Part shown: piece by piece, positions 1 to 64,000 of the stretch
How the letters are laid out: every line of letters begins with the position of its first letter
How positions within the stretch are numbered: the first letter of the stretch is position 1
From: Candidatus Woesebacteria bacterium
GTDB taxonomy: Bacteria; Patescibacteriota; Microgenomatia; UBA1400; MFAQ01
Length of the DNA stretch: 64,000 nucleotides
Direction of reading: 5' to 3'
Assembly (NCBI GenBank): GCA_035389185.1
Contig: DAOORK010000001.1
Coordinates: 129,006-193,005, forward strand
The notes under the pieces: generated by a model
What the model was told of the DNA's origin: nothing
Database searches by the model: none
The model's input: the letters and a program-made list of their open reading frames with translations, nothing else
Made by a program: the position numbers and the translations under genes

Positions 1-239
1 CGTATAAAACAAAACACTTGAACCACTGTTATTTGTTTATGACTGATGGAGAAAAGATGCTGAAAGACGTTTTATTTTCTCAGCCATATTCTTTAGTTTT
101 TGGAGGCGAAAGCTCGGGACTTTCGAAGGAGTATAGAAAATACGGGGAAACAGTAACGATTCCCCAGTCGAAATCTGTTGACTCATTGAACCTATCCATT
201 GCTGCAGGAATTGCGATGTACTCAGCCTCAGTTAGATAG
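1..239 (+). CDS. TrmH/SpoU-family RNA 2'-O-methyltransferase, C-terminal fragment (5' end outside window)
   Basis: ORF running in from window edge; C-terminal motifs VFGGESSGLS ... IPQ ... SLNLSIAAGIAMY match SpoU/TrmH motif 2-3 region. Confidence 0.5.
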   Translation, partial: YKTKHLNHCYLFMTDGEKMLKDVLFSQPYSLVFGGESSGLSKEYRKYGETVTIPQSKSVDSLNLSIAAGIAMYSASVR

Positions 240-264
240 GATTGTGCTAAAATATCTCCTATAC

Positions 265-338
265 GCGGGTGTCGTATACCGGTATTACCTCAGCTTTCCA
301 AGCTGATGAAAGGGGTCCGACTCCCCTCACCCGCTCCA
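265..338 (+). tRNA. tRNA-Gly (anticodon TCC), CCA encoded
   Basis: Hand fold: acceptor GCGGGTG/CACCCGC perfect 7 bp, anticodon stem TCAGC/GCTGA, loop TTTCCAA, T-arm AGGGG-TCCGACT-CCCCT, discriminator T then CCA. Confidence 0.7.
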
Positions 339-484
339 AGAAAAATCTCTCCCTTGTGGGGAGATTTTTTTGGACTGAAATAGGGATGTCGGACAAGCGG
401 AGCCAAGCTCGTGACGATCTTGGCGAGCCCGACTGAGAATTCATCAGCAGATGAATATCGAAGGACGACTCCCCTCACCCGCTC
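339..484 (+). repeat. tRNA-linked structured element (copy at tRNA-Gly) ending in a 19-nt duplicate of the tRNA-Gly 3' end
   Basis: 466-484 cgactcccctcacccgctc is identical to 318-336 of the tRNA; internal hairpins gccaag...cttggc and ttcatc-agca-gatgaa; homologous to the elements at 11134-11281 and 13710-13860. Confidence 0.6.
341..372 (+). terminator. rho-independent terminator-like hairpin downstream of tRNA-Gly
   Basis: A-run, stem atctctccc/ggggagat with loop ttgt, then T7 run. Confidence 0.55.
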
Positions 485-487
485 ACT

Positions 488-1558
488 TTAATACTCCTGT
501 TGTTTAAGTTGGTCTTTTGCTTTTTTGATGAATTTACCAAACTTTCTATCTTTTTCTCTTCTTTCTTGTTCGGTCATTTCATAAAATTCAGACTCCTTCT
601 TTAATTTCAGGAAATTTTTGTATTTATCTTTATCAATTACTCCTTCTTTTAGTGCTCCTAAAACTGCACAATTAGGTTCTTGTGTGTGAGAACAGTCTGA
701 ATATCTGCAACTATTTGCAAGAATGCTGATATCATCAAACACCTCTTTTAGGCCGATACTGGAATTGGAAATACCTACTTCTCTAGTGCCAGGGTTGTCG
801 ATTATGATTCCTCCATTTTTCATAAAGTACATTTCTCTTCCGGTAGTAGTGTGTTTGCCTTTATTTGTAATGCTAATGATTTCTCCAGTTTTAATAATGT
901 CTTTTCCCAACAGCCTATTTATTAACGATGATTTTCCAACACCAGATGAACCCAAGAAACAATATGTTTCGTTTTTCTTAATATATTCTTTCAGTTTGTC
1001 TAGACCATGATTTGTAATAACACTTGTGGTGATGACATCGGCGATTTTAAATCTTTTTTGAATATCGGAGATTATGGTTTTTAATTCTGCTTCCGATATT
1101 AAATCGGCTTTGTTTAAAACAATTACCGGGGTGATATTTCCTTCTCTTGCAAGAACAATAAATCTTTCAATCCTGTTAAGGTTGTAGTTCTTGCCCACGG
1201 CTTCAACGATAAAAGCAGTATCTATATTGGATGCAATTATTTGGATATCTTGTTTATTGCTATATTTCTTTTTAAGTACAGTTTTTCTGGGGAGGATTCC
1301 GCGAATAACAGCATTGCCGTTTTGAAGTTCTTCGATACTGACCCAGTCTCCTACTGCAGGAAAATCTTCTCTTTTTGTGGCTTCGAATATTTGCTTTCCT
1401 GTTATTCTTCCTAAATATTCTCCAGATTCATTTTTTACTTTATATGCTTCTTTATATTCTGCTATCACTCTAGCGACAGGAGTATCGGGAAACTTGGAGT
1501 TCATTCTCCCCAATTCAAAAAAATCAGTGTAGCCTAGTTCAATTAATTTATCGTTCAT
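488..1558 (-). CDS. rsgA: ribosome small subunit-dependent GTPase A (circularly permuted GTPase)
   Basis: Permuted G-motif order VLNKADL (G4) before GSSGVGKSSLIN (G1) and DNPG (G3); C-terminal Cys/His zinc cluster CRYSDCSHTQEPNC. Confidence 0.85.
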   Translation of the reverse strand: MNDKLIELGYTDFFELGRMNSKFPDTPVARVIAEYKEAYKVKNESGEYLGRITGKQIFEATKREDFPAVGDWVSIEELQNGNAVIRGILPRKTVLKKKYSNKQDIQIIASNIDTAFIVEAVGKNYNLNRIERFIVLAREGNITPVIVLNKADLISEAELKTIISDIQKRFKIADVITTSVITNHGLDKLKEYIKKNETYCFLGSSGVGKSSLINRLLGKDIIKTGEIISITNKGKHTTTGREMYFMKNGGIIIDNPGTREVGISNSSIGLKEVFDDISILANSCRYSDCSHTQEPNCAVLGALKEGVIDKDKYKNFLKLKKESEFYEMTEQERREKDRKFGKFIKKAKDQLKQQEY

Positions 1559-1675
1559 TAATCAAATTATGTCACACATAGAAATTACTAAGTCCAACCA
1601 AAAGACAGTTACTAGCTCCGATGATTTGATGTGGTATACTATGAGCCATCGTAACTTAACATTTAAGGAGGATCG

Positions 1676-2281
1676 ATGTCATATAAAAGTCCTGCTCCTA
1701 GGAGCAAAGCTGTTGCTGTTCGAACGGCCAGTATTGATAGATTCACAAAATATTTTTGTGAAGATCTTAACAAACTGATAAAGGCAAGGAGAATACGAGG
1801 CAAGTTTATCCCTGTACCGATAAACTATGGCTATGACTATTCCTTGATTTGGAATGATTACTTTTTTTGCAAACTTCATGGTATTTATGATGAAACGAAG
1901 ACGAGTTTGCATTTGACTCGTTTCCCTTATTCAAGATTGTTGAGTAAAGAAATAGTCATTGAAACGTTTAAGAACGTTAGCGATCGAAATGTAACTCTTC
2001 CCAAGGGATTGGTACTGCCAAAAATAGAGAAGATTAGTATCAAACCGGATAACAGTCCTGTTTATGGCGAAGGTTTTGAGTTGGTTGTATTGTTTGACGA
2101 TCTACATGTTCCTTCGTATGAAGTTAGTACAAACTACATTGCTATGGCCTTGAGCAGTATCGAAACGCGTGCTTGCTGTCATTTTTCTAATGGATCATTT
2201 GATGAAGTGTTCATCTTCTATCCTTTGGAAAGTTCCGCAATAAAGGCTGTTGAGCGCCTCAAGAAAATTTGTTTAAGTTGA
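1676..2281 (+). CDS. hypothetical protein
   Basis: 201-aa ORF with AAGGAGG Shine-Dalgarno 6 nt upstream of ATG and a terminator just downstream; no recognisable motifs. Confidence 0.5.
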   Translation: MSYKSPAPRSKAVAVRTASIDRFTKYFCEDLNKLIKARRIRGKFIPVPINYGYDYSLIWNDYFFCKLHGIYDETKTSLHLTRFPYSRLLSKEIVIETFKNVSDRNVTLPKGLVLPKIEKISIKPDNSPVYGEGFELVVLFDDLHVPSYEVSTNYIAMALSSIETRACCHFSNGSFDEVFIFYPLESSAIKAVERLKKICLS

Positions 2282-2288
2282 TCTATTG

Positions 2289-2310
2289 CCCGGCGAAAGC
2301 CGGGTTTTTT
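2289..2310 (+). terminator. rho-independent terminator
   Basis: cccggc-gaaa-gccggg hairpin followed by T6. Confidence 0.6.
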
Positions 2311-2418
2311 GTGATTTCGTAGTTGATATGATCGTCCGCTATTTTCCTATAATTATGATTTTTAGGTTATTTCTGATAAAATACGCACATCTGTACTTTG
2401 AAGTTCTGGAGGTTTTAA

Positions 2419-2907
2419 ATGCATACCAAGGCAATATATGTCCTGAAAAATGTAACGTTTATCTTTTTTGTATTATTTTGGTTAGTTGTTAGCCAGCAGT
2501 ATCTTGGTGAGTTGGTTGACGAGTACAACATTCCGGCTGGTCACTATCTGGCTGAGTCCGGTAATGATTATTACGTGTTTATTCAAGAATCACCAAAGAT
2601 CGTTAGCTTTGCTTCGTTAACGTATAGAGCCTTTATTGAAGAAATTATGTTTAGAGGCTTGCCTCTATTCCTGGTTTTACTTTTTGATAAGTCTAGGAAG
2701 TATTGGCCAATTGTAGCAGTCATATCCTCGATACTGTTTGGCCTTACCCATGGACAGATCGGAAACGTATTTATTCAGGGTGTAGGCGGTATGACTTTCT
2801 GTATTTTCTTTGTGGCCATGTGGAAAGTTAAGAAAAATAGTCTTTGGGCTCTGGTGGCTACCACCTTCACCCATGCGTGGTACAACGCCTTTTTGCTATT
2901 TACATAA
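2419..2907 (+). CDS. CPBP-family intramembrane metalloprotease (CAAX protease/Abi family)
   Basis: Hydrophobic multi-TM protein with the three CPBP motifs: EEIMFRG (motif 1, EExxxR), FGLTHG (motif 2, FxxxH), HAWYN (motif 3, HxxxN/D). Confidence 0.7.
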   Translation: MHTKAIYVLKNVTFIFFVLFWLVVSQQYLGELVDEYNIPAGHYLAESGNDYYVFIQESPKIVSFASLTYRAFIEEIMFRGLPLFLVLLFDKSRKYWPIVAVISSILFGLTHGQIGNVFIQGVGGMTFCIFFVAMWKVKKNSLWALVATTFTHAWYNAFLLFT

Positions 2908-2923
2908 TCTATTTCTTTTTAAA

Positions 2924-2946
2924 CCCGGTAATACCCGGGTTTTTTG
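2924..2946 (+). terminator. rho-independent terminator
   Basis: cccgg-taata-cccggg hairpin followed by T-run. Confidence 0.55.
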
Positions 2947-2983
2947 TGGCGCTAGGATCTTAAATATTGAGGTATATTAAGGA

Positions 2984-3952
2984 ATGACTGAACGTGGCGA
3001 AAAAGACGAAGTTAGATTGGACATTCGTGAAATGTCGGAGGAAATTCTTTCGAAAAGCCAGGATATTTTAAGCATCGAAAAGGATGATATCTCGACAGTA
3101 TTACTGCCCAAAATTGAGACATATTTATCCGAAAAAAAAGCCTCTAAATGGCTTCCCGAAGGAAACTTGCTTACTCTTGAACAGGAGTGTGGCATGAACT
3201 TGTTTTTGAACGTAATTAATTTTTGCTACAAAGATCCATCTTCCGGTCACGAATACGTTTATGTAACAGATGATGGAAAACTGATTAAAAGAGCAACTGG
3301 ATTGATCACAGCTTTATCTAGAAGCGGCATTGATTGGGATAATTTTGCGGAGGTTCAAAATCTGTCGCCTGAAAGATGGGAAGGTGTGACTCAGATATCT
3401 AGAGAGAACCCTATGTATCTTGGGGATGAGCGTTTGAAAAGGATTACTGAGTTCGCCAGCTACTTAGCTTCTTTGGGTTATGTCAATATGGATGACTTTT
3501 TGGGTGGTTGTGATTTTGATACGAAAAAAATGGTGAATATATTCGTCAACAGCCGTTATTTTAAGGATGATTTTCTTAAAAGAGCTCAGCTTGCTTGTAG
3601 AATGATAAACGATGTTTGGACGCGTCGGGGAGGGTTCCCTCTCAAAGATATTGAGACATTAACAGTGATGGCGGATTACCGCATTCCTCAAGTTTTTTAC
3701 AATCTAGGAGTGGTGACGATCAATGATTTTGAGTTGATGGATAAATTGATGACGGGGTCTCCTATCGACCCCAATAGCCGTGAAGAAAGAGCTTTACGGG
3801 CAACGGCGGTTGTTATTGGGAAGGAGGTGGCTGAGAAATTAGGAATAACTGAAGCTGATGTTGATGGTATTCTTTGGGGTCTATCTCAGGATATGGTGAG
3901 AAAGGGAGAAATGGAAATTCCACACATGATTGTGGCAACTGACGCATATTGA
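2984..3952 (+). CDS. queuosine salvage protein, QNG1/DUF2419 family (queuosine 5'-phosphate N-glycosylase/hydrolase-like)
   Basis: Recalled family blocks align: YVYVTDDGKLIKRATGLITAL, FLKRAQLACRMINDVW and especially LTVMADYRIPQVFYNLGVV (compare ITMFADYRLPQVLAHLGAL in human QNG1); length of about 320 aa fits. Confidence 0.65.
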   Translation: MTERGEKDEVRLDIREMSEEILSKSQDILSIEKDDISTVLLPKIETYLSEKKASKWLPEGNLLTLEQECGMNLFLNVINFCYKDPSSGHEYVYVTDDGKLIKRATGLITALSRSGIDWDNFAEVQNLSPERWEGVTQISRENPMYLGDERLKRITEFASYLASLGYVNMDDFLGGCDFDTKKMVNIFVNSRYFKDDFLKRAQLACRMINDVWTRRGGFPLKDIETLTVMADYRIPQVFYNLGVVTINDFELMDKLMTGSPIDPNSREERALRATAVVIGKEVAEKLGITEADVDGILWGLSQDMVRKGEMEIPHMIVATDAY

Positions 3953-3991
3953 TGGATGAACTGAGGTTTTTGAGATAAAATACGTAAGTAC

Positions 3992-4075
3992 GCCGGGGTG
4001 GTGAAATGGTAGCCACGCGGGACTTAAAATCCCGTTCCCTTTAAAGGAGTGCGGGTCCGATTCCCGCCCCCGGCA
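3992..4075 (+). tRNA. tRNA-Leu (anticodon TAA), class II with long variable arm
   Basis: Acceptor GCCGGGG/CCCCGGC, D-loop AAATGGTAG, anticodon stem CGGGA/TCCCG loop CTTAAAA, long variable arm, T-arm GCGGG-TCCGATT-CCCGC, discriminator A. Confidence 0.8.
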
Positions 4076-4080
4076 CTTTT

Positions 4081-4269
4081 GATCCGGTAGCTCAGCTGGA
4101 TAACAGCTTACTCGTTCTCCTATCAATAATAACTATTATTGATATGTCGGCCTGCGTTTCCTGTTATATCTGGCGCCGATAATTACTCTGTCATTATCGT
4201 CTGGATATAGCGCTCGCTCTATCTGTCTACCTGCTAAATGGTTAGTACTTAGGTTAAAATATAGATGTT
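4081..4269 (+). repeat. pseudo-tRNA-Arg unit 1: exact 22-nt copy of the tRNA-Arg 5' end, then an insert of about 105 nt and a non-tRNA tail
   Basis: 4081-4102 gatccggtagctcagctggata is identical to 4270-4291; the insert carries hairpins tcaataata-ac-tattattga and gataat-N9-attatc and is homologous to the inserts in units 2 and 3. Confidence 0.6.
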
Positions 4270-4343
4270 GATCCGGTAGCTCAGCTGGATAGAGCGACTG
4301 CCTTCTAAGCAGTAGGTCGACGGTCCGAGTCCGTCCCGGGTCA
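4270..4343 (+). tRNA. tRNA-Arg (anticodon TCT)
   Basis: Acceptor GATCCGG/CCGGGTC (one G-T pair), D-arm GCTC-AGCTGGATA-GAGC, anticodon stem ACTGC/GCAGT loop CTTCTAA, T-arm GACGG-TCCGAGT-CCGTC, discriminator A. Confidence 0.8.
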
Positions 4344-4532
4344 CAATAGTAATTGTTCTGCTTTGCAGAATCAGCTGGATAACAGCTTGCTCCCCTTCTC
4401 TTCAATAATATTATTATTGAAGTATCCAGGCTCCGCTTCCTGTTATTTCCGCTCATAACTTCGTTATGATGCTTGGAAATAGCGCGACTGCCTTCTAAGC
4501 AGTAGGTCGACTACGAGCCCTCCCGGGTCACA
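4344..4532 (+). repeat. pseudo-tRNA-Arg unit 2: degenerate 5' half, about 95-nt insert at the D-loop, then an intact anticodon arm, a degenerate T-arm and the acceptor 3' end
   Basis: 4481-4532 agcgcgactgccttctaagcagtaggtcgactacgagccctcccgggtcaca matches the tRNA-Arg 3' portion except in the T-arm; the insert starts ACAGCTTGCTCC and has hairpins ttcaataatattattattgaa and cataac-ttcg-ttatga. Confidence 0.6.
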
Positions 4533-4719
4533 AAACCAGAGATAATAAATATTTACATAATTGTCTTGCAGTAAGAGCTTGCTCCCTACGACGCACATAA
4601 CATGCGTTATGTTGCTGTCTTCAGTCCGCTTCCTCTTATATTCGCTCGTAGTTCACTCTCTTAGTTCGTTTAACTACGATGCTTGAATATAGGTCGACTA
4701 CGAGCCCTCCCGGGTCACA
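4533..4719 (+). repeat. pseudo-tRNA-Arg unit 3: related insert followed by the T-arm/acceptor 3' fragment only
   Basis: 4691-4719 aggtcgactacgagccctcccgggtcaca is identical to the end of unit 2; the insert shares AGCTTGCTCC, CGCTTCCT, GATGCTTGAATAT blocks and a cataac-atgc-gttatg hairpin (covaries with unit 2). Confidence 0.55.
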
Positions 4720-4720
4720 A

Positions 4721-4746
4721 AGAAAAACCCTCCTTGCGGAGGGTTT
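4721..4746. terminator. bidirectional terminator (A-run, ccctcc-ttgc-ggaggg, T-run)
   Basis: Hairpin flanked by A-run and T-run, between the tRNA array and the convergent nadE 3' end. Confidence 0.55.
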
Positions 4747-4750
4747 GTAT

Positions 4751-5704
4751 TTATTTAGGAAGTTTTTTGATGGCTTCCAGATATAGTTTGCCAAATTCAA
4801 TGGTGTCGATTTCCGGAAGTCCGAGACGTCTACGGCTATTCAAGACACTACAGACATTGTCACCGTAGCGCCTTTTGAAAGCAGTTTTGAGTGCCTGACG
4901 GAGAATTTTTTCAACTTTCTCTTCGGTCTCCCCGATTTCAGAGGCTACTATCTTGATTTGATATCGGTAAAGCTTGTTTTCCAGTTGGTTGAAGCCACCT
5001 TCGGTTTTGAATCCAAGTTGTTTAAGACGGCAAATAATGTAGTCACCCTTTAAGTACGGAAGACCGAGTTGGTCACTGGCTTTATTTGAGTCAGTAACTT
5101 TGAGACCGTCTCCAGGTATTGCATCAAGATTGATCTGGGGAAGTTTGTAAAACTCGCCCATGTCGTAAACCTCGTTTTTGGTAAATATCTGGATAATTTT
5201 GACATCACCTTCATCGCCATGTTTGGTGAAAAAACCCATGTATTTTTCGCTTAGGTCATCGGTGTCCAGATAAATACCACTTTCAAGTTGGGCATAATGC
5301 ATAAGACCCACCATGCGCAGGCGGCATTTGATATTGCCTTTGGCTACCCTTGCCCGCGGATGACCCTCTGGAATAGTCTCAAGAAGCGGACATGATTGGT
5401 ACCACGCAGTAAAGTCATGGTATTCCAGTTTGAGATCAAGCGCATTGCAAAGAGCTTTAGCCCTCTCGTAGTCTTCGGGGTGACTCTCGATGTCGATGAA
5501 ATAACAATGCAGATTTACAGAATATCCTTGTGAAGATAGCGTGTCTGCAGTGCGTTTGGCTATGGCGGCAACGACTGATGAGTCAATACCACCAGAAATC
5601 CCCATGACAATGTCATGGAGGCCATACAATTTTAGGTATCTTGTTAGGGCCTTTTGGGCTTTACAATCGATCTTTGTTGCTTGTTCTTGTGTGAGAATGA
5701 GCAT
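4751..5704 (-). CDS. nadE: NH3-dependent NAD+ synthetase
   Basis: PP-loop SGGIDSS near the N-terminus and the NadE-typical GNIKCRLRM motif. Confidence 0.8.
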   Translation of the reverse strand: MLILTQEQATKIDCKAQKALTRYLKLYGLHDIVMGISGGIDSSVVAAIAKRTADTLSSQGYSVNLHCYFIDIESHPEDYERAKALCNALDLKLEYHDFTAWYQSCPLLETIPEGHPRARVAKGNIKCRLRMVGLMHYAQLESGIYLDTDDLSEKYMGFFTKHGDEGDVKIIQIFTKNEVYDMGEFYKLPQINLDAIPGDGLKVTDSNKASDQLGLPYLKGDYIICRLKQLGFKTEGGFNQLENKLYRYQIKIVASEIGETEEKVEKILRQALKTAFKRRYGDNVCSVLNSRRRLGLPEIDTIEFGKLYLEAIKKLPK

Positions 5705-5824
5705 AGATATCTCCTTTTGATTTAAGGTACTGGGTATATTTTACCACTTAGGGTTGATTTTTTACAGTATATAGGGTAAAATAGCCAGTCTCAAATTACT
5801 CGTACGTTTATATAAGGAGGAACC

Positions 5825-6493
5825 GTGTCTGATATGTATGAACTGACAAAACGTGGTGTTGGAATTCGCGAGCTAGATGGTAATCCGGAAAAGGCAATTG
5901 TATATCTTGAAAGGGCCTACAAACTGTCGAGATATTCTCATGAGAGGGCTAGTATCCAGGGTGAGTTGGCTTTGTGCTATCACTTGATGGGTAACTATGC
6001 AAAAGCGGAAGATCTTTATGAAAGTGCTCTCGAAGATCTAGTGCTACACAGTGATGTCATTGGAGCGGCTCGGATTCGAAGACAGCTTTCGGCGTTAGTC
6101 CTGGAAGCCGGAGGAAGTATTGAAGATGCGCTGAGTTTGGCTTTGAGGGCTAGGAGCGCTGTTGTGAATAGCGGAATTCATTCTAACGATCTGTGTCACA
6201 TGACTCATGGTGTGATTAAAGTTTTTTTGAAAAAACGAAAGGTTGAAGGACTTCTTCATTGGTTTACCAACACAAAAACGATCCTTGAATTGACGAACAC
6301 CGAACGGAAAGAAATCAAGGAAATGGCTGAAAAAGAGAAGTCGATAAAAAAATACGTGTGGATTACGGGTTTTTGGGCCGATGTAGCTCGTGTTTTTCCC
6401 CCCTTCACCTACCCTGCGGCGCTCTTTGGGCTGTATGTGGCAAAAAGTAATGGTTTGGGAATGCGTCTTAGGCAGGCAAAATCTATCCTTTAA
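5825..6493 (+). CDS. hypothetical protein (TPR-like helical repeats)
   Basis: 222-aa ORF with GGAGG RBS; helical repeat character (AIVYLERAYKL..., YAKAEDLYESALE). Confidence 0.5.
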   Translation: MSDMYELTKRGVGIRELDGNPEKAIVYLERAYKLSRYSHERASIQGELALCYHLMGNYAKAEDLYESALEDLVLHSDVIGAARIRRQLSALVLEAGGSIEDALSLALRARSAVVNSGIHSNDLCHMTHGVIKVFLKKRKVEGLLHWFTNTKTILELTNTERKEIKEMAEKEKSIKKYVWITGFWADVARVFPPFTYPAALFGLYVAKSNGLGMRLRQAKSIL

Positions 6494-6495
6494 AC

Positions 6496-6523
6496 AAAAC
6501 CCTCTCTTTTGGAGAGGGTTTTT
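6496..6523. terminator. bidirectional terminator between convergent genes
   Basis: ccctctc-tttt-ggagaggg hairpin with flanking A and T runs. Confidence 0.55.
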
Positions 6524-6525
6524 CT

Positions 6526-8352
6526 TTAGTAGATATTTTTGAGCTCTTCGCGATGGCGACGACGTTCAATACTGGTGAGATATTTTTTTCTTAAACGTAG
6601 ACTTTTGGGAGTGATCTCCAGTAATTCATCGGATTCCAGGAAATCTAGGCATTGTTCGAGAGAATATTTGAGAGGAGGAACGAGTTGGATGACACCATCA
6701 CTAGACTGAGAACGCATGTTGGTTAGTTTCTTTCCTTTGGCCGCATTGATTTCAATATCTTCTTCTTTGGCGTTCATACCGATAATCTGACCTTCGTAGA
6801 TCATATCTCCGGCGTCGACAAAGGTAATTCCTCTCTCCTGAGCCGCCTGAAGGCCATAAGAAAGGGCTTCACCCGACTCTGAGGCAATTAGGGCGCCACG
6901 ACGCATTTTGGGGAGAGGAGAGCCGACTGGTTCAAAGTCCAAAAACTGTGAGTTGAAGATTACTGTACCCTTGGTGGCCGACATAAGGAGTGAACGAAGA
7001 CCCAAAATGGTACGGGTAGGCATTTTGTAGACAAACTCCATTTCCTGTTCATTGATAGGTTCCATATGAATTAGGTTGCCCAAGCGTTTGCCAATTTCTT
7101 GGGTAATGGTTCCGAGATAGTCTTGTGGGGCAATAATAGTTACTTCTTCGACAGGTTCGCATTTGTGTCCATCAATGGTCTTGTAAATAACCTCCGGTTT
7201 ACCGACTTCAACTTCATAACCTTCACGGCGAAGGGTTTCTAGAAGAACAGCCAAGTGAAGTTCTCCTCTACCGGAAACTTTGTATTTACCATTTTCCAGT
7301 TTTTCAAGTTTGAGAGAAAGATTGGTTTCTAGTTCACGAGCCAAACGAGCTTCGATTTGACGAGCGGTTGTGTATTCTCCTTCACGGCCACACAAAGGTG
7401 AAGTGTTCGGGCCAACAGTAACGTGAAGGGTAGGTTCGCTGATTTTGGCACTGGGTAGAGATTCTTCATCACCAAGCATGGAGATTGTTTGACCGATTTT
7501 GGCATCACTTAATCCCGTGAGAGCAACAATATCTCCGGCAAAAGCTTCGGGAACTTCAGTGCGTGTCATACCGCTGGAAATAAACACTTTTTCTATTTGT
7601 CCGGCTTTGATTGAGTCTCCCAGAAGCGTAATTTTCTGACCTGGCTTGACGGTACCACGGAAGACTTTGCCGATGATAATACGTCCAAGATGAGAGTTGT
7701 AATCCAGAGAGGATACCAACATCTTGAACTTGCCCTCTTCATCATTTTCGGGTGCTGGAATATAGGCAAGAATTTCGTCTAGCAATGGAATCACGTTTCC
7801 TGGCTGACTAAAGTCTTCGGGAGGAGAGGTAAAAACCTTGCCTGATTTTCCAACGGCATACAAGACAGGGTACTCAAGCTGATCGTCACGAGTAGCAAGT
7901 TCTAGGAATAGGTTGCCAATTTTGTGTTCGGCGGTTTGAATATTTGAGTTTTGTTTGTCGATTTTGTTAATGACGACAATGACTTTAAGATTGAGCTCAA
8001 AGGCTTTTTTGAGAACGAAACGAGTTTGGGGCATAGGACCTTCTTGAGCATCGACAATCAAGAGAGCTCCATCGGCCATACCTAAGGTACGTTCTACTTC
8101 ACCAGAGAAGTCTGCGTGGCCTGGAGTATCGATGATATTGATTTTGGTGCCTTTGTAACTAACAGAGATATTTTTAGCTAAGATAGTGATACCTCTTTCA
8201 CGTTCGAGTTCGTTGCTATCCAACAAACAGGTCTCAGACATTTCCTCTTCGTTATCACGGAAGATGTGAGACTGTTTGATAAAAGCATCAATTAGTGTTG
8301 TTTTGCCGTGGTCAACGTGCGCGATGACCGCGATATTTCTGATATTCTGCAT
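6526..8352 (-). CDS. typA: translational GTPase TypA/BipA
   Basis: N-terminus IRNIAVIAHVDHGKTTL, then DTPGHADF and NKIDK G-motifs; 608 aa with elongation-factor-like domains. Confidence 0.9.
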   Translation of the reverse strand: MQNIRNIAVIAHVDHGKTTLIDAFIKQSHIFRDNEEEMSETCLLDSNELERERGITILAKNISVSYKGTKINIIDTPGHADFSGEVERTLGMADGALLIVDAQEGPMPQTRFVLKKAFELNLKVIVVINKIDKQNSNIQTAEHKIGNLFLELATRDDQLEYPVLYAVGKSGKVFTSPPEDFSQPGNVIPLLDEILAYIPAPENDEEGKFKMLVSSLDYNSHLGRIIIGKVFRGTVKPGQKITLLGDSIKAGQIEKVFISSGMTRTEVPEAFAGDIVALTGLSDAKIGQTISMLGDEESLPSAKISEPTLHVTVGPNTSPLCGREGEYTTARQIEARLARELETNLSLKLEKLENGKYKVSGRGELHLAVLLETLRREGYEVEVGKPEVIYKTIDGHKCEPVEEVTIIAPQDYLGTITQEIGKRLGNLIHMEPINEQEMEFVYKMPTRTILGLRSLLMSATKGTVIFNSQFLDFEPVGSPLPKMRRGALIASESGEALSYGLQAAQERGITFVDAGDMIYEGQIIGMNAKEEDIEINAAKGKKLTNMRSQSSDGVIQLVPPLKYSLEQCLDFLESDELLEITPKSLRLRKKYLTSIERRRHREELKNIY

Positions 8353-8430
8353 AGTTGGATTGGGCGCCTTAGCGTCGGGCAGTTAGATAACTTGGATATT
8401 ATACACCAAATACACTATGGGGTAAAGTGT

Positions 8431-8877
8431 CTATTTATCTAGTTTCCCGGAGATTTTTACTAGGTGGGCCGAGTAGACAATTTGACGAACTTCACCATCT
8501 TCACTTTCAATCTGATCAGTGTCTGCCAGCTTTTGGTACTGCTGAAGATAGTTACTGAGAGCGACCTTGAGCTCTTTGAGTTCTTGGCGCATATCTTTAA
8601 TTTTTTGATTTAAAGAGGCATTGGATGGTGATTTGAGAATGTTTGATTTGGCTTCTGCTTTTTTCTTGTTGACCTCCTTACCTTGCTCCGTGGCCTCTTT
8701 GTAGGCGGAGTCGTTGGCAAGAATATCGTTCATCATCTCGGCTTGTTTGCCAAGCTCAACTTTTACTGTCTCAATGTGTGAGATGTGGGTTTTGATGAGA
8801 TTTTCAATGTTGAAGAGACTGGAAACTTCTTCATTGGTACCTGCTGGTAATGTGGTTTGGGTGTTTTGTTCGTCCAT
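8431..8877 (-). CDS. hypothetical coiled-coil protein
   Basis: 148-aa ORF rich in K/E heptad-like sequence. Confidence 0.45.
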   Translation of the reverse strand: MDEQNTQTTLPAGTNEEVSSLFNIENLIKTHISHIETVKVELGKQAEMMNDILANDSAYKEATEQGKEVNKKKAEAKSNILKSPSNASLNQKIKDMRQELKELKVALSNYLQQYQKLADTDQIESEDGEVRQIVYSAHLVKISGKLDK

Positions 8878-8936
8878 TTTTAAAATATTATTTGTTCAGG
8901 TTTTATTCTATATACAATACCACCCGAAACACAAGA

Positions 8937-9908
8937 TCATGTTGCTTCTTGTTCGGCCCAGAATTCTAGTTCTTCTAGTTGATTTTCTTCAATAATGTTA
9001 CTTTCGATTTTTTTTACCAATAGATTTAGTTCATCATGACTAAATGAAGATTTTCTAATTTTGATTTTTTCTTCTTTAAACATTTTTTCAAAATGCTCGA
9101 TCTCGTAATCGTTTAAAGCACCATCCCCTTGTGTTTTGAAGCAACCTCGAGGATTTTGCTGATCTATGTTCATGTTTTGGGTAACTATCAGATATTGGCC
9201 AAATTTTTCCGGAGTGTTTACTTCAATGGTCATTTTATCTTGGCCTCGGCCAAAGTGTTTGAGACCATGTTGATCACAGTCATCTTTCATGTTTATATAA
9301 TCGGCAAGTCGATTGATATTTTGGTGAAAATGGGAAAACTGAGAAAGACAACGTTTGTCTAATTGTTTGCTTGATTTGGCTTCACCTACGCCGACCACTC
9401 TAAGTATTTTGCCATCTTTGTCAGTCTCTACAAATGAAATATCTGGGTTTCTGAGATGAGAAACTTCGTGATAGTCGAATCTGTCTGGATTATGAAATAG
9501 GATGGTTAATTGTTCGTCAAGTTCGGCTTCAACTTTGCCGTTTTCAACATCAGTAAAACGCTGCAGATTGTGATTGGCTTCGGTGCCATTGGTCGCTAAA
9601 TTGTAAAGATTATTTTCGATTTTCACTAGTTCCTCAAACAATGTACCCTGAATCACGAATCGATCTTCTACTTGAGAGTCCGGATACTCGACTCTATTTG
9701 CCTTAAGTTCTGCTCTCAAGATACGCGACATTTTTTTGATGTCAGGCAACTCTTTAAATATATTTTCCTGTCTTTCTCTAACACGGGCGTCTATATTCCT
9801 TACTGGTTCAATGATATCCAGGTATTGTTTGGCTCGCTTATCTTTAGCCTTTTCAATTTTTTGTTGCTGTTCTTTTGACGGCGTTGGTTGATCTTGATGC
9901 TCTTCCAT
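8937..9908 (-). CDS. hypothetical protein
   Basis: 323-aa ORF, no recognisable motifs. Confidence 0.5.
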   Translation of the reverse strand: MEEHQDQPTPSKEQQQKIEKAKDKRAKQYLDIIEPVRNIDARVRERQENIFKELPDIKKMSRILRAELKANRVEYPDSQVEDRFVIQGTLFEELVKIENNLYNLATNGTEANHNLQRFTDVENGKVEAELDEQLTILFHNPDRFDYHEVSHLRNPDISFVETDKDGKILRVVGVGEAKSSKQLDKRCLSQFSHFHQNINRLADYINMKDDCDQHGLKHFGRGQDKMTIEVNTPEKFGQYLIVTQNMNIDQQNPRGCFKTQGDGALNDYEIEHFEKMFKEEKIKIRKSSFSHDELNLLVKKIESNIIEENQLEELEFWAEQEAT

Positions 9909-9987
9909 GAGTTCACTATACAGAGGTAAAAAATGAAGAGCAATAGTTTTATGCTAGAATCGCTCAACGCACTTTTAAAGGAGGAAT

Positions 9988-10392
9988 ATGCAGCCATATT
10001 ATCTAATCGGCGTGGTAGCGTTGGTAATAATCTTGATCGCGAAGATTATTGGAGATATGCAACTACGATGGTTTATCAACGAGCATTGGCCCAAATGGTT
10101 ATCAAAGAAGACCAAGATTGAACTTTGGGAGCTTTACAATAACGATGGTGATATTGAAAATTGTAGAGTTCGAAATAAAACGATGTATTTGATAGACTAT
10201 GGAGATTTTTTTCTTGAAGGTTATCGGATACCGAGGGATTGTGGAGTGAGTAACCCTGTTGTTATCGTTGACGATTTTGATTTGCCTTTTGGATCCGAAA
10301 AGGTTATGTCAAAGAATACATTTGAGCTTAGATACAAAGCTTACAAATCGTTTAATTCCTTACGCGAGTATATAAAATACGTACGTAGTTAA
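9988..10392 (+). CDS. hypothetical membrane-anchored protein
   Basis: N-terminal TM helix (YYLIGVVALVIILIAKII); followed by a terminator. Confidence 0.45.
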   Translation: MQPYYLIGVVALVIILIAKIIGDMQLRWFINEHWPKWLSKKTKIELWELYNNDGDIENCRVRNKTMYLIDYGDFFLEGYRIPRDCGVSNPVVIVDDFDLPFGSEKVMSKNTFELRYKAYKSFNSLREYIKYVRS

Positions 10393-10397
10393 AACAA

Positions 10398-10421
10398 ATC
10401 CCCTCATGAAGGGGATTTTTT
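10398..10421 (+). terminator. rho-independent terminator
   Basis: atcccctc-atga-aggggat hairpin then T6. Confidence 0.6.
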
Positions 10422-10500
10422 GTACTCGAGTCCAAGAATTATTGTGTACCTAGAAATAAAATAACCACCTTTTGAGAGGTGGTTATATGTTCTTAGTTCG

Positions 10501-11052
10501 TTACTCGATGCCGAACAATCTCTTCGTATTCTCGAACATTTCAATGTCCGTGAAGAAAAAGAAGCCGTTGTTCAGCTCCAACCAACCGACATTGTCTTGG
10601 TGATTTCTTCTTGGGTTACCTTCAGGATTCATGTGATCTTTAAGACCACAGTATGAGTTTAGGCGAAGGTTTTTTTCGTCTTCAAGCAGAGTATCGAGAA
10701 TGGCTTTTACGCCTTTTTCATAGCTCTTTGGGCAGATGTAGTACACACCGCGATGAATTCCTGAGATGACGAGAGGCAGCATGGACATGCGATTCAAGGC
10801 TTGGTCGTGTATGAAGTTCAATGCCGCGGGAACAGCACCAAATTCAAATTCAGCTGACCCCATGTAATCAAACGAGAAGATGTCTTTTAGAAGAGCCATT
10901 GTCTCATCGTTGAGACCGCCGTTTTTCAGACCACACCCGAAAGAGAATGGATTGTTACGTTCAACAGGCTTGCTGAGGCGCTGGATCAAATAGGTACGAA
11001 CCATTCTTTCTTTCAATTCGAGCTTATCACCAAACATGAGTTTATCCTCCAA
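10501..11052 (-). CDS. hypothetical protein
   Basis: 183-aa ORF, no recognisable motifs. Confidence 0.5.
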   Translation of the reverse strand: MEDKLMFGDKLELKERMVRTYLIQRLSKPVERNNPFSFGCGLKNGGLNDETMALLKDIFSFDYMGSAEFEFGAVPAALNFIHDQALNRMSMLPLVISGIHRGVYYICPKSYEKGVKAILDTLLEDEKNLRLNSYCGLKDHMNPEGNPRRNHQDNVGWLELNNGFFFFTDIEMFENTKRLFGIE

Positions 11053-11133
11053 AAAATGGATTGATTGAATAGGTCAAAGTACGTATATATATTACTACAA
11101 GATACCACTTTTGTCAAGTTATAGGGTATTTTG

Positions 11134-11281
11134 TTGCCGAGCTAGGACTCTGTCACCGGTTGTCGCCTAAGGCGACCCCGTCGACCCCGGCGTTTACCGC
11201 ACGTTACGTGCTGCATTCCGCCATTCTCGTCCTAGTATAGTATCAAAAAATATTCTCCCATAAAGGGAGAATATTGTTTTG
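11134..11281 (-). repeat. tRNA-linked structured element (copy at tRNA-Gln) ending in a 17-nt duplicate of the tRNA-Gln 3' end
   Basis: 11134-11150 ttgccgagctaggactc is identical to 11282-11298 (tRNA-Gln 3' end, minus strand); the GC-rich interior contains GCCGGGGTCGAC, the tcgcc-tta-ggcga hairpin and GGTGACA, homologous to the element at 13710-13860. Confidence 0.6.
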
Positions 11282-11353
11282 TTGCCGAGCTAGGACTCGA
11301 ACCTAGGATATCCTCCTCCAAAGGGAGGCGTCCTACCACTAGACGACTCGGCA
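11282..11353 (-). tRNA. tRNA-Gln (anticodon TTG)
   Basis: Read from the reverse complement: U1-A72 acceptor TGCCGAG/CTCGGCA, anticodon stem CCTCC/GGAGG loop CTTTGGA, T-arm CCTAG-GTTCGAGT-CCTAG, discriminator A. Confidence 0.75.
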
Positions 11354-11381
11354 ATGCAAGCTATATTTTACCACCTGGAGG

Positions 11382-12230
11382 TTATTTCATTCTTGCCTGA
11401 TCTCTGGCTAGAGCAAAAATCATGGTATTCAGGTCTGAGTTTATTGTAGGAATAACTTGATCTAGATAGCGATCTTTTTGGAGATAGATTTCGATAGCCT
11501 CTTTTATCCCTGGTCGAAATTTTTTAAAATCAAAATCGTTGATATTTGTGAGCTTGAGATTTTTTAGCTTGTAGCTTGAAAATTGAGGATATTTTTGAGG
11601 TAGTTCAAGATGATATACCGAAACCTTAATATCTGTGAGATTGATGTTTACGAAGGGAAGAATGTGTTCCGGAATGATGCCCCAGGGAAACTTTTGGGAA
11701 ACAATTGATTTTGAAAAAACCTCGCTTTGGAGAATTCGGGCAAGAGAGTCGCGAATTGGTTCACCCACCTTTGTGTGCCCCATGGGAAGAGTGAGGTCTC
11801 CCCTTTTCCCCATTATGGAGCTTGAACCTAGGCTTTGATCACTACCGACAAGTATTGATTGAGGATCGTTTGGGGGTGTAATGATAAGAATAGCTCCTTG
11901 ACGTCTGGTTAGTCCCAGGCGAGTGAAATGAAGAATTCGATGGAGTGTATTTGTAGATACTTGTAGAGAGTGCGGTGCGTGTTGATGATAAAGTTTCTCG
12001 AGGGGAATTTTGTAGTTGGCCAGAAGGCTTATGAGATAAAGAGACTCGGAAAATTTGGAGTTTGGCCCAGCCGATTTTATGACATGGTATTTATTTAATA
12101 GCCGATCAAATCCGGAAAGCGATATTGGAAGACAGTAATGATGTTTTTGAAAAACTTTGTTGATTGATCCGAAACGGAGATACTCTTTGATAAGAAATTT
12201 TTCAAATGTAGTTTCTTTTGAGGTTGCCAT
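11382..12230 (-). CDS. hypothetical protein with a degenerate Nudix-like box
   Basis: LPMGHTKVGEPIRDSLARILQSE resembles the Nudix box GX5EX7REUXEEXGU, but REU is replaced by RIL and EE by SE. Confidence 0.45.
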   Translation of the reverse strand: MATSKETTFEKFLIKEYLRFGSINKVFQKHHYCLPISLSGFDRLLNKYHVIKSAGPNSKFSESLYLISLLANYKIPLEKLYHQHAPHSLQVSTNTLHRILHFTRLGLTRRQGAILIITPPNDPQSILVGSDQSLGSSSIMGKRGDLTLPMGHTKVGEPIRDSLARILQSEVFSKSIVSQKFPWGIIPEHILPFVNINLTDIKVSVYHLELPQKYPQFSSYKLKNLKLTNINDFDFKKFRPGIKEAIEIYLQKDRYLDQVIPTINSDLNTMIFALARDQARMK

Positions 12231-12330
12231 AATTGCGTAGGTATATTATAGATGATGAGATTAAGAGCTAGCTCGTTATCTATACTTCTATTCAAAAAAA
12301 ATCACCGCAAGGGTGATTATTTTTGAAGTG

Positions 12331-12404
12331 AGCGGGAAACGAGACTCGAACTCGCGACCTTCTCCTTGGCAAGGAGACGCTCTAGCCAACTGAGCTATTC
12401 CCGC
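12331..12404 (-). tRNA. tRNA-Gly (anticodon GCC)
   Basis: Reverse-complement fold: acceptor GCGGGAA/TTCCCGC, D-arm GCTC-AGTTGGCTA-GAGC, anticodon loop TTGCCAA, T-arm GCGAG-TTCGAGT-CTCGT, discriminator T. Confidence 0.8.
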
Positions 12405-12438
12405 AATGTTTGTATTTTAGCTTTAAGACGATTATTTT

Positions 12439-12879
12439 TCAACCTATTGTCTTATGATTTCTATTGTATGTTCTAATTCGGTGACAGTTTGCACATACTA
12501 GATCACATTTTTGTATTTCCTTCAGCAGTTTATTTTTGGTGAAATATGCCTGACTAACTAATGATCCCACATTACCATATTTTTGACTTCCGTCACGATG
12601 ATCAAAATCCATTACACAAGGAGGAAAACTTTTGCCACAGTCTGCACATGGATGATTTTTTAGAGAGTTTACGTATTCTCTTTGATTCCTCCTTCGAATC
12701 CGATTTCTAGTTATTGATAACTGAAGTTGTCTGTCGTGATTTACCTGATAGTATGCTTTTCCCCTAGTTCTCATACAATCCTTACAGTGATTGTATTGTT
12801 CACCAGCTCTACTGCCTTTATGTCGAGTGTAAAATTCCGAATTACTCTTATCTTTGTGACATTTTGAGCACAATTTCAC
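12439..12879 (-). CDS. HNH endonuclease (stand-alone, homing-endonuclease-like)
   Basis: Cys-rich zinc-ribbon N-terminus and C-terminal HNH core DFDHRDG ... CANCHR. Confidence 0.7.
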   Translation of the reverse strand: MKLCSKCHKDKSNSEFYTRHKGSRAGEQYNHCKDCMRTRGKAYYQVNHDRQLQLSITRNRIRRRNQREYVNSLKNHPCADCGKSFPPCVMDFDHRDGSQKYGNVGSLVSQAYFTKNKLLKEIQKCDLVCANCHRIRTYNRNHKTIG

Positions 12880-12925
12880 TATTCATCTTACAATTTTGTC
12901 TGAAAAACATCAATATTGTTTTTGT

Positions 12926-12997
12926 GCCGAGGGTCAGAGTTGAACTGACATCTGAAGTTTTTCAGACTCCCGCCGTGACCACCTTGGCTACCTCGGC
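12926..12997 (-). tRNA. tRNA-Phe (anticodon GAA), tentative
   Basis: Reverse-complement fold: acceptor GCCGAGG/CCTCGGC, anticodon stem GGAGT/ACTTC (one G-T pair) loop CTGAAAA, T-arm GTCAG-TTCAACT-CTGAC; D-stem only 3 bp. Confidence 0.5.
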
Positions 12998-13027
12998 AAC
13001 AGCCTTGATTATATCAAAAAGCCACTC

Positions 13028-13270
13028 TTATGTGGAGTGGCTAATCCTTTTTTGACGTAGGTAGAGTCGAACTGTCATTTCGCACTGACGAATTCCCTGT
13101 TGTTTCTTTCTCATTTTCAGACATAGATATAGTAGGTATTTTTTGTCTTTGATTTCATCTAGCTCATGAACTATACGCAACCCGATAGATTCTTGTTCTT
13201 TTTTAAGAATATCTAACTGGCGACTAGCATTTTCGTACTCGATTTTTGAAATAAGGTGTTTTGTTACCAC
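13028..13270 (-). CDS. hypothetical small protein
   Basis: 80-aa ORF with GTG start preceded by a GGAGAGGAAAGG RBS. Confidence 0.35.
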   Translation of the reverse strand: MVTKHLISKIEYENASRQLDILKKEQESIGLRIVHELDEIKDKKYLLYLCLKMRKKQQGIRQCEMTVRLYLRQKRISHST

Positions 13271-13298
13271 GCTACACCTTTCCTCTCCTGTTTGGGAA

Positions 13299-13559
13299 TT
13301 AATGAAAGTGACCGAAGCGTTTGTAGTAGTTGATCATTTTGTTTAGTTCGCGAAGACCATGTGAACCTTTGCGATTGTGACTGATTTGTTTTTGAATTGA
13401 TCGCAAATGTCCGAGGTTTATTGCATTTTCGTCACTTGATAAGACGTGTTGTTTGCGCTCATTTATCAATATTGCAAATTGTAGTTTGAGGTTGTGTTGT
13501 TTGCGCTCAAGAATAAAGAGAGCATCACAGGTCTGAATATACGTTAAATCTAGTTTCAA
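13299..13559 (-). CDS. hypothetical small protein
   Basis: 86-aa ORF with TTG start 8 nt after an AAAGGAG RBS. Confidence 0.4.
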   Translation of the reverse strand: MKLDLTYIQTCDALFILERKQHNLKLQFAILINERKQHVLSSDENAINLGHLRSIQKQISHNRKGSHGLRELNKMINYYKRFGHFH

Positions 13560-13628
13560 AGTTCAACTCCTTTCTTGGGTTGCGAGTATTTTACCATCTA
13601 AGGTAGTTATATGAGAAAATATACCTGT

Positions 13629-13709
13629 TGGGCAGGTGGCGAAATGGTAGACGCGCAGCGTTCAGGACGCTGTGAGGCAACTCATGAGGGTTCGAGTCCC
13701 TCCCCGCCC
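13629..13709 (+). tRNA. tRNA-Leu (anticodon CAG), class II
   Basis: Acceptor GGGCAGG/CCCGCCC (one A-C mismatch), D-loop AAATGGTAGA, anticodon stem CAGCG/CGCTG loop TTCAGGA, long variable arm TGAG-GCAA-CTCA, T-arm GAGGG-TTCGAGT-CCCTC. Confidence 0.7.
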
Positions 13710-13860
13710 ACATAAAAACATCAATATGTACTCTTGCAGTAAATATTGTGTTTTTGATTTTGTGGAGGACTCGAATGGCGCAGGCATGACTGATGCCGAG
13801 CCGGGGTCGACAGAATCGCCAGCAGGCGAGAACTGGTGACCGAGTCCCTCCCCGCCCACA
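13710..13860 (+). repeat. tRNA-linked structured element (copy at tRNA-Leu-CAG) ending in a 20-nt duplicate of the tRNA-Leu 3' end
   Basis: 13841-13860 cgagtccctccccgcccaca is identical to 13692-13711; interior AGGACTCGAATGGCG, hairpin ggcat-gact-gatgcc, GCCGGGGTCGAC, hairpin tcgcc-agca-ggcga, CTGGTGAC. Confidence 0.6.
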
Positions 13861-13899
13861 CGTGATTCGTGCGGTATAATATAGTCTGTTCGTTAAATT

Positions 13900-13983
13900 G
13901 CCGAGATGGCGAAATGGTAGACGCACTACCTTGAGGTGGTAGCGCCCTTTAAAGGCATGGAGGTTCAAGTCCTCTTCTCGGCA
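13900..13983 (+). tRNA. tRNA-Leu (anticodon GAG), class II
   Basis: Acceptor GCCGAGA/TCTCGGC, D-loop AAATGGTAGA, anticodon stem CTACC/GGTAG loop TTGAGGT, long variable arm, T-arm GGAGG-TTCAAGT-CCTCT, discriminator A; TATAAT-like box about 20 nt upstream. Confidence 0.75.
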
Positions 13984-13996
13984 CAAAAAACTGAAT

Positions 13997-14016
13997 ACCG
14001 GTCGTACCGGTTTTTT
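13997..14016 (+). terminator. rho-independent terminator
   Basis: accggt-cgt-accggt hairpin followed by T6. Confidence 0.6.
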
Positions 14017-14038
14017 GTTATTTGAAAGTGGCCGCTGA

Positions 14039-14112
14039 GGGATTCGAACCCCCGACTTCCTCGATGTAAACGAGGCGCTCTAACCAACTGAGCTAAGCGG
14101 CCATGTTAGGTT
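14039..14112 (-). tRNA. tRNA-Val (anticodon TAC)
   Basis: Reverse-complement fold: acceptor GGCCGCT/AGCGGCC, D-arm GCTC-AGTTGGTTA-GAGC, anticodon stem CCTCG/CGAGG loop TTTACAT, T-arm CGGGG-GTTCGAAT-CCCTC. Confidence 0.8.
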
Positions 14113-14132
14113 ATGCTTGATATTTTACCAAA

Positions 14133-15461
14133 TTATCGACCAAGAGAATCAAGGTCAGATTGACTACGGCCAATATCCATAACGGTTGGGTAATACAAAA
14201 CAAGTGCAGGCAGTTCTTCAGAAAAGGTTTTTTGGAAATCAATGTAGATTCTTTTTCTTTCTTTGTTGTCAACAGTCGTTCTTCCATCTTCGAGGAGTTT
14301 ATCTATTTTTTCATCAGCACCTCGACCAATATTGGTGGCTTGGGTCGAGTGCCAATCTCGATACTGATCCGGGTCGGATGAGATGCTGTAGGTTGTCAGG
14401 AAGAGTTGGAACTGATCGGGAGTAGAGGTAACAACTTTGGTATTTATTTTTAGGATATCTGAATCCAGATCGGTCTTTATTTTCTCGGCAATTGGCAGTA
14501 GTTCCGGAGTAGTTGCAAGTTCGAGAGTAAGTGGAGAGGTAATGAGCTCTTTGGTCCTTTCGATATTGTAAGCATAGGTTTTGACAATCGGACTGTAGGC
14601 CCAAGAATTGGGATTAATGGTGGTTAGAGCTTCAGTATAGCCAAAGGAGTCATCTTTTAGAGCGTATGCAATCCCCTGTCGGACACTTTTTTCTTTTAGA
14701 TTTGGATCAGTTTGATTGAAAGTTAAAAGAACAACTCGATTGTTGTCGGTGTATTTTTTGGTTTTGGCGTATGAAGCTAGTTCGGTTTCATAATCAGAAG
14801 GAAGTTCTAGAACAGTGTCCAGTTGACCCAGTTTGAAGGCGGTGATGGCTTGTTTGGCTGTCGAGTAAACGTTAAAAATGATTTTTTTGGTTGAGGATTC
14901 TAGAATAATTTGGGTGATAAGGCCAGAACTTTTTTGTTTGAGTCTGATGTCGTAGTCTCCAACTATGTCTCCATTTTGGTTAAGTAGAGGAATATTTAAC
15001 AAAGAGAGAAAAGGAGCATATTTGGTTGGAATATGGAACTTAATGACATTTGGATCTTGTGTTTCGACGGTAATGTTGGGAATTGAGAAGCGAATATCGG
15101 AGGCTTTTACAGCAGACCCATCGGACCACTGGAGATTGGATTTGAGATAAAAAACGTAAGTGGTATTGTCATCGAGGATTTCCCATTTTTCTGCCAAGCC
15201 AGCTACCGGTTCTAGTTTGTCATTGATGGAAATTAAGCCTGAGTTAAGATAGTCTACTACTGAGGCAGGTAGTTGTCCGGAAGAGTACTGACCAACGATA
15301 CCAACTTTGATTTCTTTTTTGGAATGAGGAACTCGACTGGAAACAATATTGAGAAGAAGGGCAAGAATAATAGTCAGAGTGAGACTGGAGATGATTTGTT
15401 TGGAATATTTTTGAACAAATCCTTTTATAAACCAAATTCTTTCTCTTAGAGCTTTGATCAT
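14133..15461 (-). CDS. extracellular solute-binding protein (ABC transporter SBP family 5-like), membrane-anchored
   Basis: N-terminal TM anchor; overall similarity to peptide/nickel-type SBPs; no cognate permease genes adjacent. Confidence 0.45.
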   Translation of the reverse strand: MIKALRERIWFIKGFVQKYSKQIISSLTLTIILALLLNIVSSRVPHSKKEIKVGIVGQYSSGQLPASVVDYLNSGLISINDKLEPVAGLAEKWEILDDNTTYVFYLKSNLQWSDGSAVKASDIRFSIPNITVETQDPNVIKFHIPTKYAPFLSLLNIPLLNQNGDIVGDYDIRLKQKSSGLITQIILESSTKKIIFNVYSTAKQAITAFKLGQLDTVLELPSDYETELASYAKTKKYTDNNRVVLLTFNQTDPNLKEKSVRQGIAYALKDDSFGYTEALTTINPNSWAYSPIVKTYAYNIERTKELITSPLTLELATTPELLPIAEKIKTDLDSDILKINTKVVTSTPDQFQLFLTTYSISSDPDQYRDWHSTQATNIGRGADEKIDKLLEDGRTTVDNKERKRIYIDFQKTFSEELPALVLYYPTVMDIGRSQSDLDSLGR

Positions 15462-15679
15462 TTCCAGAAAGCAATATTTAGAAAGGAAAATAGGACAAAA
15501 ACGACAGCAACAACGATGGTTAAAATATAAATCATCTTTTCCGGACCTCGCTTTGTATGGATACCGCTCTTTGTCGCTGATGAGAAGCTGGACCCTAGAG
15601 AGGACTCATTTGATTGGAGAGCGACCAGAATTATCATGATAAGCGAAAGGATGATTTGAATAACGAGTGTAAGTTTCAT
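15458..15679 (-). CDS. secG: preprotein translocase subunit SecG
   Basis: 73-aa two-TM protein with the SecG pattern LVALQ...LGSSF...TKRGPEK...L..V.A.VF..FS. Confidence 0.55.
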   Translation of the reverse strand: MKLTLVIQIILSLIMIILVALQSNESSLGSSFSSATKSGIHTKRGPEKMIYILTIVVAVVFVLFSFLNIAFWK

Positions 15680-15704
15680 GTTATTGATTATAGCGCCAAG
15701 ATGG

Positions 15705-16118
15705 TTAATCGGAGTCTTTTTTTATCAGCCAGACGATACTGTTGTGGAAAATATTTAAAAGACTTGAGGTAACGACGTAAGACCAAAATAAAGAGAGATG
15801 GAACGATGGAATGGTAAACCCCTGATAACTAATTCCCGGGAACCAGTAAGGAGAGATAGTGATGCCGCTGACTAATACCGGTAGCAAAAATAAGGTGATT
15901 AAACTAACGGCCCAGGAAAATAAATTGAGGGTGATTAGATTAATCGGCAGTAAAAGCAGTTTAATTATCGGCTTGACTATTTTGTTGAGAATCATCCAGA
16001 TGATTGCTGCGGTGAGGAGAGTCTTTAGGTCGTGGTAAATAGAAAAACCTGAGTAACAAGCACTAACAACATAAAATACTAGAACATTAATGAGAGTGTT
16101 CCTAAGAAGCGTTTTCAC
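15705..16118 (-). CDS. hypothetical 4-TM membrane protein (YvlD/DUF360-like, phage holin-4 superfamily?)
   Basis: 137 aa, four predicted TM helices; family assignment is only a weak recollection. Confidence 0.3.
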   Translation of the reverse strand: MKTLLRNTLINVLVFYVVSACYSGFSIYHDLKTLLTAAIIWMILNKIVKPIIKLLLLPINLITLNLFSWAVSLITLFLLPVLVSGITISPYWFPGISYQGFTIPSFHLSLFWSYVVTSSLLNIFHNSIVWLIKKDSD

Positions 16119-16121
16119 AAT

Positions 16122-17477
16122 TTAAGTATACCTGTTTATAAAACTTTTTTCTCTTTGTTTTTGATGAAAAGTTGTGGCAAAACGATGGGCTTCGTCTCTA
16201 ATATTTCGGAATAAGTTTAAGACAGGATCTTCTAGGTTGAGACTAATAGAAGTGACGTGATTTTCTTGGTCGTAGAAGTAAATGGTTTCTCTTTTTTTGG
16301 CTAAGGTGATGACCGGTATATGATCGGGAATTACTGAAGAAACAATGGAAAGCTGGGGTATTCCCCCATCAAGAACGATCAGGTCCGGTGTGCCCCATTC
16401 GGGATGAGTGAACCTTCTGACGAGAATTTGCTTCATCGCATGGGGATCGGAACGATCTGTTTCTCCTCTGATGTTGAAATGTCGATATAAGGATGTCTCT
16501 GCTCGTCCATTGATAAATACAGCCATTGAACCAACATAATTATCGCCTTGGAGGTGGGCCAAATCGTAACACTCGATTCGATAAGGAGAACGAGTTAGTT
16601 TTGGATGATTGAGATTTTTTACTATTTGATATTGAAGTTCATCAGAAGCATCCGAGAGCTTTAATAAAAGACTTGAGTTTTGAGAAGTGAGAGCCTGCTG
16701 AAGACTTTCAATTTGTTTTTTATATATTTCTGCTTTTTCAAAATCTTGTATTTTTATAGCCCGATTAATTTTTTTATAAAGGGAACTGTTTAATTGATTA
16801 AAGTGGCCAGAAAGAAGTCTTTTTATTTGGCCTAAGTGTCTTTGATAGTTGCTATAAGAGATATTGGAGAGACAGGCTCCGGGACATTTGTCTAGGTGAT
16901 GGTTAAAACAAGCTCGATTTTGAGCGTTAAAGGGAGATAGGCAATAGCCAAAAATTCTTCTGGCTTGTTTAAGAATAGTTTCTGCTGCCGCTCCCGAAGT
17001 AAAAGGACCGAATACTTGTTTTTTGTAATCATCAAGATCTAGAGTTTGGATATCTGTGGCATGTATGATTTTAATTTTTGTATCCGGTGAGTTGGTAAAA
17101 ACGATATAGATATTTGATTTACCATCTTTGGTAATGGCATTGTATCGAGGTTTATATTGCTTGATGTAGTTAGCTTCAACGATAACTGCCTCTAAGTCGT
17201 TTCGGACAGTTCGGGTGTAGAGAAACCTGGTCTGGGGGATAAAGTTTGCGGCCTTGGTAGAGCCCTCTCTAAAGCCTTCGTAGTGTTGTTTTAATCGACT
17301 TTTGATATCGATGGATTTACCGATATAAAGAGGTTTTTTGTTTTCGTCTTCGAAGATGTATATTCCTGGCTGCGAGGGCAAATGTTCCCAAAATGATGCC
17401 AATTCCGGCAAAAATAGCTGCCTGTGGGATAGCAGGTTCAATGGAGATATCTTGTTCAAGTCTGAGGCCATTAACAT
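16122..17477 (-). CDS. uvrC: excinuclease ABC subunit C (short form, no C-terminal HhH domain)
   Basis: N-terminal GIY-YIG (PGIYIFED...LYIGKS), UvrB-interaction region, C-terminal RNase H-like endonuclease block (DLAHLQGDNYVGSMAVF ... YRHF); the annotated start overlaps the upstream gene by about 160 nt, so the true start is uncertain. Confidence 0.8.
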   Translation of the reverse strand: MLMASDLNKISPLNLLSHRQLFLPELASFWEHLPSQPGIYIFEDENKKPLYIGKSIDIKSRLKQHYEGFREGSTKAANFIPQTRFLYTRTVRNDLEAVIVEANYIKQYKPRYNAITKDGKSNIYIVFTNSPDTKIKIIHATDIQTLDLDDYKKQVFGPFTSGAAAETILKQARRIFGYCLSPFNAQNRACFNHHLDKCPGACLSNISYSNYQRHLGQIKRLLSGHFNQLNSSLYKKINRAIKIQDFEKAEIYKKQIESLQQALTSQNSSLLLKLSDASDELQYQIVKNLNHPKLTRSPYRIECYDLAHLQGDNYVGSMAVFINGRAETSLYRHFNIRGETDRSDPHAMKQILVRRFTHPEWGTPDLIVLDGGIPQLSIVSSVIPDHIPVITLAKKRETIYFYDQENHVTSISLNLEDPVLNLFRNIRDEAHRFATTFHQKQREKSFINRYT

Positions 17478-19125
17478 AGATTATAGCTTTTGACTTTATT
17501 TTTCCGAAAAATGGAGTTGATTTTAGCTTAATTTTGATGCTTTCCACTCCATATGGAAGAATAACTATTTCTTGCTCAGTTTCTAAAAGATAGTCTGTTT
17601 GGTCGGCAATTATTTTCCCAGTGTAAGAGACTCCCGAGTTGTTGATTATTTGCATGGTGACATATCCCCTATCTTGTTTTAACTGGCGAATTGAAAAAGT
17701 GGGATCAGGAAATTGAATCGGGTCAGACGAGACGATGTTGATGTCTTTTGAATTTTCCATTTTATCTTTATATCCTCCAGCCGGAATAGGATAGTTTGGG
17801 TCAGTCCCATGTATGACAAAGACAATATGATTGAAATCCAGTTTGTTGAAGTAGTCGATGCCTCTTGTAGTACTGGACCAGGTAGGATCAATTTGTATCC
17901 ATGTTTTTTTGTTGCCGTCGTAGTACTCAGGCCAAGAATGAAGAACATCTTGGGTTAATGACAAAGGCTTGAGATCGGGATTCTCGGAGATGGCGTAACC
18001 TTCAAGTTCTCTTGATGGGATACCGGATTTCCGAGCGATACTAACAAAGACATTCGAAAAGTCTGTGCAGATGGCGCTTTGACTATTGATAAGAGATTCT
18101 GCCGCTGGAGTTTTTTGTGATTTTTGACGATTAACTTTGCCGTAGTCGTATTTCATTTTATCTACAATGTAGTCGTAGATTGATTTTGCTGAGGTGAGAT
18201 TTTTTATTTCTGGTGTGGAAAATACACCGTTATCGTAGTTCCAAATTGAATTTGATAACAAGTATGTATCCAGTGGGGCGATGTTGGTTGGTTTTGGCTG
18301 GAAATCCAATTTTAGGTAGAGATTGACGGTGACATCGATCTTTGATTTTGGCGAAAGGTTGTATTTTGCCAATGTGTTTCCATCCTGATCGGTGTAAATC
18401 TGTGTTGGCTGGGGTGTGATTTTTTCGTAGTATACAGTTTGATAGGCTGTATCTGGAGGAATGGCGATGATGGCTTCTGTTTTGATATCCAGGTCGTTTA
18501 CAAGGTGATACTTGAGTTCTCCTTTGAAGTACTGGGTTTGGCCAAAAACGGCACTTACGGGCTTGTTTCCTAATGTATTTCCGCTAAAGTAATAAACATT
18601 ATTTTCTGCTTTGTCGGGTTTGGGATCAACATAGGCAGGTGCAGGAAAATTATCAGGTACTGACAAAATAACTGTTTGACTGGAGACATTTTCATCTACT
18701 TCGAGGCGAGGAATGTTGATTTGCCAGGTACTGCCATTTTTTGTAGCTACGTCGGCTGAATCATACTCAATAACAAAGTGGTGAGTTTTGTCTTTACCGA
18801 CAATTTTGTTGGCGAAGGAAAAGGAAATTGTTGTCTGATTGACTGTTTTAATTACATCGGGGATGACAATAACATTTTGATCAGTGACCTTGACGTTGCT
18901 AATTTTTGTCTGATTAACGTTAAGTCCAAAATCGGTGGCGTAAACGACAGAAAGGTTGTTTTTTTGGTTTATCACATACGAGACATGAGTATTTCCACTA
19001 GGTTCGACACGATAAAAGGTTTGATACTCCGTATTAAACTTGGCGATGGCGCTGACTGACTGGGGGCAAAAAAAGCCATAAAATAGAAGAGCGAAAACAA
19101 ATGCTGAGAGAAACTTCTTCATCAA
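17317..19125 (-). CDS. secreted, C-terminally membrane-anchored transglutaminase-like cysteine protease domain protein
   Basis: Signal peptide; transglutaminase core AICTDFSNVFVSIARKSGIPSRELEGYA with Cys, then HSWPEYY (His) and DPTW (Asp); C-terminal TM helix plus a basic tail. Confidence 0.7.
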   Translation of the reverse strand: MMKKFLSAFVFALLFYGFFCPQSVSAIAKFNTEYQTFYRVEPSGNTHVSYVINQKNNLSVVYATDFGLNVNQTKISNVKVTDQNVIVIPDVIKTVNQTTISFSFANKIVGKDKTHHFVIEYDSADVATKNGSTWQINIPRLEVDENVSSQTVILSVPDNFPAPAYVDPKPDKAENNVYYFSGNTLGNKPVSAVFGQTQYFKGELKYHLVNDLDIKTEAIIAIPPDTAYQTVYYEKITPQPTQIYTDQDGNTLAKYNLSPKSKIDVTVNLYLKLDFQPKPTNIAPLDTYLLSNSIWNYDNGVFSTPEIKNLTSAKSIYDYIVDKMKYDYGKVNRQKSQKTPAAESLINSQSAICTDFSNVFVSIARKSGIPSRELEGYAISENPDLKPLSLTQDVLHSWPEYYDGNKKTWIQIDPTWSSTTRGIDYFNKLDFNHIVFVIHGTDPNYPIPAGGYKDKMENSKDINIVSSDPIQFPDPTFSIRQLKQDRGYVTMQIINNSGVSYTGKIIADQTDYLLETEQEIVILPYGVESIKIKLKSTPFFGKIKSKAIIYVNGLRLEQDISIEPAIPQAAIFAGIGIILGTFALAARNIHLRRRKQKTSLYR

Positions 19126-19131
19126 TTGATA

Positions 19132-22053
19132 TTACAACAGTTTTTTTAGCTCCTCGGCTGTTGGGGTATCAAAGTTATCAGTAATTTTTTTTGGTGAGCC
19201 AGAGGCAATAATTTCTCCGCCCTTGTTGCCTCCTTCGGGACCCATGTCAATTACAAAATCGGCATTCTTAATAACATCCAGATTGTGTTCGATGACGATG
19301 ACAGTGTTGTTTTGGTTAACAAGATCAACCAACGTCTGCACTAGTTTGTTTAGATCATCGAAGTGAAGACCTGTGGTTGGTTCATCTAGAATATAAACAG
19401 TGTGTCCATTACCTGTTTTGCTAAGTTCGGTGGCCAGTTTGACTCTTTGGGCTTCTCCTCCGGAAAGTGTTGGTGCCGGCTGACCCATCTTGATATAGCC
19501 AAGACCAACTTTTCTGATGGTCTCTAATTTTTTGCTGATGGTTGGAATGTTGCGGAAAAAGATGGCCGCTTCATCCATGGTCATATTTAGTACATCGGCA
19601 ATATTTTTTCCTTTGTATTGAACTTCAAGAGTGGGTTCATTAAAGCGAGTTCCCTTGCAGGTCTCACAGGTAATATATATGTCACCCAAAAACTGCATTT
19701 CTATTTTGATAACACCATCTCCCTGACAGGTTTCACAGCGACCACCTTTGGTATTGAAGCTAAATCTGCCTGGTCCGTAGCCTCTGTAGTGAGCTTCTTG
19801 GGTATTGGCAAACAAGGCTCTGATGTGATCGAAAACTTTGGTGTAAGTGGCTGGATTACTGCGAGGAGTTTTTCCGATTGGACTTTGGTCAATTAAAGAA
19901 ACTCTTTTTACGGCATCGGGAATCATGATTGAACCAAAACTAATATCTTGCTTACGGTGCATTGAGTTTAATCTTTGGGAAAGAGCCTCGTAAAGTGTGT
20001 CCACAACCAGAGATGACTTACCAGATCCCGAGACGCCTGTAACAGCGATTAATCTGTTGAGCGGGAAATCGGCATCGATATTTTTTAGATTGTGGTGAGT
20101 ACAGCCCTCAAGTCTGATTTGACCGAGACTGTCGGCAGGATTTTTGGGTTTTTTGGCGACGATTTGTTTTTTGCCAGATAAGTATTGGCCGGTAATGCAG
20201 TCAGATTTTTTCATTTCGGCAACACTACCCTCAAAAGTAACCTTACCGCCGAATTCTCCAGCATGAGGCCCAAATTCGACCAGGTGTTCGGCGGACTCGA
20301 TTGTTTGCTGGTCGTGTTCTACGACAATAAGGGAGTTACCCAAACTAACAAGATCTTGCAGTGTTTTTATTAGCTTAGCGTTGTCTCTTTGGTGCAAGCC
20401 AATTGTGGGTTCATCAAGAACATAGAGAATACCGGTGAGGTGTGAGCCTATTTGACTCGCAAGACGAATGCGTTGTAGTTCTCCGCCAGATAATGTGCCT
20501 GATTCGCGACCAAGAGTAAGGTAGCTTAATCCAACCGAGGATAGGAAGTTTAGACGATCCTTGATTTCTTTGACGATTGGTTCACTGATTTGTTTTTCCA
20601 TTTCGGTTAATTTGGAGTTTAGGTCTTGGAAAAACTTAACGTTGTTTTCAATAGATGTTTTGGTTACTTCACTAATTGATTGGCCATCAACATGGATTGC
20701 CAAAACCTCGGGTTTTAGTCTGGTACCCAAACACACAGGACAAGTCTTTTTGATCATGTATCGTTCGATCTCATCTTTTAGCGCTTCAGATGATGTCTCG
20801 GCGTAGCGTCTTTCAAATTCCTTGGCTAAACCTTCATATTTACTTTTCCAAGAAACGATCTTCCCGTAGCGATTTGCACCTTTGACGGAGTAGATTTTGT
20901 CACCGGTACCTTCGAATAAGACCTTCTGTTGTTCGGGAGACATCTCTGAAAGAGGGGCATTGGCGGCAAAACCTACGGAGGCAAGAGCTTCAATAATAAG
21001 TTTGGCAAGCCATGAACGCATCTCGAATTGGGCGGCTAGAGGAATGATGCCTCCTTCAAGTAAGGTTAACGAGGGTGAAATAATACTTTCGGTGTCAAGA
21101 ATCATCTTGGTTCCCAGACCGGTACACTCAGGACAGGCGCCATCCGGGGCATTAAATGAAAAATAGCGTGGTTCTATTTCGGGTATAGAAATGTTGCATA
21201 CAGGACAGGCAAGTTTTTGCGAGAATAGATGATCTTCTGTTTGTTCGGGATTGTCCGGGAAGCTTAGCGATGGATCGCTAACGACAGAGACAACAACTTC
21301 ACCATCGGCAATCTTGAGTGATTGTTCCAAAGAGTCGATAAGACGCTGTTTTTCGTACTCAACTTGACCGCCGACTTGACCAATGACCAGTTTGTCGATG
21401 ACCGCGTCTATTTGGTGACGATTATTTTTGAATAAGGTTAAGGTGGACTGAGTAGAGAGTATTTTTCCATCGACACGTACTTGGGAAATTCCCTGTTTGA
21501 AAAGATTGGGAAAAAGGTCAGAAAACTCACCTTTTTGGTTTTTAACTATTGGGGCCAGAATTAGAATGCGAGTCCCCTTTTGTTTGCTGTATGAAGGATG
21601 AGTTTGAGCCATTTCTACAACAGCTTTGTAGATCTGATTGATGTCTTGGGGCGTGATTTCGCGACCGCATTTGGGACAGTGAGGATGACCGATACGGGCA
21701 AACAGGAGACGGAGATAATCGTAGATCTCGGTTACTGTACCGACGGTACTACGGGGATTGTGGCTCCCTTGTTTTTGATCGATCAGAATAGCTGGAGAAA
21801 GACCTTCAATCTGGTCAACGTCTGGTTTGTCCATGACACCCAAAAATTGACGGGCATAAGAGCTGAGTGACTCGACATAGCGACGCTGGCCTTCGGCATA
21901 AATTGTGTCGTGAGCCATACTAGACTTACCACTGCCTGAAACACCAGTGAAAACCACCAGTTTGTTCTTGGGAATAGTCAAGTCAACGTTTTTGAGGTTG
22001 TGTTGACGAGATCCTTTGATAATAAGATGAGTTGATGGTGAAATTTCCGGCAT
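19132..22053 (-). CDS. uvrA: excinuclease ABC subunit A
   Basis: 973 aa; two ABC ATPase modules (GVSGSGKSS twice, LSGGE signatures) and zinc-finger Cys clusters. Confidence 0.95.
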   Translation of the reverse strand: MPEISPSTHLIIKGSRQHNLKNVDLTIPKNKLVVFTGVSGSGKSSMAHDTIYAEGQRRYVESLSSYARQFLGVMDKPDVDQIEGLSPAILIDQKQGSHNPRSTVGTVTEIYDYLRLLFARIGHPHCPKCGREITPQDINQIYKAVVEMAQTHPSYSKQKGTRILILAPIVKNQKGEFSDLFPNLFKQGISQVRVDGKILSTQSTLTLFKNNRHQIDAVIDKLVIGQVGGQVEYEKQRLIDSLEQSLKIADGEVVVSVVSDPSLSFPDNPEQTEDHLFSQKLACPVCNISIPEIEPRYFSFNAPDGACPECTGLGTKMILDTESIISPSLTLLEGGIIPLAAQFEMRSWLAKLIIEALASVGFAANAPLSEMSPEQQKVLFEGTGDKIYSVKGANRYGKIVSWKSKYEGLAKEFERRYAETSSEALKDEIERYMIKKTCPVCLGTRLKPEVLAIHVDGQSISEVTKTSIENNVKFFQDLNSKLTEMEKQISEPIVKEIKDRLNFLSSVGLSYLTLGRESGTLSGGELQRIRLASQIGSHLTGILYVLDEPTIGLHQRDNAKLIKTLQDLVSLGNSLIVVEHDQQTIESAEHLVEFGPHAGEFGGKVTFEGSVAEMKKSDCITGQYLSGKKQIVAKKPKNPADSLGQIRLEGCTHHNLKNIDADFPLNRLIAVTGVSGSGKSSLVVDTLYEALSQRLNSMHRKQDISFGSIMIPDAVKRVSLIDQSPIGKTPRSNPATYTKVFDHIRALFANTQEAHYRGYGPGRFSFNTKGGRCETCQGDGVIKIEMQFLGDIYITCETCKGTRFNEPTLEVQYKGKNIADVLNMTMDEAAIFFRNIPTISKKLETIRKVGLGYIKMGQPAPTLSGGEAQRVKLATELSKTGNGHTVYILDEPTTGLHFDDLNKLVQTLVDLVNQNNTVIVIEHNLDVIKNADFVIDMGPEGGNKGGEIIASGSPKKITDNFDTPTAEELKKLL

Positions 22054-22100
22054 AACAGCCTATTCTAACATTTTTTACCTTAGATTACCCGAAGGATAAA

Positions 22101-22640
22101 TTATAGTGTTCTGGCCAAAGCATTGTAACGGTTTTCTTTTGCTAAGCCAAACGATTCAAGACCTTTTTTTATGGCCATAATTTGTACTAAACCAATACTT
22201 ATATCTCGAGCAATATTGAATTTCTTCATAATATAGTTTCTAGCTCTGTCATGATAAGAACCACGGAGTTGATCATATCCGATAGCGTCATACTGATCTT
22301 GATGAGTGACGTGATGTTTTAGCAAAGAAAAATATTCATCCAGAGGATTAATTTCGGATGAGTTTCCACTGTAAATATTTTTTTTATAGTCAAGCATAAC
22401 ATCCTCATCTTCGGCAAAATGAATCAGACAAAGGCGTGCTTTTTCGTCAGACTCAAACAAATCTCGCATTTCATAAGGGTAATCTTCGCTGTATGTTTTT
22501 CCACTCTTGAAGTTAGCGAACCCCTTTTTATATTGTTCACTTTGACGAAAGTTTTCTACATATTCGACGGGATCAATAAAAACTTTGTTGTTGTCGATTT
22601 CATTTTGTACGTTTTGTATTTCCGTTAGGGTATTATCCAT
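22101..22640 (-). CDS. hypothetical protein
   Basis: 179-aa ORF, no recognisable motifs. Confidence 0.5.
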   Translation of the reverse strand: MDNTLTEIQNVQNEIDNNKVFIDPVEYVENFRQSEQYKKGFANFKSGKTYSEDYPYEMRDLFESDEKARLCLIHFAEDEDVMLDYKKNIYSGNSSEINPLDEYFSLLKHHVTHQDQYDAIGYDQLRGSYHDRARNYIMKKFNIARDISIGLVQIMAIKKGLESFGLAKENRYNALARTL

Positions 22641-22648
22641 GGATAATA

Positions 22649-24697
22649 TTAACTTATTTTTTTAAGCGTGTCACGATATCGAGCGGCAAGCTCGAAGTTC
22701 CAGGAGTTGGCGGCGATGGTCATCATCTTTTTTAGCTTGATAGAGAGGGCCTTTTTCTTTTGAGGTGTCAGTGATTCGGGGTTGATATCATCTATTTCTG
22801 TCCAGCCAAACTCGGCCAGTTCTTTAATTCTGGGAGCCGGAGACGCGGAATCTCGATGCAAGAGGGCCTCTCGAATAGGTTTAACAATACCGATTGGAGT
22901 GATGTTGTGGTCCAGATTATATTGATATTGGACCTGACGACGTCTTTGGGTTTCTTCAATGGCTATCTTCATAGAGTTTGAAACTCTATTGGCGTAAAGA
23001 ATTACATGTCCGTTGACATGTCTGGCGGCTCTACCCATGGTTTGAATTAAAGCAGTCGGGGTACGTAAAAAGCCTTCTTTGTCGGCGTCAAGGATAGCCA
23101 CAAGGGATACTTCGGGAAGATCTAGGCCTTCGCGAAGGAGATTAATACCCACCAAACAGTCAAAGTTTCCCAGACGAAGATTTTCGAGGATGTCGGAGCG
23201 ATCTAGGGTTTTGATATCCGAGTGGAGATACTCTACTTTGAGTCCGTATTTGGTTTTGAGGTGTTCTGACAAATCTTCGGCCATTTTTTTGGTGAGAGTA
23301 AGAACAAGAGATCTCTCCCCCTTCTCCTTTCTCATTTTTAGTTCGTTTGAGAGGTCGTCTATCTGACCGGTAACCGGCCTGACTTCGACATCTGGATCGA
23401 GTAATCCGGTTGGTCTGATTAGCTGTTCGGCTATGGTAGGTATCTGACTGGCTTTGGATAGAGATAGCTCATACTCTGATGGAGTTGCAGAACAGTATAG
23501 AGTTTGCGGGGTACGAGATTGAAATTCGGTAAAGGTGAGAGGCCGATTGTCTTTGGCACTAGGAAGTCGGAAACCAAAATTGATGAGGTTCTCTTTTCGA
23601 GCTTGATCTCCGTTGTACATGCCTCTAATCTGAGGCAGACTAATATGCGATTCGTCGATGACGGTAAGGAAGTTTGGCAGATTGAACTTTTTGACGTTGT
23701 AGTGAAAATATTCTAAAAGAGAGTAAGGTGGGTCTCCTGGTTTACGGCCATCAAAATAACGGGAGTAGTTTTCGATACCGTTGACGTAACCGACTTCTTC
23801 TAGCATAGAGAGGTCGTAGTTAACTTTTTGTTCCAAGCGATAAGCTTCAATAGTTTTGCCAATACTTTTGAAGTAAGAGATTTGCTTATCCATGTCGGAG
23901 CGAATTAGCGCGACAGCATCAGTTTGGGTTTTGGGGTCGGTAAGGAACAGCTTGGCCGGATTGATAGTAATGAGGCCAGTTTTCTCAAGATCCGGGTCTT
24001 CAATTTTGGTAAAGTTGTAGGGTTCTAGAATGGTGATGTTTTCAAGAGTAGTTGGACTAAAAGTCATGGAAATGACGATGTCCTTGTAAGAGGGATAAAG
24101 CTGTATATTGGAACCGATAACTCTAAAAGTACCTCTTGTAAGCTCTGCGTTTGTTCTTTGGTACTGAAGATCGGCGAGGCGACGGATAACGGTTTCTCGA
24201 GAGATTACTTGACCTTTGGTTAGGGTGAGTATGTATTTTTCCTGATCTTCCGGTGAGCCGATGTTGTAAATACAGGAAACAGAAGCAATAACGATACTGT
24301 CTGGCCGTGAAAGAAGGTTGGCTGTGGTTGTTAGACGAAGTCTGTCGATCTCCGGATTGATATCTGCCTCCTTTTCGATATAGGTATCTGTTTGAGGAAT
24401 GTAGGCTTCCGGTTGGTAATAATCGTAGTAACTAACAAAATAAGAAACGGCATTGTCGGGGAAATAATCACGAAACTCCTGGTAGAGTTGACTGGCTAAA
24501 GTTTTGTTGTGACAGACAATGAGAGTGGGTAGCTGAACTTTCTCAATTACTTTGGCAACGGTGAATGTTTTCCCTGAGCCGGTGACTCCGAGCAGGGTTT
24601 GATGTGTATTTCCTGAGGAGATGGCCTGAGAAAGCTGCTCAATTGCTTGAGGTTGATCTCCTGTCGGCTGGTAGTCGGACTTTATTTTGAATTGCAC
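22649..24697 (-). CDS. uvrB: excinuclease ABC subunit B
   Basis: N-terminal helicase motif TGSGKTFT, UvrB interaction and beta-hairpin regions, C-terminal UVR domain; GTG start. Confidence 0.95.
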   Translation of the reverse strand: MQFKIKSDYQPTGDQPQAIEQLSQAISSGNTHQTLLGVTGSGKTFTVAKVIEKVQLPTLIVCHNKTLASQLYQEFRDYFPDNAVSYFVSYYDYYQPEAYIPQTDTYIEKEADINPEIDRLRLTTTANLLSRPDSIVIASVSCIYNIGSPEDQEKYILTLTKGQVISRETVIRRLADLQYQRTNAELTRGTFRVIGSNIQLYPSYKDIVISMTFSPTTLENITILEPYNFTKIEDPDLEKTGLITINPAKLFLTDPKTQTDAVALIRSDMDKQISYFKSIGKTIEAYRLEQKVNYDLSMLEEVGYVNGIENYSRYFDGRKPGDPPYSLLEYFHYNVKKFNLPNFLTVIDESHISLPQIRGMYNGDQARKENLINFGFRLPSAKDNRPLTFTEFQSRTPQTLYCSATPSEYELSLSKASQIPTIAEQLIRPTGLLDPDVEVRPVTGQIDDLSNELKMRKEKGERSLVLTLTKKMAEDLSEHLKTKYGLKVEYLHSDIKTLDRSDILENLRLGNFDCLVGINLLREGLDLPEVSLVAILDADKEGFLRTPTALIQTMGRAARHVNGHVILYANRVSNSMKIAIEETQRRRQVQYQYNLDHNITPIGIVKPIREALLHRDSASPAPRIKELAEFGWTEIDDINPESLTPQKKKALSIKLKKMMTIAANSWNFELAARYRDTLKKIS

Positions 24698-24760
24698 AAC
24701 TATATTTTACCCGAAAAAAGCCCCATTGACTTTTGGGTATTGTTTGGTAATAATGGATTC
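24698..24760. promoter_or_regulatory. divergent uvrB-lexA intergenic region carrying a candidate operator (TTCGGGTAAAATATAG in uvrB orientation)
   Basis: The same TTCGGGTAA core sits about 32 nt upstream of the uvrA start (22085-22093, minus orientation); a shared motif upstream of two SOS genes and beside lexA. Confidence 0.3.
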
Positions 24761-25381
24761 ATGACCGTAACACTTTATCGAAGACAGAGACAGATCGTGG
24801 AGTTTATTTCTCAGTTTATCCAAAAAAATGGTTACTCCCCTACTCTTTCTGAAATAGCTGTGGCAATAGGAGTATCTTCTTTGGCTACTGTTCACGAACA
24901 TCTCCAAGCACTTGAGAAAAAAGGAATCATCAAGAAATTTGATGGTGCTATCCGGGGTATCTCTTTGGTAGATACAAATGGAGCGGAAGCTAATTCGGTG
25001 GAGTTACCCATTTTGGGATTTATTGCCGCCGGAAGGCCGATTGAGCCTTTGACAGATCCAAATGCTTCAATGAAGGTAGCCTCGTCAATGATCTCCGGGA
25101 AAAAGAGAGCCTTTGTCCTGCAAGTTAAGGGCGACTCAATGATTGAAGAAGGCATTTTTGACCACGATTATGTGATTATTGAAGAGTGCGACATTTCTGG
25201 AGTCAAGGATGGCGATATTGTGGTGGCTTTATTGGAAAATGGTTTGGCTACCCTAAAAAGATTTTTTAAGGAAAGAACTCGAGTCCGTTTGGAACCTGCA
25301 AACTCGTCAATGTCCCCTATTTTTGCCATCAACGTAAAGGTTCAGGGAAAATGTGTTGGTGTTATCCGTAAGTTTAGCTAA
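24761..25381 (+). CDS. lexA: LexA repressor (S24 peptidase)
   Basis: N-terminal winged HTH, then the S24 catalytic region VKGDSM (Ser) with a downstream catalytic Lys (LKRF); start chosen at MTVTLY to avoid overlapping uvrB. Confidence 0.8.
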   Translation: MTVTLYRRQRQIVEFISQFIQKNGYSPTLSEIAVAIGVSSLATVHEHLQALEKKGIIKKFDGAIRGISLVDTNGAEANSVELPILGFIAAGRPIEPLTDPNASMKVASSMISGKKRAFVLQVKGDSMIEEGIFDHDYVIIEECDISGVKDGDIVVALLENGLATLKRFFKERTRVRLEPANSSMSPIFAINVKVQGKCVGVIRKFS

Positions 25382-26082
25382 TGAAATTATTTATTGTTGG
25401 GTTACCGATCGGAAACATTGAGGATATTTCTTTGCGTGCTCTAAGGGTATTGCAGGAGACAAAGTATTTGATCTGTGAAGATACAAGAATGTTTAACAAT
25501 TTATGGAGCAAATTGATGCAACTTGATTTGGCAAAAAAATTCGAAGGTAAGATTCACTTTATCAATGATTTTAATGAGTACAAGGAACTCCCCAGAGTTT
25601 TGGCAGAAGTTTGCTCGTTGGAGTCGGCAGTGCTAGTTTCGGACGCCGGAATGCCCCTTATTTCCGATCCTGGCTATAAATTGGTAAGACAGGCAATCGA
25701 CAATGGTTGGGAGATTGATGTGGTGCCTGGTCCGACGGCCGAAAGTGCGGCTTTGGCTGTCTCCGGATTACCTACTGATCGATACCTGTTTTTGGGATTT
25801 TTGAATAAGAAACCCGGTAAGCGATTGGACTCGCTGAAAGTGGTCAAGGAAATGGGAAAACTGTCAAAGCTGACGGCAGTTATCTATGAATCTCCGATGC
25901 GTATTCAAAAGATTATGCCTGATGTTATTTCTATTTTTGGTGAAGATGCACCTGCGTGTTTGGCAGTTGATCTGACTAAGGTCTCACAAAAGATATTAAG
26001 AGGCTCTTTGACCGAGTTAAGTGATATGGTGGCTACAAAGAAGATTAAGGGTGAGTTGGTTCTATTGATCTCGGTCGAATAA
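25381..26082 (+). CDS. rsmI: 16S rRNA (cytidine1402-2'-O)-methyltransferase RsmI (tetrapyrrole-methylase fold)
   Basis: N-terminus LFIVGLPIGNIEDISLRALRVL ... ICEDTR is typical of RsmI. Confidence 0.8.
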   Translation: MKLFIVGLPIGNIEDISLRALRVLQETKYLICEDTRMFNNLWSKLMQLDLAKKFEGKIHFINDFNEYKELPRVLAEVCSLESAVLVSDAGMPLISDPGYKLVRQAIDNGWEIDVVPGPTAESAALAVSGLPTDRYLFLGFLNKKPGKRLDSLKVVKEMGKLSKLTAVIYESPMRIQKIMPDVISIFGEDAPACLAVDLTKVSQKILRGSLTELSDMVATKKIKGELVLLISVE

Positions 26083-26086
26083 AAAA

Positions 26087-26110
26087 CCGTCTGCCTAAGG
26101 CAGACGGTTT
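26087..26110. terminator. bidirectional terminator
   Basis: ccgtctgcc-taa-ggcagacgg hairpin flanked by A6 and T-run. Confidence 0.55.
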
Positions 26111-26301
26111 AAGTCAGTTCCAAACTTGATCATGGCCGAGAAAAGGAAATTGTTCAAGGATGGATTATATGAAGGAGAGACGTAGACTACGTCTGTCTGA
26201 TTACCTTTTTCAATCAACTTTCTTAGTTCTGCATTCACACTTTTTGTTAATGTTTCTTGGCTTTCAGATGAAAGGATTATAACCAGCATTTTAGCCTCCA
26301 A
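26095..26301 (-). CDS. hypothetical small protein (doubtful)
   Basis: 68-aa ORF whose 3' end overlaps the terminator hairpin; it may be spurious. Confidence 0.2.
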   Translation of the reverse strand: MEAKMLVIILSSESQETLTKSVNAELRKLIEKGNQTDVVYVSPSYNPSLNNFLFSAMIKFGTDLNRLP

Positions 26302-26348
26302 TGGTAAGATATGACTGTATTATATAGGATAGTCCTCAAAAAGTCAAG

Positions 26349-27869
26349 CTATAGGGGTTTGTCTCGCACAATGAGATCTTTGCCGTTCATTTCCGATGGA
26401 AGCGGAATTTGAAGTAGATTGAGAATGGTTGGGGCAATGTCCCCTAGTTTGCCTGGCTGAAGCTGAAAATGGAAATCAGTTGGATGAAATACTATCAGAG
26501 GAACGGGTGAAGTTGAGTGTTGGGTGTTGACTCCGTTAGTGCGGCTAGAGATCAGTTCCTCGGCATTGCCGTGATCGGCAGTGACAAGAAGATAACTATT
26601 TGTTTCTTTGGACAGAGAAACCAGTTGAGCAAGGGCATCGTCTGAGGCTTTGATAGCTTCGATTGTCTTATCTATTTTACCAGTGTGAGCTACCATGTCA
26701 GGACAGGCAATATTGATTACCGATAAGTGATATTTTTCCCCTGTTACTTTTTGACAAAAATCGTTAATTAGTTTATCAGTGGACATTCTGGGCGAAAGGT
26801 CATAAGTGGAGACTTTGGGCGAGTCGACAAAAAGGTGTGATTCACCCGGAAATTCAATCTCATTTTGACCATTAAAATAATATGAAACCATGGCTATTTT
26901 TTCGGTTTCTGCGGCCCGAAGCTGATTGAAGTTGTTTTTGGAGATTACCTCTCCTAAAGTATTGTTTAGTTTGGTGGTAGTAAACATGACCGGATTTTGA
27001 AAGTCTTCGCGATATTTGGTCATAGTTACAAAGCGCAGGTTGGGAATTCCTGAGCCAAGAAACATCTGAGTTAACTGTCTGGGACGATCAGTACGGAAGT
27101 TAAAGAAAACAACGGCGTCTCCGGCTTTTATTCTGGTATTTGGTACATCATCCCCTATGGCAGTTGGTTCAACGAACTCATCAAAAACGTTATTACGATA
27201 ACAGTTCTCAAGATAATTATCTGCGGTGTTCTCGCTTTTGCCTGATTGACCAACTAGGACATCAAATGCTTTTTGGGTGCGATCTAAACGCTGGTCGCGA
27301 TCCATAGCATAGTATCGGCCAATGATAGAAGAGATTTTCCCGACGCCGATTTTATCTATCTGAGTTTGAACAAGTTTGATTTGTTCGGCACCATTTTGAG
27401 GAGGGCTGTCACGGCCATCGGTAATAAGATGCAAAAAAACGTTTTGAATGTTTTGTTTTTTGGCGAAAAGAAGCAGAGCGTAAAGATGTTCATTGTAGGC
27501 ATGAACACCTGAGTTTCCAATCATACCGATAAGATGGAGCCGTGACTGAAAAGTATTAAGGTGTTTTATGGTTTCTAATAGTGCTTTGTTGGTGAAAAAA
27601 CTGCCGTCTGCAATGGCCATGTTGATAAGAGACAGGTCTTGGAAAACTATTCGGCCGGCACCGATATTTAAGTGACCGGTTTCACTGTTGCCATCTTGTC
27701 CTTCTGGCAAGCCAACGGCCGCACCAGATGCTAGAAGCTCTGTGTGAGGATAGTTTTCTAATAGATAGTTAAAGGTTTGTGGATTTGCTTGAGAGATAGC
27801 GTTACCTGACCCGGGTGGAGCAACTCCCCAACCGTCCAGTATGCAAAGAATGACAGAGTGATTATCCAT
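26349..27869 (-). CDS. gpmI: 2,3-bisphosphoglycerate-independent phosphoglycerate mutase
   Basis: iPGM family motifs (ILDGWG near the N-terminus, metal-binding His/Asp blocks); start trimmed to MDNHS, giving an 8-nt overlap with eno. Confidence 0.85.
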   Translation of the reverse strand: MDNHSVILCILDGWGVAPPGSGNAISQANPQTFNYLLENYPHTELLASGAAVGLPEGQDGNSETGHLNIGAGRIVFQDLSLINMAIADGSFFTNKALLETIKHLNTFQSRLHLIGMIGNSGVHAYNEHLYALLLFAKKQNIQNVFLHLITDGRDSPPQNGAEQIKLVQTQIDKIGVGKISSIIGRYYAMDRDQRLDRTQKAFDVLVGQSGKSENTADNYLENCYRNNVFDEFVEPTAIGDDVPNTRIKAGDAVVFFNFRTDRPRQLTQMFLGSGIPNLRFVTMTKYREDFQNPVMFTTTKLNNTLGEVISKNNFNQLRAAETEKIAMVSYYFNGQNEIEFPGESHLFVDSPKVSTYDLSPRMSTDKLINDFCQKVTGEKYHLSVINIACPDMVAHTGKIDKTIEAIKASDDALAQLVSLSKETNSYLLVTADHGNAEELISSRTNGVNTQHSTSPVPLIVFHPTDFHFQLQPGKLGDIAPTILNLLQIPLPSEMNGKDLIVRDKPL

Positions 27870-29130
27870 TGAGACTGGTGAGGTATTCTTGAATGAATAG
27901 TAGTCGGTTATACTTGGCCACACGCTCGCCTCTTCCTGGAGCACCAAACTTGACAAAGTCTGCACCAATTCCTACAGCAAAATCGGCCAGAAAATCTTCA
28001 TCGGTGTCACCTGATCGATGAGAAACGACAATAGTGATGTTGTTCTTTTTGGCAAGTTTGACCACAGAGACTGTTTCGGAAATAGTACCAACCTGATTGG
28101 GTTTGATAATGATGGCATTACATGCATTTTTTTGGATGGATTCCTCGAGGCGTTTTTTGTTGGTAACCAAGAGATCATCACCAACAATCATCATTTGTTT
28201 TCCGATCTGGTTAGTGAGATCTGTCCAGTCTGACCATGAGTCCTGATCAAAAGGATCTTCAACCGAGAGAAGACCGTATTTCTTGTTGAGGTTGATAATA
28301 AAGTCTCGAAATTGCTGACCGGAAATATTGTCTTTAAGGTCGGAAATTTTGTATTTGCCGTTTTTGAATAGACTGGTTGCGGCAATGTCTAGACCAAGGT
28401 AGACGTCTTGATTGAGTTTGTATGGGCTAGCTTCAATTGTTTCGACTAATAACTCGATTGCATCGGTGTTGCTAAATAAGTTGGGAGCGAAACCGCCTTC
28501 ATCGCCAACTGAGTGAATACCTTTTTTCTCGATAAGAAGATTTTTAAGATTGTGATATAAGGTACCGCCAATTTCTAAAGCATCGGAGAATTTTTTTTGA
28601 CTACTGGGAATCACATGGAACTCTTGAAAATCAAGGTTTCCGGCTCCATGTTTTCCTCCGTTGATAAGATTAAAAATGGGTGTCGGCAAGTCGAGGGCGG
28701 TAGGCTTATTTAGACCGTATTTTTCGGCTGTGTATTGGAAAGTAGGCATTCCTGAGCAGGCCGCACCAAGTTCAAAACAAGCTTGAGAGACAGAAAGAAT
28801 GGCATTGGCTCCAAGACGGGATTTATTTTCTGTTCCATCTATGTTTAATAAAATCTGATCAATATTGTTTTGACGGGTTGGGTCTTGACCAATAAGATAT
28901 TTGGCAATTATTTGATTGACATTGGCAACAGCTTTTAGGACTCCTTTACCGTCAAATCGATCAGGATCACCATCTCTTAATTCAAAAGATTCAAGACGTC
29001 CGGTAGAAGCTCCACTGGGAATTGAGGCCACTGATCCGTGTTTGTCATCGGTCCAGATAGTGGTTTCGATGGTAGGATTTCCTCTTGAGTCGAGAATTTC
29101 TCTGGCGTAGACGGATTTAATTTTGGACAT
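27862..29130 (-). CDS. eno: enolase
   Basis: Full-length enolase: N-terminus SKIKSVYAREILDSRGNPT and a SHRSGETED-like block (SHRSGDTDED). Confidence 0.95.
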   Translation of the reverse strand: MSKIKSVYAREILDSRGNPTIETTIWTDDKHGSVASIPSGASTGRLESFELRDGDPDRFDGKGVLKAVANVNQIIAKYLIGQDPTRQNNIDQILLNIDGTENKSRLGANAILSVSQACFELGAACSGMPTFQYTAEKYGLNKPTALDLPTPIFNLINGGKHGAGNLDFQEFHVIPSSQKKFSDALEIGGTLYHNLKNLLIEKKGIHSVGDEGGFAPNLFSNTDAIELLVETIEASPYKLNQDVYLGLDIAATSLFKNGKYKISDLKDNISGQQFRDFIINLNKKYGLLSVEDPFDQDSWSDWTDLTNQIGKQMMIVGDDLLVTNKKRLEESIQKNACNAIIIKPNQVGTISETVSVVKLAKKNNITIVVSHRSGDTDEDFLADFAVGIGADFVKFGAPGRGERVAKYNRLLFIQEYLTSLNG

Positions 29131-29132
29131 TT

Positions 29133-31400
29133 TTATTTAAGTAAGCGTCTTTCAATTTCGGCAACTGTTCTTCGAGTATTATCAACGGCGTCCGGGCTAA
29201 CAGAAACTGAGGTAATTCCCCAGGAAACTAGTTTTTCAACTAGATCCGGATAGAGACTAGCTGCTTGCCCACAAAGTGAACAGGTGATGTGTTTTTTGAC
29301 TGCTGTCTTGACAACATGTTCTAGAGCCCAGAGTACGGCAGGATTTCTTTCATCAAACTCAACAGCCACTGATTCGTTATCCCGATCTGTACCAAGAATA
29401 AGCATGGTGAGATCGTTTGATCCAATAGACACACCGTCGATACCAACATTGATAAAGTCTTCTAGAAGAATCACATTTGAGGGTATCTCGACCATCATCC
29501 ATAGTTTGAAGCTATTGGAACGAGTTAAACCTGCTGCAGAAATAATTCTTTTAACCTTGATCAGTTCGTCAACAGTGCGAACAAAAGGAACCATAAGATG
29601 TAGATTTTTGTAGCCCATTTTGTTGCGGACCATTTTGATGGCTTCCAGTTCGAGATTAAAGACCGTTTCATCTGAGATGTAGCGATAGGCGCCTCTAAAA
29701 CCAAGCATAGGATTGGGTTCTGTGGGTTCGTAATTTTGGCCGCCTATTAGATTACGATACTCGTTTGTTTTGAAGTCGGTAGCTCGATAGATAACCGGTC
29801 TATCGCCAAAACTTTTGGTGAATCGAGCCATGTTTTCGGCCAGTTTTTCGACAAATAATTTGCTTTTGCCGTCGCGAATCATCTTTTTGGGATGAGTACC
29901 AATTTCGGCAATCATAAACTCAGCCCGAAGCAAACCGACACCATCTGAGTTTCCTTGAGCCACAATTGAAGCTAGTTCTGGCTCTCCCAGATTGACATAT
30001 ATTTTGGTGGCTGTTTTGGGAAACTCGAGTTCTTTGAAGTCTTTTACTTCAACTGTTTTACCTTTTTCCGGTACACCATTGTAAATAGCACCAGTAGAGC
30101 CATTGACGGTAACGATTTGATCCTCTTTGAGTATTTTGGAAGCATTTTTTGTACCAACAACTGCCGGAACACCCAACTCTCGGCTAACAATGGCGGCATG
30201 AGAGGTTTGCCCACCCTTGTCAGTGATAATGGCAGCCGCACGTTTCATGGCAGGGACAAAGTCGGGAGCGGTCATCTCGGTTACCAGCACATCTCCGACT
30301 TTTATTTTGTCGATTTCCTTGGCGGACTTAATCTTAACTACTTTTCCAAAGCCAATACCAAAAGAGGCGGGTTCTCCTTGAACGATTTGAGTAAGGTTTT
30401 TGAGCTGGGACTCGGAAATTACTCTCTTTCCTTTGGAAAGATCTAGAGTGGTAATGGGCCTGGTTTGAACCAAGTAGACTTTTCCGTTTTCGACAGCGAA
30501 TTCGGAGTCTTGGGGAAAGAAATAATGTTGATGCACTTTGATCGACAGCTGAGCAACCTCGATTATCTGTTCGTCGGTTAACTTAGGTAGATTAATTTTC
30601 TTTTCGGGAACTTTGACTTTTTTCACCCCGCTTGGATAATCGTAGACTTCCATAACGGTTTGGGGAACATTGTTTCGGGAGTGAATTCGAAGGGTATCTT
30701 TGTTGACGATATAGTGATCAGGATTTACGACTCCTTGAACCATGTAATCTCCCAGACCCCATACTGTTTCAACCACAACTTGGTTTTTGTTTTTACTTAC
30801 AGGGTTAACCGAAAAGGCAACTCCGGATACTTCGGACTGAACCATTAGCTGAACTGGAATGGCAAGGTAAACCTTAAAATGATCAAAGCCTTTGGTAACG
30901 CGATAAAAAATGGCTCTAGCTTCCCAAAGAGATGCCCAGGCACTACGAACAGCCTGAATAAGATTTGATTCCCCTTTGATGTTGAGGTATGACTCTTGCT
31001 GGCCGGCAAAAGATGCGTCAGGAAGGTCTTCGGCCGTAGCAGAGGAACGAACAGCTACAAGAGGATTCTTGTCTCCGGATTTGAGATTAGAGTAGTGATG
31101 GAATATTTCATTGACTAACTCTTGGGGAATATCGGCGGTATTGAGAAGACGCTGGATCTTTACGGAGGCTCTCTCAAGTTCTTTCTGATTGGTAACTTCA
31201 GTTTGACGGATTATTTCTCGGATAACAGGTTGAAGCGCGTTGTGATCAATGACTTTTCGGTAAGCGTCGGCAGTGACAACAAACCCATTTGGAACTGGCA
31301 AACCCATGTGATACATCTCTCCCAAGTTAGCTCCTTTGCCTCCTACAAGAGCAATATCTTCTTTTCTGATTTTGGAAAATGGTAATACCAGGGCAGGCAT
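29133..31400 (-). CDS. ppsA: phosphoenolpyruvate synthase (pyruvate, water dikinase)
   Basis: N-terminal ATP-grasp (GGKGANLGEM), central phospho-His domain (GGQTSHAAIVSRELGVPAVVG), C-terminal PEP-utilising TIM barrel; 755 aa fits PpsA rather than PPDK. Confidence 0.75.
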   Translation of the reverse strand: MPALVLPFSKIRKEDIALVGGKGANLGEMYHMGLPVPNGFVVTADAYRKVIDHNALQPVIREIIRQTEVTNQKELERASVKIQRLLNTADIPQELVNEIFHHYSNLKSGDKNPLVAVRSSATAEDLPDASFAGQQESYLNIKGESNLIQAVRSAWASLWEARAIFYRVTKGFDHFKVYLAIPVQLMVQSEVSGVAFSVNPVSKNKNQVVVETVWGLGDYMVQGVVNPDHYIVNKDTLRIHSRNNVPQTVMEVYDYPSGVKKVKVPEKKINLPKLTDEQIIEVAQLSIKVHQHYFFPQDSEFAVENGKVYLVQTRPITTLDLSKGKRVISESQLKNLTQIVQGEPASFGIGFGKVVKIKSAKEIDKIKVGDVLVTEMTAPDFVPAMKRAAAIITDKGGQTSHAAIVSRELGVPAVVGTKNASKILKEDQIVTVNGSTGAIYNGVPEKGKTVEVKDFKELEFPKTATKIYVNLGEPELASIVAQGNSDGVGLLRAEFMIAEIGTHPKKMIRDGKSKLFVEKLAENMARFTKSFGDRPVIYRATDFKTNEYRNLIGGQNYEPTEPNPMLGFRGAYRYISDETVFNLELEAIKMVRNKMGYKNLHLMVPFVRTVDELIKVKRIISAAGLTRSNSFKLWMMVEIPSNVILLEDFINVGIDGVSIGSNDLTMLILGTDRDNESVAVEFDERNPAVLWALEHVVKTAVKKHITCSLCGQAASLYPDLVEKLVSWGITSVSVSPDAVDNTRRTVAEIERRLLK

Positions 31401-31405
31401 TTTGA

Positions 31406-32497
31406 TTAAATTAATTGTTTTTTAAAAAGATCCACCCAAGGATTGGTTCCAGGATCTTGCTTATTGACGATACTTAAATAATAGCTAAACATAACCAAAA
31501 AGACCAGCGATTCAAATACTTGAGAAATAATATCGACGGACTCAGGCTTGATTACCGTAAGTTGGTATTTTTGTTTGAGAAGAATCTCTTTGGTTAATTT
31601 TAGTCTTTTTTGAATTATCTCGGGATAAAGAGAGGAATCTAGCAAAATAAAACGCGTGTTGTCTTTTAGAGATGTGGGAAAGGTAAAGCCTTCCATTAGG
31701 TGATGATTTAGGTCGGGAAGGGAAAACCAAGTGCTAAATGTTTTTGAGGTTTCATTAAGAAAGTTTGAGGCCGTTTTGGCGACGCCATTGAGATGATTAG
31801 CGGAAAAAATAATGACTGACTGACCTTTATTTTTTAGGGCCAGTGATTTTGCGGGATTAATGGTGCTGGCAATTTCCAGTTTTTGACTGTCCAGACATCT
31901 TTCGATTGTTCTTTCAATGTCTTTGGTATCGATGTGACGGAAAGATTCTGGATTAAGACGAACCAGTAATCCAAGAAGACCGCCAAGCATAAGACCTAGT
32001 CCGAATCTGGGGACACGTGAGTGATTTAGTTTTTCGTCGAGTAGAAGAAGTGGTAGATGTTCTTTGATGGCAAAGTCCTTGAGTTTTCCACCTGTGGTGA
32101 TAACCACTGCGGGAGACTGTCTTTGCTTGACATCTTGGGCACAGGATAGTGTTTCTTCGGTATTACCGGAGTAACTAACCAAAATAACAAGAGTTTTTTT
32201 GTTTACAAAGGACGGTAAGCGATAGTTTGCAATGATTTCAAATGGAATCTTAAGTAGGAATGGAGACAATGACTGGGCGATGTGGGCGGCAAGATTGGAG
32301 CCTCCCATACCGGCAACGACAATATTCTCGATCTTTTCCGGTCCAAAATTGAGATTAACAAACTGCGAGTCATGCCAGGCAGACTCGAATTGTTGGGCAA
32401 GATTCGACAATGACTTATTTACTCCCAAGGAGTCATACTGTGCGAAAGATTTCTGATTATCAAGTAGACTTTTCATGCGGATAGTTAAGTATAGCAA
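31406..32497 (-). CDS. SIS-domain sugar phosphate isomerase (bifunctional phosphoglucose/phosphomannose isomerase family?)
   Basis: SIS motif VVAGMGGSNLAAHIAQ and a second SIS-like half; true start may be MKSLL, 7 codons in. Confidence 0.5.
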   Translation of the reverse strand: MLYLTIRMKSLLDNQKSFAQYDSLGVNKSLSNLAQQFESAWHDSQFVNLNFGPEKIENIVVAGMGGSNLAAHIAQSLSPFLLKIPFEIIANYRLPSFVNKKTLVILVSYSGNTEETLSCAQDVKQRQSPAVVITTGGKLKDFAIKEHLPLLLLDEKLNHSRVPRFGLGLMLGGLLGLLVRLNPESFRHIDTKDIERTIERCLDSQKLEIASTINPAKSLALKNKGQSVIIFSANHLNGVAKTASNFLNETSKTFSTWFSLPDLNHHLMEGFTFPTSLKDNTRFILLDSSLYPEIIQKRLKLTKEILLKQKYQLTVIKPESVDIISQVFESLVFLVMFSYYLSIVNKQDPGTNPWVDLFKKQLI

Positions 32498-32500
32498 GAA

Positions 32501-33907
32501 TCAGGAAAGTGCCGATGTGTTTGAACCTGAGTCCATGTCGATTTCGGGAAACTTCTTAAACATGGAGGCAATCTCTTGTTTGAGTTTGTCATAACCTTCT
32601 TGTGTTTTACTCTCGAATTTGGTGGTCAGATATGGCCCGTTTTGTGAGGCGCGAACGACAACCATTGAGTCATCGGTGTCGATACGAACTCCATCAATTT
32701 CATCCACCTGTCCGTTGGGGACAATTTTTAGCAATTCATTTTTGATCGGCCCGGAGATGAATTGGAATTTGATATCGTCGGCTAGACCGAACTTAATTTC
32801 CGGACTGCTAATGTATTTGGGAAGCTTGTTGACAGCTTCATGAAGAGTAATACCGATTCTTTCCAGATAGCTCAAAAGGCGCATTGAAGCATAAGCGGCA
32901 TCATCGTGGCCATAAAAATTGTCCATAAAGAAAATGTGACCGGAGAGTTCTCCCCCAAAAGGTGAACGTGAGGCTTTGATTTTTTCTTTTACAAAAGAGT
33001 GACCGGTACGAGAGATTGTGGGTATACCTCCGTGAGAGGCAATCGTTTCGGAAACAACTTTGGAACAAAGATTGTTGTAAACAATTGGGGCACCGGGAAT
33101 AAAATCAAGAACATCCTGAGCAAAAAGAGCAACAATCGTATCCATCCATAGAACCTGTCCTTCGTCATCAACAACGGCGATACGATCACCGTCTGCATCG
33201 TAGGCAAAACCAATATCTGCTTTTTCTTTGAGGACTGTTTTAGCCAGCCTTTCCAGAACTTCCGACTCGGTTGGATCAGGGTTACCCAAAGGATAGTTTC
33301 CGTCCGGAGTACAGTTCTGTTCGATTACTTCACAACCTGCTTTTCTTAATATTTTGGGGTAAAAAATACCCGATCCGGTGTTACAACCTTCGATCACCAC
33401 TTTCCACTTTTTTTCCAAGTGAAAATATTTGGTAATTTCTTCAAGATAGGGTTCGAAAATATCCTTGGCAATGTTTTTTCCTTGACCTTCACTAAACTTA
33501 CCGGATTCGACAAGGCGACGAAGTTCTTGAATTTCTTCAGTAACCATAGTGTCGGAGTAACCGACTGAAAGTTTAAGACCGTTGTACTCTTTGGGGTTGT
33601 GAGAGGCGGTTATCATGGCCCCTCCTTTTGTAAGGAAGACATAGGAGCTGAAATAAACTATCTGACTCATGGTGAGACCAAGATCAATAGTGTCTATTCC
33701 ACCGTCGTTTAGACCTTTGATAAAGGAAGATTTGAATTCTTCACTGGTAAGACGGTTGTCACAACCTACTGGACAGAGTTTGATTCTTCTTTGGGCAAGG
33801 AAGGTGGCATATCCCCTACCCAACTGATAATAAACGTCGGATGAGAGATCGACTCCGGCAACTCCTCGTAAATCATAACCTCGGTAAATCACAGGGTTTA
33901 TTTGCAT
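32501..33907 (-). CDS. phosphoglucomutase/phosphomannomutase (alpha-D-phosphohexomutase)
   Basis: Active-site TASHNPKEYNG, Mg-binding YDADGDR, sugar-binding GGELSGH. Confidence 0.8.
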   Translation of the reverse strand: MQINPVIYRGYDLRGVAGVDLSSDVYYQLGRGYATFLAQRRIKLCPVGCDNRLTSEEFKSSFIKGLNDGGIDTIDLGLTMSQIVYFSSYVFLTKGGAMITASHNPKEYNGLKLSVGYSDTMVTEEIQELRRLVESGKFSEGQGKNIAKDIFEPYLEEITKYFHLEKKWKVVIEGCNTGSGIFYPKILRKAGCEVIEQNCTPDGNYPLGNPDPTESEVLERLAKTVLKEKADIGFAYDADGDRIAVVDDEGQVLWMDTIVALFAQDVLDFIPGAPIVYNNLCSKVVSETIASHGGIPTISRTGHSFVKEKIKASRSPFGGELSGHIFFMDNFYGHDDAAYASMRLLSYLERIGITLHEAVNKLPKYISSPEIKFGLADDIKFQFISGPIKNELLKIVPNGQVDEIDGVRIDTDDSMVVVRASQNGPYLTTKFESKTQEGYDKLKQEIASMFKKFPEIDMDSGSNTSALS

Positions 33908-33935
33908 ATATTGAGTATAACAATTTGGCAGATCG

Positions 33936-34184
33936 GTGAATTTGGTTTATGATTTTATGGATATGTCAAAACAAACAAGTCTAAAGATAATTGGTGGAAT
34001 ATCAATTATCGGAGTTCTTTTTTCCGGTTTTTTGTCCTATCGAGAGCTGTTTCTTGGTAGCTGCGACCTGAGTTTTGTTAGCTGCGGTGCAAGTGTAGCC
34101 GGACTCCCTGCATGTGTTTACGGGCTGGTGATGTACACGGGAGTGTTGATTGTCAGCCTAATTGGTTTGAAGGCGAAAAAATAG
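33936..34184 (+). CDS. hypothetical small membrane protein with a Cys cluster
   Basis: 82 aa, two TM helices, CDLSFVSCGASVAGLPAC. Confidence 0.4.
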   Translation: MNLVYDFMDMSKQTSLKIIGGISIIGVLFSGFLSYRELFLGSCDLSFVSCGASVAGLPACVYGLVMYTGVLIVSLIGLKAKK

Positions 34185-34187
34185 TGC

Positions 34188-34213
34188 AAAAAAACACCCT
34201 CTTACGAGGGTGT
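34188..34213 (-). terminator. rho-independent terminator for the minus-strand gene (also bidirectional)
   Basis: A7 run then caccctc-ttacg-agggtg hairpin. Confidence 0.55.
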
Positions 34214-34219
34214 GGTAAA

Positions 34220-35563
34220 TCATTTTTCTACCAAAGTCATCTTGTCGGCAATGTCAGCAATTCTCACACTATATTCCTGACCGTCGATTTTGATACCAAC
34301 CATGGCATCGGCGAACGCAGCCTTCATTCGATCAATCAATTCACTGGATTTAGTCTCAATGGTGTCAGCTAGACCAATTTCATATTTGGCATGGGCGAGA
34401 GCTGTTGGATCACCAGAAGCTTTAGCCGGATTATCTGAAATTTTGACAGTCCAGACACGACGTCCATCGGGAAGATATACAGCAATCTGCTTGATGACGA
34501 TTTGCAGAGGTTCAACTCCGACAATGTCATTACTCAGATTTGTACCGATACCAAAGGCACACTTGATTTTGCCTTTGCAGTAGGCGACGATTTCTTCAAC
34601 AAGGCTTACGTTAAGACTATCGGAGAAGAGAATTGTCTTGGAGAGTGGGTCGATAGCCAGAAACTTGTAATGAGCCACAATTTTGTCGGTGTACACCTTG
34701 TACTCTTCCGAGTCGTTGCGAACTCCGTCATAAAGCATGGCGGTATGACGATCAAAACACTTGAGAAAATCATTGGTGGTGAATGTGTCGGTTAAGGCAA
34801 TGCCCAGACGAGTATCAAAGACTTCTATCCAGGTTTCAAGAGCTTTCTTGTTTGCCATACGAATGCCGAGAAGACCCATCCATGTCTGGTACCACTTATG
34901 GGCATTAGTACCCATAGGATTGATATCAAAGTCCATACACAGCTGGACGTTGCTAGCACCATTGAGTACGCCACCTTCACTGGTAAGTCTTGCGGATTCA
35001 ATAAGGGCCCGGAGAACACACTTCTCCACTTCGTAAGAAAATCGTCTGCGAGCACCAAATTCGGAAAAGTAAGCACTAGCTTTTCTTAGACGGAGGCCTT
35101 TTTCCTTGGCTCGAAGAATGTAGTTGGGGTCTGGCTCTTGGCCCGTCATCTTGTAGTAGAGTTCCGAAATTAGTGCCATGATTGGAGTTTCCCAGTAGAC
35201 TGTACGACAGAATCGTCCTTTGATGCGAACCTCAAGACGTTTGTTGTGCTGGGTTACTTCAACTTCATGCGGATCAAACTGATACGTATGTAACCAGGCG
35301 ATGTATTCCTCAGTGAGATAGTGACCACATCTCCGTCTTAAAAATGCTGCTTGATCTTCCGACAAACTCAGATTGGCCATGAGGTTAATTTGAGCCCTGA
35401 GTTCTTCGGCAAATCCTTCAGGAAATGCGATATCTTTGCGGATTATCAGCTTGTCTTCGGTAATGACTTTGGGGATTTTAATGAGGGCGGCCATCCCCAT
35501 GGTAAAGCCATAGAGATCATTATCAAGTAGCGAGTTAATGATCTGGGGATATTTATTTCCCAT
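34220..35563 (-). CDS. nicotinate phosphoribosyltransferase family protein
   Basis: NAPRTase-like blocks EFGARRRFS (compare DFGTRRR) and AFGIGTNL; about 447 aa. Confidence 0.65.
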   Translation of the reverse strand: MGNKYPQIINSLLDNDLYGFTMGMAALIKIPKVITEDKLIIRKDIAFPEGFAEELRAQINLMANLSLSEDQAAFLRRRCGHYLTEEYIAWLHTYQFDPHEVEVTQHNKRLEVRIKGRFCRTVYWETPIMALISELYYKMTGQEPDPNYILRAKEKGLRLRKASAYFSEFGARRRFSYEVEKCVLRALIESARLTSEGGVLNGASNVQLCMDFDINPMGTNAHKWYQTWMGLLGIRMANKKALETWIEVFDTRLGIALTDTFTTNDFLKCFDRHTAMLYDGVRNDSEEYKVYTDKIVAHYKFLAIDPLSKTILFSDSLNVSLVEEIVAYCKGKIKCAFGIGTNLSNDIVGVEPLQIVIKQIAVYLPDGRRVWTVKISDNPAKASGDPTALAHAKYEIGLADTIETKSSELIDRMKAAFADAMVGIKIDGQEYSVRIADIADKMTLVEK

Positions 35564-35617
35564 ACTTCCTCCTTTTTAGAGTGCGAAAAGAATAGATTAC
35601 GGCCTATATTGTATCTC

Positions 35618-35646
35618 TTGATGATCTATTAATCAAGCGTTATAAT
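35618..35646 (+). promoter_or_regulatory. sigma70-like promoter (TTGATG, 17 bp spacer, TATAAT)
   Basis: Canonical spacing and -10 hexamer about 30 nt upstream of the small ORF at 35677. Confidence 0.4.
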
Positions 35647-35676
35647 CTGAAAGTACAATTTTTAAGGAGGTAGACA

Positions 35677-35856
35677 GTGAACGCAATTACGGACATTTAT
35701 AAATGGCAAAGAGGTTTCGTGTTCAAATCATTCCTAAAGGGAATGAGATCCAAGAAACTCGGTAGCCAACCTGCTCCTTGGATGATCAAGGGTCTTCAGG
35801 CAATTGAGTCCGGCAAGTTTTTGACCGTTGACATGATTAAACTGTATAACAGCTAA
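35677..35856 (+). CDS. hypothetical small protein (59 aa) not in the ORF track
   Basis: GTG start 7 nt after AAGGAGG; a terminator hairpin immediately downstream. Confidence 0.35.
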   Translation: MNAITDIYKWQRGFVFKSFLKGMRSKKLGSQPAPWMIKGLQAIESGKFLTVDMIKLYNS

Positions 35857-35863
35857 ACAAAAA

Positions 35864-35889
35864 CCCTCCATTTAGGAGGGTATTTTTTT
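35864..35889. terminator. bidirectional terminator
   Basis: ccctcc-attta-ggaggg hairpin then T8. Confidence 0.6.
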
Positions 35890-35891
35890 TA

Positions 35892-37028
35892 TTATTCGCA
35901 GGTATTCCCTGAAGGAATTAATGCTTGCGATTTCAAGAGTTGATACTGTTGTTCAAAAGCTAAGGCAAGAGATTTATCATAGATTATGAGGAGATTCTCA
36001 TCGTTACTTTCATCAGCGTTTTTTGAAAAGTTGAATGAGCCAAAGATGACAATCTCTCCATCAATAATGATTACTTTGTGATGGAAGGTGGAACTACTGT
36101 TACCATCAAGGCGGACATCAAAACCCCTATTAAGTAACATTCTGCATTCCGAGGCTTCTGTATTGGCACCCCTGGTTTCAAAGATACCTTCGACTGTAAT
36201 ACCCTTTTCTGCTTCAGAAATCAAAGCTTCACCAAGATCATCGCTAGTGAAACTAAAGATCATAAAATGAATCAAGGTGTCGGCTGTATTGACGACATTG
36301 ATTATTTTTTCTAAAACATGATCTTCGGAGCCAAAATAGTTCTCTATCCTTACTCCATCAACGATAAAAACAGGATAGGGTGTGTCTGATGGTGATGTTG
36401 GCCCAAATTCTCCATGGTACATCTCGTCAAACTCGGTTTCATAGTTGGTCGCAAGCTCTGGAACGCAAATGTATATAGCATTTTCGTTGTTTTTGGTGGA
36501 TGCATTTTCCGTGATATTGAAAGAACCAGTCCAGACACAAGCATTGTCGAAAATGAAAAATTTGTTATGCATCGAAGCACTTCGATTATCTGCTACTGTT
36601 GGAATGCCTACGGCTTGGACTTCACCAATTTGTGGGTCGGTATCTGAGTACTCGTTGTCGTAGACTATTCGAACCTCAACACCACGATTTTGGGCTCTTA
36701 TTAAGGCCTGAGCTACGGATTCTAAATCAAATTCGAATATGGCCAGGTGGATTGAGGTTTCGGCATCATCGATTTTTTGAACTAGCGCCTCTTCAACATT
36801 TCTATCTTGTGGATCGTTGGGGTTGGTGAAATAGACTTCGTATTCGAGGTTGCTGAATGCAGTTTGGGTATTTGTAGAAAGTCCTTGAACTGTTTTTACC
36901 GGTTCAGTCTCAGAGATTGGCAGAGATTCAGTGTCTGTATCGTCATAGATGAAAAGAACAAGAGCAAAAACAATAAGTAGTAAAGACCAGAGCCATTTAT
37001 TGTTTGATTTGGGATGATTCGCGGGCAT
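35892..37028 (-). CDS. phospholipase D family protein (two HKD motifs), membrane-anchored
   Basis: Two HxK(x4)D motifs: MHNKFFIFD...GSFN and FHHKVIIIDGEIVIFGSFN; N-terminal TM helix. Confidence 0.75.
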   Translation of the reverse strand: MPANHPKSNNKWLWSLLLIVFALVLFIYDDTDTESLPISETEPVKTVQGLSTNTQTAFSNLEYEVYFTNPNDPQDRNVEEALVQKIDDAETSIHLAIFEFDLESVAQALIRAQNRGVEVRIVYDNEYSDTDPQIGEVQAVGIPTVADNRSASMHNKFFIFDNACVWTGSFNITENASTKNNENAIYICVPELATNYETEFDEMYHGEFGPTSPSDTPYPVFIVDGVRIENYFGSEDHVLEKIINVVNTADTLIHFMIFSFTSDDLGEALISEAEKGITVEGIFETRGANTEASECRMLLNRGFDVRLDGNSSSTFHHKVIIIDGEIVIFGSFNFSKNADESNDENLLIIYDKSLALAFEQQYQLLKSQALIPSGNTCE

Positions 37029-37335
37029 ATTTCTCCTCTAATTTTGTCATGATTTTCTCGAATACATTCTCATCCGTGTCGCCAATTTCGAGAATTGATG
37101 CGTTGTCAGTGAGGCTTTTTATTGTTTGGAAATGAGCCTTCTTGTCAATCATTTTTAGCGGATTAAACATTTGGTTTATTTCTTTGGCTAGCTGTAGGGC
37201 CACGTTAATTTCTTGTGATTTCTTTTTGTAAACCTTTATCAGCCAATCGATAACTCGAACGGCTTGAGAGTCAGTCAGATTGTCTAGAAGCGCTTCGTTG
37301 TCTAAGAATGACGGTGCTTCGTTATCAGATTCCAT
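36997..37335 (-). CDS. hypothetical protein
   Basis: 112-aa ORF overlapping the PLD gene start by 32 nt. Confidence 0.4.
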   Translation of the reverse strand: MESDNEAPSFLDNEALLDNLTDSQAVRVIDWLIKVYKKKSQEINVALQLAKEINQMFNPLKMIDKKAHFQTIKSLTDNASILEIGDTDENVFEKIMTKLEEKYARESSQIKQ

Positions 37336-37405
37336 GAATTACCTCCTTGTTAAAGTACGGGGGTAATTATATCAATAGGTTTGATGGATAAAGAAAAATA
37401 GCTAC

Positions 37406-39256
37406 TTAACTCATTCCTCCCCCACCCCCGCCGCCTCCTCCCCCACCCCCGCCGCCTGAAAAACCTCCATGCGATCCGGATCCTGAGGCACCGTAACTAG
37501 AAAACGATCTGCTTACACTGCCCAACCCTTGTGAAATCCCTGAAAAATTGATCCCTGTACCTCCTGGGTTCATGGCGGCGAGATAGACAAATGATGATTT
37601 TGTTTCGTCACTAATTTTGAGAGGAAGCTCGGAAAGAGCTTTAAGTGAGACTCCCAATGCGGTTCCATAGACAATATATTTTTCCCAGATAATGACCGAT
37701 TCGAGCGGAGATCTTTTGGTTACTGCGTAGTCTTTGAGATACTTTTTGAATGCTAACCAAGATGATTTTTCGACGGCACCTTTTGGGGTCAACCGGTCCA
37801 TAAAGCGATACAGAATGGTTAAAGCAATAACATAGAGAACAGCCATAAAGACCGAAGCCACACTAACAATGACCGCGTTGTTACTATCGATGAAAATAAA
37901 GTTTGAAATAAAGCCAAAAATGACAAAGCCGATAATGATAAGAACGATCTCAATGGTTATGCGTTGCTTTTCCTTATCCGACTGTGTATCAAGAAGTCCT
38001 TGTTCGAGGAGAAGTTTGGGGAAGTTACTTTTCCATGCTTGAAAATGAATACTGGCCAAACTGTCTGATTGCAGTTTTTTGAGTATCTCGGACTTGGATC
38101 TTTTTTGGACATTGTTTAGATAGAGTAGATTGAGAATCTTTTCTTCGTTTTTGGATAAAACTATTTTGGAATTATTTTTGCCAACAACTTCAAACCAGAT
38201 CTCAGGATTTCTTTTAAATAGACCCATGAGAGGCTTCTTTTCTTCTTGAGTAATTTTGAGATATTTGCGCCGACAAAGTTCTAAAAGCGTGGCTGTTAGC
38301 GAGTTTTCCCCTGGAAGATAGTGAGGAGACAGAATGGCTTCAACTAGCGACGGTTCGAGGTCTGAGGGTGGCTCATGAAGACTGCCGGATAAATTAATGG
38401 CTGGTAAAGGCAGATCTTTACCCATTTTTTTCCACCTGAGAAGCCAGTAAATAAATCTCATCATAAATAGTAGTCCGATGATCGAAATACCGATAATGGC
38501 GGCAGTGTAATCTGTTTTTGCCGTGGAGTCAGAAGAGTCAAGACCATTAATAGTTTCGTTAATATAATCAGCCTCTTCTTGGACAATGCGATCAAAGGCG
38601 TTTTCATTTTCCGTTGCTACTTGAGGCAGTTTGGCAAACAAGACTCTTGATTCAACAAAAGTATCGGCCGGCACGTAGTCTAGCTGATAAACAATTGTTT
38701 GGTTGTCGACGATGGACACTTCGCCCGAAAGAGGTCCATGGCCCCAGGCTTTTAATCGATCATCGGCTGTAGGATTTGGAAGATGAATGGTGGCCGTGAG
38801 ATTGGCAGTTGGAACACCCCAGCCTGTTTGTATTAGCTGCCAGTATAGCTCAGCCGTGTCTTGATAATTATTTACGAAGTTTTCAACTCGATAAGAGACC
38901 GTAAAGTCTTTTGTTTCGTTGAGGGCAGAGTAGTGCCAAGTGACTGTTTTTTGGTTATCTTTATCCGAGACGGAGTGAGAAATTATTTGATTGGCTTCTC
39001 GAACGGTGATGTCTTTGATTATCAGAGAGTCGCACTTTGTGTTGGTACAGGCCTTTTTTAATCCTGTTATCCACCAACCGTTGGAATACTGACCGCTAAA
39101 AGTGTAAGTCCTTTTTTCGGAGATATCGGCAGAACCATTTGAATTAACTTGAATATCAATATCCGCTTTGTCGATGGTGTAGCTTTTGGCAAAACAGTTC
39201 TGAGGAAAGAGAAATACGCCAAAGAATACGATTAAGAAGAGGAGGATCTTTTTCAT
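37406..39256 (-). CDS. DUF2207-family membrane protein with a C-terminal poly-Gly tail
   Basis: Signal peptide, large extracellular domain, TM segments, tail SGGGGGGGGGGGGGGMS encoded by a tandem 19-nt C-rich repeat. Confidence 0.7.
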   Translation of the reverse strand: MKKILLFLIVFFGVFLFPQNCFAKSYTIDKADIDIQVNSNGSADISEKRTYTFSGQYSNGWWITGLKKACTNTKCDSLIIKDITVREANQIISHSVSDKDNQKTVTWHYSALNETKDFTVSYRVENFVNNYQDTAELYWQLIQTGWGVPTANLTATIHLPNPTADDRLKAWGHGPLSGEVSIVDNQTIVYQLDYVPADTFVESRVLFAKLPQVATENENAFDRIVQEEADYINETINGLDSSDSTAKTDYTAAIIGISIIGLLFMMRFIYWLLRWKKMGKDLPLPAINLSGSLHEPPSDLEPSLVEAILSPHYLPGENSLTATLLELCRRKYLKITQEEKKPLMGLFKRNPEIWFEVVGKNNSKIVLSKNEEKILNLLYLNNVQKRSKSEILKKLQSDSLASIHFQAWKSNFPKLLLEQGLLDTQSDKEKQRITIEIVLIIIGFVIFGFISNFIFIDSNNAVIVSVASVFMAVLYVIALTILYRFMDRLTPKGAVEKSSWLAFKKYLKDYAVTKRSPLESVIIWEKYIVYGTALGVSLKALSELPLKISDETKSSFVYLAAMNPGGTGINFSGISQGLGSVSRSFSSYGASGSGSHGGFSGGGGGGGGGGGGGGMS

Positions 39257-39259
39257 GAC

Positions 39260-39928
39260 TTATGGTGTCATGGTAATGCTCTCAATAATATTGCCAACTT
39301 CTTCCTTGAAACCAAGCTTACCGGGATCTTTGATGACTGAGGTAACCAACAAGAACTTTTCTGATGTCTGTGGAATATAGTAATAGGCAACTTCTCCAAA
39401 GGAGTCTTCTGAGAGATAATAAAAACCAGTACTCTTGTATGGAATCGGAGCCACAATAATCTTAAAGTCTGGAGATAGCTGTTCTTTCTTTTGCTCGATA
39501 TCAGCTTCAATCAGCGACTTTAAATCTTTGTTGGCACCAAGACTACCCTGGTCGATATTTACAGAATAACCATCAAATAACTCTGTTTGAGTTTTTTGGG
39601 TTGGGCCCCATTTTGGAAATGAGACAGTCCCGTCAAGATTTTCTTGAGCATCGACACTATTGGGGAGGCTGGCTGAGAAGGCCATTTGGGTATTGATGTA
39701 TTTTTTGGTTTTTGTTTCGCTGACTGATGGAGTTTGAGTAACATCTGTGGAATTACTCTGACTGGAAAGGAAACACTCGGTTGTAGGCATCGGAGTACTG
39801 GGCTGACCGTGTTTTTGCCATGAACCGTCAACACAGATCCAACTGTCTTCTGGCGACAGAAGACGCAGACCAAAAATAACAGCTATGGCGATTAGAGATA
39901 AAACCAGTATTATTTTTATTTTGCCCAT
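39260..39928 (-). CDS. hypothetical membrane-anchored protein
   Basis: N-terminal TM helix; 222 aa. Confidence 0.5.
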   Translation of the reverse strand: MGKIKIILVLSLIAIAVIFGLRLLSPEDSWICVDGSWQKHGQPSTPMPTTECFLSSQSNSTDVTQTPSVSETKTKKYINTQMAFSASLPNSVDAQENLDGTVSFPKWGPTQKTQTELFDGYSVNIDQGSLGANKDLKSLIEADIEQKKEQLSPDFKIIVAPIPYKSTGFYYLSEDSFGEVAYYYIPQTSEKFLLVTSVIKDPGKLGFKEEVGNIIESITMTP

Positions 39929-39955
39929 GTATTTTCAAATCCTAAATAATAATAT

Positions 39956-40168
39956 TTAGTTTAGTGTTGCGGACTCTGTTGCCAGGAAATCACCTGAATT
40001 TGTGGCTGTAGTGGGAGAGACGGAAATTGTAGGTGTAGAAATGGGAGTGGTGTTGGAAGTGGAAAAAGACGAGGGGTTTTTGGACATCCACAAGATTATG
40101 AGAACGATGATGGCAATGATAATAATGATCCACAAAACTGCTTGGCCTTTGAACGTTTTAGCAAACAT
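39956..40168 (-). CDS. hypothetical small membrane protein (Thr/Ser-rich tail)
   Basis: 70-aa ORF with one TM helix. Confidence 0.3.
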   Translation of the reverse strand: MFAKTFKGQAVLWIIIIIAIIVLIILWMSKNPSSFSTSNTTPISTPTISVSPTTATNSGDFLATESATLN

Positions 40169-40228
40169 TTGCTTTTTTATTGTTAACCCCTTGACCTATC
40201 TTAACACTTTGTAAGGAGTGGTTCTCGA

Positions 40229-40915
40229 TTAAATTTTTTGCAAAAAATGACCCAAAAGTTGTTCTGAATTTGCGGTGCTTGTACCGGTCTTTATTTTGAC
40301 GTCTATATCTGCCAGACGTTGATAGAGATCTAGAAGTTGATCAAGGGAAAAGTAAACTGACTGAGCTTGAATCAACCGAGCCGGATATGGAGCTAACTTT
40401 AGGTTTTTGGAGCCCGCTTTTGCTTGGATCAGTAATTTAATCTGTCTAACCATCATGGCGAAGACAAAATCTGGCTCTGTGCCCTCTTGAAGAATGTTTT
40501 TCCAGGATAGTAGTATGGTCTGAGTATTCCCGGGCTTAAGGGAGTCAAGAAATTTAAAGATTACCGGGCTGATGGGAAAGATCTCGGTTTTGGCTGAAGG
40601 GATTTGTTTGAGAGAAGAGGGAGTGAGAGTTTTGTCGTCCCAAAGAATGATTTCGCTGTCTTCGTTTTGATTGATTAACTCGATAATTTTGGCCTTATTT
40701 TTTGATTTTTGTCCGCTAATTAGATTTTTGATGACGAAGCACTTTGACGAACCGAATAACCCGTATGATCCAATTTCCTGTCTGAGACCGGTAATGTCTA
40801 TCTCTGAGGCTTCGTGTACAAGGATCTCAAAATCATGAAGTTTTAACTGGTCGGTGAGAGAAAACAATCTTTGATAGGATTTTTGAACATCTTCTCCATG
40901 CAAAATGGTGATCAT
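40229..40915 (-). CDS. possible DNA polymerase III delta subunit
   Basis: N-terminus MITILHGED resembles the HolA start (LYGEE); helical C-terminus; weak. Confidence 0.35.
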   Translation of the reverse strand: MITILHGEDVQKSYQRLFSLTDQLKLHDFEILVHEASEIDITGLRQEIGSYGLFGSSKCFVIKNLISGQKSKNKAKIIELINQNEDSEIILWDDKTLTPSSLKQIPSAKTEIFPISPVIFKFLDSLKPGNTQTILLSWKNILQEGTEPDFVFAMMVRQIKLLIQAKAGSKNLKLAPYPARLIQAQSVYFSLDQLLDLYQRLADIDVKIKTGTSTANSEQLLGHFLQKI

Positions 40916-42048
40916 ATATTTAACAGTTTAAGCAGTGACTGGAGACTATTGTAAAGCTTTTTGAGAATTGTTTGGCTATTGATTGTGTTAGTTGGTCTGA
41001 GGCTTGCCGATATGGTAACTATTGGCTGTGAGGGAGATATTTGCTTAATCTCGGCTATCTTAGGACTACCCTTGGTCGCAAAAGAACTAAGAACGGATGA
41101 GAATTCTTTGAGAGTGCCATCATTTTTGACAAAGCTAAAATCTACGAAGGAACCATCTTGAGCATTGAGTAAAAAGGGCGTAATAGTGACAATGTTTTCG
41201 TCTTTCCAGGAATGAGAAAGAGCATAAAGATAATAAAGAGCAATTTGATGTTCCGAAAGGTACTGACCCGACCAACCAGTCTCGGTAATAAAGACGGGCA
41301 ATTTTTTCTTGGTAAACAAACGAATAAACCTAAGGTCTGATCTAAAGGAGTCTATCTTGTTGGAACCTGATTTGTCGGGTCTGGCGGAAAAATCTGGATT
41401 TGGATAGGCATGCGATGTCCAGCCGTCTATTTTGTCAAAGATATCGGGGTTTCTAAGATACATACGCTCAAGATACAGTCTCCAGTTGAGTGAGTTTTTG
41501 GTGTTGCTGGCGGCATTATCGAGACCGGCAGGAAGAATAAAAAAGTCAGGTGAGACATTTTTGAAAATATCGCTTGCGTTTTTTAGGGTGTCGGAGTACA
41601 TTTCCGGAGAGACATAGCCTCCATACTCATCGGCTCGATTGACTTCATTAAAAATAATGACGTAGCGATTTTCAACCGGCCAGGAAAGATCACCTAGAAA
41701 ATTGGCAAAGTCGATGAGGTCGTAGTTGTTTGGCTCGGCCCAGTTTGATCCATCAGGAACTGTGGCTACTCTGATAAGAGGAATGACTCTATTTGCTTTG
41801 CAGTCATCTAAAAATTGCTGCCACTTTTTACGATCTCGGTCTGAGGCCTGGATAGGTATTGTGACATATCCCCACTCTCCTTGACCATCATTGTTGACGA
41901 TTTTGGCGGCTTGATTAATTTCGCTGGGAAAAAGAATGTGAATACCAATTTTATTGTTTGGGGAAGAAAGTGGGTCGGTGATCGCCAGTACAGGAGTAAC
42001 AAAATTTAGAAAGGCAAAAATAGAGATGGTGATGGCTAAAAATGACAC
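40912..42048 (-). CDS. secreted glycoside hydrolase-like protein (GH5-like TIM barrel)
   Basis: Signal peptide; IFNEVN (acid/base NEx motif) and FITETGW (nucleophile Glu motif). Confidence 0.5.
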   Translation of the reverse strand: MSFLAITISIFAFLNFVTPVLAITDPLSSPNNKIGIHILFPSEINQAAKIVNNDGQGEWGYVTIPIQASDRDRKKWQQFLDDCKANRVIPLIRVATVPDGSNWAEPNNYDLIDFANFLGDLSWPVENRYVIIFNEVNRADEYGGYVSPEMYSDTLKNASDIFKNVSPDFFILPAGLDNAASNTKNSLNWRLYLERMYLRNPDIFDKIDGWTSHAYPNPDFSARPDKSGSNKIDSFRSDLRFIRLFTKKKLPVFITETGWSGQYLSEHQIALYYLYALSHSWKDENIVTITPFLLNAQDGSFVDFSFVKNDGTLKEFSSVLSSFATKGSPKIAEIKQISPSQPIVTISASLRPTNTINSQTILKKLYNSLQSLLKLLNI

Positions 42049-42068
42049 ACTAATATTATAGAGGTTAT

Positions 42069-42093
42069 AAAAAAACCTCCCCTTGCGGGGAGG
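42069..42093 (-). terminator. terminator hairpin (A-run, cctcccc-ttgc-ggggagg)
   Basis: Nearly identical to the hairpin at 42681-42704. Confidence 0.5.
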
Positions 42094-42099
42094 AGAATA

Positions 42100-42639
42100 T
42101 CAATCTTTGTAATAAAGATAGAAACGATTGTCAAAATACTTGTCGTGGACAAGAATGTATCCTTTTGGATTTGAAAAAAAGCAATAACGTTTTTCCAGTT
42201 TATTTCCGTAAGAATCATCCTTTACGCAGTATTTGGTCGAAAAAATAATTGCCGGTTTTATGAAGTTTATGATCACATAATAGTATTTTTTTGAAGGCGT
42301 CGAATCTCCCACTCTTATAGTGTCGCTGATTTCAATATTTTTCCAGTGATTATTTTCGGCATAGACTTCAAGGTCTTTTTTACCAGTTTTTAATTTTTTG
42401 TAGGTAATTATCGGCCTAAGAATTTGGGCGATAACTAGCAAAACTGCCAGTGCATCTATCGCCAAAACAATTTTGCAATGTATGGGGTTTGGAAAAATGC
42501 TACAACCATTTGCAAACGATGTAATTGAGGCGATTCCTCCATCATGAACAATGAAAATCACGCTGAAAGAAAGTATTAGTACCCAAAAAATGCTATTAAG
42601 AATCTCACCAGCAAGCTGGTTTTTTTCGCTTTTGTCCAT
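42100..42639 (-). CDS. hypothetical membrane protein
   Basis: 179-aa ORF with TM helices, flanked by two near-identical terminator hairpins. Confidence 0.45.
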   Translation of the reverse strand: MDKSEKNQLAGEILNSIFWVLILSFSVIFIVHDGGIASITSFANGCSIFPNPIHCKIVLAIDALAVLLVIAQILRPIITYKKLKTGKKDLEVYAENNHWKNIEISDTIRVGDSTPSKKYYYVIINFIKPAIIFSTKYCVKDDSYGNKLEKRYCFFSNPKGYILVHDKYFDNRFYLYYKD

Positions 42640-42680
42640 TATTTTCTCCTTTAAAGTGCAAGATGCGGGTATTATAGCTC

Positions 42681-42704
42681 AAAAAACCTCCCCAATTGGG
42701 GAGG
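42681..42704 (-). terminator. terminator hairpin (A-run, cctcccc-aatt-ggggagg)
   Basis: Same stem as 42076-42093. Confidence 0.5.
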
Positions 42705-42709
42705 GTCTA

Positions 42710-43153
42710 TTATTTACGATACAGACGAAGTGGGGTTTGCCGATAAAGTAAGTCCTCTACTACACAGTATTGATTGTTGAAGTAGAGTACTTGTTTTTTA
42801 ATCTCAACAGAGTCCAGCTCCGACTTTCTTAGGGCAACAACTTGAAAATTGTCGACGCCGACAAAAAAATCGTCTTTTCCCCCATCTCCAGCCACAAAAT
42901 CGAGTTTTTGGATGGGAGATTGATTTAATTGCTGAGTAAAACCAAGTTTTTTTAGTTCTGCATTGAGGGCATCAATTTCTCGCTTTGATCTGCTTGGACC
43001 ACTAGGGTTAAGAAATATGAGAATGATCAAAAGCATTGAAAGTACTATCGTCACAAAAAATATACTTTTCATGGTTGGGTAGTTCAGAACTGATATTATG
43101 TTTGCGGACAGTAAGAGACATAAAGCAATACCATACATTTCGTTACGGGTCAT
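42710..43153 (-). CDS. hypothetical membrane protein
   Basis: 147-aa ORF with two N-terminal TM helices. Confidence 0.45.
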   Translation of the reverse strand: MTRNEMYGIALCLLLSANIISVLNYPTMKSIFFVTIVLSMLLIILIFLNPSGPSRSKREIDALNAELKKLGFTQQLNQSPIQKLDFVAGDGGKDDFFVGVDNFQVVALRKSELDSVEIKKQVLYFNNQYCVVEDLLYRQTPLRLYRK

Positions 43154-43219
43154 ACGACCTCCTTATGAATGAATGTGCAGTTTTATAGGATTATATCAAA
43201 GGAGTTTTTCAAAATCAAT

Positions 43220-44185
43220 TTAGCGTGGCAGAGTTCTACCTAGATGGATATATGCCTTGGGGGTGGCAATACGACCGCGATTGGTTTTGCCTAGAAAACC
43301 GGATTGAAGCAGATAGGGTTCATATAGGTCGGAGATAGTGTCGACAGACTCGGAGATAAGGGCGGCCAAGGTTTCGAGACCTACTGGACCGCCGGCATGT
43401 TGGTCGATGATAGCTTCCAGAAGTCGTCTGTCTGTGGCATCGAGACCTTCTTCATCTACTTCATAAAATTCAAGTGATTTTTTGGTATTTTCGTGATTGG
43501 ATTTTGATTGGTGTTCAACTAGATTGAAGTCACGAACTCTTCTTAGAAGCTTTAGGGCAATACGAGCGGTTCCTCGAGAACGCTTGGCAATCTCTAAGGC
43601 TGAGTCATCGTCCAGACTGAAATGGAGCTTGTCTGCGGCCTTGAGGATAATACCTTGAAGCTCTTTGGGTTCATAAAAACGCAGGCGATGAACAATACCA
43701 AAACGGTCTCTGAGAGGAGAGCTAATTCTGCCTGCTTGGGTTGTTGCGCCAATAAGAGTGAAAGGACTAAGGTCTAGGCGAAGATTCTTGGCCGCCGGGC
43801 CTTTGCCTAGGATAATATCGATGGCAAAGTCTTCCATGGCTGGATAAAGTGCTTCTTCTACCGGCTTGTTGAGGCGATGAATTTCGTCGATAAACATGAC
43901 ATCCCCAGGCTCAAGGGCGGTGAGGATAGAAGCTAGATCGCCAGCTCTTGTGAGTGCGGGTCCAGAGGTGACTTTGAGATTAACGCCCATCTCGTTGGCA
44001 ATGATGTGGGCAAGAGTTGTTTTCCCCAGACCCGGAGGACCATAGAGAAGAACGTGTTCCACGGGTTCTTTCCTGGATTTGGCGGCTTTGATAGCAATCT
44101 GCAGAGACTTAACGACCTGTGGCTGACCAGCAAAATCCGGCCAGTGTGTCGGACGAACAGTGATTGGTTCTGGTTGTTTGTTCAT
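43220..44185 (-). CDS. ruvB: Holliday junction branch migration ATPase RuvB
   Basis: AAA+ motifs [18 protein letters not shown], sensor arginine; 321 aa. Confidence 0.95.
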
Positions 44186-44739
44186 TTTTTCAAAAGCTTA
44201 AGAGCGGTCTTAACTTGTGTAGAAAGCGAAGAAGATGAGTCAATTTGGGAAAAGACACCGGTAATCTCGGATTTTTGGAAGCCGAGAGCCAGCAGTGAGT
44301 CTACCAGTTCGGAGTTGCCTTCAAGATTCCCAAGGTTGACGTCCCCTTTGCTAATCTTGGATTTGAGATCCAAAATTATTTTTTGGGCTGTTTTTTTGCC
44401 AACACCGGAGATTGAGGAAAAAAACTGAAGATTACTTTCGGAGATGGCTTTTTTGATGTTCTCCCCTGTCGATGAAGAAAGCATGGTTAAGGCAATTTTG
44501 GGACCAACTCCAGAGACGGTAATTAGAAGTTCGAAAAGATCTAGATCTTCAGGGGTTCCGAAGCCAAATAATGCCAGATTGTCCTCTCTGATATGAGTGT
44601 GGATAAAGAGCTTGGCGTTTTGATTTTCGAGAAAATTAAGATTGTGGGGAAGATTGACGGTGAAGCCAATACCGTTAGCAAAGAGAATGATTCTTCCCTG
44701 GGTTGCGTACTTTACCGTGCCTTCGAGATATCCGATCAT
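44182..44739 (-). CDS. ruvA: Holliday junction DNA helicase subunit RuvA
   Basis: OB-fold N-terminus MIGYLEGTV, HhH motifs [11 protein letters not shown] and [10 protein letters not shown]; 4-nt overlap with ruvB. Confidence 0.9.
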
Positions 44740-44845
44740 AAAGTCAGTATATCACCCTCGGTTTCGGTTTTTTAATGGGTATTGTTGACTTTATGGATAA
44801 ATTATATATAATATAGGGTATTGACCTTTTAAATTGGAGGAAGTA

Positions 44846-45223
44846 ATGGCTAAAAGAATTTTGATTGTGCACGCCGATCATACAATGCAATTTCATATGC
44901 AGGCATATGGAGAACGTTTGACCGATGATGGTTATTCTGTAGCAGAAATGCACTTCTTGACTGGAGAACCCATTAAAGACAGAGTCAAGATTCTTGCCGA
45001 CATTCTGGCTGGAAAACCACAAGATAACGTCAAGTATGATCTGGTGATCATTTTCGACAACTACGAAACCATTCTGAAGAAAATTAGAAATTTGAAACCA
45101 TTTGCGATTCCAGTCTTCTATGTAGACATCTTTCGAGAGGTTTCTCCGATTGAAGGATTTACCTGGTTTCAAGATCCAATGCCCTCAGAGCTTTCTGAAG
45201 AAGCTAAAAAAGTGTTGAGTTAA
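44846..45223 (+). CDS. hypothetical protein
   Basis: Start chosen at MAKRIL after a GGAGG RBS; followed by a bidirectional terminator. Confidence 0.5.
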   Translation: MAKRILIVHADHTMQFHMQAYGERLTDDGYSVAEMHFLTGEPIKDRVKILADILAGKPQDNVKYDLVIIFDNYETILKKIRNLKPFAIPVFYVDIFREVSPIEGFTWFQDPMPSELSEEAKKVLS

Positions 45224-45225
45224 AA

Positions 45226-45256
45226 AAATAATCCCGGGAAACCGGGACTTTTTTAT
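45226..45256. terminator. bidirectional terminator
   Basis: tcccggg-aaa-cccggga hairpin flanked by A7 and T6. Confidence 0.6.
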
Positions 45257-45726
45257 TTTGGATGATGAAAGGTATGGGTGAGAGCGATGGCCACAGCATC
45301 TGCGGCATCGTCGGGCTTGGGGATTTCTTTGAGATGCAGGATCTTGGTGACCATAAATTGAATCTGACTCTTTTCGGCTTTGCCATAGCCGGTAAGAGAT
45401 GACTTTACCTGCATTGGCGTGTACTGGAAAATAGGTAGGTGTGCTTGCTGACAGGCGAGGATAATCACTCCCCTAGCGGCACCGACGTCAAATGCGGTGG
45501 TAACGTTTTTGGCAAAGAAAAGAGATTCCATGGAAACAGTATCTATTTGATTGTGAGCAATTAGATCGGTAAAAAAATTGTATATTTTCTCCAGTCTGTC
45601 TGGTAGTTCGGATTTCACTTTTGTTTCAAAACAGCCATATTCGAGCAAGACATCTTGACTTCTTTGATGATCTAGGATGGCCCAACCTACTCTACCTGTA
45701 CCCGGATCTATTCCTAAGACTTTCAT
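45253..45726 (-). CDS. ruvC: crossover junction endodeoxyribonuclease RuvC
   Basis: MKVLGIDPGTGRVGWAIL N-terminus (catalytic Asp) and RNase H fold; start trimmed to MKVLG. Confidence 0.9.
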   Translation of the reverse strand: MKVLGIDPGTGRVGWAILDHQRSQDVLLEYGCFETKVKSELPDRLEKIYNFFTDLIAHNQIDTVSMESLFFAKNVTTAFDVGAARGVIILACQQAHLPIFQYTPMQVKSSLTGYGKAEKSQIQFMVTKILHLKEIPKPDDAADAVAIALTHTFHHPK

Positions 45727-45805
45727 ACTTTGATTGTATATTGAGGACAAAGATTTAGATATTTTATTTTCACCAGCTTCAATGGTAAAATATACTGCGT
45801 TGTAT

Positions 45806-45880
45806 GGGTCAGTAGCTCAGTCGGTTAGAGCACCTGCCTTTTAAGCAGGGTGTCGCGGGTTCGAGTCCCGCCTGACCCAC
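45806..45880 (+). tRNA. tRNA-Lys (anticodon TTT)
   Basis: Acceptor GGGTCAG/CTGACCC, D-arm GCTC-AGTCGGTTA-GAGC, anticodon stem CCTGC/GCAGG loop CTTTTAA, T-arm GCGGG-TTCGAGT-CCCGC. Confidence 0.85.
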
Positions 45881-45883
45881 TTT

Positions 45884-45957
45884 GGTCCCGTCGTCTAGCG
45901 GTCTAGGACGTCAGGTTTTCATCCTGAATATCGCGGGTTCGATTCCCGCCGGGATCA
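45884..45957 (+). tRNA. tRNA-Glu (anticodon TTC)
   Basis: Acceptor GGTCCCG/CGGGATC (one G-T pair), anticodon stem TCAGG/CCTGA loop TTTTCAT, T-arm GCGGG-TTCGATT-CCCGC. Confidence 0.85.
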
Positions 45958-46140
45958 CTAAGTTCAGTTTGTTCCGAGGCGATCCGCAAGGGTCGCTTCG
46001 TTGTATTGATGTATCCGACTAAAATTTTCCTAAATTGATTGAAAATCGCGTTCGAGTCCCGTAAGGGTTGTTATTGGATTGTGGATAATTCTTCAAAAAA
46101 CGTCTATAAATAATAGTAGAGAGCAATCTTTACTCAACAA

Positions 46141-46311
46141 CTATTTGTGTTTTGTTTTATCCACTAGCACAAATTGTTGCCTTTTACCCTGGTTGTTTGG
46201 CGGTGTTTTATCACCTCGACTGAGAGTGTACTCAGTCGTACCACCCGAAGGTCGGTACTGTCCAGAAACTGGAGCAAGTTTGCCTGTATAGGCAATTACT
46301 TTTTTCTGCAT
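46141..46311 (-). CDS. hypothetical small protein (56 aa)
   Basis: ATG preceded by an AGGAGG RBS, internal to the 81-aa track ORF; Gly/Thr-rich. Confidence 0.4.
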   Translation of the reverse strand: MQKKVIAYTGKLAPVSGQYRPSGGTTEYTLSRGDKTPPNNQGKRQQFVLVDKTKHK

Positions 46312-46454
46312 TTCCTTTTTCCTCCTTTCTCGCCGGGCTACGGCGTGCTGGTTGCACCGCTCCTTCGAGAAATTTAGCTGTACCAATAAAGACGCTCTCT
46401 ACTGCGAATAATCTATCACCAAAAATCTAACTTAGCAACTTTTTACTTAGAGTG

Positions 46455-47780
46455 CTAATTATTGATTAAAATATACCTGTTTTTGAGAACGAACCTTGTG
46501 TTAATAAGTGAGAGAATTTCCAATCTTTCTTCTGAAGTTCCTCCCCTGAGAATATGGATCAGGTAGTTCTTCGCCATTGCTTTGAATTCTAGTTTTCCCG
46601 GAATCATTCCATTTTCCCCATCGAACTTACCCAACATATATTCTTGGTGGAGTACATCGGTTTTTAACCTGTGATATCTTTCGATGTCCTCTTGGATTTT
46701 CCGAGAGATGCCAGCCTGATTGTAAGATATTTTGTCGATATGACCAATTATTTGTTTAACGAGATCATCTTCCTCAACATATGGTTCGTTACATTCGTAA
46801 TCTAAATATCTCCGACAGTGGTAGTAGATATGCTTTTTAAACCCTCCTCCCCTTAATTTTCTCAGTTTCTCTTCTGCGGTTACCGAACTTCCGCAAGATC
46901 CACACTTTATTAATGTTTTGAAAGCAAAGATATTTTTGTTCCATGTCTTTGGTACTGTTTCCAGTTGTTTTTGGACTTTCTCGAATAACTCTTTGGTAAT
47001 AAGTGGTTTGTGTTTGCCCTTGTACCAGATGCCACTTCCAGATGGAAATTCAAACTCACCATAATAGAATGGATTTTTGAGAATTGCGTGAACTTTACTC
47101 GTGGGACACAACACACCTTGTCTGGTTTCAAAACCAATTCTATCTAGCCATCTTTTTACCGACCTACCACTGTGACCTTGGACACCAACTCTTTCAAACA
47201 TTTGTTTTACAAATGGGGCCCTAATTGGATCGAGGATAACCAGCTCATCAGTACGGCCATCTCCCTTTTGGTTGAGATATCCCATCGGAGCCATACTTGG
47301 TTTCCAACCTAGACTACATTTGTTTCTTAATCCCCTTTCGACATTTACTCCCTTGTTATCGTTTTCCAATTTGGCTTGGGAGCAGAGGATCATCAGAAGA
47401 AATTTTTCGTTGGGACTATTGGTGAAGGATTGGCTGTAAGTTTGGATGCGGAGTAGTTTCTTCTGGTCCATGAGGTCCACAAGTGTTCCCAGATCACCCG
47501 CATTACGGCTTAGACGATCAGGTGCCCATGTGAGTATTCCGTTGAACTTTCCGGAGCGAATTCCTTTTATTAATTCCACAAATACAGGTCTTGCTCCAGA
47601 TTCTTTGGCTGAATGACTTTCTATTTTTATTTCTTTTACTTTTATGTTTTCTCTCTTAGCCAATACTTTCATTTCGTCAATTTGAGAATCAATGGACATA
47701 ATTTGTCTTTCGTCACTTTCAGAAGACTTGCGGGCGTAGAGACAGTAACTTATTTCCTGTGTTTTTGTGGATGTATCCAT
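46455..47780 (-). CDS. large serine recombinase (integrase)
   Basis: N-terminal resolvase catalytic domain (YARKSS, SIDSQ Ser), recombinase domain, Cys zinc ribbon (CGSCGS...C), coiled-coil C-terminus; 441 aa. Confidence 0.85.
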   Translation of the reverse strand: MDTSTKTQEISYCLYARKSSESDERQIMSIDSQIDEMKVLAKRENIKVKEIKIESHSAKESGARPVFVELIKGIRSGKFNGILTWAPDRLSRNAGDLGTLVDLMDQKKLLRIQTYSQSFTNSPNEKFLLMILCSQAKLENDNKGVNVERGLRNKCSLGWKPSMAPMGYLNQKGDGRTDELVILDPIRAPFVKQMFERVGVQGHSGRSVKRWLDRIGFETRQGVLCPTSKVHAILKNPFYYGEFEFPSGSGIWYKGKHKPLITKELFEKVQKQLETVPKTWNKNIFAFKTLIKCGSCGSSVTAEEKLRKLRGGGFKKHIYYHCRRYLDYECNEPYVEEDDLVKQIIGHIDKISYNQAGISRKIQEDIERYHRLKTDVLHQEYMLGKFDGENGMIPGKLEFKAMAKNYLIHILRGGTSEERLEILSLINTRFVLKNRYILINN

Positions 47781-47813
47781 TACTTATCAATGTACCGCAA
47801 GTTTTCTGTAAGT

Positions 47814-49244
47814 CTAGTCCAGGTATCTAACTCTTGGCTCTCCTTTGCTTGCCTCAGCTATGAAATAGTAAAAACCGAGAGTGAAAGCATCAACTAGATC
47901 ATCGTGTGGCTCTACCCCAAAATGAATAATCTGTCCGATTAGCTCATCGGCTCCATGGACTGGAAAAAGCACTTTACCGTTTTGAATCCAACTACTGGTA
48001 AGTGAGAGTCGACTTCTTTTGTCATTTCCACCGATTGTTATTCCTTTTACGTTTACGCTCTCGGTTTCCAACATTTGGATTAAACTTTTTTGATAAGCAA
48101 CATCTTCTACTAAAACTAAGGGTGAATATTGGAGAAGGGATTGTCGGAGATCATTAATTATTTTGATTGTTTCCGGCATTCCCATTCTTTTATTTACCAT
48201 TGTGGGCATTACCTTCACTTGGATATCTTTGTGGTAACCATACATCAGGAATATTACGATTGCGGTTTTGTCTGCCCTTTGGTTTTCGGAAATAGCAGGA
48301 TCGACAGATATGACGGCACACCTCAGATTTTTTGTATCGATTGGAAGTGTGGAGTCATATCGAGCAATCCACTCCGGTAAAACGACTTGATCACCATCGG
48401 GGATTATTTTAAGCATGAACTCCCGAAGAAAATCGGAATCACTGGCAGTTTTCTTTCTCAATCTTTCAATTGAACGTTTGTCCGTAAACTTCCCCGGCCA
48501 AAGGATTTTGCTTCCCCTCATCAAGGGATACTGTTTATAGATTCCGTCAATTCTTTTCTTGGATATGGCTTTCTTCATCCTCATCATTAGAGAGTCTTCG
48601 TGGACGAGATTACCGATGAAAACAATTTTAGTGTTTTGATCTCCTGAAGGAATAAGCTCCGAGTTTACAAATTGCCAAAGTTTATCTCTTCCTTCTTTCG
48701 TCTTAGCCGACTGCATATCCTCGATATCATCGCAGATGATGAGATCTGGACGGTATTGGCGATGGCGAATACCTCTCATACTTTGTGAAACGGAAACTAC
48801 GGTAATTCTGGCATTGTATCGATCCAAAACTAAACTCTCACTATTCCACTCTCCCTTTTTGGAAGCGAAACTTCCAAAGTCTGTATAAAGTAGTTTGTTT
48901 AACTCCAATTCCGCTTTTATATTTGATAAAGTTTGCTGAGCCTGTTGTTGGGTTTGGCAGACGATCAAAACATATTTCTTTTGTGGCGCACCTACGATTG
49001 ACCAGATCGGGTATGAGAGTGTCATTATGGTCGATTTGGCTGACCCACGGAAGGCAACAATAGCTAGTGTTTTAGTATCGACATTCTCCGTTAAACGAAA
49101 TATTTCCTGTTGGAACTGAGCGGTTTCGTATTTAACAAAAGAAGAGAAATATGTATGGAAAAACCAATAATGTGAACCAAAGGTTACTGATTGCCTTACC
49201 GCTGGATTACCGATGATATTTTCAAAAAGTTTCTGCTTTTCCAT
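47814..49244 (-). CDS. phage terminase large subunit
   Basis: ATPase Walker A-like AFRGSAKST, Walker B LIICDDIED, C-terminal RNase H-like nuclease Asp residues (VISVDPA, LVEDVAYQ, HDDLVDAF). Confidence 0.75.
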   Translation of the reverse strand: MEKQKLFENIIGNPAVRQSVTFGSHYWFFHTYFSSFVKYETAQFQQEIFRLTENVDTKTLAIVAFRGSAKSTIMTLSYPIWSIVGAPQKKYVLIVCQTQQQAQQTLSNIKAELELNKLLYTDFGSFASKKGEWNSESLVLDRYNARITVVSVSQSMRGIRHRQYRPDLIICDDIEDMQSAKTKEGRDKLWQFVNSELIPSGDQNTKIVFIGNLVHEDSLMMRMKKAISKKRIDGIYKQYPLMRGSKILWPGKFTDKRSIERLRKKTASDSDFLREFMLKIIPDGDQVVLPEWIARYDSTLPIDTKNLRCAVISVDPAISENQRADKTAIVIFLMYGYHKDIQVKVMPTMVNKRMGMPETIKIINDLRQSLLQYSPLVLVEDVAYQKSLIQMLETESVNVKGITIGGNDKRSRLSLTSSWIQNGKVLFPVHGADELIGQIIHFGVEPHDDLVDAFTLGFYYFIAEASKGEPRVRYLD

Positions 49245-49656
49245 TTTCTTTGATTGGTTTTTCTTTTATGACTCCTGAAAGCAGAAGTGCTTCTCTTACA
49301 ATTGCCTCTTCATCAGGTGTGAGATCATCACGCAGGTGATTCTGGTCGGAAGAGATTTCCAACTTGGGAATGTATGACTGGTGATGATTTTTGAGCCAGA
49401 AGATGATGGCAGTCATATTCTTGTCTCTTATCGATGAAAGCAACTGCGACTCGGCCATGTCATTAATCATCTCAATGCCTTCTTTGAGAGCTTTATCGCT
49501 TTCCTCTTTGAACTTTTTATCCTCCGACCGCCAACGATAGTAGGTGGCACGGCTAACCCCTGATTTTTCGCAAACGACTTGGACAATTGGTGTCTTTTGC
49601 AACAACTCGATGAGTTTGCTTTTATTTTCTTCTTGACGTTTTTCGATGGTGTTCAT
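49222..49656 (-). CDS. putative terminase small subunit / HTH DNA-binding protein
   Basis: HTH VSRATYYRWR; lies immediately upstream of and overlapping the terminase large subunit. Confidence 0.5.
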   Translation of the reverse strand: MNTIEKRQEENKSKLIELLQKTPIVQVVCEKSGVSRATYYRWRSEDKKFKEESDKALKEGIEMINDMAESQLLSSIRDKNMTAIIFWLKNHHQSYIPKLEISSDQNHLRDDLTPDEEAIVREALLLSGVIKEKPIKENGKAETF

Positions 49657-50978
49657 GTGATTTGTTTAGCTTTTAATCCAGTGAGTCTCTCCCATCTTTT
49701 TTTGATAACCTCAGCGTAGACTGGAGACTTCTCCATGAGATAGCAACGACGTTTCATTTTGGTAGCCGCAATCAAGGTTGACCCGCTGCCACCAAATGGT
49801 TCGACAATCAGGTTACCTCGCTTGGTAAGAACTTTGATGTATGGAATTAATATCTCGGTTGGTTTGGTGCCGAAGATCACACCTTGGCCGGAATGTTTTT
49901 CATCTGAGGCATTAAACTCAATGAAATCTGTTGGTTGTGTTTTCTTTCCTTTCTCATACCCTTCCCATTGAGGTTTGCCAGATATGGCGTAGAGTGCGGT
50001 TTCATATTCTTGCTGGAGTCCGTCTTGTTCTTCCTCGTTGTTGTACTGAATATCCACTTCTTTTGACGCTCCAACCATGGCAATGTCATGTTTGCTGAAG
50101 AACTTATATTTAGCAGAGAAACCTTGATGTCGATTGGGTAAATGCCAAATTATCATATTTTTTACTTTCCAATGTTTTTCCATTTCCCCCCAAATGGTTC
50201 GTAGGTTCTTCCAGTTTTCGTAAACAATGATGGAGAAATGTTCCTTTTGAATATTGGCGATGCTGTTCATCCATTTTTCAGTAAAGTCTAACGGAAGACT
50301 TTCGGTTTCCAAATATCTTCGATCTCTTTTAGCTCCGAATCCTGTTACCGCTTTTCCGTGGCGTTTAGCTTTTAGATAGTCGAGAATGTATGGAGGATCG
50401 GTAAAACACATATCTGCTTTCTCCCCAGCCATCAACTTGAGCCATTCTTCATCGTTGGTGGAATCTCCACACATCAATCTGCTTCCGTCGAGGTCATAAA
50501 TATCACCTTTCTTTATATTTATTTTGGTGATATCCATCTTCAATAGTTCCTTCTGGAGATCAAACTGTTCCGGTGTGTCTTCAATCTCAAAGATTTGATC
50601 TAACTCTTCACTGGAGAAACCAACACTATCCAAAAAAGCAGAATCAAAATCGGCTAACAAACCCCAATCCCATTCACCTGTGTTTTTGTTTAGTCTGAGA
50701 TTTAACTCTTTTTCTTTCTCGATGTCGGGAATATTTACATAGACCACAGGAATTGTTTCGAAGCCCATTTCTTTGGCGACTTCTAACCTGAAATGACCAC
50801 CGATGACAATGTTCTTCCTTTCTGGAGCTTCGTTGACGATGATTGGATCGACCAATCCAAATTTGGTAATACTTTCTTTCAACTGGTCAGCTGATTGTTT
50901 ATCGTGCTTCCTGGGGTTGTATGCCGCAGGATTAAGTTCCTTTATGAAAACTTGGGTTATTTGTATTTGTTTACTCAT
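49653..50978 (-). CDS. ParB-like nuclease domain fused to a DNA methyltransferase (beta-class N4/N6)
   Basis: N-terminal ParB/Srx block (GGHFRLEVAKEMG), motif IV DPPY placed before motif I FGGSGST, so beta-class permutation. Confidence 0.85.
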   Translation of the reverse strand: MSKQIQITQVFIKELNPAAYNPRKHDKQSADQLKESITKFGLVDPIIVNEAPERKNIVIGGHFRLEVAKEMGFETIPVVYVNIPDIEKEKELNLRLNKNTGEWDWGLLADFDSAFLDSVGFSSEELDQIFEIEDTPEQFDLQKELLKMDITKINIKKGDIYDLDGSRLMCGDSTNDEEWLKLMAGEKADMCFTDPPYILDYLKAKRHGKAVTGFGAKRDRRYLETESLPLDFTEKWMNSIANIQKEHFSIIVYENWKNLRTIWGEMEKHWKVKNMIIWHLPNRHQGFSAKYKFFSKHDIAMVGASKEVDIQYNNEEEQDGLQQEYETALYAISGKPQWEGYEKGKKTQPTDFIEFNASDEKHSGQGVIFGTKPTEILIPYIKVLTKRGNLIVEPFGGSGSTLIAATKMKRRCYLMEKSPVYAEVIKKRWERLTGLKAKQIT

Positions 50979-51000
50979 GTTTTTTGAGTAATTGATAATA

Positions 51001-51062
51001 AAAAATGCCTACCTCACAAAAACCTGCTTCAACGCGAAGCGATAAGTTTCTGTGAGGTAGGC
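51001..51062 (-). terminator. large-loop hairpin, probable terminator of the minus-strand operon
   Basis: Perfect 12-bp inverted repeat gcctacctcaca / tgtgaggtaggc around a 32-nt loop, with an A5 run (T-run on the minus strand). Confidence 0.4.
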
Positions 51063-51150
51063 ACGACCGAGGCGAGGCCTCTTCGATAGCTTTGGAGCCA
51101 TCTCCTATCAGGTATTCCTGAAATGAGTGATTCCTACACCACTAATTTAA

Positions 51151-51486
51151 TTATACTGATTTTTTCTGTATTTTTTTCAGGCGCTCTTTTACGTCTTCTC
51201 CAAGAAGAAAGGGTATGCCATTTGGCATAATTATCCGGATGGTCATTCCTTGCTTATTGGCTTTTTCTATTGCTTGAGTAATTTCTGGACCAAAAGGAAT
51301 TGTGAACGTCATTTTCCCTGTCGATTCATCGAGCTTAACATTATCTCTAGTCATAAATGCACGTCCCTGTTGTCCAGTAGATATGGATTTGGAGATAGCT
51401 CTGCCAAATGAAACAGGTTTCCTTACCTCTTGGGTGTGTAGAGAAATATCGGTAAATTGGATATCAAAATATTTTTCATCGGTCAT
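51151..51486 (-). CDS. hypothetical protein
   Basis: 111-aa ORF, last gene of the nuclease-receiver operon. Confidence 0.45.
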   Translation of the reverse strand: MTDEKYFDIQFTDISLHTQEVRKPVSFGRAISKSISTGQQGRAFMTRDNVKLDESTGKMTFTIPFGPEITQAIEKANKQGMTIRIIMPNGIPFLLGEDVKERLKKIQKKSV

Positions 51487-51498
51487 AACTTAATTATA

Positions 51499-51876
51499 TT
51501 AATTTTGACCGTACTTTTTCCCGATTTGGTCTTTGAGTTCTGCCGCGAACTTTTCCAAATCTTGATACTCCTTGTTTATCACAACTTTTACGCCTATTTT
51601 TAGAAGTTCCTCGTTGTATGGTGGGACAGAAGAAATTCCAATTATTTTATCTACTCCAAATTTTTCAAAATCTAATGCATGGAAAGATCCGCCCATGGCA
51701 CAATCACGGTCAAGAAGAATTATGTCGAATTTTAGTTCACTAGGGTTAAGTATCTTTTCGACTTGCTCATAAGTGGAAAAAACTACTGGAGCAAAATCTA
51801 TCTTTGTTTCGAATAATACTCTAAAAATTATCGAGAGCGTCTCCAAATCATCTTCGAGGATAAGCATTGACTTCAT
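51499..51876 (-). CDS. response-regulator receiver-like (CheY-like) domain protein, stand-alone
   Basis: MLILEDD ... ILLDRD pattern (phospho-acceptor Asp position) with alternating beta/alpha periodicity; 125 aa. Confidence 0.4.
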   Translation of the reverse strand: MKSMLILEDDLETLSIIFRVLFETKIDFAPVVFSTYEQVEKILNPSELKFDIILLDRDCAMGGSFHALDFEKFGVDKIIGISSVPPYNEELLKIGVKVVINKEYQDLEKFAAELKDQIGKKYGQN

Positions 51877-53369
51877 TGTCCTTGTTTATCTAAATAGTCT
51901 TTGATAACCATGGTAGCTACACAGTCGTCTTCGTTATACAGAAGAATTCTGTCCATATCGGCCTTGTCTTTGGTTTCAAGATAGTGGTTAAACCATTCAA
52001 TAGACATGGCGCCGGAGGGTGTCTTGTCTCGCCAGCTAAAGCCTAGATACTGAGCAATTTCTTTTAGAGAGTAGCTCATCAAGGGCCAATCGGTATGTTT
52101 GGAAACTACAGAATATAGATCTATTGCTTTTTCTTCACTAAAGAACCAAGCAAGTTCTTCCTCAGTAACCACATCCGGATACTTTTCTCTCATGCGGCGA
52201 TAGGTTGTCTTCTCGTGGTGGGAATAATAGTAAGTAGTAAAGTCGTCTTTGGGTAGTGATCGAATATATTGCCAAAAATTACTCCAGGCTTCTCTTTCTG
52301 ATTCGTCGGTTTTGTCTAATGCAGTAAAGTCTATAAACCTCTCCCCTTTTGGAGAGCGCTCGTATACACCATGAAGATAGACAAAGGCTTGGGTGGGATC
52401 GTCTTCAATATCAAAATATAATTCGTAGCTTGTTTTGGGAAAGTTCATTTTTTCGTAAATGACGGGACTTTTTGTAACTTCCATGATTTTTGATCTTTGA
52501 ACAAACTTTGTGAGTTTTGCCTCTCCCAAACCAAATAAATACTTTTTGTCTTTTTTCTTTTTGGCCAATAGTGTGTCGATGTCCAGGTCAATCAAATCTA
52601 TGTAGCTTTCAATGTCCAAATCTCTTTCTAGGATATCTCTGTTGGCCCTACCGAGACAGAAGATCATACTTGGGTCATGACTCTCTTTTATCCATTTTTT
52701 GCAGCTTGCGTACCATGGGCAAAGTTTGCATTTGCCGGAATATGCTGGTTTGTTTTTTATTTCGTTATTTAAGAGCTTCCCTGCCATTACTTTTGTTTCT
52801 TGGTAAAAGTCCCAGTAAGTTTGAGGTGTTTTTGTGCCAATAGGTTTATCCAAGTCGTATGTAGTTCTCTCGGAGTTAATATCGATAATGGCACCAGAAT
52901 GTTTTTTAGCAAAACCGAGATTGATAAGCACTTCGCAGTAGAGAGCGAGTTGAACCGCATAATGTATTTTGTATTTTCCCTCATTATCATTTTCCTCATC
53001 TACTCCCTCAACTCCCATACCGCTTTTGATGTCGACTGGTAGGTAGGTACCGTCTGGCTGTATTTCTAAGAGGTCCGGAATGCCAAAGAGCTCGCTGTGG
53101 CGAATAGCTCCTTGGTAAATGAGTGGCATTCCTGCATTCATGGCTTCTAGAGTGGCTTTTTCTCTTTCTTTCTCCCCTACTTCTTTGAGATCCAGAATCT
53201 TTCCCAGCTTGCCCACTATATTTTCTTCGTGACTGACTCCTTTTTCCCAAAGCATTTCTACAAAGGGATTTGTATCTGGATTCTTTTCGGCCTTTGGGCC
53301 ATACACATCACGCCAAATACGATGTTCGCACTGGAGGTAGTTATATAGTTTAGATGGTGTGATTTTCAT
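51873..53369 (-). CDS. RecB-family nuclease, TM0106-like (Cas4-like PD-(D/E)xK with Fe-S cysteines, plus a C-terminal RNase H-like domain)
   Basis: N-terminal Cys (YLQCEH), IPDLLEI...VDIK, QLALYCEV (QxxxY), CKLCPWYASC; C-terminal FDIEDD ... YYSHHEKT ... YNEDDC; ATGA overlap with the receiver gene. Confidence 0.55.
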   Translation of the reverse strand: MKITPSKLYNYLQCEHRIWRDVYGPKAEKNPDTNPFVEMLWEKGVSHEENIVGKLGKILDLKEVGEKEREKATLEAMNAGMPLIYQGAIRHSELFGIPDLLEIQPDGTYLPVDIKSGMGVEGVDEENDNEGKYKIHYAVQLALYCEVLINLGFAKKHSGAIIDINSERTTYDLDKPIGTKTPQTYWDFYQETKVMAGKLLNNEIKNKPAYSGKCKLCPWYASCKKWIKESHDPSMIFCLGRANRDILERDLDIESYIDLIDLDIDTLLAKKKKDKKYLFGLGEAKLTKFVQRSKIMEVTKSPVIYEKMNFPKTSYELYFDIEDDPTQAFVYLHGVYERSPKGERFIDFTALDKTDESEREAWSNFWQYIRSLPKDDFTTYYYSHHEKTTYRRMREKYPDVVTEEELAWFFSEEKAIDLYSVVSKHTDWPLMSYSLKEIAQYLGFSWRDKTPSGAMSIEWFNHYLETKDKADMDRILLYNEDDCVATMVIKDYLDKQGQ

Positions 53370-53462
53370 TTAGACAAGGCGACTCCTGTGTTTTATATGC
53401 ACTCTTCGGGTGGTGGCTAAATTATATGCCAGTTATTCATCAATAGAGTTACAATAGAAACT

Positions 53463-56400
53463 ATGACTTTCAATAAAATATTGGATCGTTTTAGGTCTGA
53501 ATCATTTTCTGAGCGAGATAAGGGATTTAAGTTTGAAAGGCTTATTCAAGCATATTTATACACTGACCCAAAATATACCCACCTACAAAAGATATGGCTT
53601 TGGGGTGAATTTCCCTTTCGCTCCTCATTTGGAGGCCAAGATGTAGGAATTGATTTGGTTGCTAAAACATTTGAAGGTGAATATTGGGCAATACAATGCA
53701 AATGTTATCAAGAAGATAATCGCATTAATAAAGAGGAGGTCGATACTTTCTTAGCCACATCGAGTCGCAGTTTTAAGGATGAACAATTAGCAGAGATCAA
53801 ATTTAGTCACTGTCTTTGGGTTTCTACAACAAATAATTGGTCCTCAAATGCGAACGAATCGTTGCAAAATCAAAATCCTCCGGTAACCAGAATAAATCTA
53901 TCTGACTTACAGGAAGCATCTGTTGACTGGTCTAAAATAAGTGAAGGAATGTATGGTGAGAAAGCACGAACTCCTAAGAAGCAACTTAAATATCACCAAA
54001 AAGAGGCCCTTGATAAAGCCATAAACTATTTTAAGAATGACAACCGTGGAAAATTAATCATGGCTTGCGGCACAGGCAAGACTTTTACCAGTCTAAAGAT
54101 TGCAGAGGAACTGACAAATCACACTGGTACTATTTTGTTCTTAGTCCCCTCGATCGCCTTACTCGGACAATCTCTTCGAGAGTGGACAAGTGACGCCGCA
54201 GAAGAAATAAATCCTATTGCAATCTGTTCTGATTCGGAAATTACAAAAGACAAAAAAAAGAATGAAGACACCGACACCTACAGTGTAGTTGACTTAGCTA
54301 TCCCCGCCTCTACAAACATGAGAGACATTCTCAAACAATTTGAGTATTTTGAAATGGCAAAAAAGAAAGGCCTGACCGTTGTCTTCTCCACATATCAGTC
54401 AATTGATGTAATTTCCCAGACCCAGAAGAGACTTGAAAGTATCGGGAGTAAGTACCAAAAGTTTGATCTTATTGTATGCGATGAAGCACACCGTACTACT
54501 GGAGTAACGATTTCCGGAGAGGATGAATCATCATTTGTCAAAGTACACGACAATGCTTTCATTAATGCAGATAAGCGTATATACATGACTGCCACACCTA
54601 GACTATATGGTGAAGAGTCAAAGAGAAAAGCTGAAGAAACATCTGCTGTGTTGTGCTCAATGGATGATGAGGCACTTTATGGTAAAGAAATATATCGCAT
54701 TGGCTTTGGTGAGGCAGTTGAACGAGATTTACTGTCGGACTACAAGGTCTTAATCCTTACTCTTTCCGAAAATGATGTAACTCCAGAGGTCCAAAAAATA
54801 CTCCAGAATCCTGAACACGAAATCGGTGTTGATGATGCTTCAAAGTTGATTGGATGTATAAATGCAATGTCAAAACAAATTATTAGTGATAAGGGCACTG
54901 TGAACACAAATGACCCTGATCCTATGCGACGTGCCGTGGCATTTACTTCGAGCATAAAGATTTCCAAAAAAATTACTGATTCGTTTAATGAAATTGGTGA
55001 AACTTACGCAAAATCAGTTCCGGAACTAAAACAACAAACACTAGTAAACCTTAACTCAAAACACATAGATGGATCTATGTCTGCGACTGACCGCAATGAG
55101 CTTATGTCTTGGCTAAAGGCAGAGCCTAACGACTCCCAAGAGGCTCGGGTTCTCACAAATGTTAGATGTTTAAGTGAAGGTGTTGATGTACCAACTCTCG
55201 ATGCTGTTATGTTCCTTTCGGCAAAGAACTCCCAAATTGATGTAGTTCAATCAGTGGGTCGAGTAATGCGAAAAAGTCCAGGTAAACAATATGGTTATAT
55301 TATTATTCCTATTGTTATCCCAACAGATGTTAAACCTGAAGATGCTCTGAAAGATAATGATAGATATAAGGTTGTCTGGACAGTATTAAACGCACTACGT
55401 GCACATGATGACCGATTTAACGCGATTGTAAATAAGATCGATCTAAACAAAAATCGTCCAGTACAAATTATTATCGGAAGGCCAGATCCAGATGGTGATG
55501 GAGATCCTTTTAATGATTCTGACGAATCAAAAAAGGCACTCAAGGGTTCTCAGCTAGCATTACAATTTGATCAACTCCAAAATGCTATTTATGCGAAAAT
55601 GGTGCAAAAAGTTGGTGATCGTCAATATTGGGAAAACTGGGCAAAAAGTGTTGCAGACATAGCTGAAAGGCAGATTGTAAGAATCACGAAGATAGTTGAC
55701 GAAGATGACTCTGCGCACATGGGCTTCCGTGAATTTGTTCGAGGTCTACGAAAAAATATAAATCCATCGATAACTGAACAGCAGGCTATTGAAATGTTGT
55801 CGCAACACATAATCACAAAACCAGTTTTTGAGGCATTGTTTGAAGGGTATTCTTTTGTTTCAAACAATGCAGTGTCCATATCTATGCAAAAAGCACTTGA
55901 TGCTATAGAAACAAAGGCTATCGAAGATGTTGATGCAGAGCTTCTTCAGGGGTTTTATAAATCAGTTCGAAAACGAGCAGAGGGAATTGATAATTCAGAA
56001 GGAAAACAAAGAATAATAGTTGAGCTTTACGACAAATTTTTTAAGACTGCATTTCCAAAACTGGTAGAGCAGTTGGGCATAGTATATACACCTGTGGAGG
56101 TGGTTGATTTCATAATCCACTCCATAAATGATGTGTTACAAAATGAATTTGGTCGTAGCTTGAGTGATGAGAATGTAAATATTCTCGACCCATTCACTGG
56201 GACAGGAACATTTATTACTCGCTTATTACAGACTGGTGTAATAAAGCATCAAGATCTTGAAAGAAAATACAAGGGAGAAATTTTTGCTAATGAAATAGTA
56301 CTACTTGCCTACTACATAGCAGCAGTAAATATTGAAAATGCATATCATGATCTGCTTAAAAAAGATGTCTATGAGAGTTTTGAAGGTATTGTTCTTACTG

Positions 56401-58325
56401 ACACCTTCCAGCTGAGTGAAGATGGCGACAATGAAAAATTATTTTGTGATGCGTTAGCAGAAAACTCAGAGAGACTTGAACGTCAGAAAAATACACCTCT
56501 TAAAGTGATCATGGGAAACCCACCATATTCGGTTGGCCAAACTTCAGCAAATGACGCGTCACAAAATCAAAGCTATCCAAAACTAGAAAACCGAATCGGA
56601 CAGACATATGTATCTCAAATCACCGATAACACCCTCAAGCAATCACTATATGATGCATATATTAAGGCGTTCCGCTGGGCCACTGATCGCCTTGATAAAG
56701 ATGGTGGAATTATCTGTTTTGTTTCTAATGGAGCCTGGCTTGACGGAAAAGCTACCTCTGGATTTAGAAAAACAATTGAAAATGAGTTTACTAGTGTTTA
56801 TGTCTTTAATCTTCGAGGTAACCAACGAACAAATGGAGAAGAATCTCGTCGCGAGGGGGGGAAAATATTCGGAAGTGGCTCTCGTACACCGATTTCTATC
56901 ACACTACTAGTCAAAAATCCAAACAAACATAACGATAAAGCTGAGATTTTGTATCACGACATTGGAGACTATCTAAGTCGGGAAGAAAAACTGAAAATTA
57001 TATCTGATTTTAAGACAGTATCAAATCAAAAATTAGTCTGGAAAACGCTTAATCCAAACAATGAGGGAGATTGGATAAACAAACGTCATAGCATTTTTGA
57101 TACTTATGTAGAGCTTGGTTCAAAAGCTAAAAATAAGAACTCGTGCTTTGATCTGTATTCTGCTGGAGTTATTACGCATCGCGATGCATGGGTTTACGAC
57201 TTCAGCGAAATTAAGCTGGAAGATAAACTAACCAGAATGATTTCCTTTTATAACAGTGAGGCAAAAAAGCTGCAAGTGATGAGGCAAAAAAATCATAGAG
57301 TATCTGTCGAGAAAAGTGTTAATAAAGATTCTAAACTTATCAAATGGGATCGTAGGCTGTATGAACATGCTGATAAATCTGTAGTTCACACCTTTAATAG
57401 TGCTGATATTTATACAACGCTATATCGCCCATTCTCGAAACAACATTATTATTTCAATAAAAATTTAAGCTGGAGCAGATACTTACAACCGAAGCTATTT
57501 CCCTACCCCACGAGCAGTAATCTTGTGATCTGCACCACAGGACCAGGAGCAAACAAGGATTTTTCTGCATTAATGAGCAATGTTGTCACTGACTTCCATA
57601 CGTTAATGAATAATCAATCTTTTCCGCTATATTACTATGAAAAGAATGAACAAAATATTCCTTCTCTTTTCGATTTAGAAAAGAATAACGAATATAACAA
57701 GAGAGATAGTATAAGTGATTACGTTTTGCGTAAAGCACAAACACAATATTCTGATAATGAAATCAGCAAAGAAGATATCTTTTATTACATATATGGACTG
57801 CTTCATAGCATGGACTATCGAATTGAGTTTGCAAATGATTTAAAAAAAATGTCACCTAAAATTCCCCTTGTTGAAACAATAAGTGATTTCAAGAAATTTA
57901 GTAAAGCAGGTAGAAAATTGGGAGAACTACATGTAAACTACGAAAAAGTTCCCCCATATGAAGGTGTTAGGGTGAGCGGGACACAGCACAATAACTATCT
58001 TGTTGAGAAACTCAAATTCATTAAGAAGGGACAACGTGACACAATAATATTTAACAATCAAATAAAGATTGAGAATATCCCCGAAATTGCTTATAAGTAT
58101 GTTGTAAATGGGAAGAGTGCAATTGAATGGATTGTCGAGAAATATCAGATTAAAACGGATAAGGAAAGCGGAATAGTTAATGATCCAAATGATTGGGCGA
58201 AGGAAGTTGGAAATCCCAGATATATTCTTGATTTGCTTCTGAGTGTAATTAATTTAAGTGTTCAAACAGTGGACATTGTAAATAGCTTACCCAAGCTAAG
58301 TTTTGACACTGGGACAAAAGAATAA
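53463..58325 (+). CDS. Type ISP-like single-polypeptide restriction-modification enzyme (Mrr nuclease, SF2 helicase-like ATPase, gamma-class N6-adenine methyltransferase, target-recognition domain)
   Basis: N-terminus GQDVGIDLVA...IQCKCY (Mrr PD-QxK); LIMACGTGKTFT (motif I), VCDEAHRTTG (DEAH), QSVGRVMR (motif VI); DPFTGTGTF (methyltransferase motif I) then NPPY; 1620 aa. Confidence 0.7.
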   Translation: MTFNKILDRFRSESFSERDKGFKFERLIQAYLYTDPKYTHLQKIWLWGEFPFRSSFGGQDVGIDLVAKTFEGEYWAIQCKCYQEDNRINKEEVDTFLATSSRSFKDEQLAEIKFSHCLWVSTTNNWSSNANESLQNQNPPVTRINLSDLQEASVDWSKISEGMYGEKARTPKKQLKYHQKEALDKAINYFKNDNRGKLIMACGTGKTFTSLKIAEELTNHTGTILFLVPSIALLGQSLREWTSDAAEEINPIAICSDSEITKDKKKNEDTDTYSVVDLAIPASTNMRDILKQFEYFEMAKKKGLTVVFSTYQSIDVISQTQKRLESIGSKYQKFDLIVCDEAHRTTGVTISGEDESSFVKVHDNAFINADKRIYMTATPRLYGEESKRKAEETSAVLCSMDDEALYGKEIYRIGFGEAVERDLLSDYKVLILTLSENDVTPEVQKILQNPEHEIGVDDASKLIGCINAMSKQIISDKGTVNTNDPDPMRRAVAFTSSIKISKKITDSFNEIGETYAKSVPELKQQTLVNLNSKHIDGSMSATDRNELMSWLKAEPNDSQEARVLTNVRCLSEGVDVPTLDAVMFLSAKNSQIDVVQSVGRVMRKSPGKQYGYIIIPIVIPTDVKPEDALKDNDRYKVVWTVLNALRAHDDRFNAIVNKIDLNKNRPVQIIIGRPDPDGDGDPFNDSDESKKALKGSQLALQFDQLQNAIYAKMVQKVGDRQYWENWAKSVADIAERQIVRITKIVDEDDSAHMGFREFVRGLRKNINPSITEQQAIEMLSQHIITKPVFEALFEGYSFVSNNAVSISMQKALDAIETKAIEDVDAELLQGFYKSVRKRAEGIDNSEGKQRIIVELYDKFFKTAFPKLVEQLGIVYTPVEVVDFIIHSINDVLQNEFGRSLSDENVNILDPFTGTGTFITRLLQTGVIKHQDLERKYKGEIFANEIVLLAYYIAAVNIENAYHDLLKKDVYESFEGIVLTDTFQLSEDGDNEKLFCDALAENSERLERQKNTPLKVIMGNPPYSVGQTSANDASQNQSYPKLENRIGQTYVSQITDNTLKQSLYDAYIKAFRWATDRLDKDGGIICFVSNGAWLDGKATSGFRKTIENEFTSVYVFNLRGNQRTNGEESRREGGKIFGSGSRTPISITLLVKNPNKHNDKAEILYHDIGDYLSREEKLKIISDFKTVSNQKLVWKTLNPNNEGDWINKRHSIFDTYVELGSKAKNKNSCFDLYSAGVITHRDAWVYDFSEIKLEDKLTRMISFYNSEAKKLQVMRQKNHRVSVEKSVNKDSKLIKWDRRLYEHADKSVVHTFNSADIYTTLYRPFSKQHYYFNKNLSWSRYLQPKLFPYPTSSNLVICTTGPGANKDFSALMSNVVTDFHTLMNNQSFPLYYYEKNEQNIPSLFDLEKNNEYNKRDSISDYVLRKAQTQYSDNEISKEDIFYYIYGLLHSMDYRIEFANDLKKMSPKIPLVETISDFKKFSKAGRKLGELHVNYEKVPPYEGVRVSGTQHNNYLVEKLKFIKKGQRDTIIFNNQIKIENIPEIAYKYVVNGKSAIEWIVEKYQIKTDKESGIVNDPNDWAKEVGNPRYILDLLLSVINLSVQTVDIVNSLPKLSFDTGTKE

Positions 58326-58326
58326 T

Positions 58327-59757
58327 ATGGAATGGCTAGTCCTCATGGGAGGAGTTCTATTAGTCGGATATTTTCTCGGTAAATCAGATAAGTCTGGTAG
58401 AGAGGTTAGCACTCCTGATCCAGTCAAATCTGTACAATCAGGTCAATTTCCTAAGAAACTAAATGTTAAGCATGAGGAAATTGACAGCATTAATCTTAGT
58501 GATGAGCAATCTGAAATATTTAACTTACTAGAAACGACAAATAATGCTTATTATGTAACTGGAAAAGCAGGCACTGGTAAATCCATACTATTAAAATATT
58601 TTGTTACCCATACTGGAAAAAGAGTTGTTGTAGTTGCTCCTACAGGAGTGGCTGCTCTAAATATTGGTGGCCAGACAATACATTCACTTTTTAAGATGCC
58701 ATTTGATATCGATTTTAATGATATCAAGGTTGATTACAGAACCAGAGAGCTATTGAGAAATATCGATACGGTAGTTATTGATGAAGTATCAATGGTTCGT
58801 GCTGATTTGATGGAGGCAATGAATATTAAACTGCAAATATCCAGAGGAAATACTCTGCCGTTTGGTGATGTCCAAATGATAATGTTTGGTGATTTGTATC
58901 AATTACCTCCAGTCGTAAGTGATGGCGAATTACAAAGATACTTAAATCATAAGTTTGGTGGACACTATTTCTTTAACGCACCGTCAATAAACAAAGCTAA
59001 TCTGCAAACCTATGAACTTAAAAAAGTATTTCGGCAGAAAGATGCTGAATTTATAAGAATATTGGATGCCGTAAGGAGAGGTGTAATTAAAGAAATTGAC
59101 TTAGAGGCACTTAACGAACGTTCTCGTGCCGATAAACCTACTGATGGATATGTAACTCTGGCAGGAACAAATGAAACTGTGTCGTATATCAACCATAAAA
59201 ACTTAGATAAACTCCCTGGAGAAGAAAAGGTATATGAGGCTGAAATATGGGGAGATATCACAGAGAATTCGTTTCCAACTGAAAAGAAGTTGAGACTTAA
59301 AATTGGTGCTCAAATTATGATGCTAAAAAATGACACTGAGAAACCGAGGCGATGGGTAAATGGAACACTTGGCGTAATTACAAAATTAAGTCAAGACGTG
59401 GTTCGCGTAAACATTGATGGAGTTGAGCACACCATCACACCCGCAAACTGGGACAAAATTCAATACGAATACGACCCAGATAATCGAGAGCTAAACAAAA
59501 AAGTTGTAAGTTCTTTTAAGCAATTACCATTACGATTGGCTTGGGCTATAACAATCCATAAATCACAAGGGCAAACATATAAAACAATTGCAATTGATTT
59601 AACAGGTGGTGCGTTTGCTCACGGACAGACATATGTTGCACTCAGTAGATGTGTCTCGCTAGAAGGAATATATCTTAATGCTCCAATCAAGAAGGAGGAC
59701 ATCATTGTTGACCCTGACATTATTGAATTTATGAGCAAGGCGGTGGTACTTAATTAA
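58327..59757 (+). CDS. PIF1/RecD-like SF1B helicase
   Basis: VTGKAGTGKS Walker A, VVIDEVSM Walker B, C-terminal LAWAITIHKSQGQTY...VALSRC (PIF1 motifs V and VI); ATG 1 nt after the upstream stop. Confidence 0.7.
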   Translation: MEWLVLMGGVLLVGYFLGKSDKSGREVSTPDPVKSVQSGQFPKKLNVKHEEIDSINLSDEQSEIFNLLETTNNAYYVTGKAGTGKSILLKYFVTHTGKRVVVVAPTGVAALNIGGQTIHSLFKMPFDIDFNDIKVDYRTRELLRNIDTVVIDEVSMVRADLMEAMNIKLQISRGNTLPFGDVQMIMFGDLYQLPPVVSDGELQRYLNHKFGGHYFFNAPSINKANLQTYELKKVFRQKDAEFIRILDAVRRGVIKEIDLEALNERSRADKPTDGYVTLAGTNETVSYINHKNLDKLPGEEKVYEAEIWGDITENSFPTEKKLRLKIGAQIMMLKNDTEKPRRWVNGTLGVITKLSQDVVRVNIDGVEHTITPANWDKIQYEYDPDNRELNKKVVSSFKQLPLRLAWAITIHKSQGQTYKTIAIDLTGGAFAHGQTYVALSRCVSLEGIYLNAPIKKEDIIVDPDIIEFMSKAVVLN

Positions 59758-59795
59758 TAATAATTGGAATTGTTAAGACATTGGCGGTGCCGATG

Positions 59796-61313
59796 TTATT
59801 TCTTTACTTCAGGGTTAAGGAAGAATTCTGGACCTTGGGAATCGTAAAGGCTTTTGAGTTCCAGAATATATGACTTGTTAAGTAGGTAGGTACTGCCGTC
59901 TTTGACAGTTTCCCAAGTTCCCTCGTAGGTTTTTCGTATCTGTTCGCCATTGACCCACTCTGCCATGCCAAACATGACATAAACTAGATTTGGTTTGATT
60001 TCCTCAACACGGAACACCTCAACACTTATGACATTTGGGAAGCGAGCTGTCCACTCTGCATAGGTTGATTTGGTTTTGTAGGATGGACTCAAAAGATCGT
60101 AGCAACCCTGAGTGTCTCTGGCTTTTAGAAGATAGTAGTAGGCATAAACTGATGCCTTTGGTGATGCACCTGGCTCTAGCTTTATTTTTTTGGGTTCCTC
60201 TTTGGTAGCTAACTTTGCGGTATCTAAAGTGTCTCCACTAATAATTAGTGAAGTACCCGAAGTTGTCATTGTATTTATGCCGACAAAGTCACCACACTTG
60301 TCAAATACTGGTCCACCACTCATTCCTGATACTAGAGCTGAAGAGAATTGATAATATTCCGCCTTATCTTGTGGCATGACACGAACATCTACGTATCGAA
60401 TAGGGAGAACTGTTGGTGATCCCTTAATATCTGAACCCAATGGATAGCCAAATGATAGGAACTCTTCACCAGAAACCATTTTTGCCTTATTTCCATTAAC
60501 AACATACCCTGGCTCGTTTATATTTATTGTAATGATGGCAATATCGTAGTCTTTGGACATTTCTACCTTTGTAGGAGTAATGAACTCTCCTGTTGGAAGA
60601 ACTATTTTTGGAAAATCTTCACCTTCTACTACATGTCTATTGGTAATAACTGTAGTTTGGTCTATGAAGAAACCTGAACCCTCTGAATACGAGCCGATAA
60701 TCCTGACTACTTTTGGTGAAATCTTTGTCTTTGTGTCTTGGTATGAACAGAAAAATTTATCATATCCATTTAATTGAGAATACAGGCGGTATTCAAGAGT
60801 AGAGATGTAAAGAAGCGAAACCAAAAGAACAAACGAGAACATAAAGTACTGTGGTTTTTTGAAGATGAGCTTGAAGTAGGCTGGAATTGACAAGGCTATT
60901 ACAAATATACTCGCGAGTCCGATTGGAAGTGCAAGACTGAAGAAGTAACGATAATGATCCGCTGCTAACACAGAGGCATTTACGTCTGGAGAGGTGTAGA
61001 TGAAGGCTATAGGAATGGATATCAGCCCTACAATACCCAACGGGACTGAGAAAAAACGAGAAATTTTTCTGAGTAATTTGAAGGATATGATAAATAAGGC
61101 TATTGGGAGATAGAAATAGGCAAGAATTTCAAAAAAGTTATTTGACTCTTCGAAGTTGAAATTAGTTTTTGAACAGTACCACCAGAATATTAAATATACC
61201 CAGATGTAGAGCTTCCAATTAAACAGTATCCCAAAAAATCTACTGAGCTTGGGTCTAACTCCAAATTGAACCCGTAAAGATGTCCCTACTTTTCTTAATA
61301 TTCGTGATGTCAC
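59796..61313 (-). CDS. membrane-anchored trypsin-like serine protease (S1 family)
   Basis: Multi-TM N-terminus; catalytic triad context TNRHVV (His), DYDIAII (Asp), GMSGGPVF (Ser); extra C-terminal domain. Confidence 0.6.
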   Translation of the reverse strand: MTSRILRKVGTSLRVQFGVRPKLSRFFGILFNWKLYIWVYLIFWWYCSKTNFNFEESNNFFEILAYFYLPIALFIISFKLLRKISRFFSVPLGIVGLISIPIAFIYTSPDVNASVLAADHYRYFFSLALPIGLASIFVIALSIPAYFKLIFKKPQYFMFSFVLLVSLLYISTLEYRLYSQLNGYDKFFCSYQDTKTKISPKVVRIIGSYSEGSGFFIDQTTVITNRHVVEGEDFPKIVLPTGEFITPTKVEMSKDYDIAIITININEPGYVVNGNKAKMVSGEEFLSFGYPLGSDIKGSPTVLPIRYVDVRVMPQDKAEYYQFSSALVSGMSGGPVFDKCGDFVGINTMTTSGTSLIISGDTLDTAKLATKEEPKKIKLEPGASPKASVYAYYYLLKARDTQGCYDLLSPSYKTKSTYAEWTARFPNVISVEVFRVEEIKPNLVYVMFGMAEWVNGEQIRKTYEGTWETVKDGSTYLLNKSYILELKSLYDSQGPEFFLNPEVKK

Positions 61314-61379
61314 TGTAATGGTATTGTGTATCTTTCTGTATAAAATTACTAGAGGTTTGTTGTGCTTGAAGTGTAAGAT

Positions 61380-62465
61380 ATGGATATGTCCAAATACATC
61401 CTAACTAGTGATGGAAAGATTCATGTAAGAACTGATAACGTGAGCTTGCTTGATGTTGATGAGAAATTTGAAGAAGCTGCGAGATTGATAATATTGGAAG
61501 GAAGAGGTTCGGCGTCGATATTACAGAGAAGATTAGAGGTCGGGTATGCAAGAGCCGCGAGAATATTGGATCAACTTGAACAAGCAGGAATTCTAGGACG
61601 ATCCGAGGGGAATAAACCTAGAGAAGTGATTATTAGCTCTTTTGATGAATTTATAAAAAGTGATGGAAAAGAGGTTGGACCAGAAGAAGTATTTCCAGAG
61701 GATATTAAGAAGGAGTGGGCACCAAAAGAGATTGCAGATGCAGTTATGTCAAATCTACAGAAAGAAGCCTTATATGTGGAGGGAATAATGATTCCGGTGG
61801 GAATGGAGAAAAAGAGAATGATTTCTGCTTCACTGGACAATCTTGGTCATATCTATATTTTTAATAGCCCAATGTGTAACTCGATTGGACTACTTAAATC
61901 GCAACTGGAATTTCTAACTAATACATATAGCCCAGATGCACTTAAGCTGATTGTGAGTGATGATACTAGATTGTTTTCGAACTCTACAATTGCTGACTCA
62001 CCTCACATGCTGACTCCGGTAATTTATGACCAGAGCAAAGTCCAAAACGCACTTGGTTGGGTGAGTGCTGAGATTGAAAGAAGATTCCGAATTCTTCAAG
62101 AGACAGGTGTGAGTAGTTTTGACGCTTATGGAAAAACAGGGAATCCCCCACTGCCTAGAATTATTTGTGTTGTTAGTAGTACTTCTAGCAGACTGGCATA
62201 TAACGAAGATTGTCATTATGGTATTGAAAACATACTAAATTCTGGTCATTTGGTTGGTGTGCATTTGATTGTTGCATCGCCACTAATTGAGAGGAAGTTC
62301 TCTAAACTGATGACTTCGTTCCCCACAAAGATTATCTTTAAAACATTCTCTGCTTCACAAGCAGACTTGCTAGGAACTGATGATGCATTCGATCTGACCA
62401 GTGGTGATGAGTTTGTATTTGTACCGGCATATGGTGAGATACAAAAATTGAAAGTGAATGGATAA
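61380..62465 (+). CDS. FtsK/SpoIIIE-like protein with an N-terminal gamma domain and a degenerate (Walker A-less) motor domain
   Basis: EAARLIILEGRGSASILQRRLEVGYARAARILDQLEQAGILG matches the FtsK gamma winged helix; HLVGVHLIVASP...KIIFKTFSASQADLLG matches the FtsK motor C-terminus, but GxxGxGKS is absent and the Walker B region reads VVSSTSS. Confidence 0.55.
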   Translation: MDMSKYILTSDGKIHVRTDNVSLLDVDEKFEEAARLIILEGRGSASILQRRLEVGYARAARILDQLEQAGILGRSEGNKPREVIISSFDEFIKSDGKEVGPEEVFPEDIKKEWAPKEIADAVMSNLQKEALYVEGIMIPVGMEKKRMISASLDNLGHIYIFNSPMCNSIGLLKSQLEFLTNTYSPDALKLIVSDDTRLFSNSTIADSPHMLTPVIYDQSKVQNALGWVSAEIERRFRILQETGVSSFDAYGKTGNPPLPRIICVVSSTSSRLAYNEDCHYGIENILNSGHLVGVHLIVASPLIERKFSKLMTSFPTKIIFKTFSASQADLLGTDDAFDLTSGDEFVFVPAYGEIQKLKVNG

Positions 62466-63126
62466 AGGGATGTGGGACAAGTTGATGAATACAAATTGGT
62501 GGGAGAAATTTGTAAAGTTTGTATTTGAAGGATTGAGAAAATTATTAGTCTTGGTTGGCAATTTAATTGTTAAGATTCAAGCATTTGTTCATAGCGGTGA
62601 GTGGACGAAGAAACATTTGTCTTTTGTTAAGGAGGGAAATAAGTTCAAGTTTGTTGTAAAAAGTCATGACGATTTAGTTGATGAGGTGGAAATAGAGATA
62701 GCTAAGTACAAAGGAAAGAGATGGGGCAAGAAGTTCATTAAGTTTGTTTTAGAACAGGCATTGTCGGGGTGTAACTTTGTAGTAATTGAGAGCGACAATG
62801 TGTTTGTACAGTTTTGGACTGGGAAAGGCAGACTGGAGATGGATATACCTTTAGTAAAGGGAAATGGCTTGAGGAAGTACTACTACACCGTGATTGGATT
62901 ACTCACCGACATGAATTACTTTAAGTATCCATTTACTAGAACAGGTATTCCTACGATCCTCAAAGTGCCGGAACATTTTACTTTTCGAGTAGATGAGGAA
63001 GAAGGTTTTACTAAGGTAATTGGATATTTTGATAAGAGGACTGATCAGGCGGTTGAATTTGTGGATAGGTTGTTTAGGGAAGTTTATGAGGTGAAGAATA
63101 AGGTGCTGGAGATTAAGGTTGGGTAA
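62458..63126 (+). CDS. hypothetical protein
   Basis: 222-aa ORF overlapping the FtsK-like gene by 8 nt (co-operonic). Confidence 0.45.
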   Translation: MDKGMWDKLMNTNWWEKFVKFVFEGLRKLLVLVGNLIVKIQAFVHSGEWTKKHLSFVKEGNKFKFVVKSHDDLVDEVEIEIAKYKGKRWGKKFIKFVLEQALSGCNFVVIESDNVFVQFWTGKGRLEMDIPLVKGNGLRKYYYTVIGLLTDMNYFKYPFTRTGIPTILKVPEHFTFRVDEEEGFTKVIGYFDKRTDQAVEFVDRLFREVYEVKNKVLEIKVG

Positions 63127-63181
63127 CTTTGGTTGCTGGAATATACATCAAGTGGTTTTTTCAAATTTATATTTACTAAAA

Positions 63182-64000
63182 CTATCTACTAAAGGCATCT
63201 CTAAATAGTTTCCAGCACGCGTAACTTGTAAAATTATAAATTGCCCCTTTCAGTACTAGTAGACTAATGTTGCTTTCAACTTTGTGCATATCGCCAAAAT
63301 ATATTGAACTAAAATCATTATGAAAATCGCTGTATTTAACTGCCAATTCACCTTTATCTAATCCAGAATTGCTTGTTATACCCTCGATAAATTTAAGTAG
63401 TCCAGGTTTTTTCTCCTTTTTAACGATAGGAATAGCCATTGGAAGAAGTTTTTTGCCAATTTCTATTACATCAGCGCTTTTTCCAGATCCATCTCTTTGA
63501 CTAAGTGCTTCGACTACATGGAGACACCCTGATTCATAAAGTTCCTTAATTGTTTTTCTCCCCTTTATTTTTTCAGCTATTTCCTTTAGTCGGCTTTCGT
63601 TTGATATAAGTTCATCTTGTAAATCCTTAGCGTAGACCTGTTCTCTTGAAATAAAAATTGCTCTCACACACCGAGTGAATATTTTTCTGGCGAAGCTAAT
63701 ATGATTTAAATGTTCATCAGTTGAATTCCTACCTCTGTATAGAGTGTTAGGTTCCTCCTTTCCATGGACAATTTTTGAACGTTGTTCGTAAAAGTTTTTC
63801 ACCCAATGATTCATTTCTGGTGTTTCCCCCAACAATGCCATTATGTTTGATGACAATGTAGCCTGAATCGCTTCAGACGGTGAATTGAATAGTGCTTCAA
63901 AGGCAACTGCTAAACTAGTAAATCTTTCCAGATCATCGACCTCTGGATCAACCTTGAAAGATCGGTTAAACCAGTCAAACGCCCTAAGATACCGAGCAAT
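63182..64000 (-). CDS. hypothetical protein (N-terminus outside window)
   Basis: The reading frame stays open from 63856 to the window edge; the track start is an internal TTG. Confidence 0.45.
   Translation of the reverse strand: MARYLRAFDWFNRSFKVDPEVDDLERFTSLAVAFEALFNSPSEAIQATLSSNIMALLGETPEMNHWVKNFYEQRSKIVHGKEEPNTLYRGRNSTDEHLNHISFARKIFTRCVRAIFISREQVYAKDLQDELISNESRLKEIAEKIKGRKTIKELYESGCLHVVEALSQRDGSGKSADVIEIGKKLLPMAIPIVKKEKKPGLLKFIEGITSNSGLDKGELAVKYSDFHNDFSSIYFGDMHKVESNISLLVLKGAIYNFTSYACWKLFRDAFSR

What the first reader, a model, noticed from the sequence alone, without database searches (positions are those of the whole stretch)
53463..59757. 1620-aa Type ISP-like restriction-modification polypeptide translationally coupled to a PIF1/RecD-like helicase carrying a hydrophobic N-terminal extension
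The large ORF has the full LlaGI-type order on one chain: Mrr-like PD-QxK nuclease, DEAH SF2 ATPase, gamma-class N6A methyltransferase (DPFTGTGTF then NPPY) and about 470 aa of target-recognition domain. Its stop (58323-58325) is followed after 1 nt by the ATG of a 476-aa PIF1-family helicase. That helicase's first about 25 residues are hydrophobic (MEWLVLMGGVLLVGYFLGKS), which is unusual for a soluble helicase. Type ISP enzymes are normally described as acting alone. A dedicated, possibly membrane-tethered SF1B helicase partner would be a new variant.
Basis: partly seen in the sequence, partly recalled or inferred. Interest (0 to 1): 0.65.

Follow-up and report, generated by a model that had tools for sequence, protein, structure and literature searches.

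The report
Type ISP restriction enzyme with Pif1 partner
A complete single-chain Type ISP restriction-modification gene in a Candidate Phyla Radiation bacterium (the record is named Candidatus Woesebacteria) is followed 1 nt later by a Pif1 helicase gene with a short N-terminal membrane anchor, and this gene pair recurs across many related tiny bacteria, which suggests that an enzyme thought to work alone has a regular helper there.

Summary
ORF 53463-58325 encodes a canonical 1620-aa Type ISP enzyme. It aligns end to end with LlaBIII and all catalytic motifs are intact. Its TAA is followed after 1 nt by the ATG of a 476-aa bacterial Pif1 helicase. That helicase has an N-terminal hydrophobic helix (aa 3-17) and a roughly 30-aa disordered linker.

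The pairing is not chance. Adjacency was read directly in 8 differently arranged CPR loci. The two proteins co-diverge (Mantel r = 0.60).

The carrier cassette (ParB-methylase, TerS, TerL, serine recombinase) also occurs with Type I R-M instead of ISP. Those copies lack the helicase, so the helicase travels with ISP and not with the terminase/recombinase backbone. A third gene, DUF2779 (a Cas4-like plus DEDD-exonuclease fusion), follows the helicase in 6 of the 7 other arrangements and survives as a remnant in the seventh.

Caveats:
- Close helicase orthologues also occur without ISP.
- The anchor is a family trait, not specific to ISP-linked copies.
- Other genes can sit between the two.
- ISP enzymes outside CPR stand alone.
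- Functional cooperation is inferred, not shown.

Verdict: a new variant of a known kind, of moderate to high interest.

The parts
53426..53455 (+). Weak sigma-70-like promoter match (ATGCCA-18-TACAAT) in the 93-nt divergent intergenic region just upstream of the ISP start.
   Evidence: It matches 9 of 12 positions and is a consensus match only. Such sites are not enriched over shuffles in this region.
53463..58325 (+). Type ISP restriction-modification enzyme, 1620 aa, complete.
   Evidence: PADLOC REase_MTase_IIG, 2257 bits. (LlaBIII 4XQK and LlaGI 5FFJ, E=0). (all catalytic motifs invariant in 37 partner-linked homologues).
53562..53951 (+). Mrr-like PD-QxK nuclease domain (aa 34-163; D64, Q78, K80).
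53979..55274 (+). SF2 helicase-like translocase ATPase (aa 173-604): Walker A ACGTGKT at 201, DEAH at 340, TATP at 376, QSVGRVMR at 596.
55626..56003 (+). Type ISP coupler domain (aa 722-847).
   Evidence: PF22240, E=1e-46.
56040..57002 (+). Gamma-class N6-adenine methyltransferase region (about aa 860-1180): motif I DPFTGTGTF at 909, motif IV NPPY at 1019.
   Evidence: aligned to the LlaGI methyltransferase. Domain limits are approximate.
57144..58235 (+). Type ISP C-terminal target-recognition domain (aa 1228-1591).
   Evidence: PF18135, E=4e-104.
58327..59757 (+). Pif1-family SF1B helicase, 476 aa. Its start is 1 nt after the ISP stop.
   Evidence: phrog_325, E=7e-90; bacterial Pif1 structures.
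58327..58380 (+). N-terminal hydrophobic anchor helix (aa 1-18, MEWLVLMGGVLLVGYFLG). There is no K/R before it and 3 K/R in the 15 residues after it, so the inferred orientation is N-out, C-in.
58381..58482 (+). Variable, low-complexity, disordered linker (aa 19-52).
   Evidence: pLDDT below 50 for aa 18-49.
58483..59739 (+). Pif1 helicase core (aa 53-471): Walker A GKAGTGKS, Walker B VIDEVSM, Pif1 signature region around PFGDVQMIMFGDLYQLPPV, and the 2B domain.
59777..59807 (+). Terminator-like hairpin (9-bp stem) with a T-rich tail, 20 nt after the helicase stop. It is the longest-stemmed terminator-like site in the region. No terminator-like site lies at the ISP-helicase junction.
   Evidence: consensus match only.
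51873..53369 (-). TM0106-family RecB-like nuclease, 498 aa (Cas4-like PD-(D/E)XK plus RNase H-like 3'-5' exonuclease), transcribed divergently from ISP. It may stand in for the DUF2779 gene found in the other loci. Whether it belongs to the module is uncertain.
   Evidence: PDDEXK_1 and RNase_H_2. (TIGR03491, 232 bits, cut-off 97). (end-to-end hhalign to the DUF2779 profile, E=2e-4, probability 46%). Against: 0 of 120 homologues share a contig length with the ISP or Pif1 hit lists; no BLASTP similarity.
46455..50978 (-). Context, not part of the module. This is the mobile-element backbone on the - strand, transcribed in this order: ParB_N-N6/N4 methylase (50978 down to 49653), TerS-like (49656 down to 49222), TerL (49244 down to 47814), large serine recombinase (47780 down to 46455). 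It abuts chromosomal ruvC (45253-45750).
   Evidence: (the same four-gene cassette in L277, L282, L284, L285 and L286).

Best explanation
This is a Type ISP restriction-modification system specific to Candidate Phyla Radiation (CPR) bacteria. It comes as a conserved gene module rather than a single gene.

The module has three parts:
1. A fully equipped Type ISP enzyme.
2. Immediately downstream, in the same transcription unit, a Pif1 (SF1B, 5'-3') helicase. A single N-terminal helix and a flexible linker of about 30 aa appear to tether it to the cytoplasmic face of the membrane.
3. Usually a Cas4-like plus DEDD-exonuclease fusion (DUF2779). In this window DUF2779 is absent, and a distantly similar TM0106-family nuclease lies next to ISP.

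The module is cargo on mobile islands. Here the island has a backbone of ParB-methylase, TerS, TerL and a serine recombinase, inserted next to ruvC.

Shown:
- the identity and intactness of both proteins
- the operon-like layout
- conservation, co-divergence and portability of the pair
- its independence from the island backbone

Inferred:
- The ISP enzyme works as LlaGI and LlaBIII do. It recognises unmethylated sites, translocates on dsDNA, and nicks or cuts when two enzymes collide.
- The helicase, with the nuclease, acts after this step. It loads at the nicks or ends and unwinds the DNA so that it is degraded, doing the job RecBCD does after restriction in E. coli.
- Because the helicase is held at the membrane, this would happen where foreign DNA enters the cell.

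My confidence varies by step:
- the linkage is real and maintained by selection: about 0.9
- the helicase cooperates functionally with ISP: about 0.5 (this is the overall confidence given)
- the specific post-cleavage unwinding and degradation role: about 0.25
For: Identity:
- ISP is collinear with LlaBIII and LlaGI, and all its motifs are invariant in 37 homologues.
- The helicase is a bacterial Pif1.

Layout:
- 1-nt gap, no terminator-like site at the junction, terminator-like hairpin right after the helicase.
- No conserved Shine-Dalgarno sequence before the helicase ATG in ISP-linked loci. Gaps are 0-3 nt, which fits reinitiation of translation.

Conservation:
- ISP followed by Pif1 was read directly, besides the window, in L083, L086, L269, L277 and L279 (gap 0-3 nt), and in L263 and L276 with one gene inserted. 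The surroundings differ in each.
- 37 of the 120 closest helicase clusters share their longest contig's exact length with a close ISP cluster. This is 37 of the 75 that have a contig of at least 7 kb, and it spans most helicase subclusters down to 56% identity.
- Distances in the helicase core correlate with distances in ISP aa 1-1150 (Mantel r=0.60, p=2e-4). That is as strong as the correlation between ISP's own two halves (0.59).

Specificity:
- The same ParB-methylase/TerS/TerL/SerRec cassette occurs without ISP and without Pif1 in L282, L284, L285 and L286. In L284, L286 and L287 it sits next to Type I R-M instead.
- L279 keeps GmrSD_N, ISP and Pif1 with no terminase or recombinase within 10 kb.
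- Among all 364 loci fetched, DUF2779 occurs only in ISP-Pif1 loci: intact in 6 arrangements, a 45-53-aa remnant in L279-L281.
- DUF2779 is a Cas4-like plus 3'-5' exonuclease fusion (PMC13621843, PMC3985635).

Anchor:
- Present in 35 of 37 ISP-linked helicases.
- The positive-inside pattern predicts a cytoplasmic helicase domain.
- AlphaFold2 gives helix 3-17 and a disordered 18-49.
Against: - Helicase orthologues 65-68% identical to the window helicase, two of them (P0026, P0023) in the same 70%-identity cluster as ISP-linked copies, occur without any ISP gene: L264 (after smpB), L275 (start overlapping a DUF402 gene), L265. A 61% one (L267) also lacks ISP. The helicase therefore has, or can have, a role that does not need ISP.
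- The anchor is also found on ISP-less relatives (L001, L004, L005, L092, L099, L103, L174, L175, L208).
- Unrelated genes can be inserted between ISP and the helicase (L263, L276). Translational coupling is therefore not required.
- Type ISP enzymes are biochemically self-sufficient (PMC3553950, PMC4666363).
- All 17 non-CPR or more distant ISP loci examined lack a Pif1 neighbour.
- None of 240 loci with helicase relatives at 34-56% identity has ISP.
- The window itself lacks DUF2779, and its TM0106 nuclease is not specifically linked to the pair elsewhere.
- The contig cross-match is indirect. It shows the same contig, not adjacency.
- No experiment or interaction prediction was done.
Confidence: 0.5

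Rival explanations
1. Synteny without a shared mechanism. The Pif1 helicase, with DUF2779, would be a replication, recombination or maintenance module of a small mobile island. ISP would be that island's defence or addiction gene. The genes stay together because they move together, not because they act on the same DNA substrate.
For: - Pif1/Dda-like helicases are common replication genes of phages and mobile elements (phrog_325, E=7e-90; 80 IMG/VR loci with relatives).
- The module lies in islands with recombinases, terminase genes, FtsK-like or T4SS coupling proteins and a Replic_Relax gene.
- Genes can be inserted between ISP and the helicase.
- The helicase occurs without ISP.
Against: - Cassettes with the same ParB-methylase/TerS/TerL/SerRec backbone that carry Type I R-M, or no ISP, lack the helicase and DUF2779.
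- The pair persists where no mobility genes are near (L279).
- ISP-less helicase loci have no terminase, ParB-methylase or DUF2779.
Confidence: 0.25
2. Defence-island neighbours. The membrane-tethered Pif1 would be an independent gene, either a stand-alone defence gene or a general CPR DNA-metabolism gene. Restriction genes (ISP, GmrSD, Ymh, UvrD, OLD) would simply pile up beside it.
For: - Variable defence-type genes surround and interrupt the module: GmrSD_N in L269 and L279; GmrSD in ISP-less L267; Hypoth_Ymh in L263 and L276; UvrD in L276; OLD with UvrD in L086; OLD in L277; RT-Cas1/Cas2 in L276.
- The helicase occurs alone in chromosomal settings.
- PADLOC gives only generic SF1 hits.
Against: - Order and orientation are fixed (ISP upstream, gap 0-3 nt) in 6 arrangements (the window plus five others).
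- The two proteins co-diverge at r=0.60.
- DUF2779 is found only where ISP and Pif1 are found.
- About half of the close helicase homologues are ISP-linked, far above what loose island clustering would give.
Confidence: 0.15
3. Partnership with a different mechanism. The helicase would protect the host rather than attack the invader. It would act as a Pif1/Rrm3/Dda-type 'sweepase' that strips translocating or stalled ISP motors from host DNA. After replication, host sites are transiently unmethylated because Type ISP enzymes methylate only one strand.
For: - General knowledge: Type ISP enzymes methylate one strand, and Pif1-family helicases displace proteins from DNA.
- The conserved linkage evidence fits this as well.
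- The layout fits low-level, coupled expression of the helicase.
Against: - It does not explain the membrane anchor.
- It does not explain the recurrent Cas4/DEDD nuclease.
- Type ISP enzymes elsewhere manage without such a helper.
Confidence: 0.1
4. Chance adjacency in one compact genome.
For: CPR genomes are gene-dense, and gaps of 0-3 nt are common. The helicase start also overlaps an unrelated DUF402 gene in L275.
Against: There are eight independent arrangements, 37 contig co-occurrences and co-divergence.
Confidence: 0.02

Closest known systems
Type ISP R-M enzymes LlaGI and LlaBIII (Lactococcus plasmids; PDB 5FFJ, 4XQK)
   Same: Single chain with Mrr nuclease, SF2 translocase, coupler, gamma N6A methyltransferase and TRD. 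Full-length collinear alignment, all motifs present.
   Different: The described enzymes are single-gene systems. Here and in many CPR relatives the gene is followed by a conserved Pif1 helicase and usually a DUF2779 nuclease. ISP genes on non-CPR plasmids and in IMG/VR have neither.
Bacterial Pif1 helicases (Bacteroides BaPif1 5FTB/5FHD, ToPif1 6S3E, and 8BNS)
   Same: The core (aa 53-471) aligns with E=1e-75 to 3e-107. Walker A and B, the Pif1 signature region and the 2B domain are present.
   Different: This helicase carries an N-terminal hydrophobic helix and a disordered linker. None of the listed solved chains aligns with the hydrophobic helix (aa 1-18): all but one matched stretch start at query aa 53-60, and that one (7bil) starts at aa 7. 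Actinobacterial, Omnitrophota and most phage relatives also lack this extension. It is encoded in an R-M operon.
Restriction followed by RecBCD degradation in E. coli, and helicase-nuclease machines (RecBCD, AddAB, Dna2)
   Same: An SF1B 5'-3' helicase sits beside a Cas4/RecB-type PD-(D/E)XK nuclease, next to a restriction enzyme that produces nicks and breaks. This is a functional analogy from general knowledge.
   Different: No homology-based membership is claimed. The helicase and nuclease are separate small proteins encoded with the R-M gene, and one is membrane-tethered. Their activity on restricted DNA is untested.
Two-component ATP-dependent restriction enzymes with a separate motor subunit (CglI/NgoAVII R plus H; PMC5737866, PMC5861437)
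   Same: A restriction nuclease gene is paired with a separate helicase-like ATPase gene.
   Different: In CglI the H subunit is the only motor and is SF2 (DEAD-Z1). Here ISP already has its own SF2 motor, and the extra protein is an SF1B Pif1.
Nuclease-helicase defence pairs (Gabija GajA/GajB, Hachiman HamA/HamB)
   Same: A defence locus combines a nuclease with an SF1/SF2 helicase. OLD, alone or with UvrD, is even found next to the module in L086, L277 and L286.
   Different: PADLOC gives only partial, motif-level hits for the helicase (typeIV_RecD, RecD_like, PDC-S68, PDC-M16A, Nhi, AbiO). None covers the whole protein, and none of these systems includes an R-M enzyme.

Membership tests
Type ISP restriction-modification enzymes | N-terminal Mrr-like PD-(D/E/Q)xK nuclease on the same chain | tested here: met
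   PF13156, aa 34-163, E=8e-45. D64, Q78 and K80 are invariant in 37 homologues.
Type ISP restriction-modification enzymes | SF2 helicase-like translocase with Walker A, DEAH and motif VI | tested here: met
   ResIII and Helicase_C. GTGKT, DEAH, TATP and QxxGRxxR are invariant.
Type ISP restriction-modification enzymes | Coupler domain between the ATPase and the methyltransferase | tested here: met
   PF22240, aa 722-847, E=1e-46, full profile length.
Type ISP restriction-modification enzymes | Gamma-class N6-adenine methyltransferase (motif I before NPPY) and C-terminal TRD | tested here: met
   DPFTGTGTF at 909, NPPY at 1019. PF18135, aa 1228-1591, E=4e-104. Collinear with LlaBIII 4XQK over aa 2-1613.
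Type ISP restriction-modification enzymes | ATP-driven translocation, collision-dependent cleavage, single-strand methylation | not testable with these tools
   Needs biochemistry. Inferred from homology to LlaGI and LlaBIII (PMC3553950, PMC4666363).
Type ISP restriction-modification enzymes | Stand-alone, single-gene system, as usually described | tested here: not met
   A conserved downstream Pif1 gene is present, and usually DUF2779, in CPR relatives. The enzyme itself is still a member. Only the single-gene organisation differs.
Pif1-family SF1B helicases | Walker A and B, Pif1 signature region and SH3-like 2B domain | tested here: met
   PF05970 E=2e-32, PF21530 E=9e-8. GKAGTGKS, DE, FGDLYQLPPV and others are invariant in 30 homologues. 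Solved bacterial Pif1 chains at E down to 3e-107. AlphaFold2 model with a confident core.
Pif1-family SF1B helicases | 5'-3' ssDNA translocation and unwinding | not testable with these tools
   Inferred from family membership.
Single-pass membrane-anchored protein (N-out, C-in) | One N-terminal hydrophobic helix long enough to span a membrane, with positive charges on the cytoplasmic side | tested here: inconclusive
   The uncharged run is 16-17 residues, which is short for a membrane span. There are 0 K/R before it and about 3 K/R in the 15 residues after it. It is conserved in about 104 of 120 homologues. AlphaFold2 gives helix 3-17 at pLDDT about 60. No dedicated transmembrane predictor or experiment was available.
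DUF2779 (PF11074; Cas4-like plus DEDD exonuclease) | Significant match to the family | tested here: not met
   There is no DUF2779 in the window (tblastn and HMM). The neighbouring 498-aa protein is TIGR03491/TM0106 (232 bits). It aligns with a DUF2779 profile only at E=2e-4, probability 46%. The architecture is the same but the family is different.
Known multi-gene defence systems with SF1 helicases (PADLOC: type IV CRISPR RecD, PDC-M16, PDC-S68, Nhi, AbiO) | Full-length match of the helicase to the system's model, and presence of the system's other genes | tested here: not met
   Only partial matches, over aa 41-260 or 52-365, E=1e-7 to 1e-22. The partner genes of those systems were not found among the ten neighbouring window ORFs scanned.

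The most novel reading that the evidence does not exclude
In CPR bacteria, Type ISP restriction has become a three-part, membrane-associated machine. The ISP enzyme marks and nicks foreign DNA. A membrane-tethered Pif1 unwinds it from the nicks. A Cas4-like/DEDD dual nuclease degrades both strands. This would be a self-contained substitute for the RecBCD step of restriction. In these nucleotide-auxotrophic cells it might also feed nucleotide salvage.
Probability: 0.2. Interest if true: 0.8.

Novelty: new variant of a known kind. Interest (0 to 1): 0.6.

Why it matters
Type ISP enzymes are the textbook case of a restriction system that carries every activity on one chain. A conserved, co-inherited helicase (and nuclease) partner would show that even these enzymes can depend on, or gain from, accessory DNA-processing proteins.

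It would also give a concrete, testable role to bacterial Pif1 helicases, whose cellular functions are mostly unknown. It would describe a membrane-tethered Pif1, and none of the three papers that hold 'Pif1', 'transmembrane helix', 'bacterial' and 'N-terminal' is about a membrane-anchored bacterial Pif1, judging by title and abstract.

Finally, it adds to the thin picture of how CPR/Patescibacteria, which mostly lack CRISPR, defend themselves. It also flags a family of terminase-bearing integrative cassettes that ferry ATP-dependent R-M systems between these genomes.

Tried and rejected
- Megablast of the locus against phage and plasmid collections found no match.
They returned only relatives at 34-56% identity (240 loci), none with ISP. 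On its own this suggested the pairing was not conserved. Exact-protein look-ups of closer homologues later overturned that impression.
- A single-protein helicase scan of IMG/VR found nothing.
- I first read the helicase as a conserved chromosomal CPR gene next to an inserted ISP gene. I dropped this because the pair moves together between unrelated contexts.
- I then read the helicase as the island's replication gene. This was weakened by cassettes with the same backbone that lack it.
- I tested the window's 498-aa nuclease as an orthologue of DUF2779. BLASTP found nothing, and the profile comparison was only marginal. Its homologues share no contig length with the ISP or Pif1 hit lists, so it is reported only as a possible analogue.
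- PHROG scans of the rest of the island, looking for capsid or portal genes, found none.
- I did not look for att-site direct repeats. Serine recombinases do not need them, and the island's right end lies outside the window.
- A midpoint-rooted neighbour-joining tree script timed out. Average-linkage clustering replaced it.

Full report
**Observation**

The window holds an uninterrupted ORF at 53463-58325 (+) of 1620 aa. Its stop TAA is at 58323-58325. One base follows, and then the ATG at 58327 opens a 476-aa ORF that ends at 59757.

Pfam finds these domains in the large protein, in this order: Mrr_cat_2 (aa 34-163), ResIII / Helicase_C (173-604), ISP_coupler (722-847) and Type_ISP_C (1228-1591). 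The E-values run from 1e-11 (Helicase_C) to 4e-104 (Type_ISP_C). PADLOC's full-length model for this enzyme class scores 2257 bits. The protein aligns from aa 2 to 1613 with the solved LlaBIII chain, and also with LlaGI. The nuclease residues (D64, Q78, K80), the ATPase motifs, and methyltransferase motifs I (DPFTGTGTF, 909) and IV (NPPY, 1019) are present. They are invariant in 37 close homologues.

The second protein is a genuine Pif1 helicase. It matches PF05970 and the Pif1 2B domain and phrog_325. Solved bacterial Pif1 chains match at E=1e-75 to 3e-107 over aa 53-471.

Its first 18 residues (MEWLVLMGGVLLVGYFLG) form a hydrophobic segment. A variable Ser/Lys/Pro-rich stretch follows. AlphaFold2 with a 30-sequence alignment gives a helix at aa 3-17, a disordered stretch at aa 18-49 and a confident helicase core (mean pLDDT 79).

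**Source and setting**

The exact helicase and ISP proteins occur on contigs of up to 905 kb. NCBI names the source Candidatus Woesebacteria, which is a CPR/Patescibacteria lineage.

- ruvB, ruvA and ruvC lie at 43220-45750 and mark the chromosome.
- From 46455 onwards the genes are those of an inserted element. On the - strand, in transcription order, come a ParB_N-N6/N4 methylase, a TerS-like protein, TerL and a large serine recombinase.
- Next come two small ORFs and a 498-aa TM0106-family RecB-like nuclease on the - strand.
- ISP and Pif1 are transcribed divergently from these, on the + strand.
- Downstream lie a trypsin-like protein and an FtsK-gamma/FtsK-like ATPase.
- The longer contig shows about ten more unannotated genes before adenylate kinase. 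None of those scanned matched a phage structural family.

**Is the pairing conserved?**

The first broad scans suggested it was not. Among 240 loci with helicase relatives at 34-56% identity (mostly Microbacteriaceae, Omnitrophota, Melainabacteria and phage contigs), none has a Type ISP gene within 10 kb. Among 14 IMG/VR loci with ISP at 44-60% identity, none has a Pif1 relative. Three annotated non-CPR plasmids show ISP standing alone.

The closer CPR homologues tell a different story. Exact-protein look-ups gave the following:

| Locus | Arrangement |
|---|---|
| L083 | ISP then Pif1, gap 0 |
| L086 | ISP then Pif1, gap 2 |
| L269 | ISP then Pif1, gap 3 |
| L277 | ISP then Pif1, gap 0 |
| L279 | ISP then Pif1, gap 1 |
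| L263 | 767-aa ORF between ISP and Pif1 |
| L276 | Hypoth_Ymh gene between ISP and Pif1 |

The surroundings differ in every case.

The homologue tables also report each cluster's longest contig, so I cross-matched the two lists. 37 of the 120 best helicase clusters share an exact contig length with one of the best ISP clusters. This is 37 of the 75 that have a contig of at least 7 kb. The matches cover most helicase subclusters, down to 56% identity. This is a lower bound, and it shows co-residence on a contig rather than adjacency. In all eight loci read directly, including two chosen because of the cross-match, the genes were adjacent or one gene apart.

Over the 37 pairs, distances in the helicase core correlate with distances in ISP aa 1-1150 (Mantel r=0.60, p=2e-4). 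The two halves of ISP itself correlate at 0.59. The pair has therefore been inherited as a unit over substantial divergence: up to 43% for the helicase and 35% for ISP.

**Does the helicase belong to the island backbone?**

A scan with the ParB-methylase found IMG/VR contigs that carry the same contiguous four-gene cassette (ParB-methylase, TerS, TerL, serine recombinase) with neither ISP nor Pif1. These are L282, L284, L285 and L286. In L284, L286 and L287 the cassette sits next to a Type I R-M system, with an OLD nuclease as well in L286.

In L277 the trio of ISP, Pif1 and DUF2779 is inserted between TerL and the recombinase. In L279 the pair sits with a GmrSD_N-domain gene and no mobility genes within 10 kb. 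The helicase therefore travels with ISP and not with the terminase/recombinase backbone.

**A third recurrent gene**

DUF2779 proteins of about 445-495 aa follow the helicase in L083, L086, L263, L269, L276 and L277. They come either directly after it or after further genes:

- L083: one gene, a 323-aa ORF.
- L269: one gene, GmrSD_N.
- L276: one gene, UvrD.
- L263: DUF2130 plus Ymh.
- L086: about 4 kb downstream, beyond the TerS-like gene, the ParB-methylase and four small genes.

L279-L281 keep a 45-53-aa DUF2779 remnant at the same place. DUF2779 occurs in no other of the 364 loci fetched. Published sequence analyses describe DUF2779 as an uncharacterised fusion of a Cas4-like PD-(D/E)XK nuclease and a DEDD 3'-5' exonuclease (PMC13621843, PMC3985635).

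The window has no DUF2779. Its divergent neighbour is a TM0106-family nuclease with the same two-domain architecture. That protein aligns end to end with a DUF2779 profile, but only marginally (E=2e-4, probability 46%). BLASTP finds no similarity. None of its 120 best homologues shares a contig length with the ISP or Pif1 lists. I list it only as a possible analogue.

**Limits on the word 'dedicated'**

- Orthologues 65-68% identical to the window helicase lack ISP. Two of them (P0026, P0023) fall in the same 70%-identity cluster as ISP-linked copies. These loci are L264 (after smpB), L275 (start overlapping a DUF402 gene at the end of a metabolic operon) and L265. L267, at 61%, lies downstream of a GmrSD gene, a 711-aa ORF and a 63-aa ORF.
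- The anchor is a trait of CPR-type Pif1 proteins. About 104 of the 120 closest homologues have it, as do 35 of the 37 ISP-linked ones and several ISP-less relatives. Actinobacterial, Omnitrophota and most phage copies lack it.
- A tight junction is not specific to ISP, as L275 shows.

**Operon layout and anchor orientation**

In the window there is a weak promoter-like site at 53426-53455. No terminator-like site lies at the junction between the genes. A 9-bp hairpin with a T-rich tail starts 20 nt after the helicase stop. No conserved Shine-Dalgarno sequence precedes the helicase ATG in ISP-linked loci. This fits reinitiation after ISP termination, but that is an inference.

The N-terminal flank of the anchor has no K/R. 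The 15 residues after it carry about three. This predicts an N-out, C-in orientation, with the helicase domain in the cytoplasm.

**Mechanism (inferred)**

LlaGI and LlaBIII recognise unmodified sites, translocate on dsDNA and cut non-specifically when two enzymes converge (PMC3553950, PMC4666363, PMC7049714). The ISP here has every element needed for that.

An SF1B 5'-3' helicase together with a Cas4/DEDD dual nuclease is the kind of pair that processes nicks and ends. My preferred reading is that they finish the destruction of restricted DNA. That is the role RecBCD plays in E. coli (general knowledge). The anchor would hold the helicase at the membrane, where foreign DNA enters the cell.

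The alternatives are:
- synteny within a mobile island, with no shared mechanism
- independent neighbours in a defence island
- a host-protective 'sweepase' role

These are listed with their tests under rival explanations.

**Novelty**

No paper in the searchable library holds both 'Type ISP' and 'Pif1', or both 'Patescibacteria' and 'Type ISP'. The one paper that holds 'Type ISP' and 'RecD' concerns CglI. None of the three papers that hold 'Pif1' together with 'transmembrane helix', 'bacterial' and 'N-terminal' is about a membrane-anchored bacterial Pif1, judging by title and abstract. PADLOC models this enzyme class as a single gene.

I rate this a new variant of a known kind. The comparative evidence for the linkage is solid, but the function is untested.

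Noticed in passing
window 46455-50978 (- strand); also L277, L282, L284, L285, L286, L287: A four-gene cassette (ParB_N-N6/N4 methylase, TerS-like, TerL, large serine recombinase) recurs in CPR contigs. The methylase is 63-74% identical across copies. No capsid genes were detected. Wherever enough flank was available, the cassette lies next to an ATP-dependent R-M system (Type ISP or Type I). It may be a terminase-bearing integrative element, or a satellite, that ferries R-M systems.
   Followed up: partly
window 51873-53369 (-): A 498-aa TM0106-family RecB-like nuclease (TIGR03491, 232 bits) combines a Cas4-like PD-(D/E)XK domain with an RNase H-like 3'-5' exonuclease. It is widespread in Patescibacteria at 55-70% identity. 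It aligns end to end, though weakly, with DUF2779.
   Followed up: partly
window 59796-61313 (-) and 61380-62465 (+): A 505-aa protein has a C-terminal-half trypsin-like protease domain. PADLOC hits fall on the protease parts of RT-Protease, LmuA and HamA models. It converges on the helicase. After it comes a 361-aa protein with an FtsK-gamma winged helix followed by an FtsK/SpoIIIE ATPase. Both are inside the island and their roles are unknown.
   Followed up: no
window 58340-58353: A small hairpin (TCCTC-ATGG-GAGGA) lies inside the anchor-coding region. Its loop holds the second in-frame ATG (Met7), and its 3' arm is a GGAGG-like sequence. This may be coincidence or a translational feature.
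   Followed up: no
L276 1-2809; L086 1-2466; L277 1-1739; L286 7517-9229: Other defence genes lie next to the ISP-Pif1 module or its carrier cassette in CPR contigs: an RT-Cas1 fusion with Cas2 (L276), an OLD-family nuclease with UvrD in a Gabija-like pair (L086), and OLD alone (L277, L286).
   Followed up: no
L279-L281, about 12165-12323 (9112-9270 in L280): A 62-aa ORF (54 aa in L280) downstream of Pif1 and a DUF2726 gene is a remnant of DUF2779. It is 68-81% identical over 45-53 aa to intact copies, so the third gene has recently been lost in that lineage.
   Followed up: yes
L267 6415-9995; L269 6871-8589; L279 3259-5073: GmrSD-type (Type IV restriction) genes recur next to the anchored Pif1, both with and without ISP. 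This hints that the helicase may associate with restriction nucleases more generally.
   Followed up: no

What the first reader, a model, noticed from the sequence alone, without database searches (positions are those of the whole stretch)
61380..63126. ATPase-dead FtsK homolog with the KOPS-binding gamma domain moved to the N-terminus, co-operonic with an unknown 222-aa protein
Residues about 32-75 match the FtsK gamma winged helix (GSASILQRRLEVGYARAARILDQLE), which is normally C-terminal. The C-terminal 120 residues match the RecA-fold tail of the FtsK motor (HLVGVHLIVASP ... KIIFKTFSASQADLLGTDDAFDLTSGDEFVFVP). No P-loop is present, and the Walker B position reads VVSSTSS. A DNA-motif-reading but non-translocating FtsK derivative inside a defence or mobile island could act as a sensor or anti-defence decoy. 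Its 8-nt overlap with the next gene indicates a two-gene unit.
Basis: partly seen in the sequence, partly recalled or inferred. Interest (0 to 1): 0.6.

Follow-up and report, generated by a model that had tools for sequence, protein, structure and literature searches.

The report
Motor-dead, gamma-first FtsK paralogue beside restriction genes
This gene encodes a copy of the bacterial DNA pump FtsK that has kept its DNA-reading head (moved to the front) but lost every residue needed to burn ATP, and its relatives in these tiny-genome bacteria sit next to restriction-enzyme genes, so it probably serves them as a DNA-reading helper rather than a pump.

Summary
ORF 61380-62465 (361 aa) has a canonical FtsK gamma winged helix at residues 26-85 (Pfam E 1.5e-24). 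It also has a complete RecA-like FtsK beta domain at about residues 135-350, not only a 120-residue tail. Walker A, the Walker B Asp-Glu and the Gln-Arg/arginine-finger elements are all lost.

It is not a pseudogene. It belongs to a conserved family with at least 80 clusters at 90% identity. All named members are Microgenomates; this window is a Candidatus Woesebacteria MAG. All 62 aligned members are gamma-first and lack Walker B, and their beta domains form one clade.

In 10 of 15 informative contexts, restriction genes of varied types lie directly upstream. None occurs in 63 canonical ftsK loci. Recurrent neighbours are a polytopic-membrane trypsin-like protease, a Cas4-like nuclease and a separate FtsK-alpha-only protein.

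The 222-aa partner occurs only in the window's clade. In the closest relatives (86-91% identical) the alpha-only gene takes its place. The 8-nt overlap depends on the start codon chosen.

Here the gene lies in a low-GC island of about 24 kb with a serine integrase, terminase genes and a Type ISP enzyme.

Best reading: a non-translocating, DNA-motif-reading adaptor that accompanies restriction systems. The exact role is unproven. It is a new variant of a known kind.

The parts
61380..62465 (+). Gamma-first, ATPase-dead FtsK paralogue ('gamma-beta*', 361 aa); NCBI annotates it as 'DNA translocase FtsK' (HOX95973.1)
   Evidence: ORF. Pfam and NCBIfam matches. Family alignments A1 and A2. AF2 model and Foldseek. 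Source name.
61455..61634 (+). FtsK gamma winged-helix domain (residues 26-85). Q49/R50 correspond to E. coli Q1288/R1289, R61 to R1300 and D64 to E1303.
   Evidence: Pfam E 1.5e-24. PDB gamma chains 2j5o, 2ve8 and 5dcf. Fold TM 0.84. Q49, R50, Y56, R58, A60 and D64 are invariant in 62 sequences. Residue roles come from PMC5052618.
61635..61781 (+). Linker (residues 86-134), partly disordered; no FtsK alpha domain
   Evidence: pLDDT below 50 at residues 97-105. No FtsK_alpha Pfam hit.
61782..62462 (+). Inert RecA-like FtsK beta domain (residues about 135-361)
   Evidence: The HMM aligns over the whole canonical beta domain. Foldseek 6t8b_B E 8e-15, 262 columns.
61860..61883 (+). Degenerate Walker A position (FNSPMCNS, residues 161-168)
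   Evidence: Alignment to 2IUT. Per-member motif table.
62160..62180 (+). Degenerate Walker B position (IICVVSS, residues 261-267; Asp-Glu replaced by Ser-Ser)
62458..63126 (+). 222-aa partner (or 218 aa from ATG 62470). Soluble, with no family match and a weak resemblance to the T3SS-chaperone fold.
   Evidence: No Pfam, NCBIfam, PHROG or PADLOC hit. Ten homologue clusters, at least six with a longest contig of the same length as that of a close gamma-beta* relative. Linkage pattern. AF2 pLDDT 66; best Foldseek hit Spa15 at E 8.5e-3.
59796..61313 (-). Polytopic-membrane trypsin-like protease (505 aa), divergent neighbour; a conserved neighbour in distant family loci
   Evidence: Trypsin_2 E 1.9e-19. 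Four hydrophobic helices. Homologues next to gamma-beta* in L102 (66% identity), L091 and L107 (E 1e-67 to 1e-73).
53463..58325 (+). Type ISP restriction-modification enzyme (1620 aa: Mrr_cat_2, helicase, ISP coupler, methylase/Type_ISP_C)
   Evidence: Pfam. A related Type ISP enzyme lies next to gamma-beta* in L004.
58303..59757 (+). Pif1/RecD-like helicase immediately after the Type ISP gene
   Evidence: PIF1 E 1.7e-32. PADLOC RecD-like hits.
51873..53369 (-). Cas4-like PD-(D/E)XK nuclease fused to an RNase_H_2 exonuclease-like domain (498 aa)
   Evidence: Pfam. PADLOC Cas4.
51499..51876 (-). 125-aa protein with a receiver-like sequence pattern. Its homologue (47% identity) lies directly downstream of gamma-beta* in L004.
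   Evidence: No Pfam hit.
45806..50978 (.). Left end of the island: tRNA-Lys and tRNA-Glu, large serine recombinase (46455-47780, -), terminase large subunit (47814-49244, -), terminase small subunit (49222-49656, -), ParB-N6/N4 methylase (49653-50978, -)
   Evidence: tRNAs. Pfam. PHROG phrog_38 E 3.5e-74 and phrog_95 E 2.4e-59. Core genes RuvCAB and holA lie to the left.
63182..64000 (-). 3' part of a gene for an unknown protein of 462-475 aa, cut by the window end; the island continues about 5.7 kb further
   Evidence: L085 extension. No Pfam or PHROG hit.

Best explanation
**What it is.** The gene encodes a domain-permuted, catalytically dead paralogue of the FtsK motor of Patescibacteria (CPR bacteria). 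I call it gamma-beta*. It keeps a fully canonical gamma winged helix, the part of FtsK that reads the polar 8-bp KOPS motif and touches XerD. It also keeps an intact but inert RecA-like beta fold.

**How it most likely works.** It cannot translocate DNA. It most likely acts as a static DNA-motif-reading adaptor that accompanies restriction systems in mobile defence islands of Microgenomates.
- The gamma head binds DNA carrying the same motif class that the host FtsK reads.
- The dead beta body serves as an oligomerisation or docking platform for variable partners. These are a separate, often membrane-anchored FtsK-alpha-only protein, a polytopic-membrane trypsin-like protease and a Cas4-like nuclease. 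In this window's clade the 222-aa protein joins them.
- The likely purpose is to tell host-type DNA from foreign DNA, or to position DNA at the membrane, for the adjacent ATP-dependent restriction enzymes.

**Shown.**
- The architecture.
- Loss of all ATPase motifs across the family.
- Strong conservation of the gamma contact residues.
- A single clade of beta* domains.
- Association with restriction genes and with the alpha, protease and nuclease neighbours.
- Location inside an island.

**Inferred.**
- DNA-motif binding.
- Complex formation.
- The functional coupling to restriction and its direction (protecting self or targeting foreign DNA).
For: **Architecture and inactivation.** None of the 62 aligned members has a hhhhDE Walker B, and none has GxxxxGK[ST]. 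A Daviesbacteria-like subclade keeps a 'GxSSSGKE' remnant. In the 50%-identity library, representative P0281 is gamma-first and keeps GVPSSGKS plus the Walker B Asp, but lacks the catalytic Glu and the Gln-Arg pair. Permutation therefore preceded full erosion.

**Not a pseudogene.**
- The family has at least 80 clusters at 90% identity.
- About 31 full-length single-stretch representatives appear among the top 150 of the 50%-identity library.
- Invariant residues are concentrated in gamma.
- Beta* domains are monophyletic against 76 canonical beta domains in an NJ tree.

**Gamma tracks the lineage-specific canonical gamma.**
- The window's gamma is 81% and 79% identical to the canonical FtsK gamma of L005 and L006. 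It is only 49-59% identical to the gamma of distant family members.
- The Daviesbacteria member P0039 is 75-76% identical to Daviesbacteria-type canonical gamma.
- This fits a shared ligand, namely the host motif and/or XerD.

**Context.** Restriction genes lie within 5 kb upstream in 10 of 15 informative loci:
- Type ISP: window and L004.
- Type I: L003, L088, L091 and L106.
- MmeI-like methylase with PLD-SNF2: L094 and L108.
- Mod/Res: L096.
- Dcm, SNF2 and AspBHI-Mrr: L107.

They are often co-directional with short or overlapping junctions; in L003 the hsdR stop overlaps the gamma-beta* start. In contrast, 0 of 63 canonical ftsK loci contain an RM-like ORF (Fisher p = 2.4e-9).

**Recurrent neighbours.**
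- Alpha-only protein, about 60% identical to the canonical CPR alpha domain: L001, L088, L091, L099, L100, L101 and L107.
- TM-trypsin protease: window, L102, L091 and L107.
- Cas4-like PDDEXK nuclease: L004, L088, L091, L094 and L096.

**Island setting in the window.**
Against: - No experiment or direct computation shows DNA binding, oligomerisation or any effect on restriction.
- The restriction association could reflect shared residence in variable 'defence islands', or an insertion hotspot next to a chromosomal gene. L088 and L094 share their right flank (mgsA, PMT_2) while the restriction cassette differs.
- Three to five contexts (L001, L090, L100, L102, L103) show no restriction genes in the DNA available.
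- In the window's clade the pore-loop basic residues are replaced. K657/R661 of PaFtsK become Ala/Asp within an invariant acidic 'ADLLGTDDAFDL' motif. The beta* body therefore probably does not grip DNA here. The main clade keeps 'TDKKIAR'. The two clades may thus work differently.
- PADLOC has no model for this protein.
- The control used restriction proteins from the family loci as queries, so it could miss very different restriction genes.
Confidence: 0.45

Rival explanations
1. **FtsK-independent Xer activator carried by a mobile element (XafT-like logic).** The free gamma domain binds XerD and switches on XerCD recombination away from the septum. This could help the island or its circular form integrate, excise or resolve dimers.
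For: The residues of E. coli FtsK gamma that matter most for XerD activation, Q1288 and R1289, correspond to Q49 and R50, which are invariant in the family (PMC5052618). Isolated gamma is enough to activate XerD when brought close to it (PMC3130261, abstract). Mobile elements are known to encode their own Xer activators (XafT: PMC6744903, PMC9226527). The gene lies in integrative islands.
Against: The islands carry large serine recombinases, not Xer-dependent sites (window, L090, L100). No tyrosine recombinase was annotated in any context. No dif-like direct repeats flank the modules. The same gamma surface also binds KOPS DNA, so conservation of Q/R does not separate the two roles (PMC5052618). 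This model does not explain the restriction, alpha-only, protease or nuclease neighbours.
Confidence: 0.15
2. **Poison or regulatory subunit of the host FtsK.** The dead beta domain co-assembles with host FtsK subunits, or gamma competes for KOPS and XerD. This slows chromosome clearing or division to the benefit of a phage or island, or acts as a cell-cycle regulator.
For: The beta fold and several FtsK-typical motifs ('HLLTPVI', 'W..E..RR') are retained. The gamma domain is nearly indistinguishable from a canonical gamma. In the window's clade, acidic residues replace the pore-loop residues, which would block DNA passage in a mixed ring. Terminase and integrase genes lie in the same island.
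Against: The family often comes with its own alpha-only protein. This suggests a self-contained alpha + beta* + gamma assembly rather than mixing with host FtsK. The beta domain is only about 25-28% identical to canonical CPR beta, so interface compatibility is doubtful. The gene is co-oriented with host-type restriction operons rather than with phage lytic modules.
Confidence: 0.15
3. **Chromosomal segregation or DNA-tethering factor of Microgenomates.** In this view it is a housekeeping paralogue that happens to sit at a hotspot where restriction cassettes insert. Together with the membrane alpha-only protein it would tether motif-bearing chromosomal DNA to the membrane.
For: The family is widespread in at least four named candidate Microgenomates lineages: Woese-, Shapiro-, Collier- and Daviesbacteria. 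L088 and L094 share PDDEXK, gamma-beta* and mgsA synteny while their restriction cassettes differ. Alpha-only proteins carry hydrophobic helices.
Against: In the window the gene lies inside a low-GC island between an integrase at a tRNA site and core genes. Contexts within the window's clade differ greatly. L094 shows an mgsA 3' fragment on the far side of the cassette, which suggests that the whole block including gamma-beta* inserted into mgsA. The link to restriction genes spans five enzyme types and includes overlapping junctions.
Confidence: 0.15
4. **Decaying remnant.** A broken, rearranged ftsK fragment with no function.
For: All catalytic motifs are lost.
Against: The reading frame is intact. 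The AF2 model is confident (pLDDT 86.4). At least 80 clusters at 90% identity span identities down to 25-28% and share a conserved length. Invariant functional residues persist in gamma. Neighbours are conserved.
Confidence: 0.02

Closest known systems
FtsK/SpoIIIE DNA translocases (canonical bacterial FtsK: 4TM, linker, alpha, beta, gamma)
   Same: The beta (RecA-like) and gamma (winged-helix) domains are homologous. The gamma domain is 75-81% identical to that of some canonical CPR FtsK proteins. Motifs such as 'HLLTPV' and 'W..E..RR' are retained.
   Different: The domain order is gamma then beta. There is no TM region and no alpha domain in the same chain. Walker A, Walker B Asp-Glu, the Gln-Arg pair and the arginine finger are missing, so it cannot be a translocase. 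When an alpha domain is present it is a separate small protein.
Degenerate ATPase domains of type VII secretion EssC/EccC (FtsK-like)
   Same: They are FtsK-family RecA folds in which some copies have lost catalytic residues and act as regulatory or substrate-binding modules. NCBIfam and Foldseek both hit EssC/EccC.
   Different: There are no FHA or TM regions and no tandem ATPase array. There is no secretion-system context. A gamma DNA-binding domain is present, which T7SS ATPases lack.
'HerA/FtsK capture' defence systems (DndH and relatives; PMC10853773, PMC12839542)
   Same: FtsK-derived modules, some with the FtsK alpha domain, are taken from the cellular segregation machinery and linked to restriction-type nucleases and wHTH domains in mobile defence loci.
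   Different: Those systems are described as having an active pump, with sensor Gln and arginine finger intact, and are proposed to translocate invader DNA. Here the ATPase is dead, gamma comes first, and the module is a separate small protein beside classical RM systems. This family is not described in those papers as far as I could search.
XafT, the Xer activation factor of phage TLC-phi (PMC6744903, PMC9226527)
   Same: It is a protein encoded by a mobile element that replaces the gamma function of FtsK away from the septum. This is a functional analogy for one rival reading.
   Different: No sequence homology to XafT was tested or seen. The islands here use serine recombinases, and no Xer site was found.
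Streptomyces TraB (FtsK-like conjugation pump with a C-terminal wHTH that reads 8-bp clt repeats); this entry rests on my own knowledge, not a tool result
   Same: It is an FtsK-like body plus a gamma-like motif reader carried on a mobile element. One family locus (L096) lies next to T4SS genes.
   Different: TraB is an active ATPase with a C-terminal wHTH and TM anchors. The protein here is inert and soluble.

Membership tests
FtsK/SpoIIIE translocase (PF01580 motor) | RecA-like beta-domain fold homologous to the FtsK motor | tested here: met
   Pfam E 6e-8 above the gathering score. The HMM covers the whole canonical beta domain. Foldseek 6t8b_B E 8e-15, rmsd 3.0 A over 262 columns.
FtsK/SpoIIIE translocase (PF01580 motor) | Walker A P-loop GxxGxGK[ST] | tested here: not met
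   'FNSPMCNS' aligns to 'GTTGSGKS'. The motif is absent in all 62 aligned family members.
FtsK/SpoIIIE translocase (PF01580 motor) | Walker B hhhhDE | tested here: not met
   'IICVVSS' aligns to 'IVVVVDE'. No family member keeps Asp-Glu at this position.
FtsK/SpoIIIE translocase (PF01580 motor) | Arginine finger (PaFtsK R620) and the Gln-Arg of loop II (R632); DNA-contacting loop I residues K657/R661 | tested here: not met
   R620 aligns with His290. The Gln-Arg pair is deleted. K657/R661 align with Ala/Asp in the window's clade, whereas the main clade keeps K..R (alignment; residue roles from PMC7321959).
FtsK/SpoIIIE translocase (PF01580 motor) | Domain order TM, linker, alpha, beta, gamma in one chain | tested here: not met
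   Gamma is at residues 26-85 and beta at about 135-350. There is no FtsK_alpha or 4TM hit and no hydrophobic helix.
FtsK gamma domain (PF09397) | Winged-helix fold with the conserved recognition helix (QR..GY.RAAR..[DE]) | tested here: met
   E 1.5e-24. TM 0.84 to 2j5p. Q49, R50, Y56, R58, A60 and D64 are invariant.
FtsK gamma domain (PF09397) | Sequence-specific binding to KOPS-type motifs, and/or XerD activation | not testable with these tools
   Only inferred, from conservation of the contact residues (PMC5052618) and from gamma tracking the canonical gamma.
HerA/FtsK capture defence systems (PMC10853773) | FtsK/HerA-type module genomically linked to restriction-type nucleases in mobile loci | tested here: met
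   Ten of 15 contexts have restriction genes directly upstream against 0 of 63 canonical ftsK loci.
HerA/FtsK capture defence systems (PMC10853773) | Catalytically competent pump (sensor Gln, arginine finger, Walker motifs) | tested here: not met
   All are lost.
Type VII secretion EssC/EccC | Tandem FtsK-like ATPase domains with TM/FHA regions and a T7SS gene context | tested here: not met
   There is a single beta domain. The NCBIfam score of 51 bits is far below the cut-off of 778. No T7SS genes occur in any context.
Xer activation factors of IMEX elements (XafT-type) | Element integrates or excises through XerCD at a dif-like site | tested here: inconclusive
   No flanking dif-like direct repeats. 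Serine recombinases are present instead. Complete island boundaries were not available.

The most novel reading that the evidence does not exclude
The module may be a self/non-self device for restriction enzymes that uses the chromosome's own polarity motif as the mark of 'self'. In this reading the gamma head of the dead FtsK sits on KOPS-type motifs, which are dense and oriented on the host chromosome and rare or disordered on invaders. The inert beta body then recruits the membrane alpha-only protein, the trypsin-like protease or the Cas4-like nuclease. The result would be to stop or degrade translocating Type I, ISP or III enzymes on host DNA (a built-in restriction alleviation), or conversely to release them on DNA that lacks the motif. 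This would be the first case of FtsK's motif reader being reused for immunity. It would also give a concrete answer to how translocating restriction enzymes spare unmodified host DNA.
Probability: 0.15. Interest if true: 0.85.

Novelty: new variant of a known kind. Interest (0 to 1): 0.62.

Why it matters
FtsK is one of the best-understood DNA motors, and its gamma domain is the textbook example of a protein that reads chromosome polarity.

It also keeps turning up directly behind restriction enzymes of at least five different types. Together these facts point to an undescribed use of the polarity reader.

If the link to restriction is functional, the family offers a testable route to an old question: how ATP-driven restriction enzymes distinguish the host chromosome from foreign DNA when methylation is incomplete. 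It would also add an inactive-motor variant to the recently proposed 'HerA/FtsK capture' theme in defence systems.

On the practical side, public annotation pipelines label these proteins 'DNA translocase FtsK'. That is wrong in functional terms and could mislead cell-division inventories of CPR genomes.

Tried and rejected
1. **Genome-contig scan with the full-length alignment.** The tool chose gamma-domain patterns, and all 80 loci returned were canonical FtsK. They were useless for context but later served as a control set and for the gamma and beta trees.
2. **Viral-contig scan with the protein.** It found no relatives.
3. **Phage GenBank tblastn.** All hits came as two pieces (beta and gamma aligned separately) at under 60% identity in unannotated records; I took them for canonical FtsK-type genes and did not check further.
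4. **Metagenome-contig scan with the C-terminal alignment of the window's clade.** It gave only 7 short loci. These were still informative because they showed the alpha-only protein replacing the partner.
5. **dif-like or att direct repeats flanking the modules.** Nothing convincing was found.
6. **PADLOC.** There is no defence-system model for the protein. The weak SspH hit (E 5.5e-5) was dismissed.
8. **Shared genes between L005/L006 and the window.** None were found, so a common lineage of the 81%-identical canonical gamma could not be proven.
9. **Pseudogene or artefact reading.** Rejected on the basis of family-wide conservation.
10. **Prophage structural genes to the right of the gene.** None were detected, so the island is a phage-derived or degraded element rather than a demonstrable intact prophage.
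Full report
**1. The observation**

ORFs 61380..62465 (+, 361 aa) and 62458..63126 (+, 222 aa) exist as stated.

*Gamma domain.*
- Pfam places an FtsK gamma domain at residues 26-85 (E 1.5e-24, 85.9 bits against a cut-off of 30.6).
- It places part of the FtsK_SpoIIIE motor at residues 182-300 (E 6e-8).
- NCBIfam adds only sub-threshold matches to FtsK, EssC and EccC.

*Extent of the motor domain.*
- A profile built from the family aligns positions about 120-347 across the entire beta (RecA-like) domain of canonical CPR FtsK at about 180 bits. It aligns positions about 15-92 to their C-terminal gamma.
- The motor part is therefore the whole beta domain, not a 120-residue tail.

*Structure.*
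- An AlphaFold2 model built on a 62-sequence alignment is confident (pLDDT 86.4).
- Foldseek matches it to the FtsK motor (6t8b_B: E 8e-15, 262 columns, rmsd 3.0 A). It matches the N-terminal part to E. coli FtsK gamma (2j5p: TM 0.84, rmsd 1.3 A).

*Catalytic residues.* The residue-level alignment to P. aeruginosa FtsK, with numbering from PMC7321959, shows:
- Walker A 'GTTGSGKS' aligns with 'FNSPMCNS'.
- Walker B 'VVVVDE' aligns with 'ICVVSS'.
- The 'ATQRPS' segment has lost Gln-Arg (R632).
- Arginine finger R620 is His.
- Pore-loop residues K657/R661 are Ala/Asp.

**2. It is a family, not an accident**

*Size.*
- A sequence search found full-length relatives of 337-390 aa down to about 28% identity.
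- A profile search raised this to at least 80 clusters at 90% identity.
- A full scan of 1.84 billion 50%-identity representatives lists about 31 full-length, single-stretch, gamma-first representatives among the top 150. The rest are canonical FtsK, which crowd the list.

*Taxonomy.* Source names are all Microgenomates: Candidatus Woesebacteria (this window; the protein is annotated 'DNA translocase FtsK', HOX95973.1), Shapirobacteria, Collierbacteria and Daviesbacteria.

*State of the motifs.*
- In the 62-sequence alignment no member has GxxxxGK[ST] or a hhhhDE Walker B.
- A Daviesbacteria-like subclade keeps a 'G(A/P/S)SSSGKE' remnant.
- One representative (P0281) is gamma-first and still has GVPSSGKS and the Walker B Asp, but it lacks the catalytic Glu and Gln-Arg.
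- The permutation therefore came first and the site then decayed.

*Phylogeny.*
- In an NJ tree the 62 beta* domains form an exclusive clade against 76 canonical beta domains. Long-branch effects cannot be excluded.
- The gamma domains do not form a clade.
- The window's gamma is 81% and 79% identical to the canonical FtsK gamma of loci L005 and L006, but only 49-59% identical to the gamma of distant family members.
- The Daviesbacteria member is 75-76% identical to Daviesbacteria-type canonical gamma.
- The reader domain of the dead paralogue thus tracks the lineage's canonical reader. This would follow from gene conversion or from constraint by the same ligand.
- I could not prove that L005 and L006 belong to the window's lineage.

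*Contact residues.*
- E. coli Q1288/R1289 are the residues most important for XerD activation and also contact KOPS DNA (PMC5052618). They correspond to Q49/R50, which are invariant.
- R1300 corresponds to R61 and E1303 to D64.

**3. Surroundings in the window**

*Boundaries.*
- To the left of tRNA-Lys/tRNA-Glu (45806-45958) lie the core genes ruvC, ruvA, ruvB and holA.
- To the right lies a lower-GC stretch (0.36-0.39 against 0.40-0.44).
- In the extended locus L085 the island continues about 5.7 kb past the window end to adenylate kinase. It contains DUF5677 and SNase-like genes but no recognisable phage structural genes.
- It is therefore a phage-derived or degraded integrative island of about 24 kb.

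*Gene content of the island inside the window, left to right*:
- a large serine recombinase;
- terminase large subunit (PHROG E 3.5e-74) and terminase small subunit;
- a ParB-methylase;
- a 125-aa protein with a receiver-like sequence pattern;
- a Cas4-like PD-(D/E)XK + RNase_H_2 protein;
- a 1620-aa Type ISP restriction-modification enzyme;
- a Pif1 helicase;
- a four-TM trypsin-like protease, on the opposite strand;
- the dead FtsK;
- the 222-aa partner.

**4. Surroundings in relatives**

Fifteen contexts had enough flank.

*Restriction genes.* They lie directly upstream in ten contexts:

| Restriction type | Loci |
|---|---|
| Type ISP | window, L004 |
| Type I | L003 (hsdR stop overlaps the start of the gene), L088, L091 (plus a IIG enzyme), L106 |
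| MmeI-like methylase + PLD-SNF2 | L094, L108 |
| Mod/Res | L096 (itself preceded by T4SS genes) |
| Dcm + SNF2 + AspBHI/Mrr | L107 |

As a control I searched 63 canonical ftsK loci of at least 12 kb with 22 restriction proteins taken from those contexts. There were no hits even at E 1e-3. The positive control worked (Fisher p = 2.4e-9). The caveat is that the queries came from the family's own loci.

*Other recurrent neighbours*:

| Neighbour | Details | Loci |
|---|---|---|
| FtsK-alpha-only protein | 146-247 aa; about 60% identical to the canonical CPR alpha domain; often has a hydrophobic helix | L001, L088, L091, L099, L100, L101, L107 |
| Polytopic-membrane trypsin-like protease | homologous to the window's (E 1e-67 to 1e-226) | L091, L102, L107 |
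| Cas4-like nuclease | about 250 aa | L004, L088, L091, L094, L096 |

The ordered string protease, alpha, gamma-beta* occurs in L091 and L107. Together the alpha-only protein and gamma-beta* carry all three subdomains of the FtsK motor, but split, reordered and without catalysis.

Serine recombinases in L090 and L100, and an mgsA 3' fragment on the far side of the L094 block, point to mobility of the whole block.

**5. The partner**

- The 222-aa protein matches no Pfam, NCBIfam, PHROG or PADLOC model.
- It has only ten homologue clusters. At least six have a longest contig of the same length as that of a close (at least 50% identical) gamma-beta* relative, which suggests they lie on the same contigs.
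- It is immediately downstream in the window, L104, L102 and L108. It is one gene away in L003 and 2.8 kb away in L001.
- In L099 and L101, whose dead FtsK is 86% and 91% identical to the window's, the alpha-only gene occupies that slot with a 4-nt overlap.
- The partner is thus a clade-specific accessory and not a defining half of a two-gene system.
- Its start may be ATG 62470, which is preceded by AAAGGG. That would give a 4-nt gap rather than an 8-nt overlap.
- Its AF2 model is weak (pLDDT 66) and resembles T3SS class-I chaperones only marginally (best E 8.5e-3).

**6. Mechanism**

*What is shown.*
- A reader domain under strong constraint.
- An inert but well-folded RecA-like body.
- A single-origin family.
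- A statistical and often operon-like link to ATP-dependent restriction enzymes.
- Recurring membrane, protease and nuclease partners.
- Residence in an island.

*What I infer, with about 0.45 confidence.*
- The protein is a static DNA-motif reader and docking platform that accompanies restriction systems.
- It probably helps them tell host-type DNA from foreign DNA, or positions DNA at the membrane.

*Difference between the clades.*
- The window's clade has replaced the DNA-gripping pore residues with an invariant acidic 'ADLLGTDDAFDL' motif.
- The main clade keeps 'TDKKIAR'.
- In this window the beta body therefore more likely binds protein than DNA.

*Rivals.*
- An FtsK-independent XerD activator for the element (XafT-like: PMC6744903, PMC9226527).
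- A poison or regulatory subunit of host FtsK.
- A housekeeping tethering factor sitting at a restriction-cassette hotspot.
- Each rival has some support and is not excluded. The pseudogene reading is excluded.

**7. Comparison with what is known**

- By homology it belongs to the FtsK/SpoIIIE superfamily, but it fails every catalytic and architectural criterion of a translocase.
- Its logic resembles the degenerate ATPase domains of EssC/EccC.
- It fits the 'HerA/FtsK capture' theme, in which cellular FtsK modules are recruited to restriction-type defence loci (PMC10853773, PMC12839542). Those modules are described as active pumps.
- My full-text searches found no description of a gamma-first, ATPase-dead FtsK or of its link to restriction systems. 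This is absence of evidence within the library searched.

**8. Verdict**

- It is a new variant of a known kind.
- Interest is moderate to high (0.62). The anatomy and the context are both unusual and consistent, but the function is still inferred.

Noticed in passing
L099:1602-2042 (+), L101:402-842 (+), L091:9444-9989 (+), L088:9481-9999 (+), L107:9442-9981 (+), L001:7237-7980 (-), L100:6602-7219 (-): These are stand-alone FtsK-alpha-domain proteins of 146-247 aa. They are about 60% identical to the alpha domain of canonical CPR FtsK, and several carry an N- or C-terminal hydrophobic helix. They are encoded next to the dead FtsK. The window itself has none.
   Followed up: partly
P0281 (396 aa; from the 50%-identity representative library): This gamma-first family member still has an intact Walker A (GVPSSGKS) and the Walker B Asp, but lacks the catalytic Glu and the Gln-Arg pair. 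It may be an ATP-binding intermediate in the decay series.
   Followed up: partly
window 51499-51876 (-) and L004:9170-9565 (+): This 125-131-aa protein has a receiver-like sequence pattern (…LEDD…ILLDRDC…GGSF…) and no Pfam hit. In the window it sits 10 kb upstream beside the Type ISP gene. In L004 it lies directly downstream of the dead FtsK (47% identity).
   Followed up: partly
L094:1240-1839 (-) versus L094:13382-14545 (-): A 199-aa MgsA_C-only fragment lies to the left of the restriction cassette, and an intact mgsA/rarA lies to the right of the block containing the dead FtsK. This looks like insertion of the whole block into the 3' end of mgsA.
   Followed up: no
L096:131-5211 (+): A T4SS-type cluster (TrbC/VirB2-like pilins, PrgI, TraC-like, a VirB4-like ATPase and an M23 peptidase) lies directly upstream of the Mod/Res, Cas4-like and dead-FtsK string in an anaerobic-digester CPR contig.
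   Followed up: no
L004: 7917-7954, 10676-10727, 11264-11297, 11582-11615, 13565-13598, 14893-14945: A repeated intergenic element of about 35-50 nt ('TATTTTACCACCAAACCC…GAGGCTAGAAT…') recurs between genes, including just upstream of the dead FtsK gene. It may be a promoter, terminator or regulatory repeat.
   Followed up: no
P0229, P0232, P0234, P0293 (2846-3075 aa): These giant proteins contain 7-8 separate FtsK-beta-like stretches and scored highly against the family profile. Their nature was not examined.
   Followed up: no
window 265-14102 and 45806-45958: The 64-kb window holds eleven tRNA genes, including a cluster at 11.3-14.1 kb. The tRNA-Lys/tRNA-Glu pair marks the left boundary of the island.
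   Followed up: partly
window 58303-58325: The Pif1-like helicase ORF can start at a TTG that overlaps the end of the Type ISP gene by 23 nt, while other gene calls start it at 58327. Either way the helicase is tightly coupled to the restriction enzyme.
   Followed up: no
PHROG families phrog_22882 and phrog_13700: These phage protein families of about 280 aa carry the gamma-like region near the N-terminus of the profile (positions 10-72 and 63-132). Gamma-first proteins may therefore also exist in phages. Their C-terminal parts were not compared with the beta* domain.
   Followed up: no
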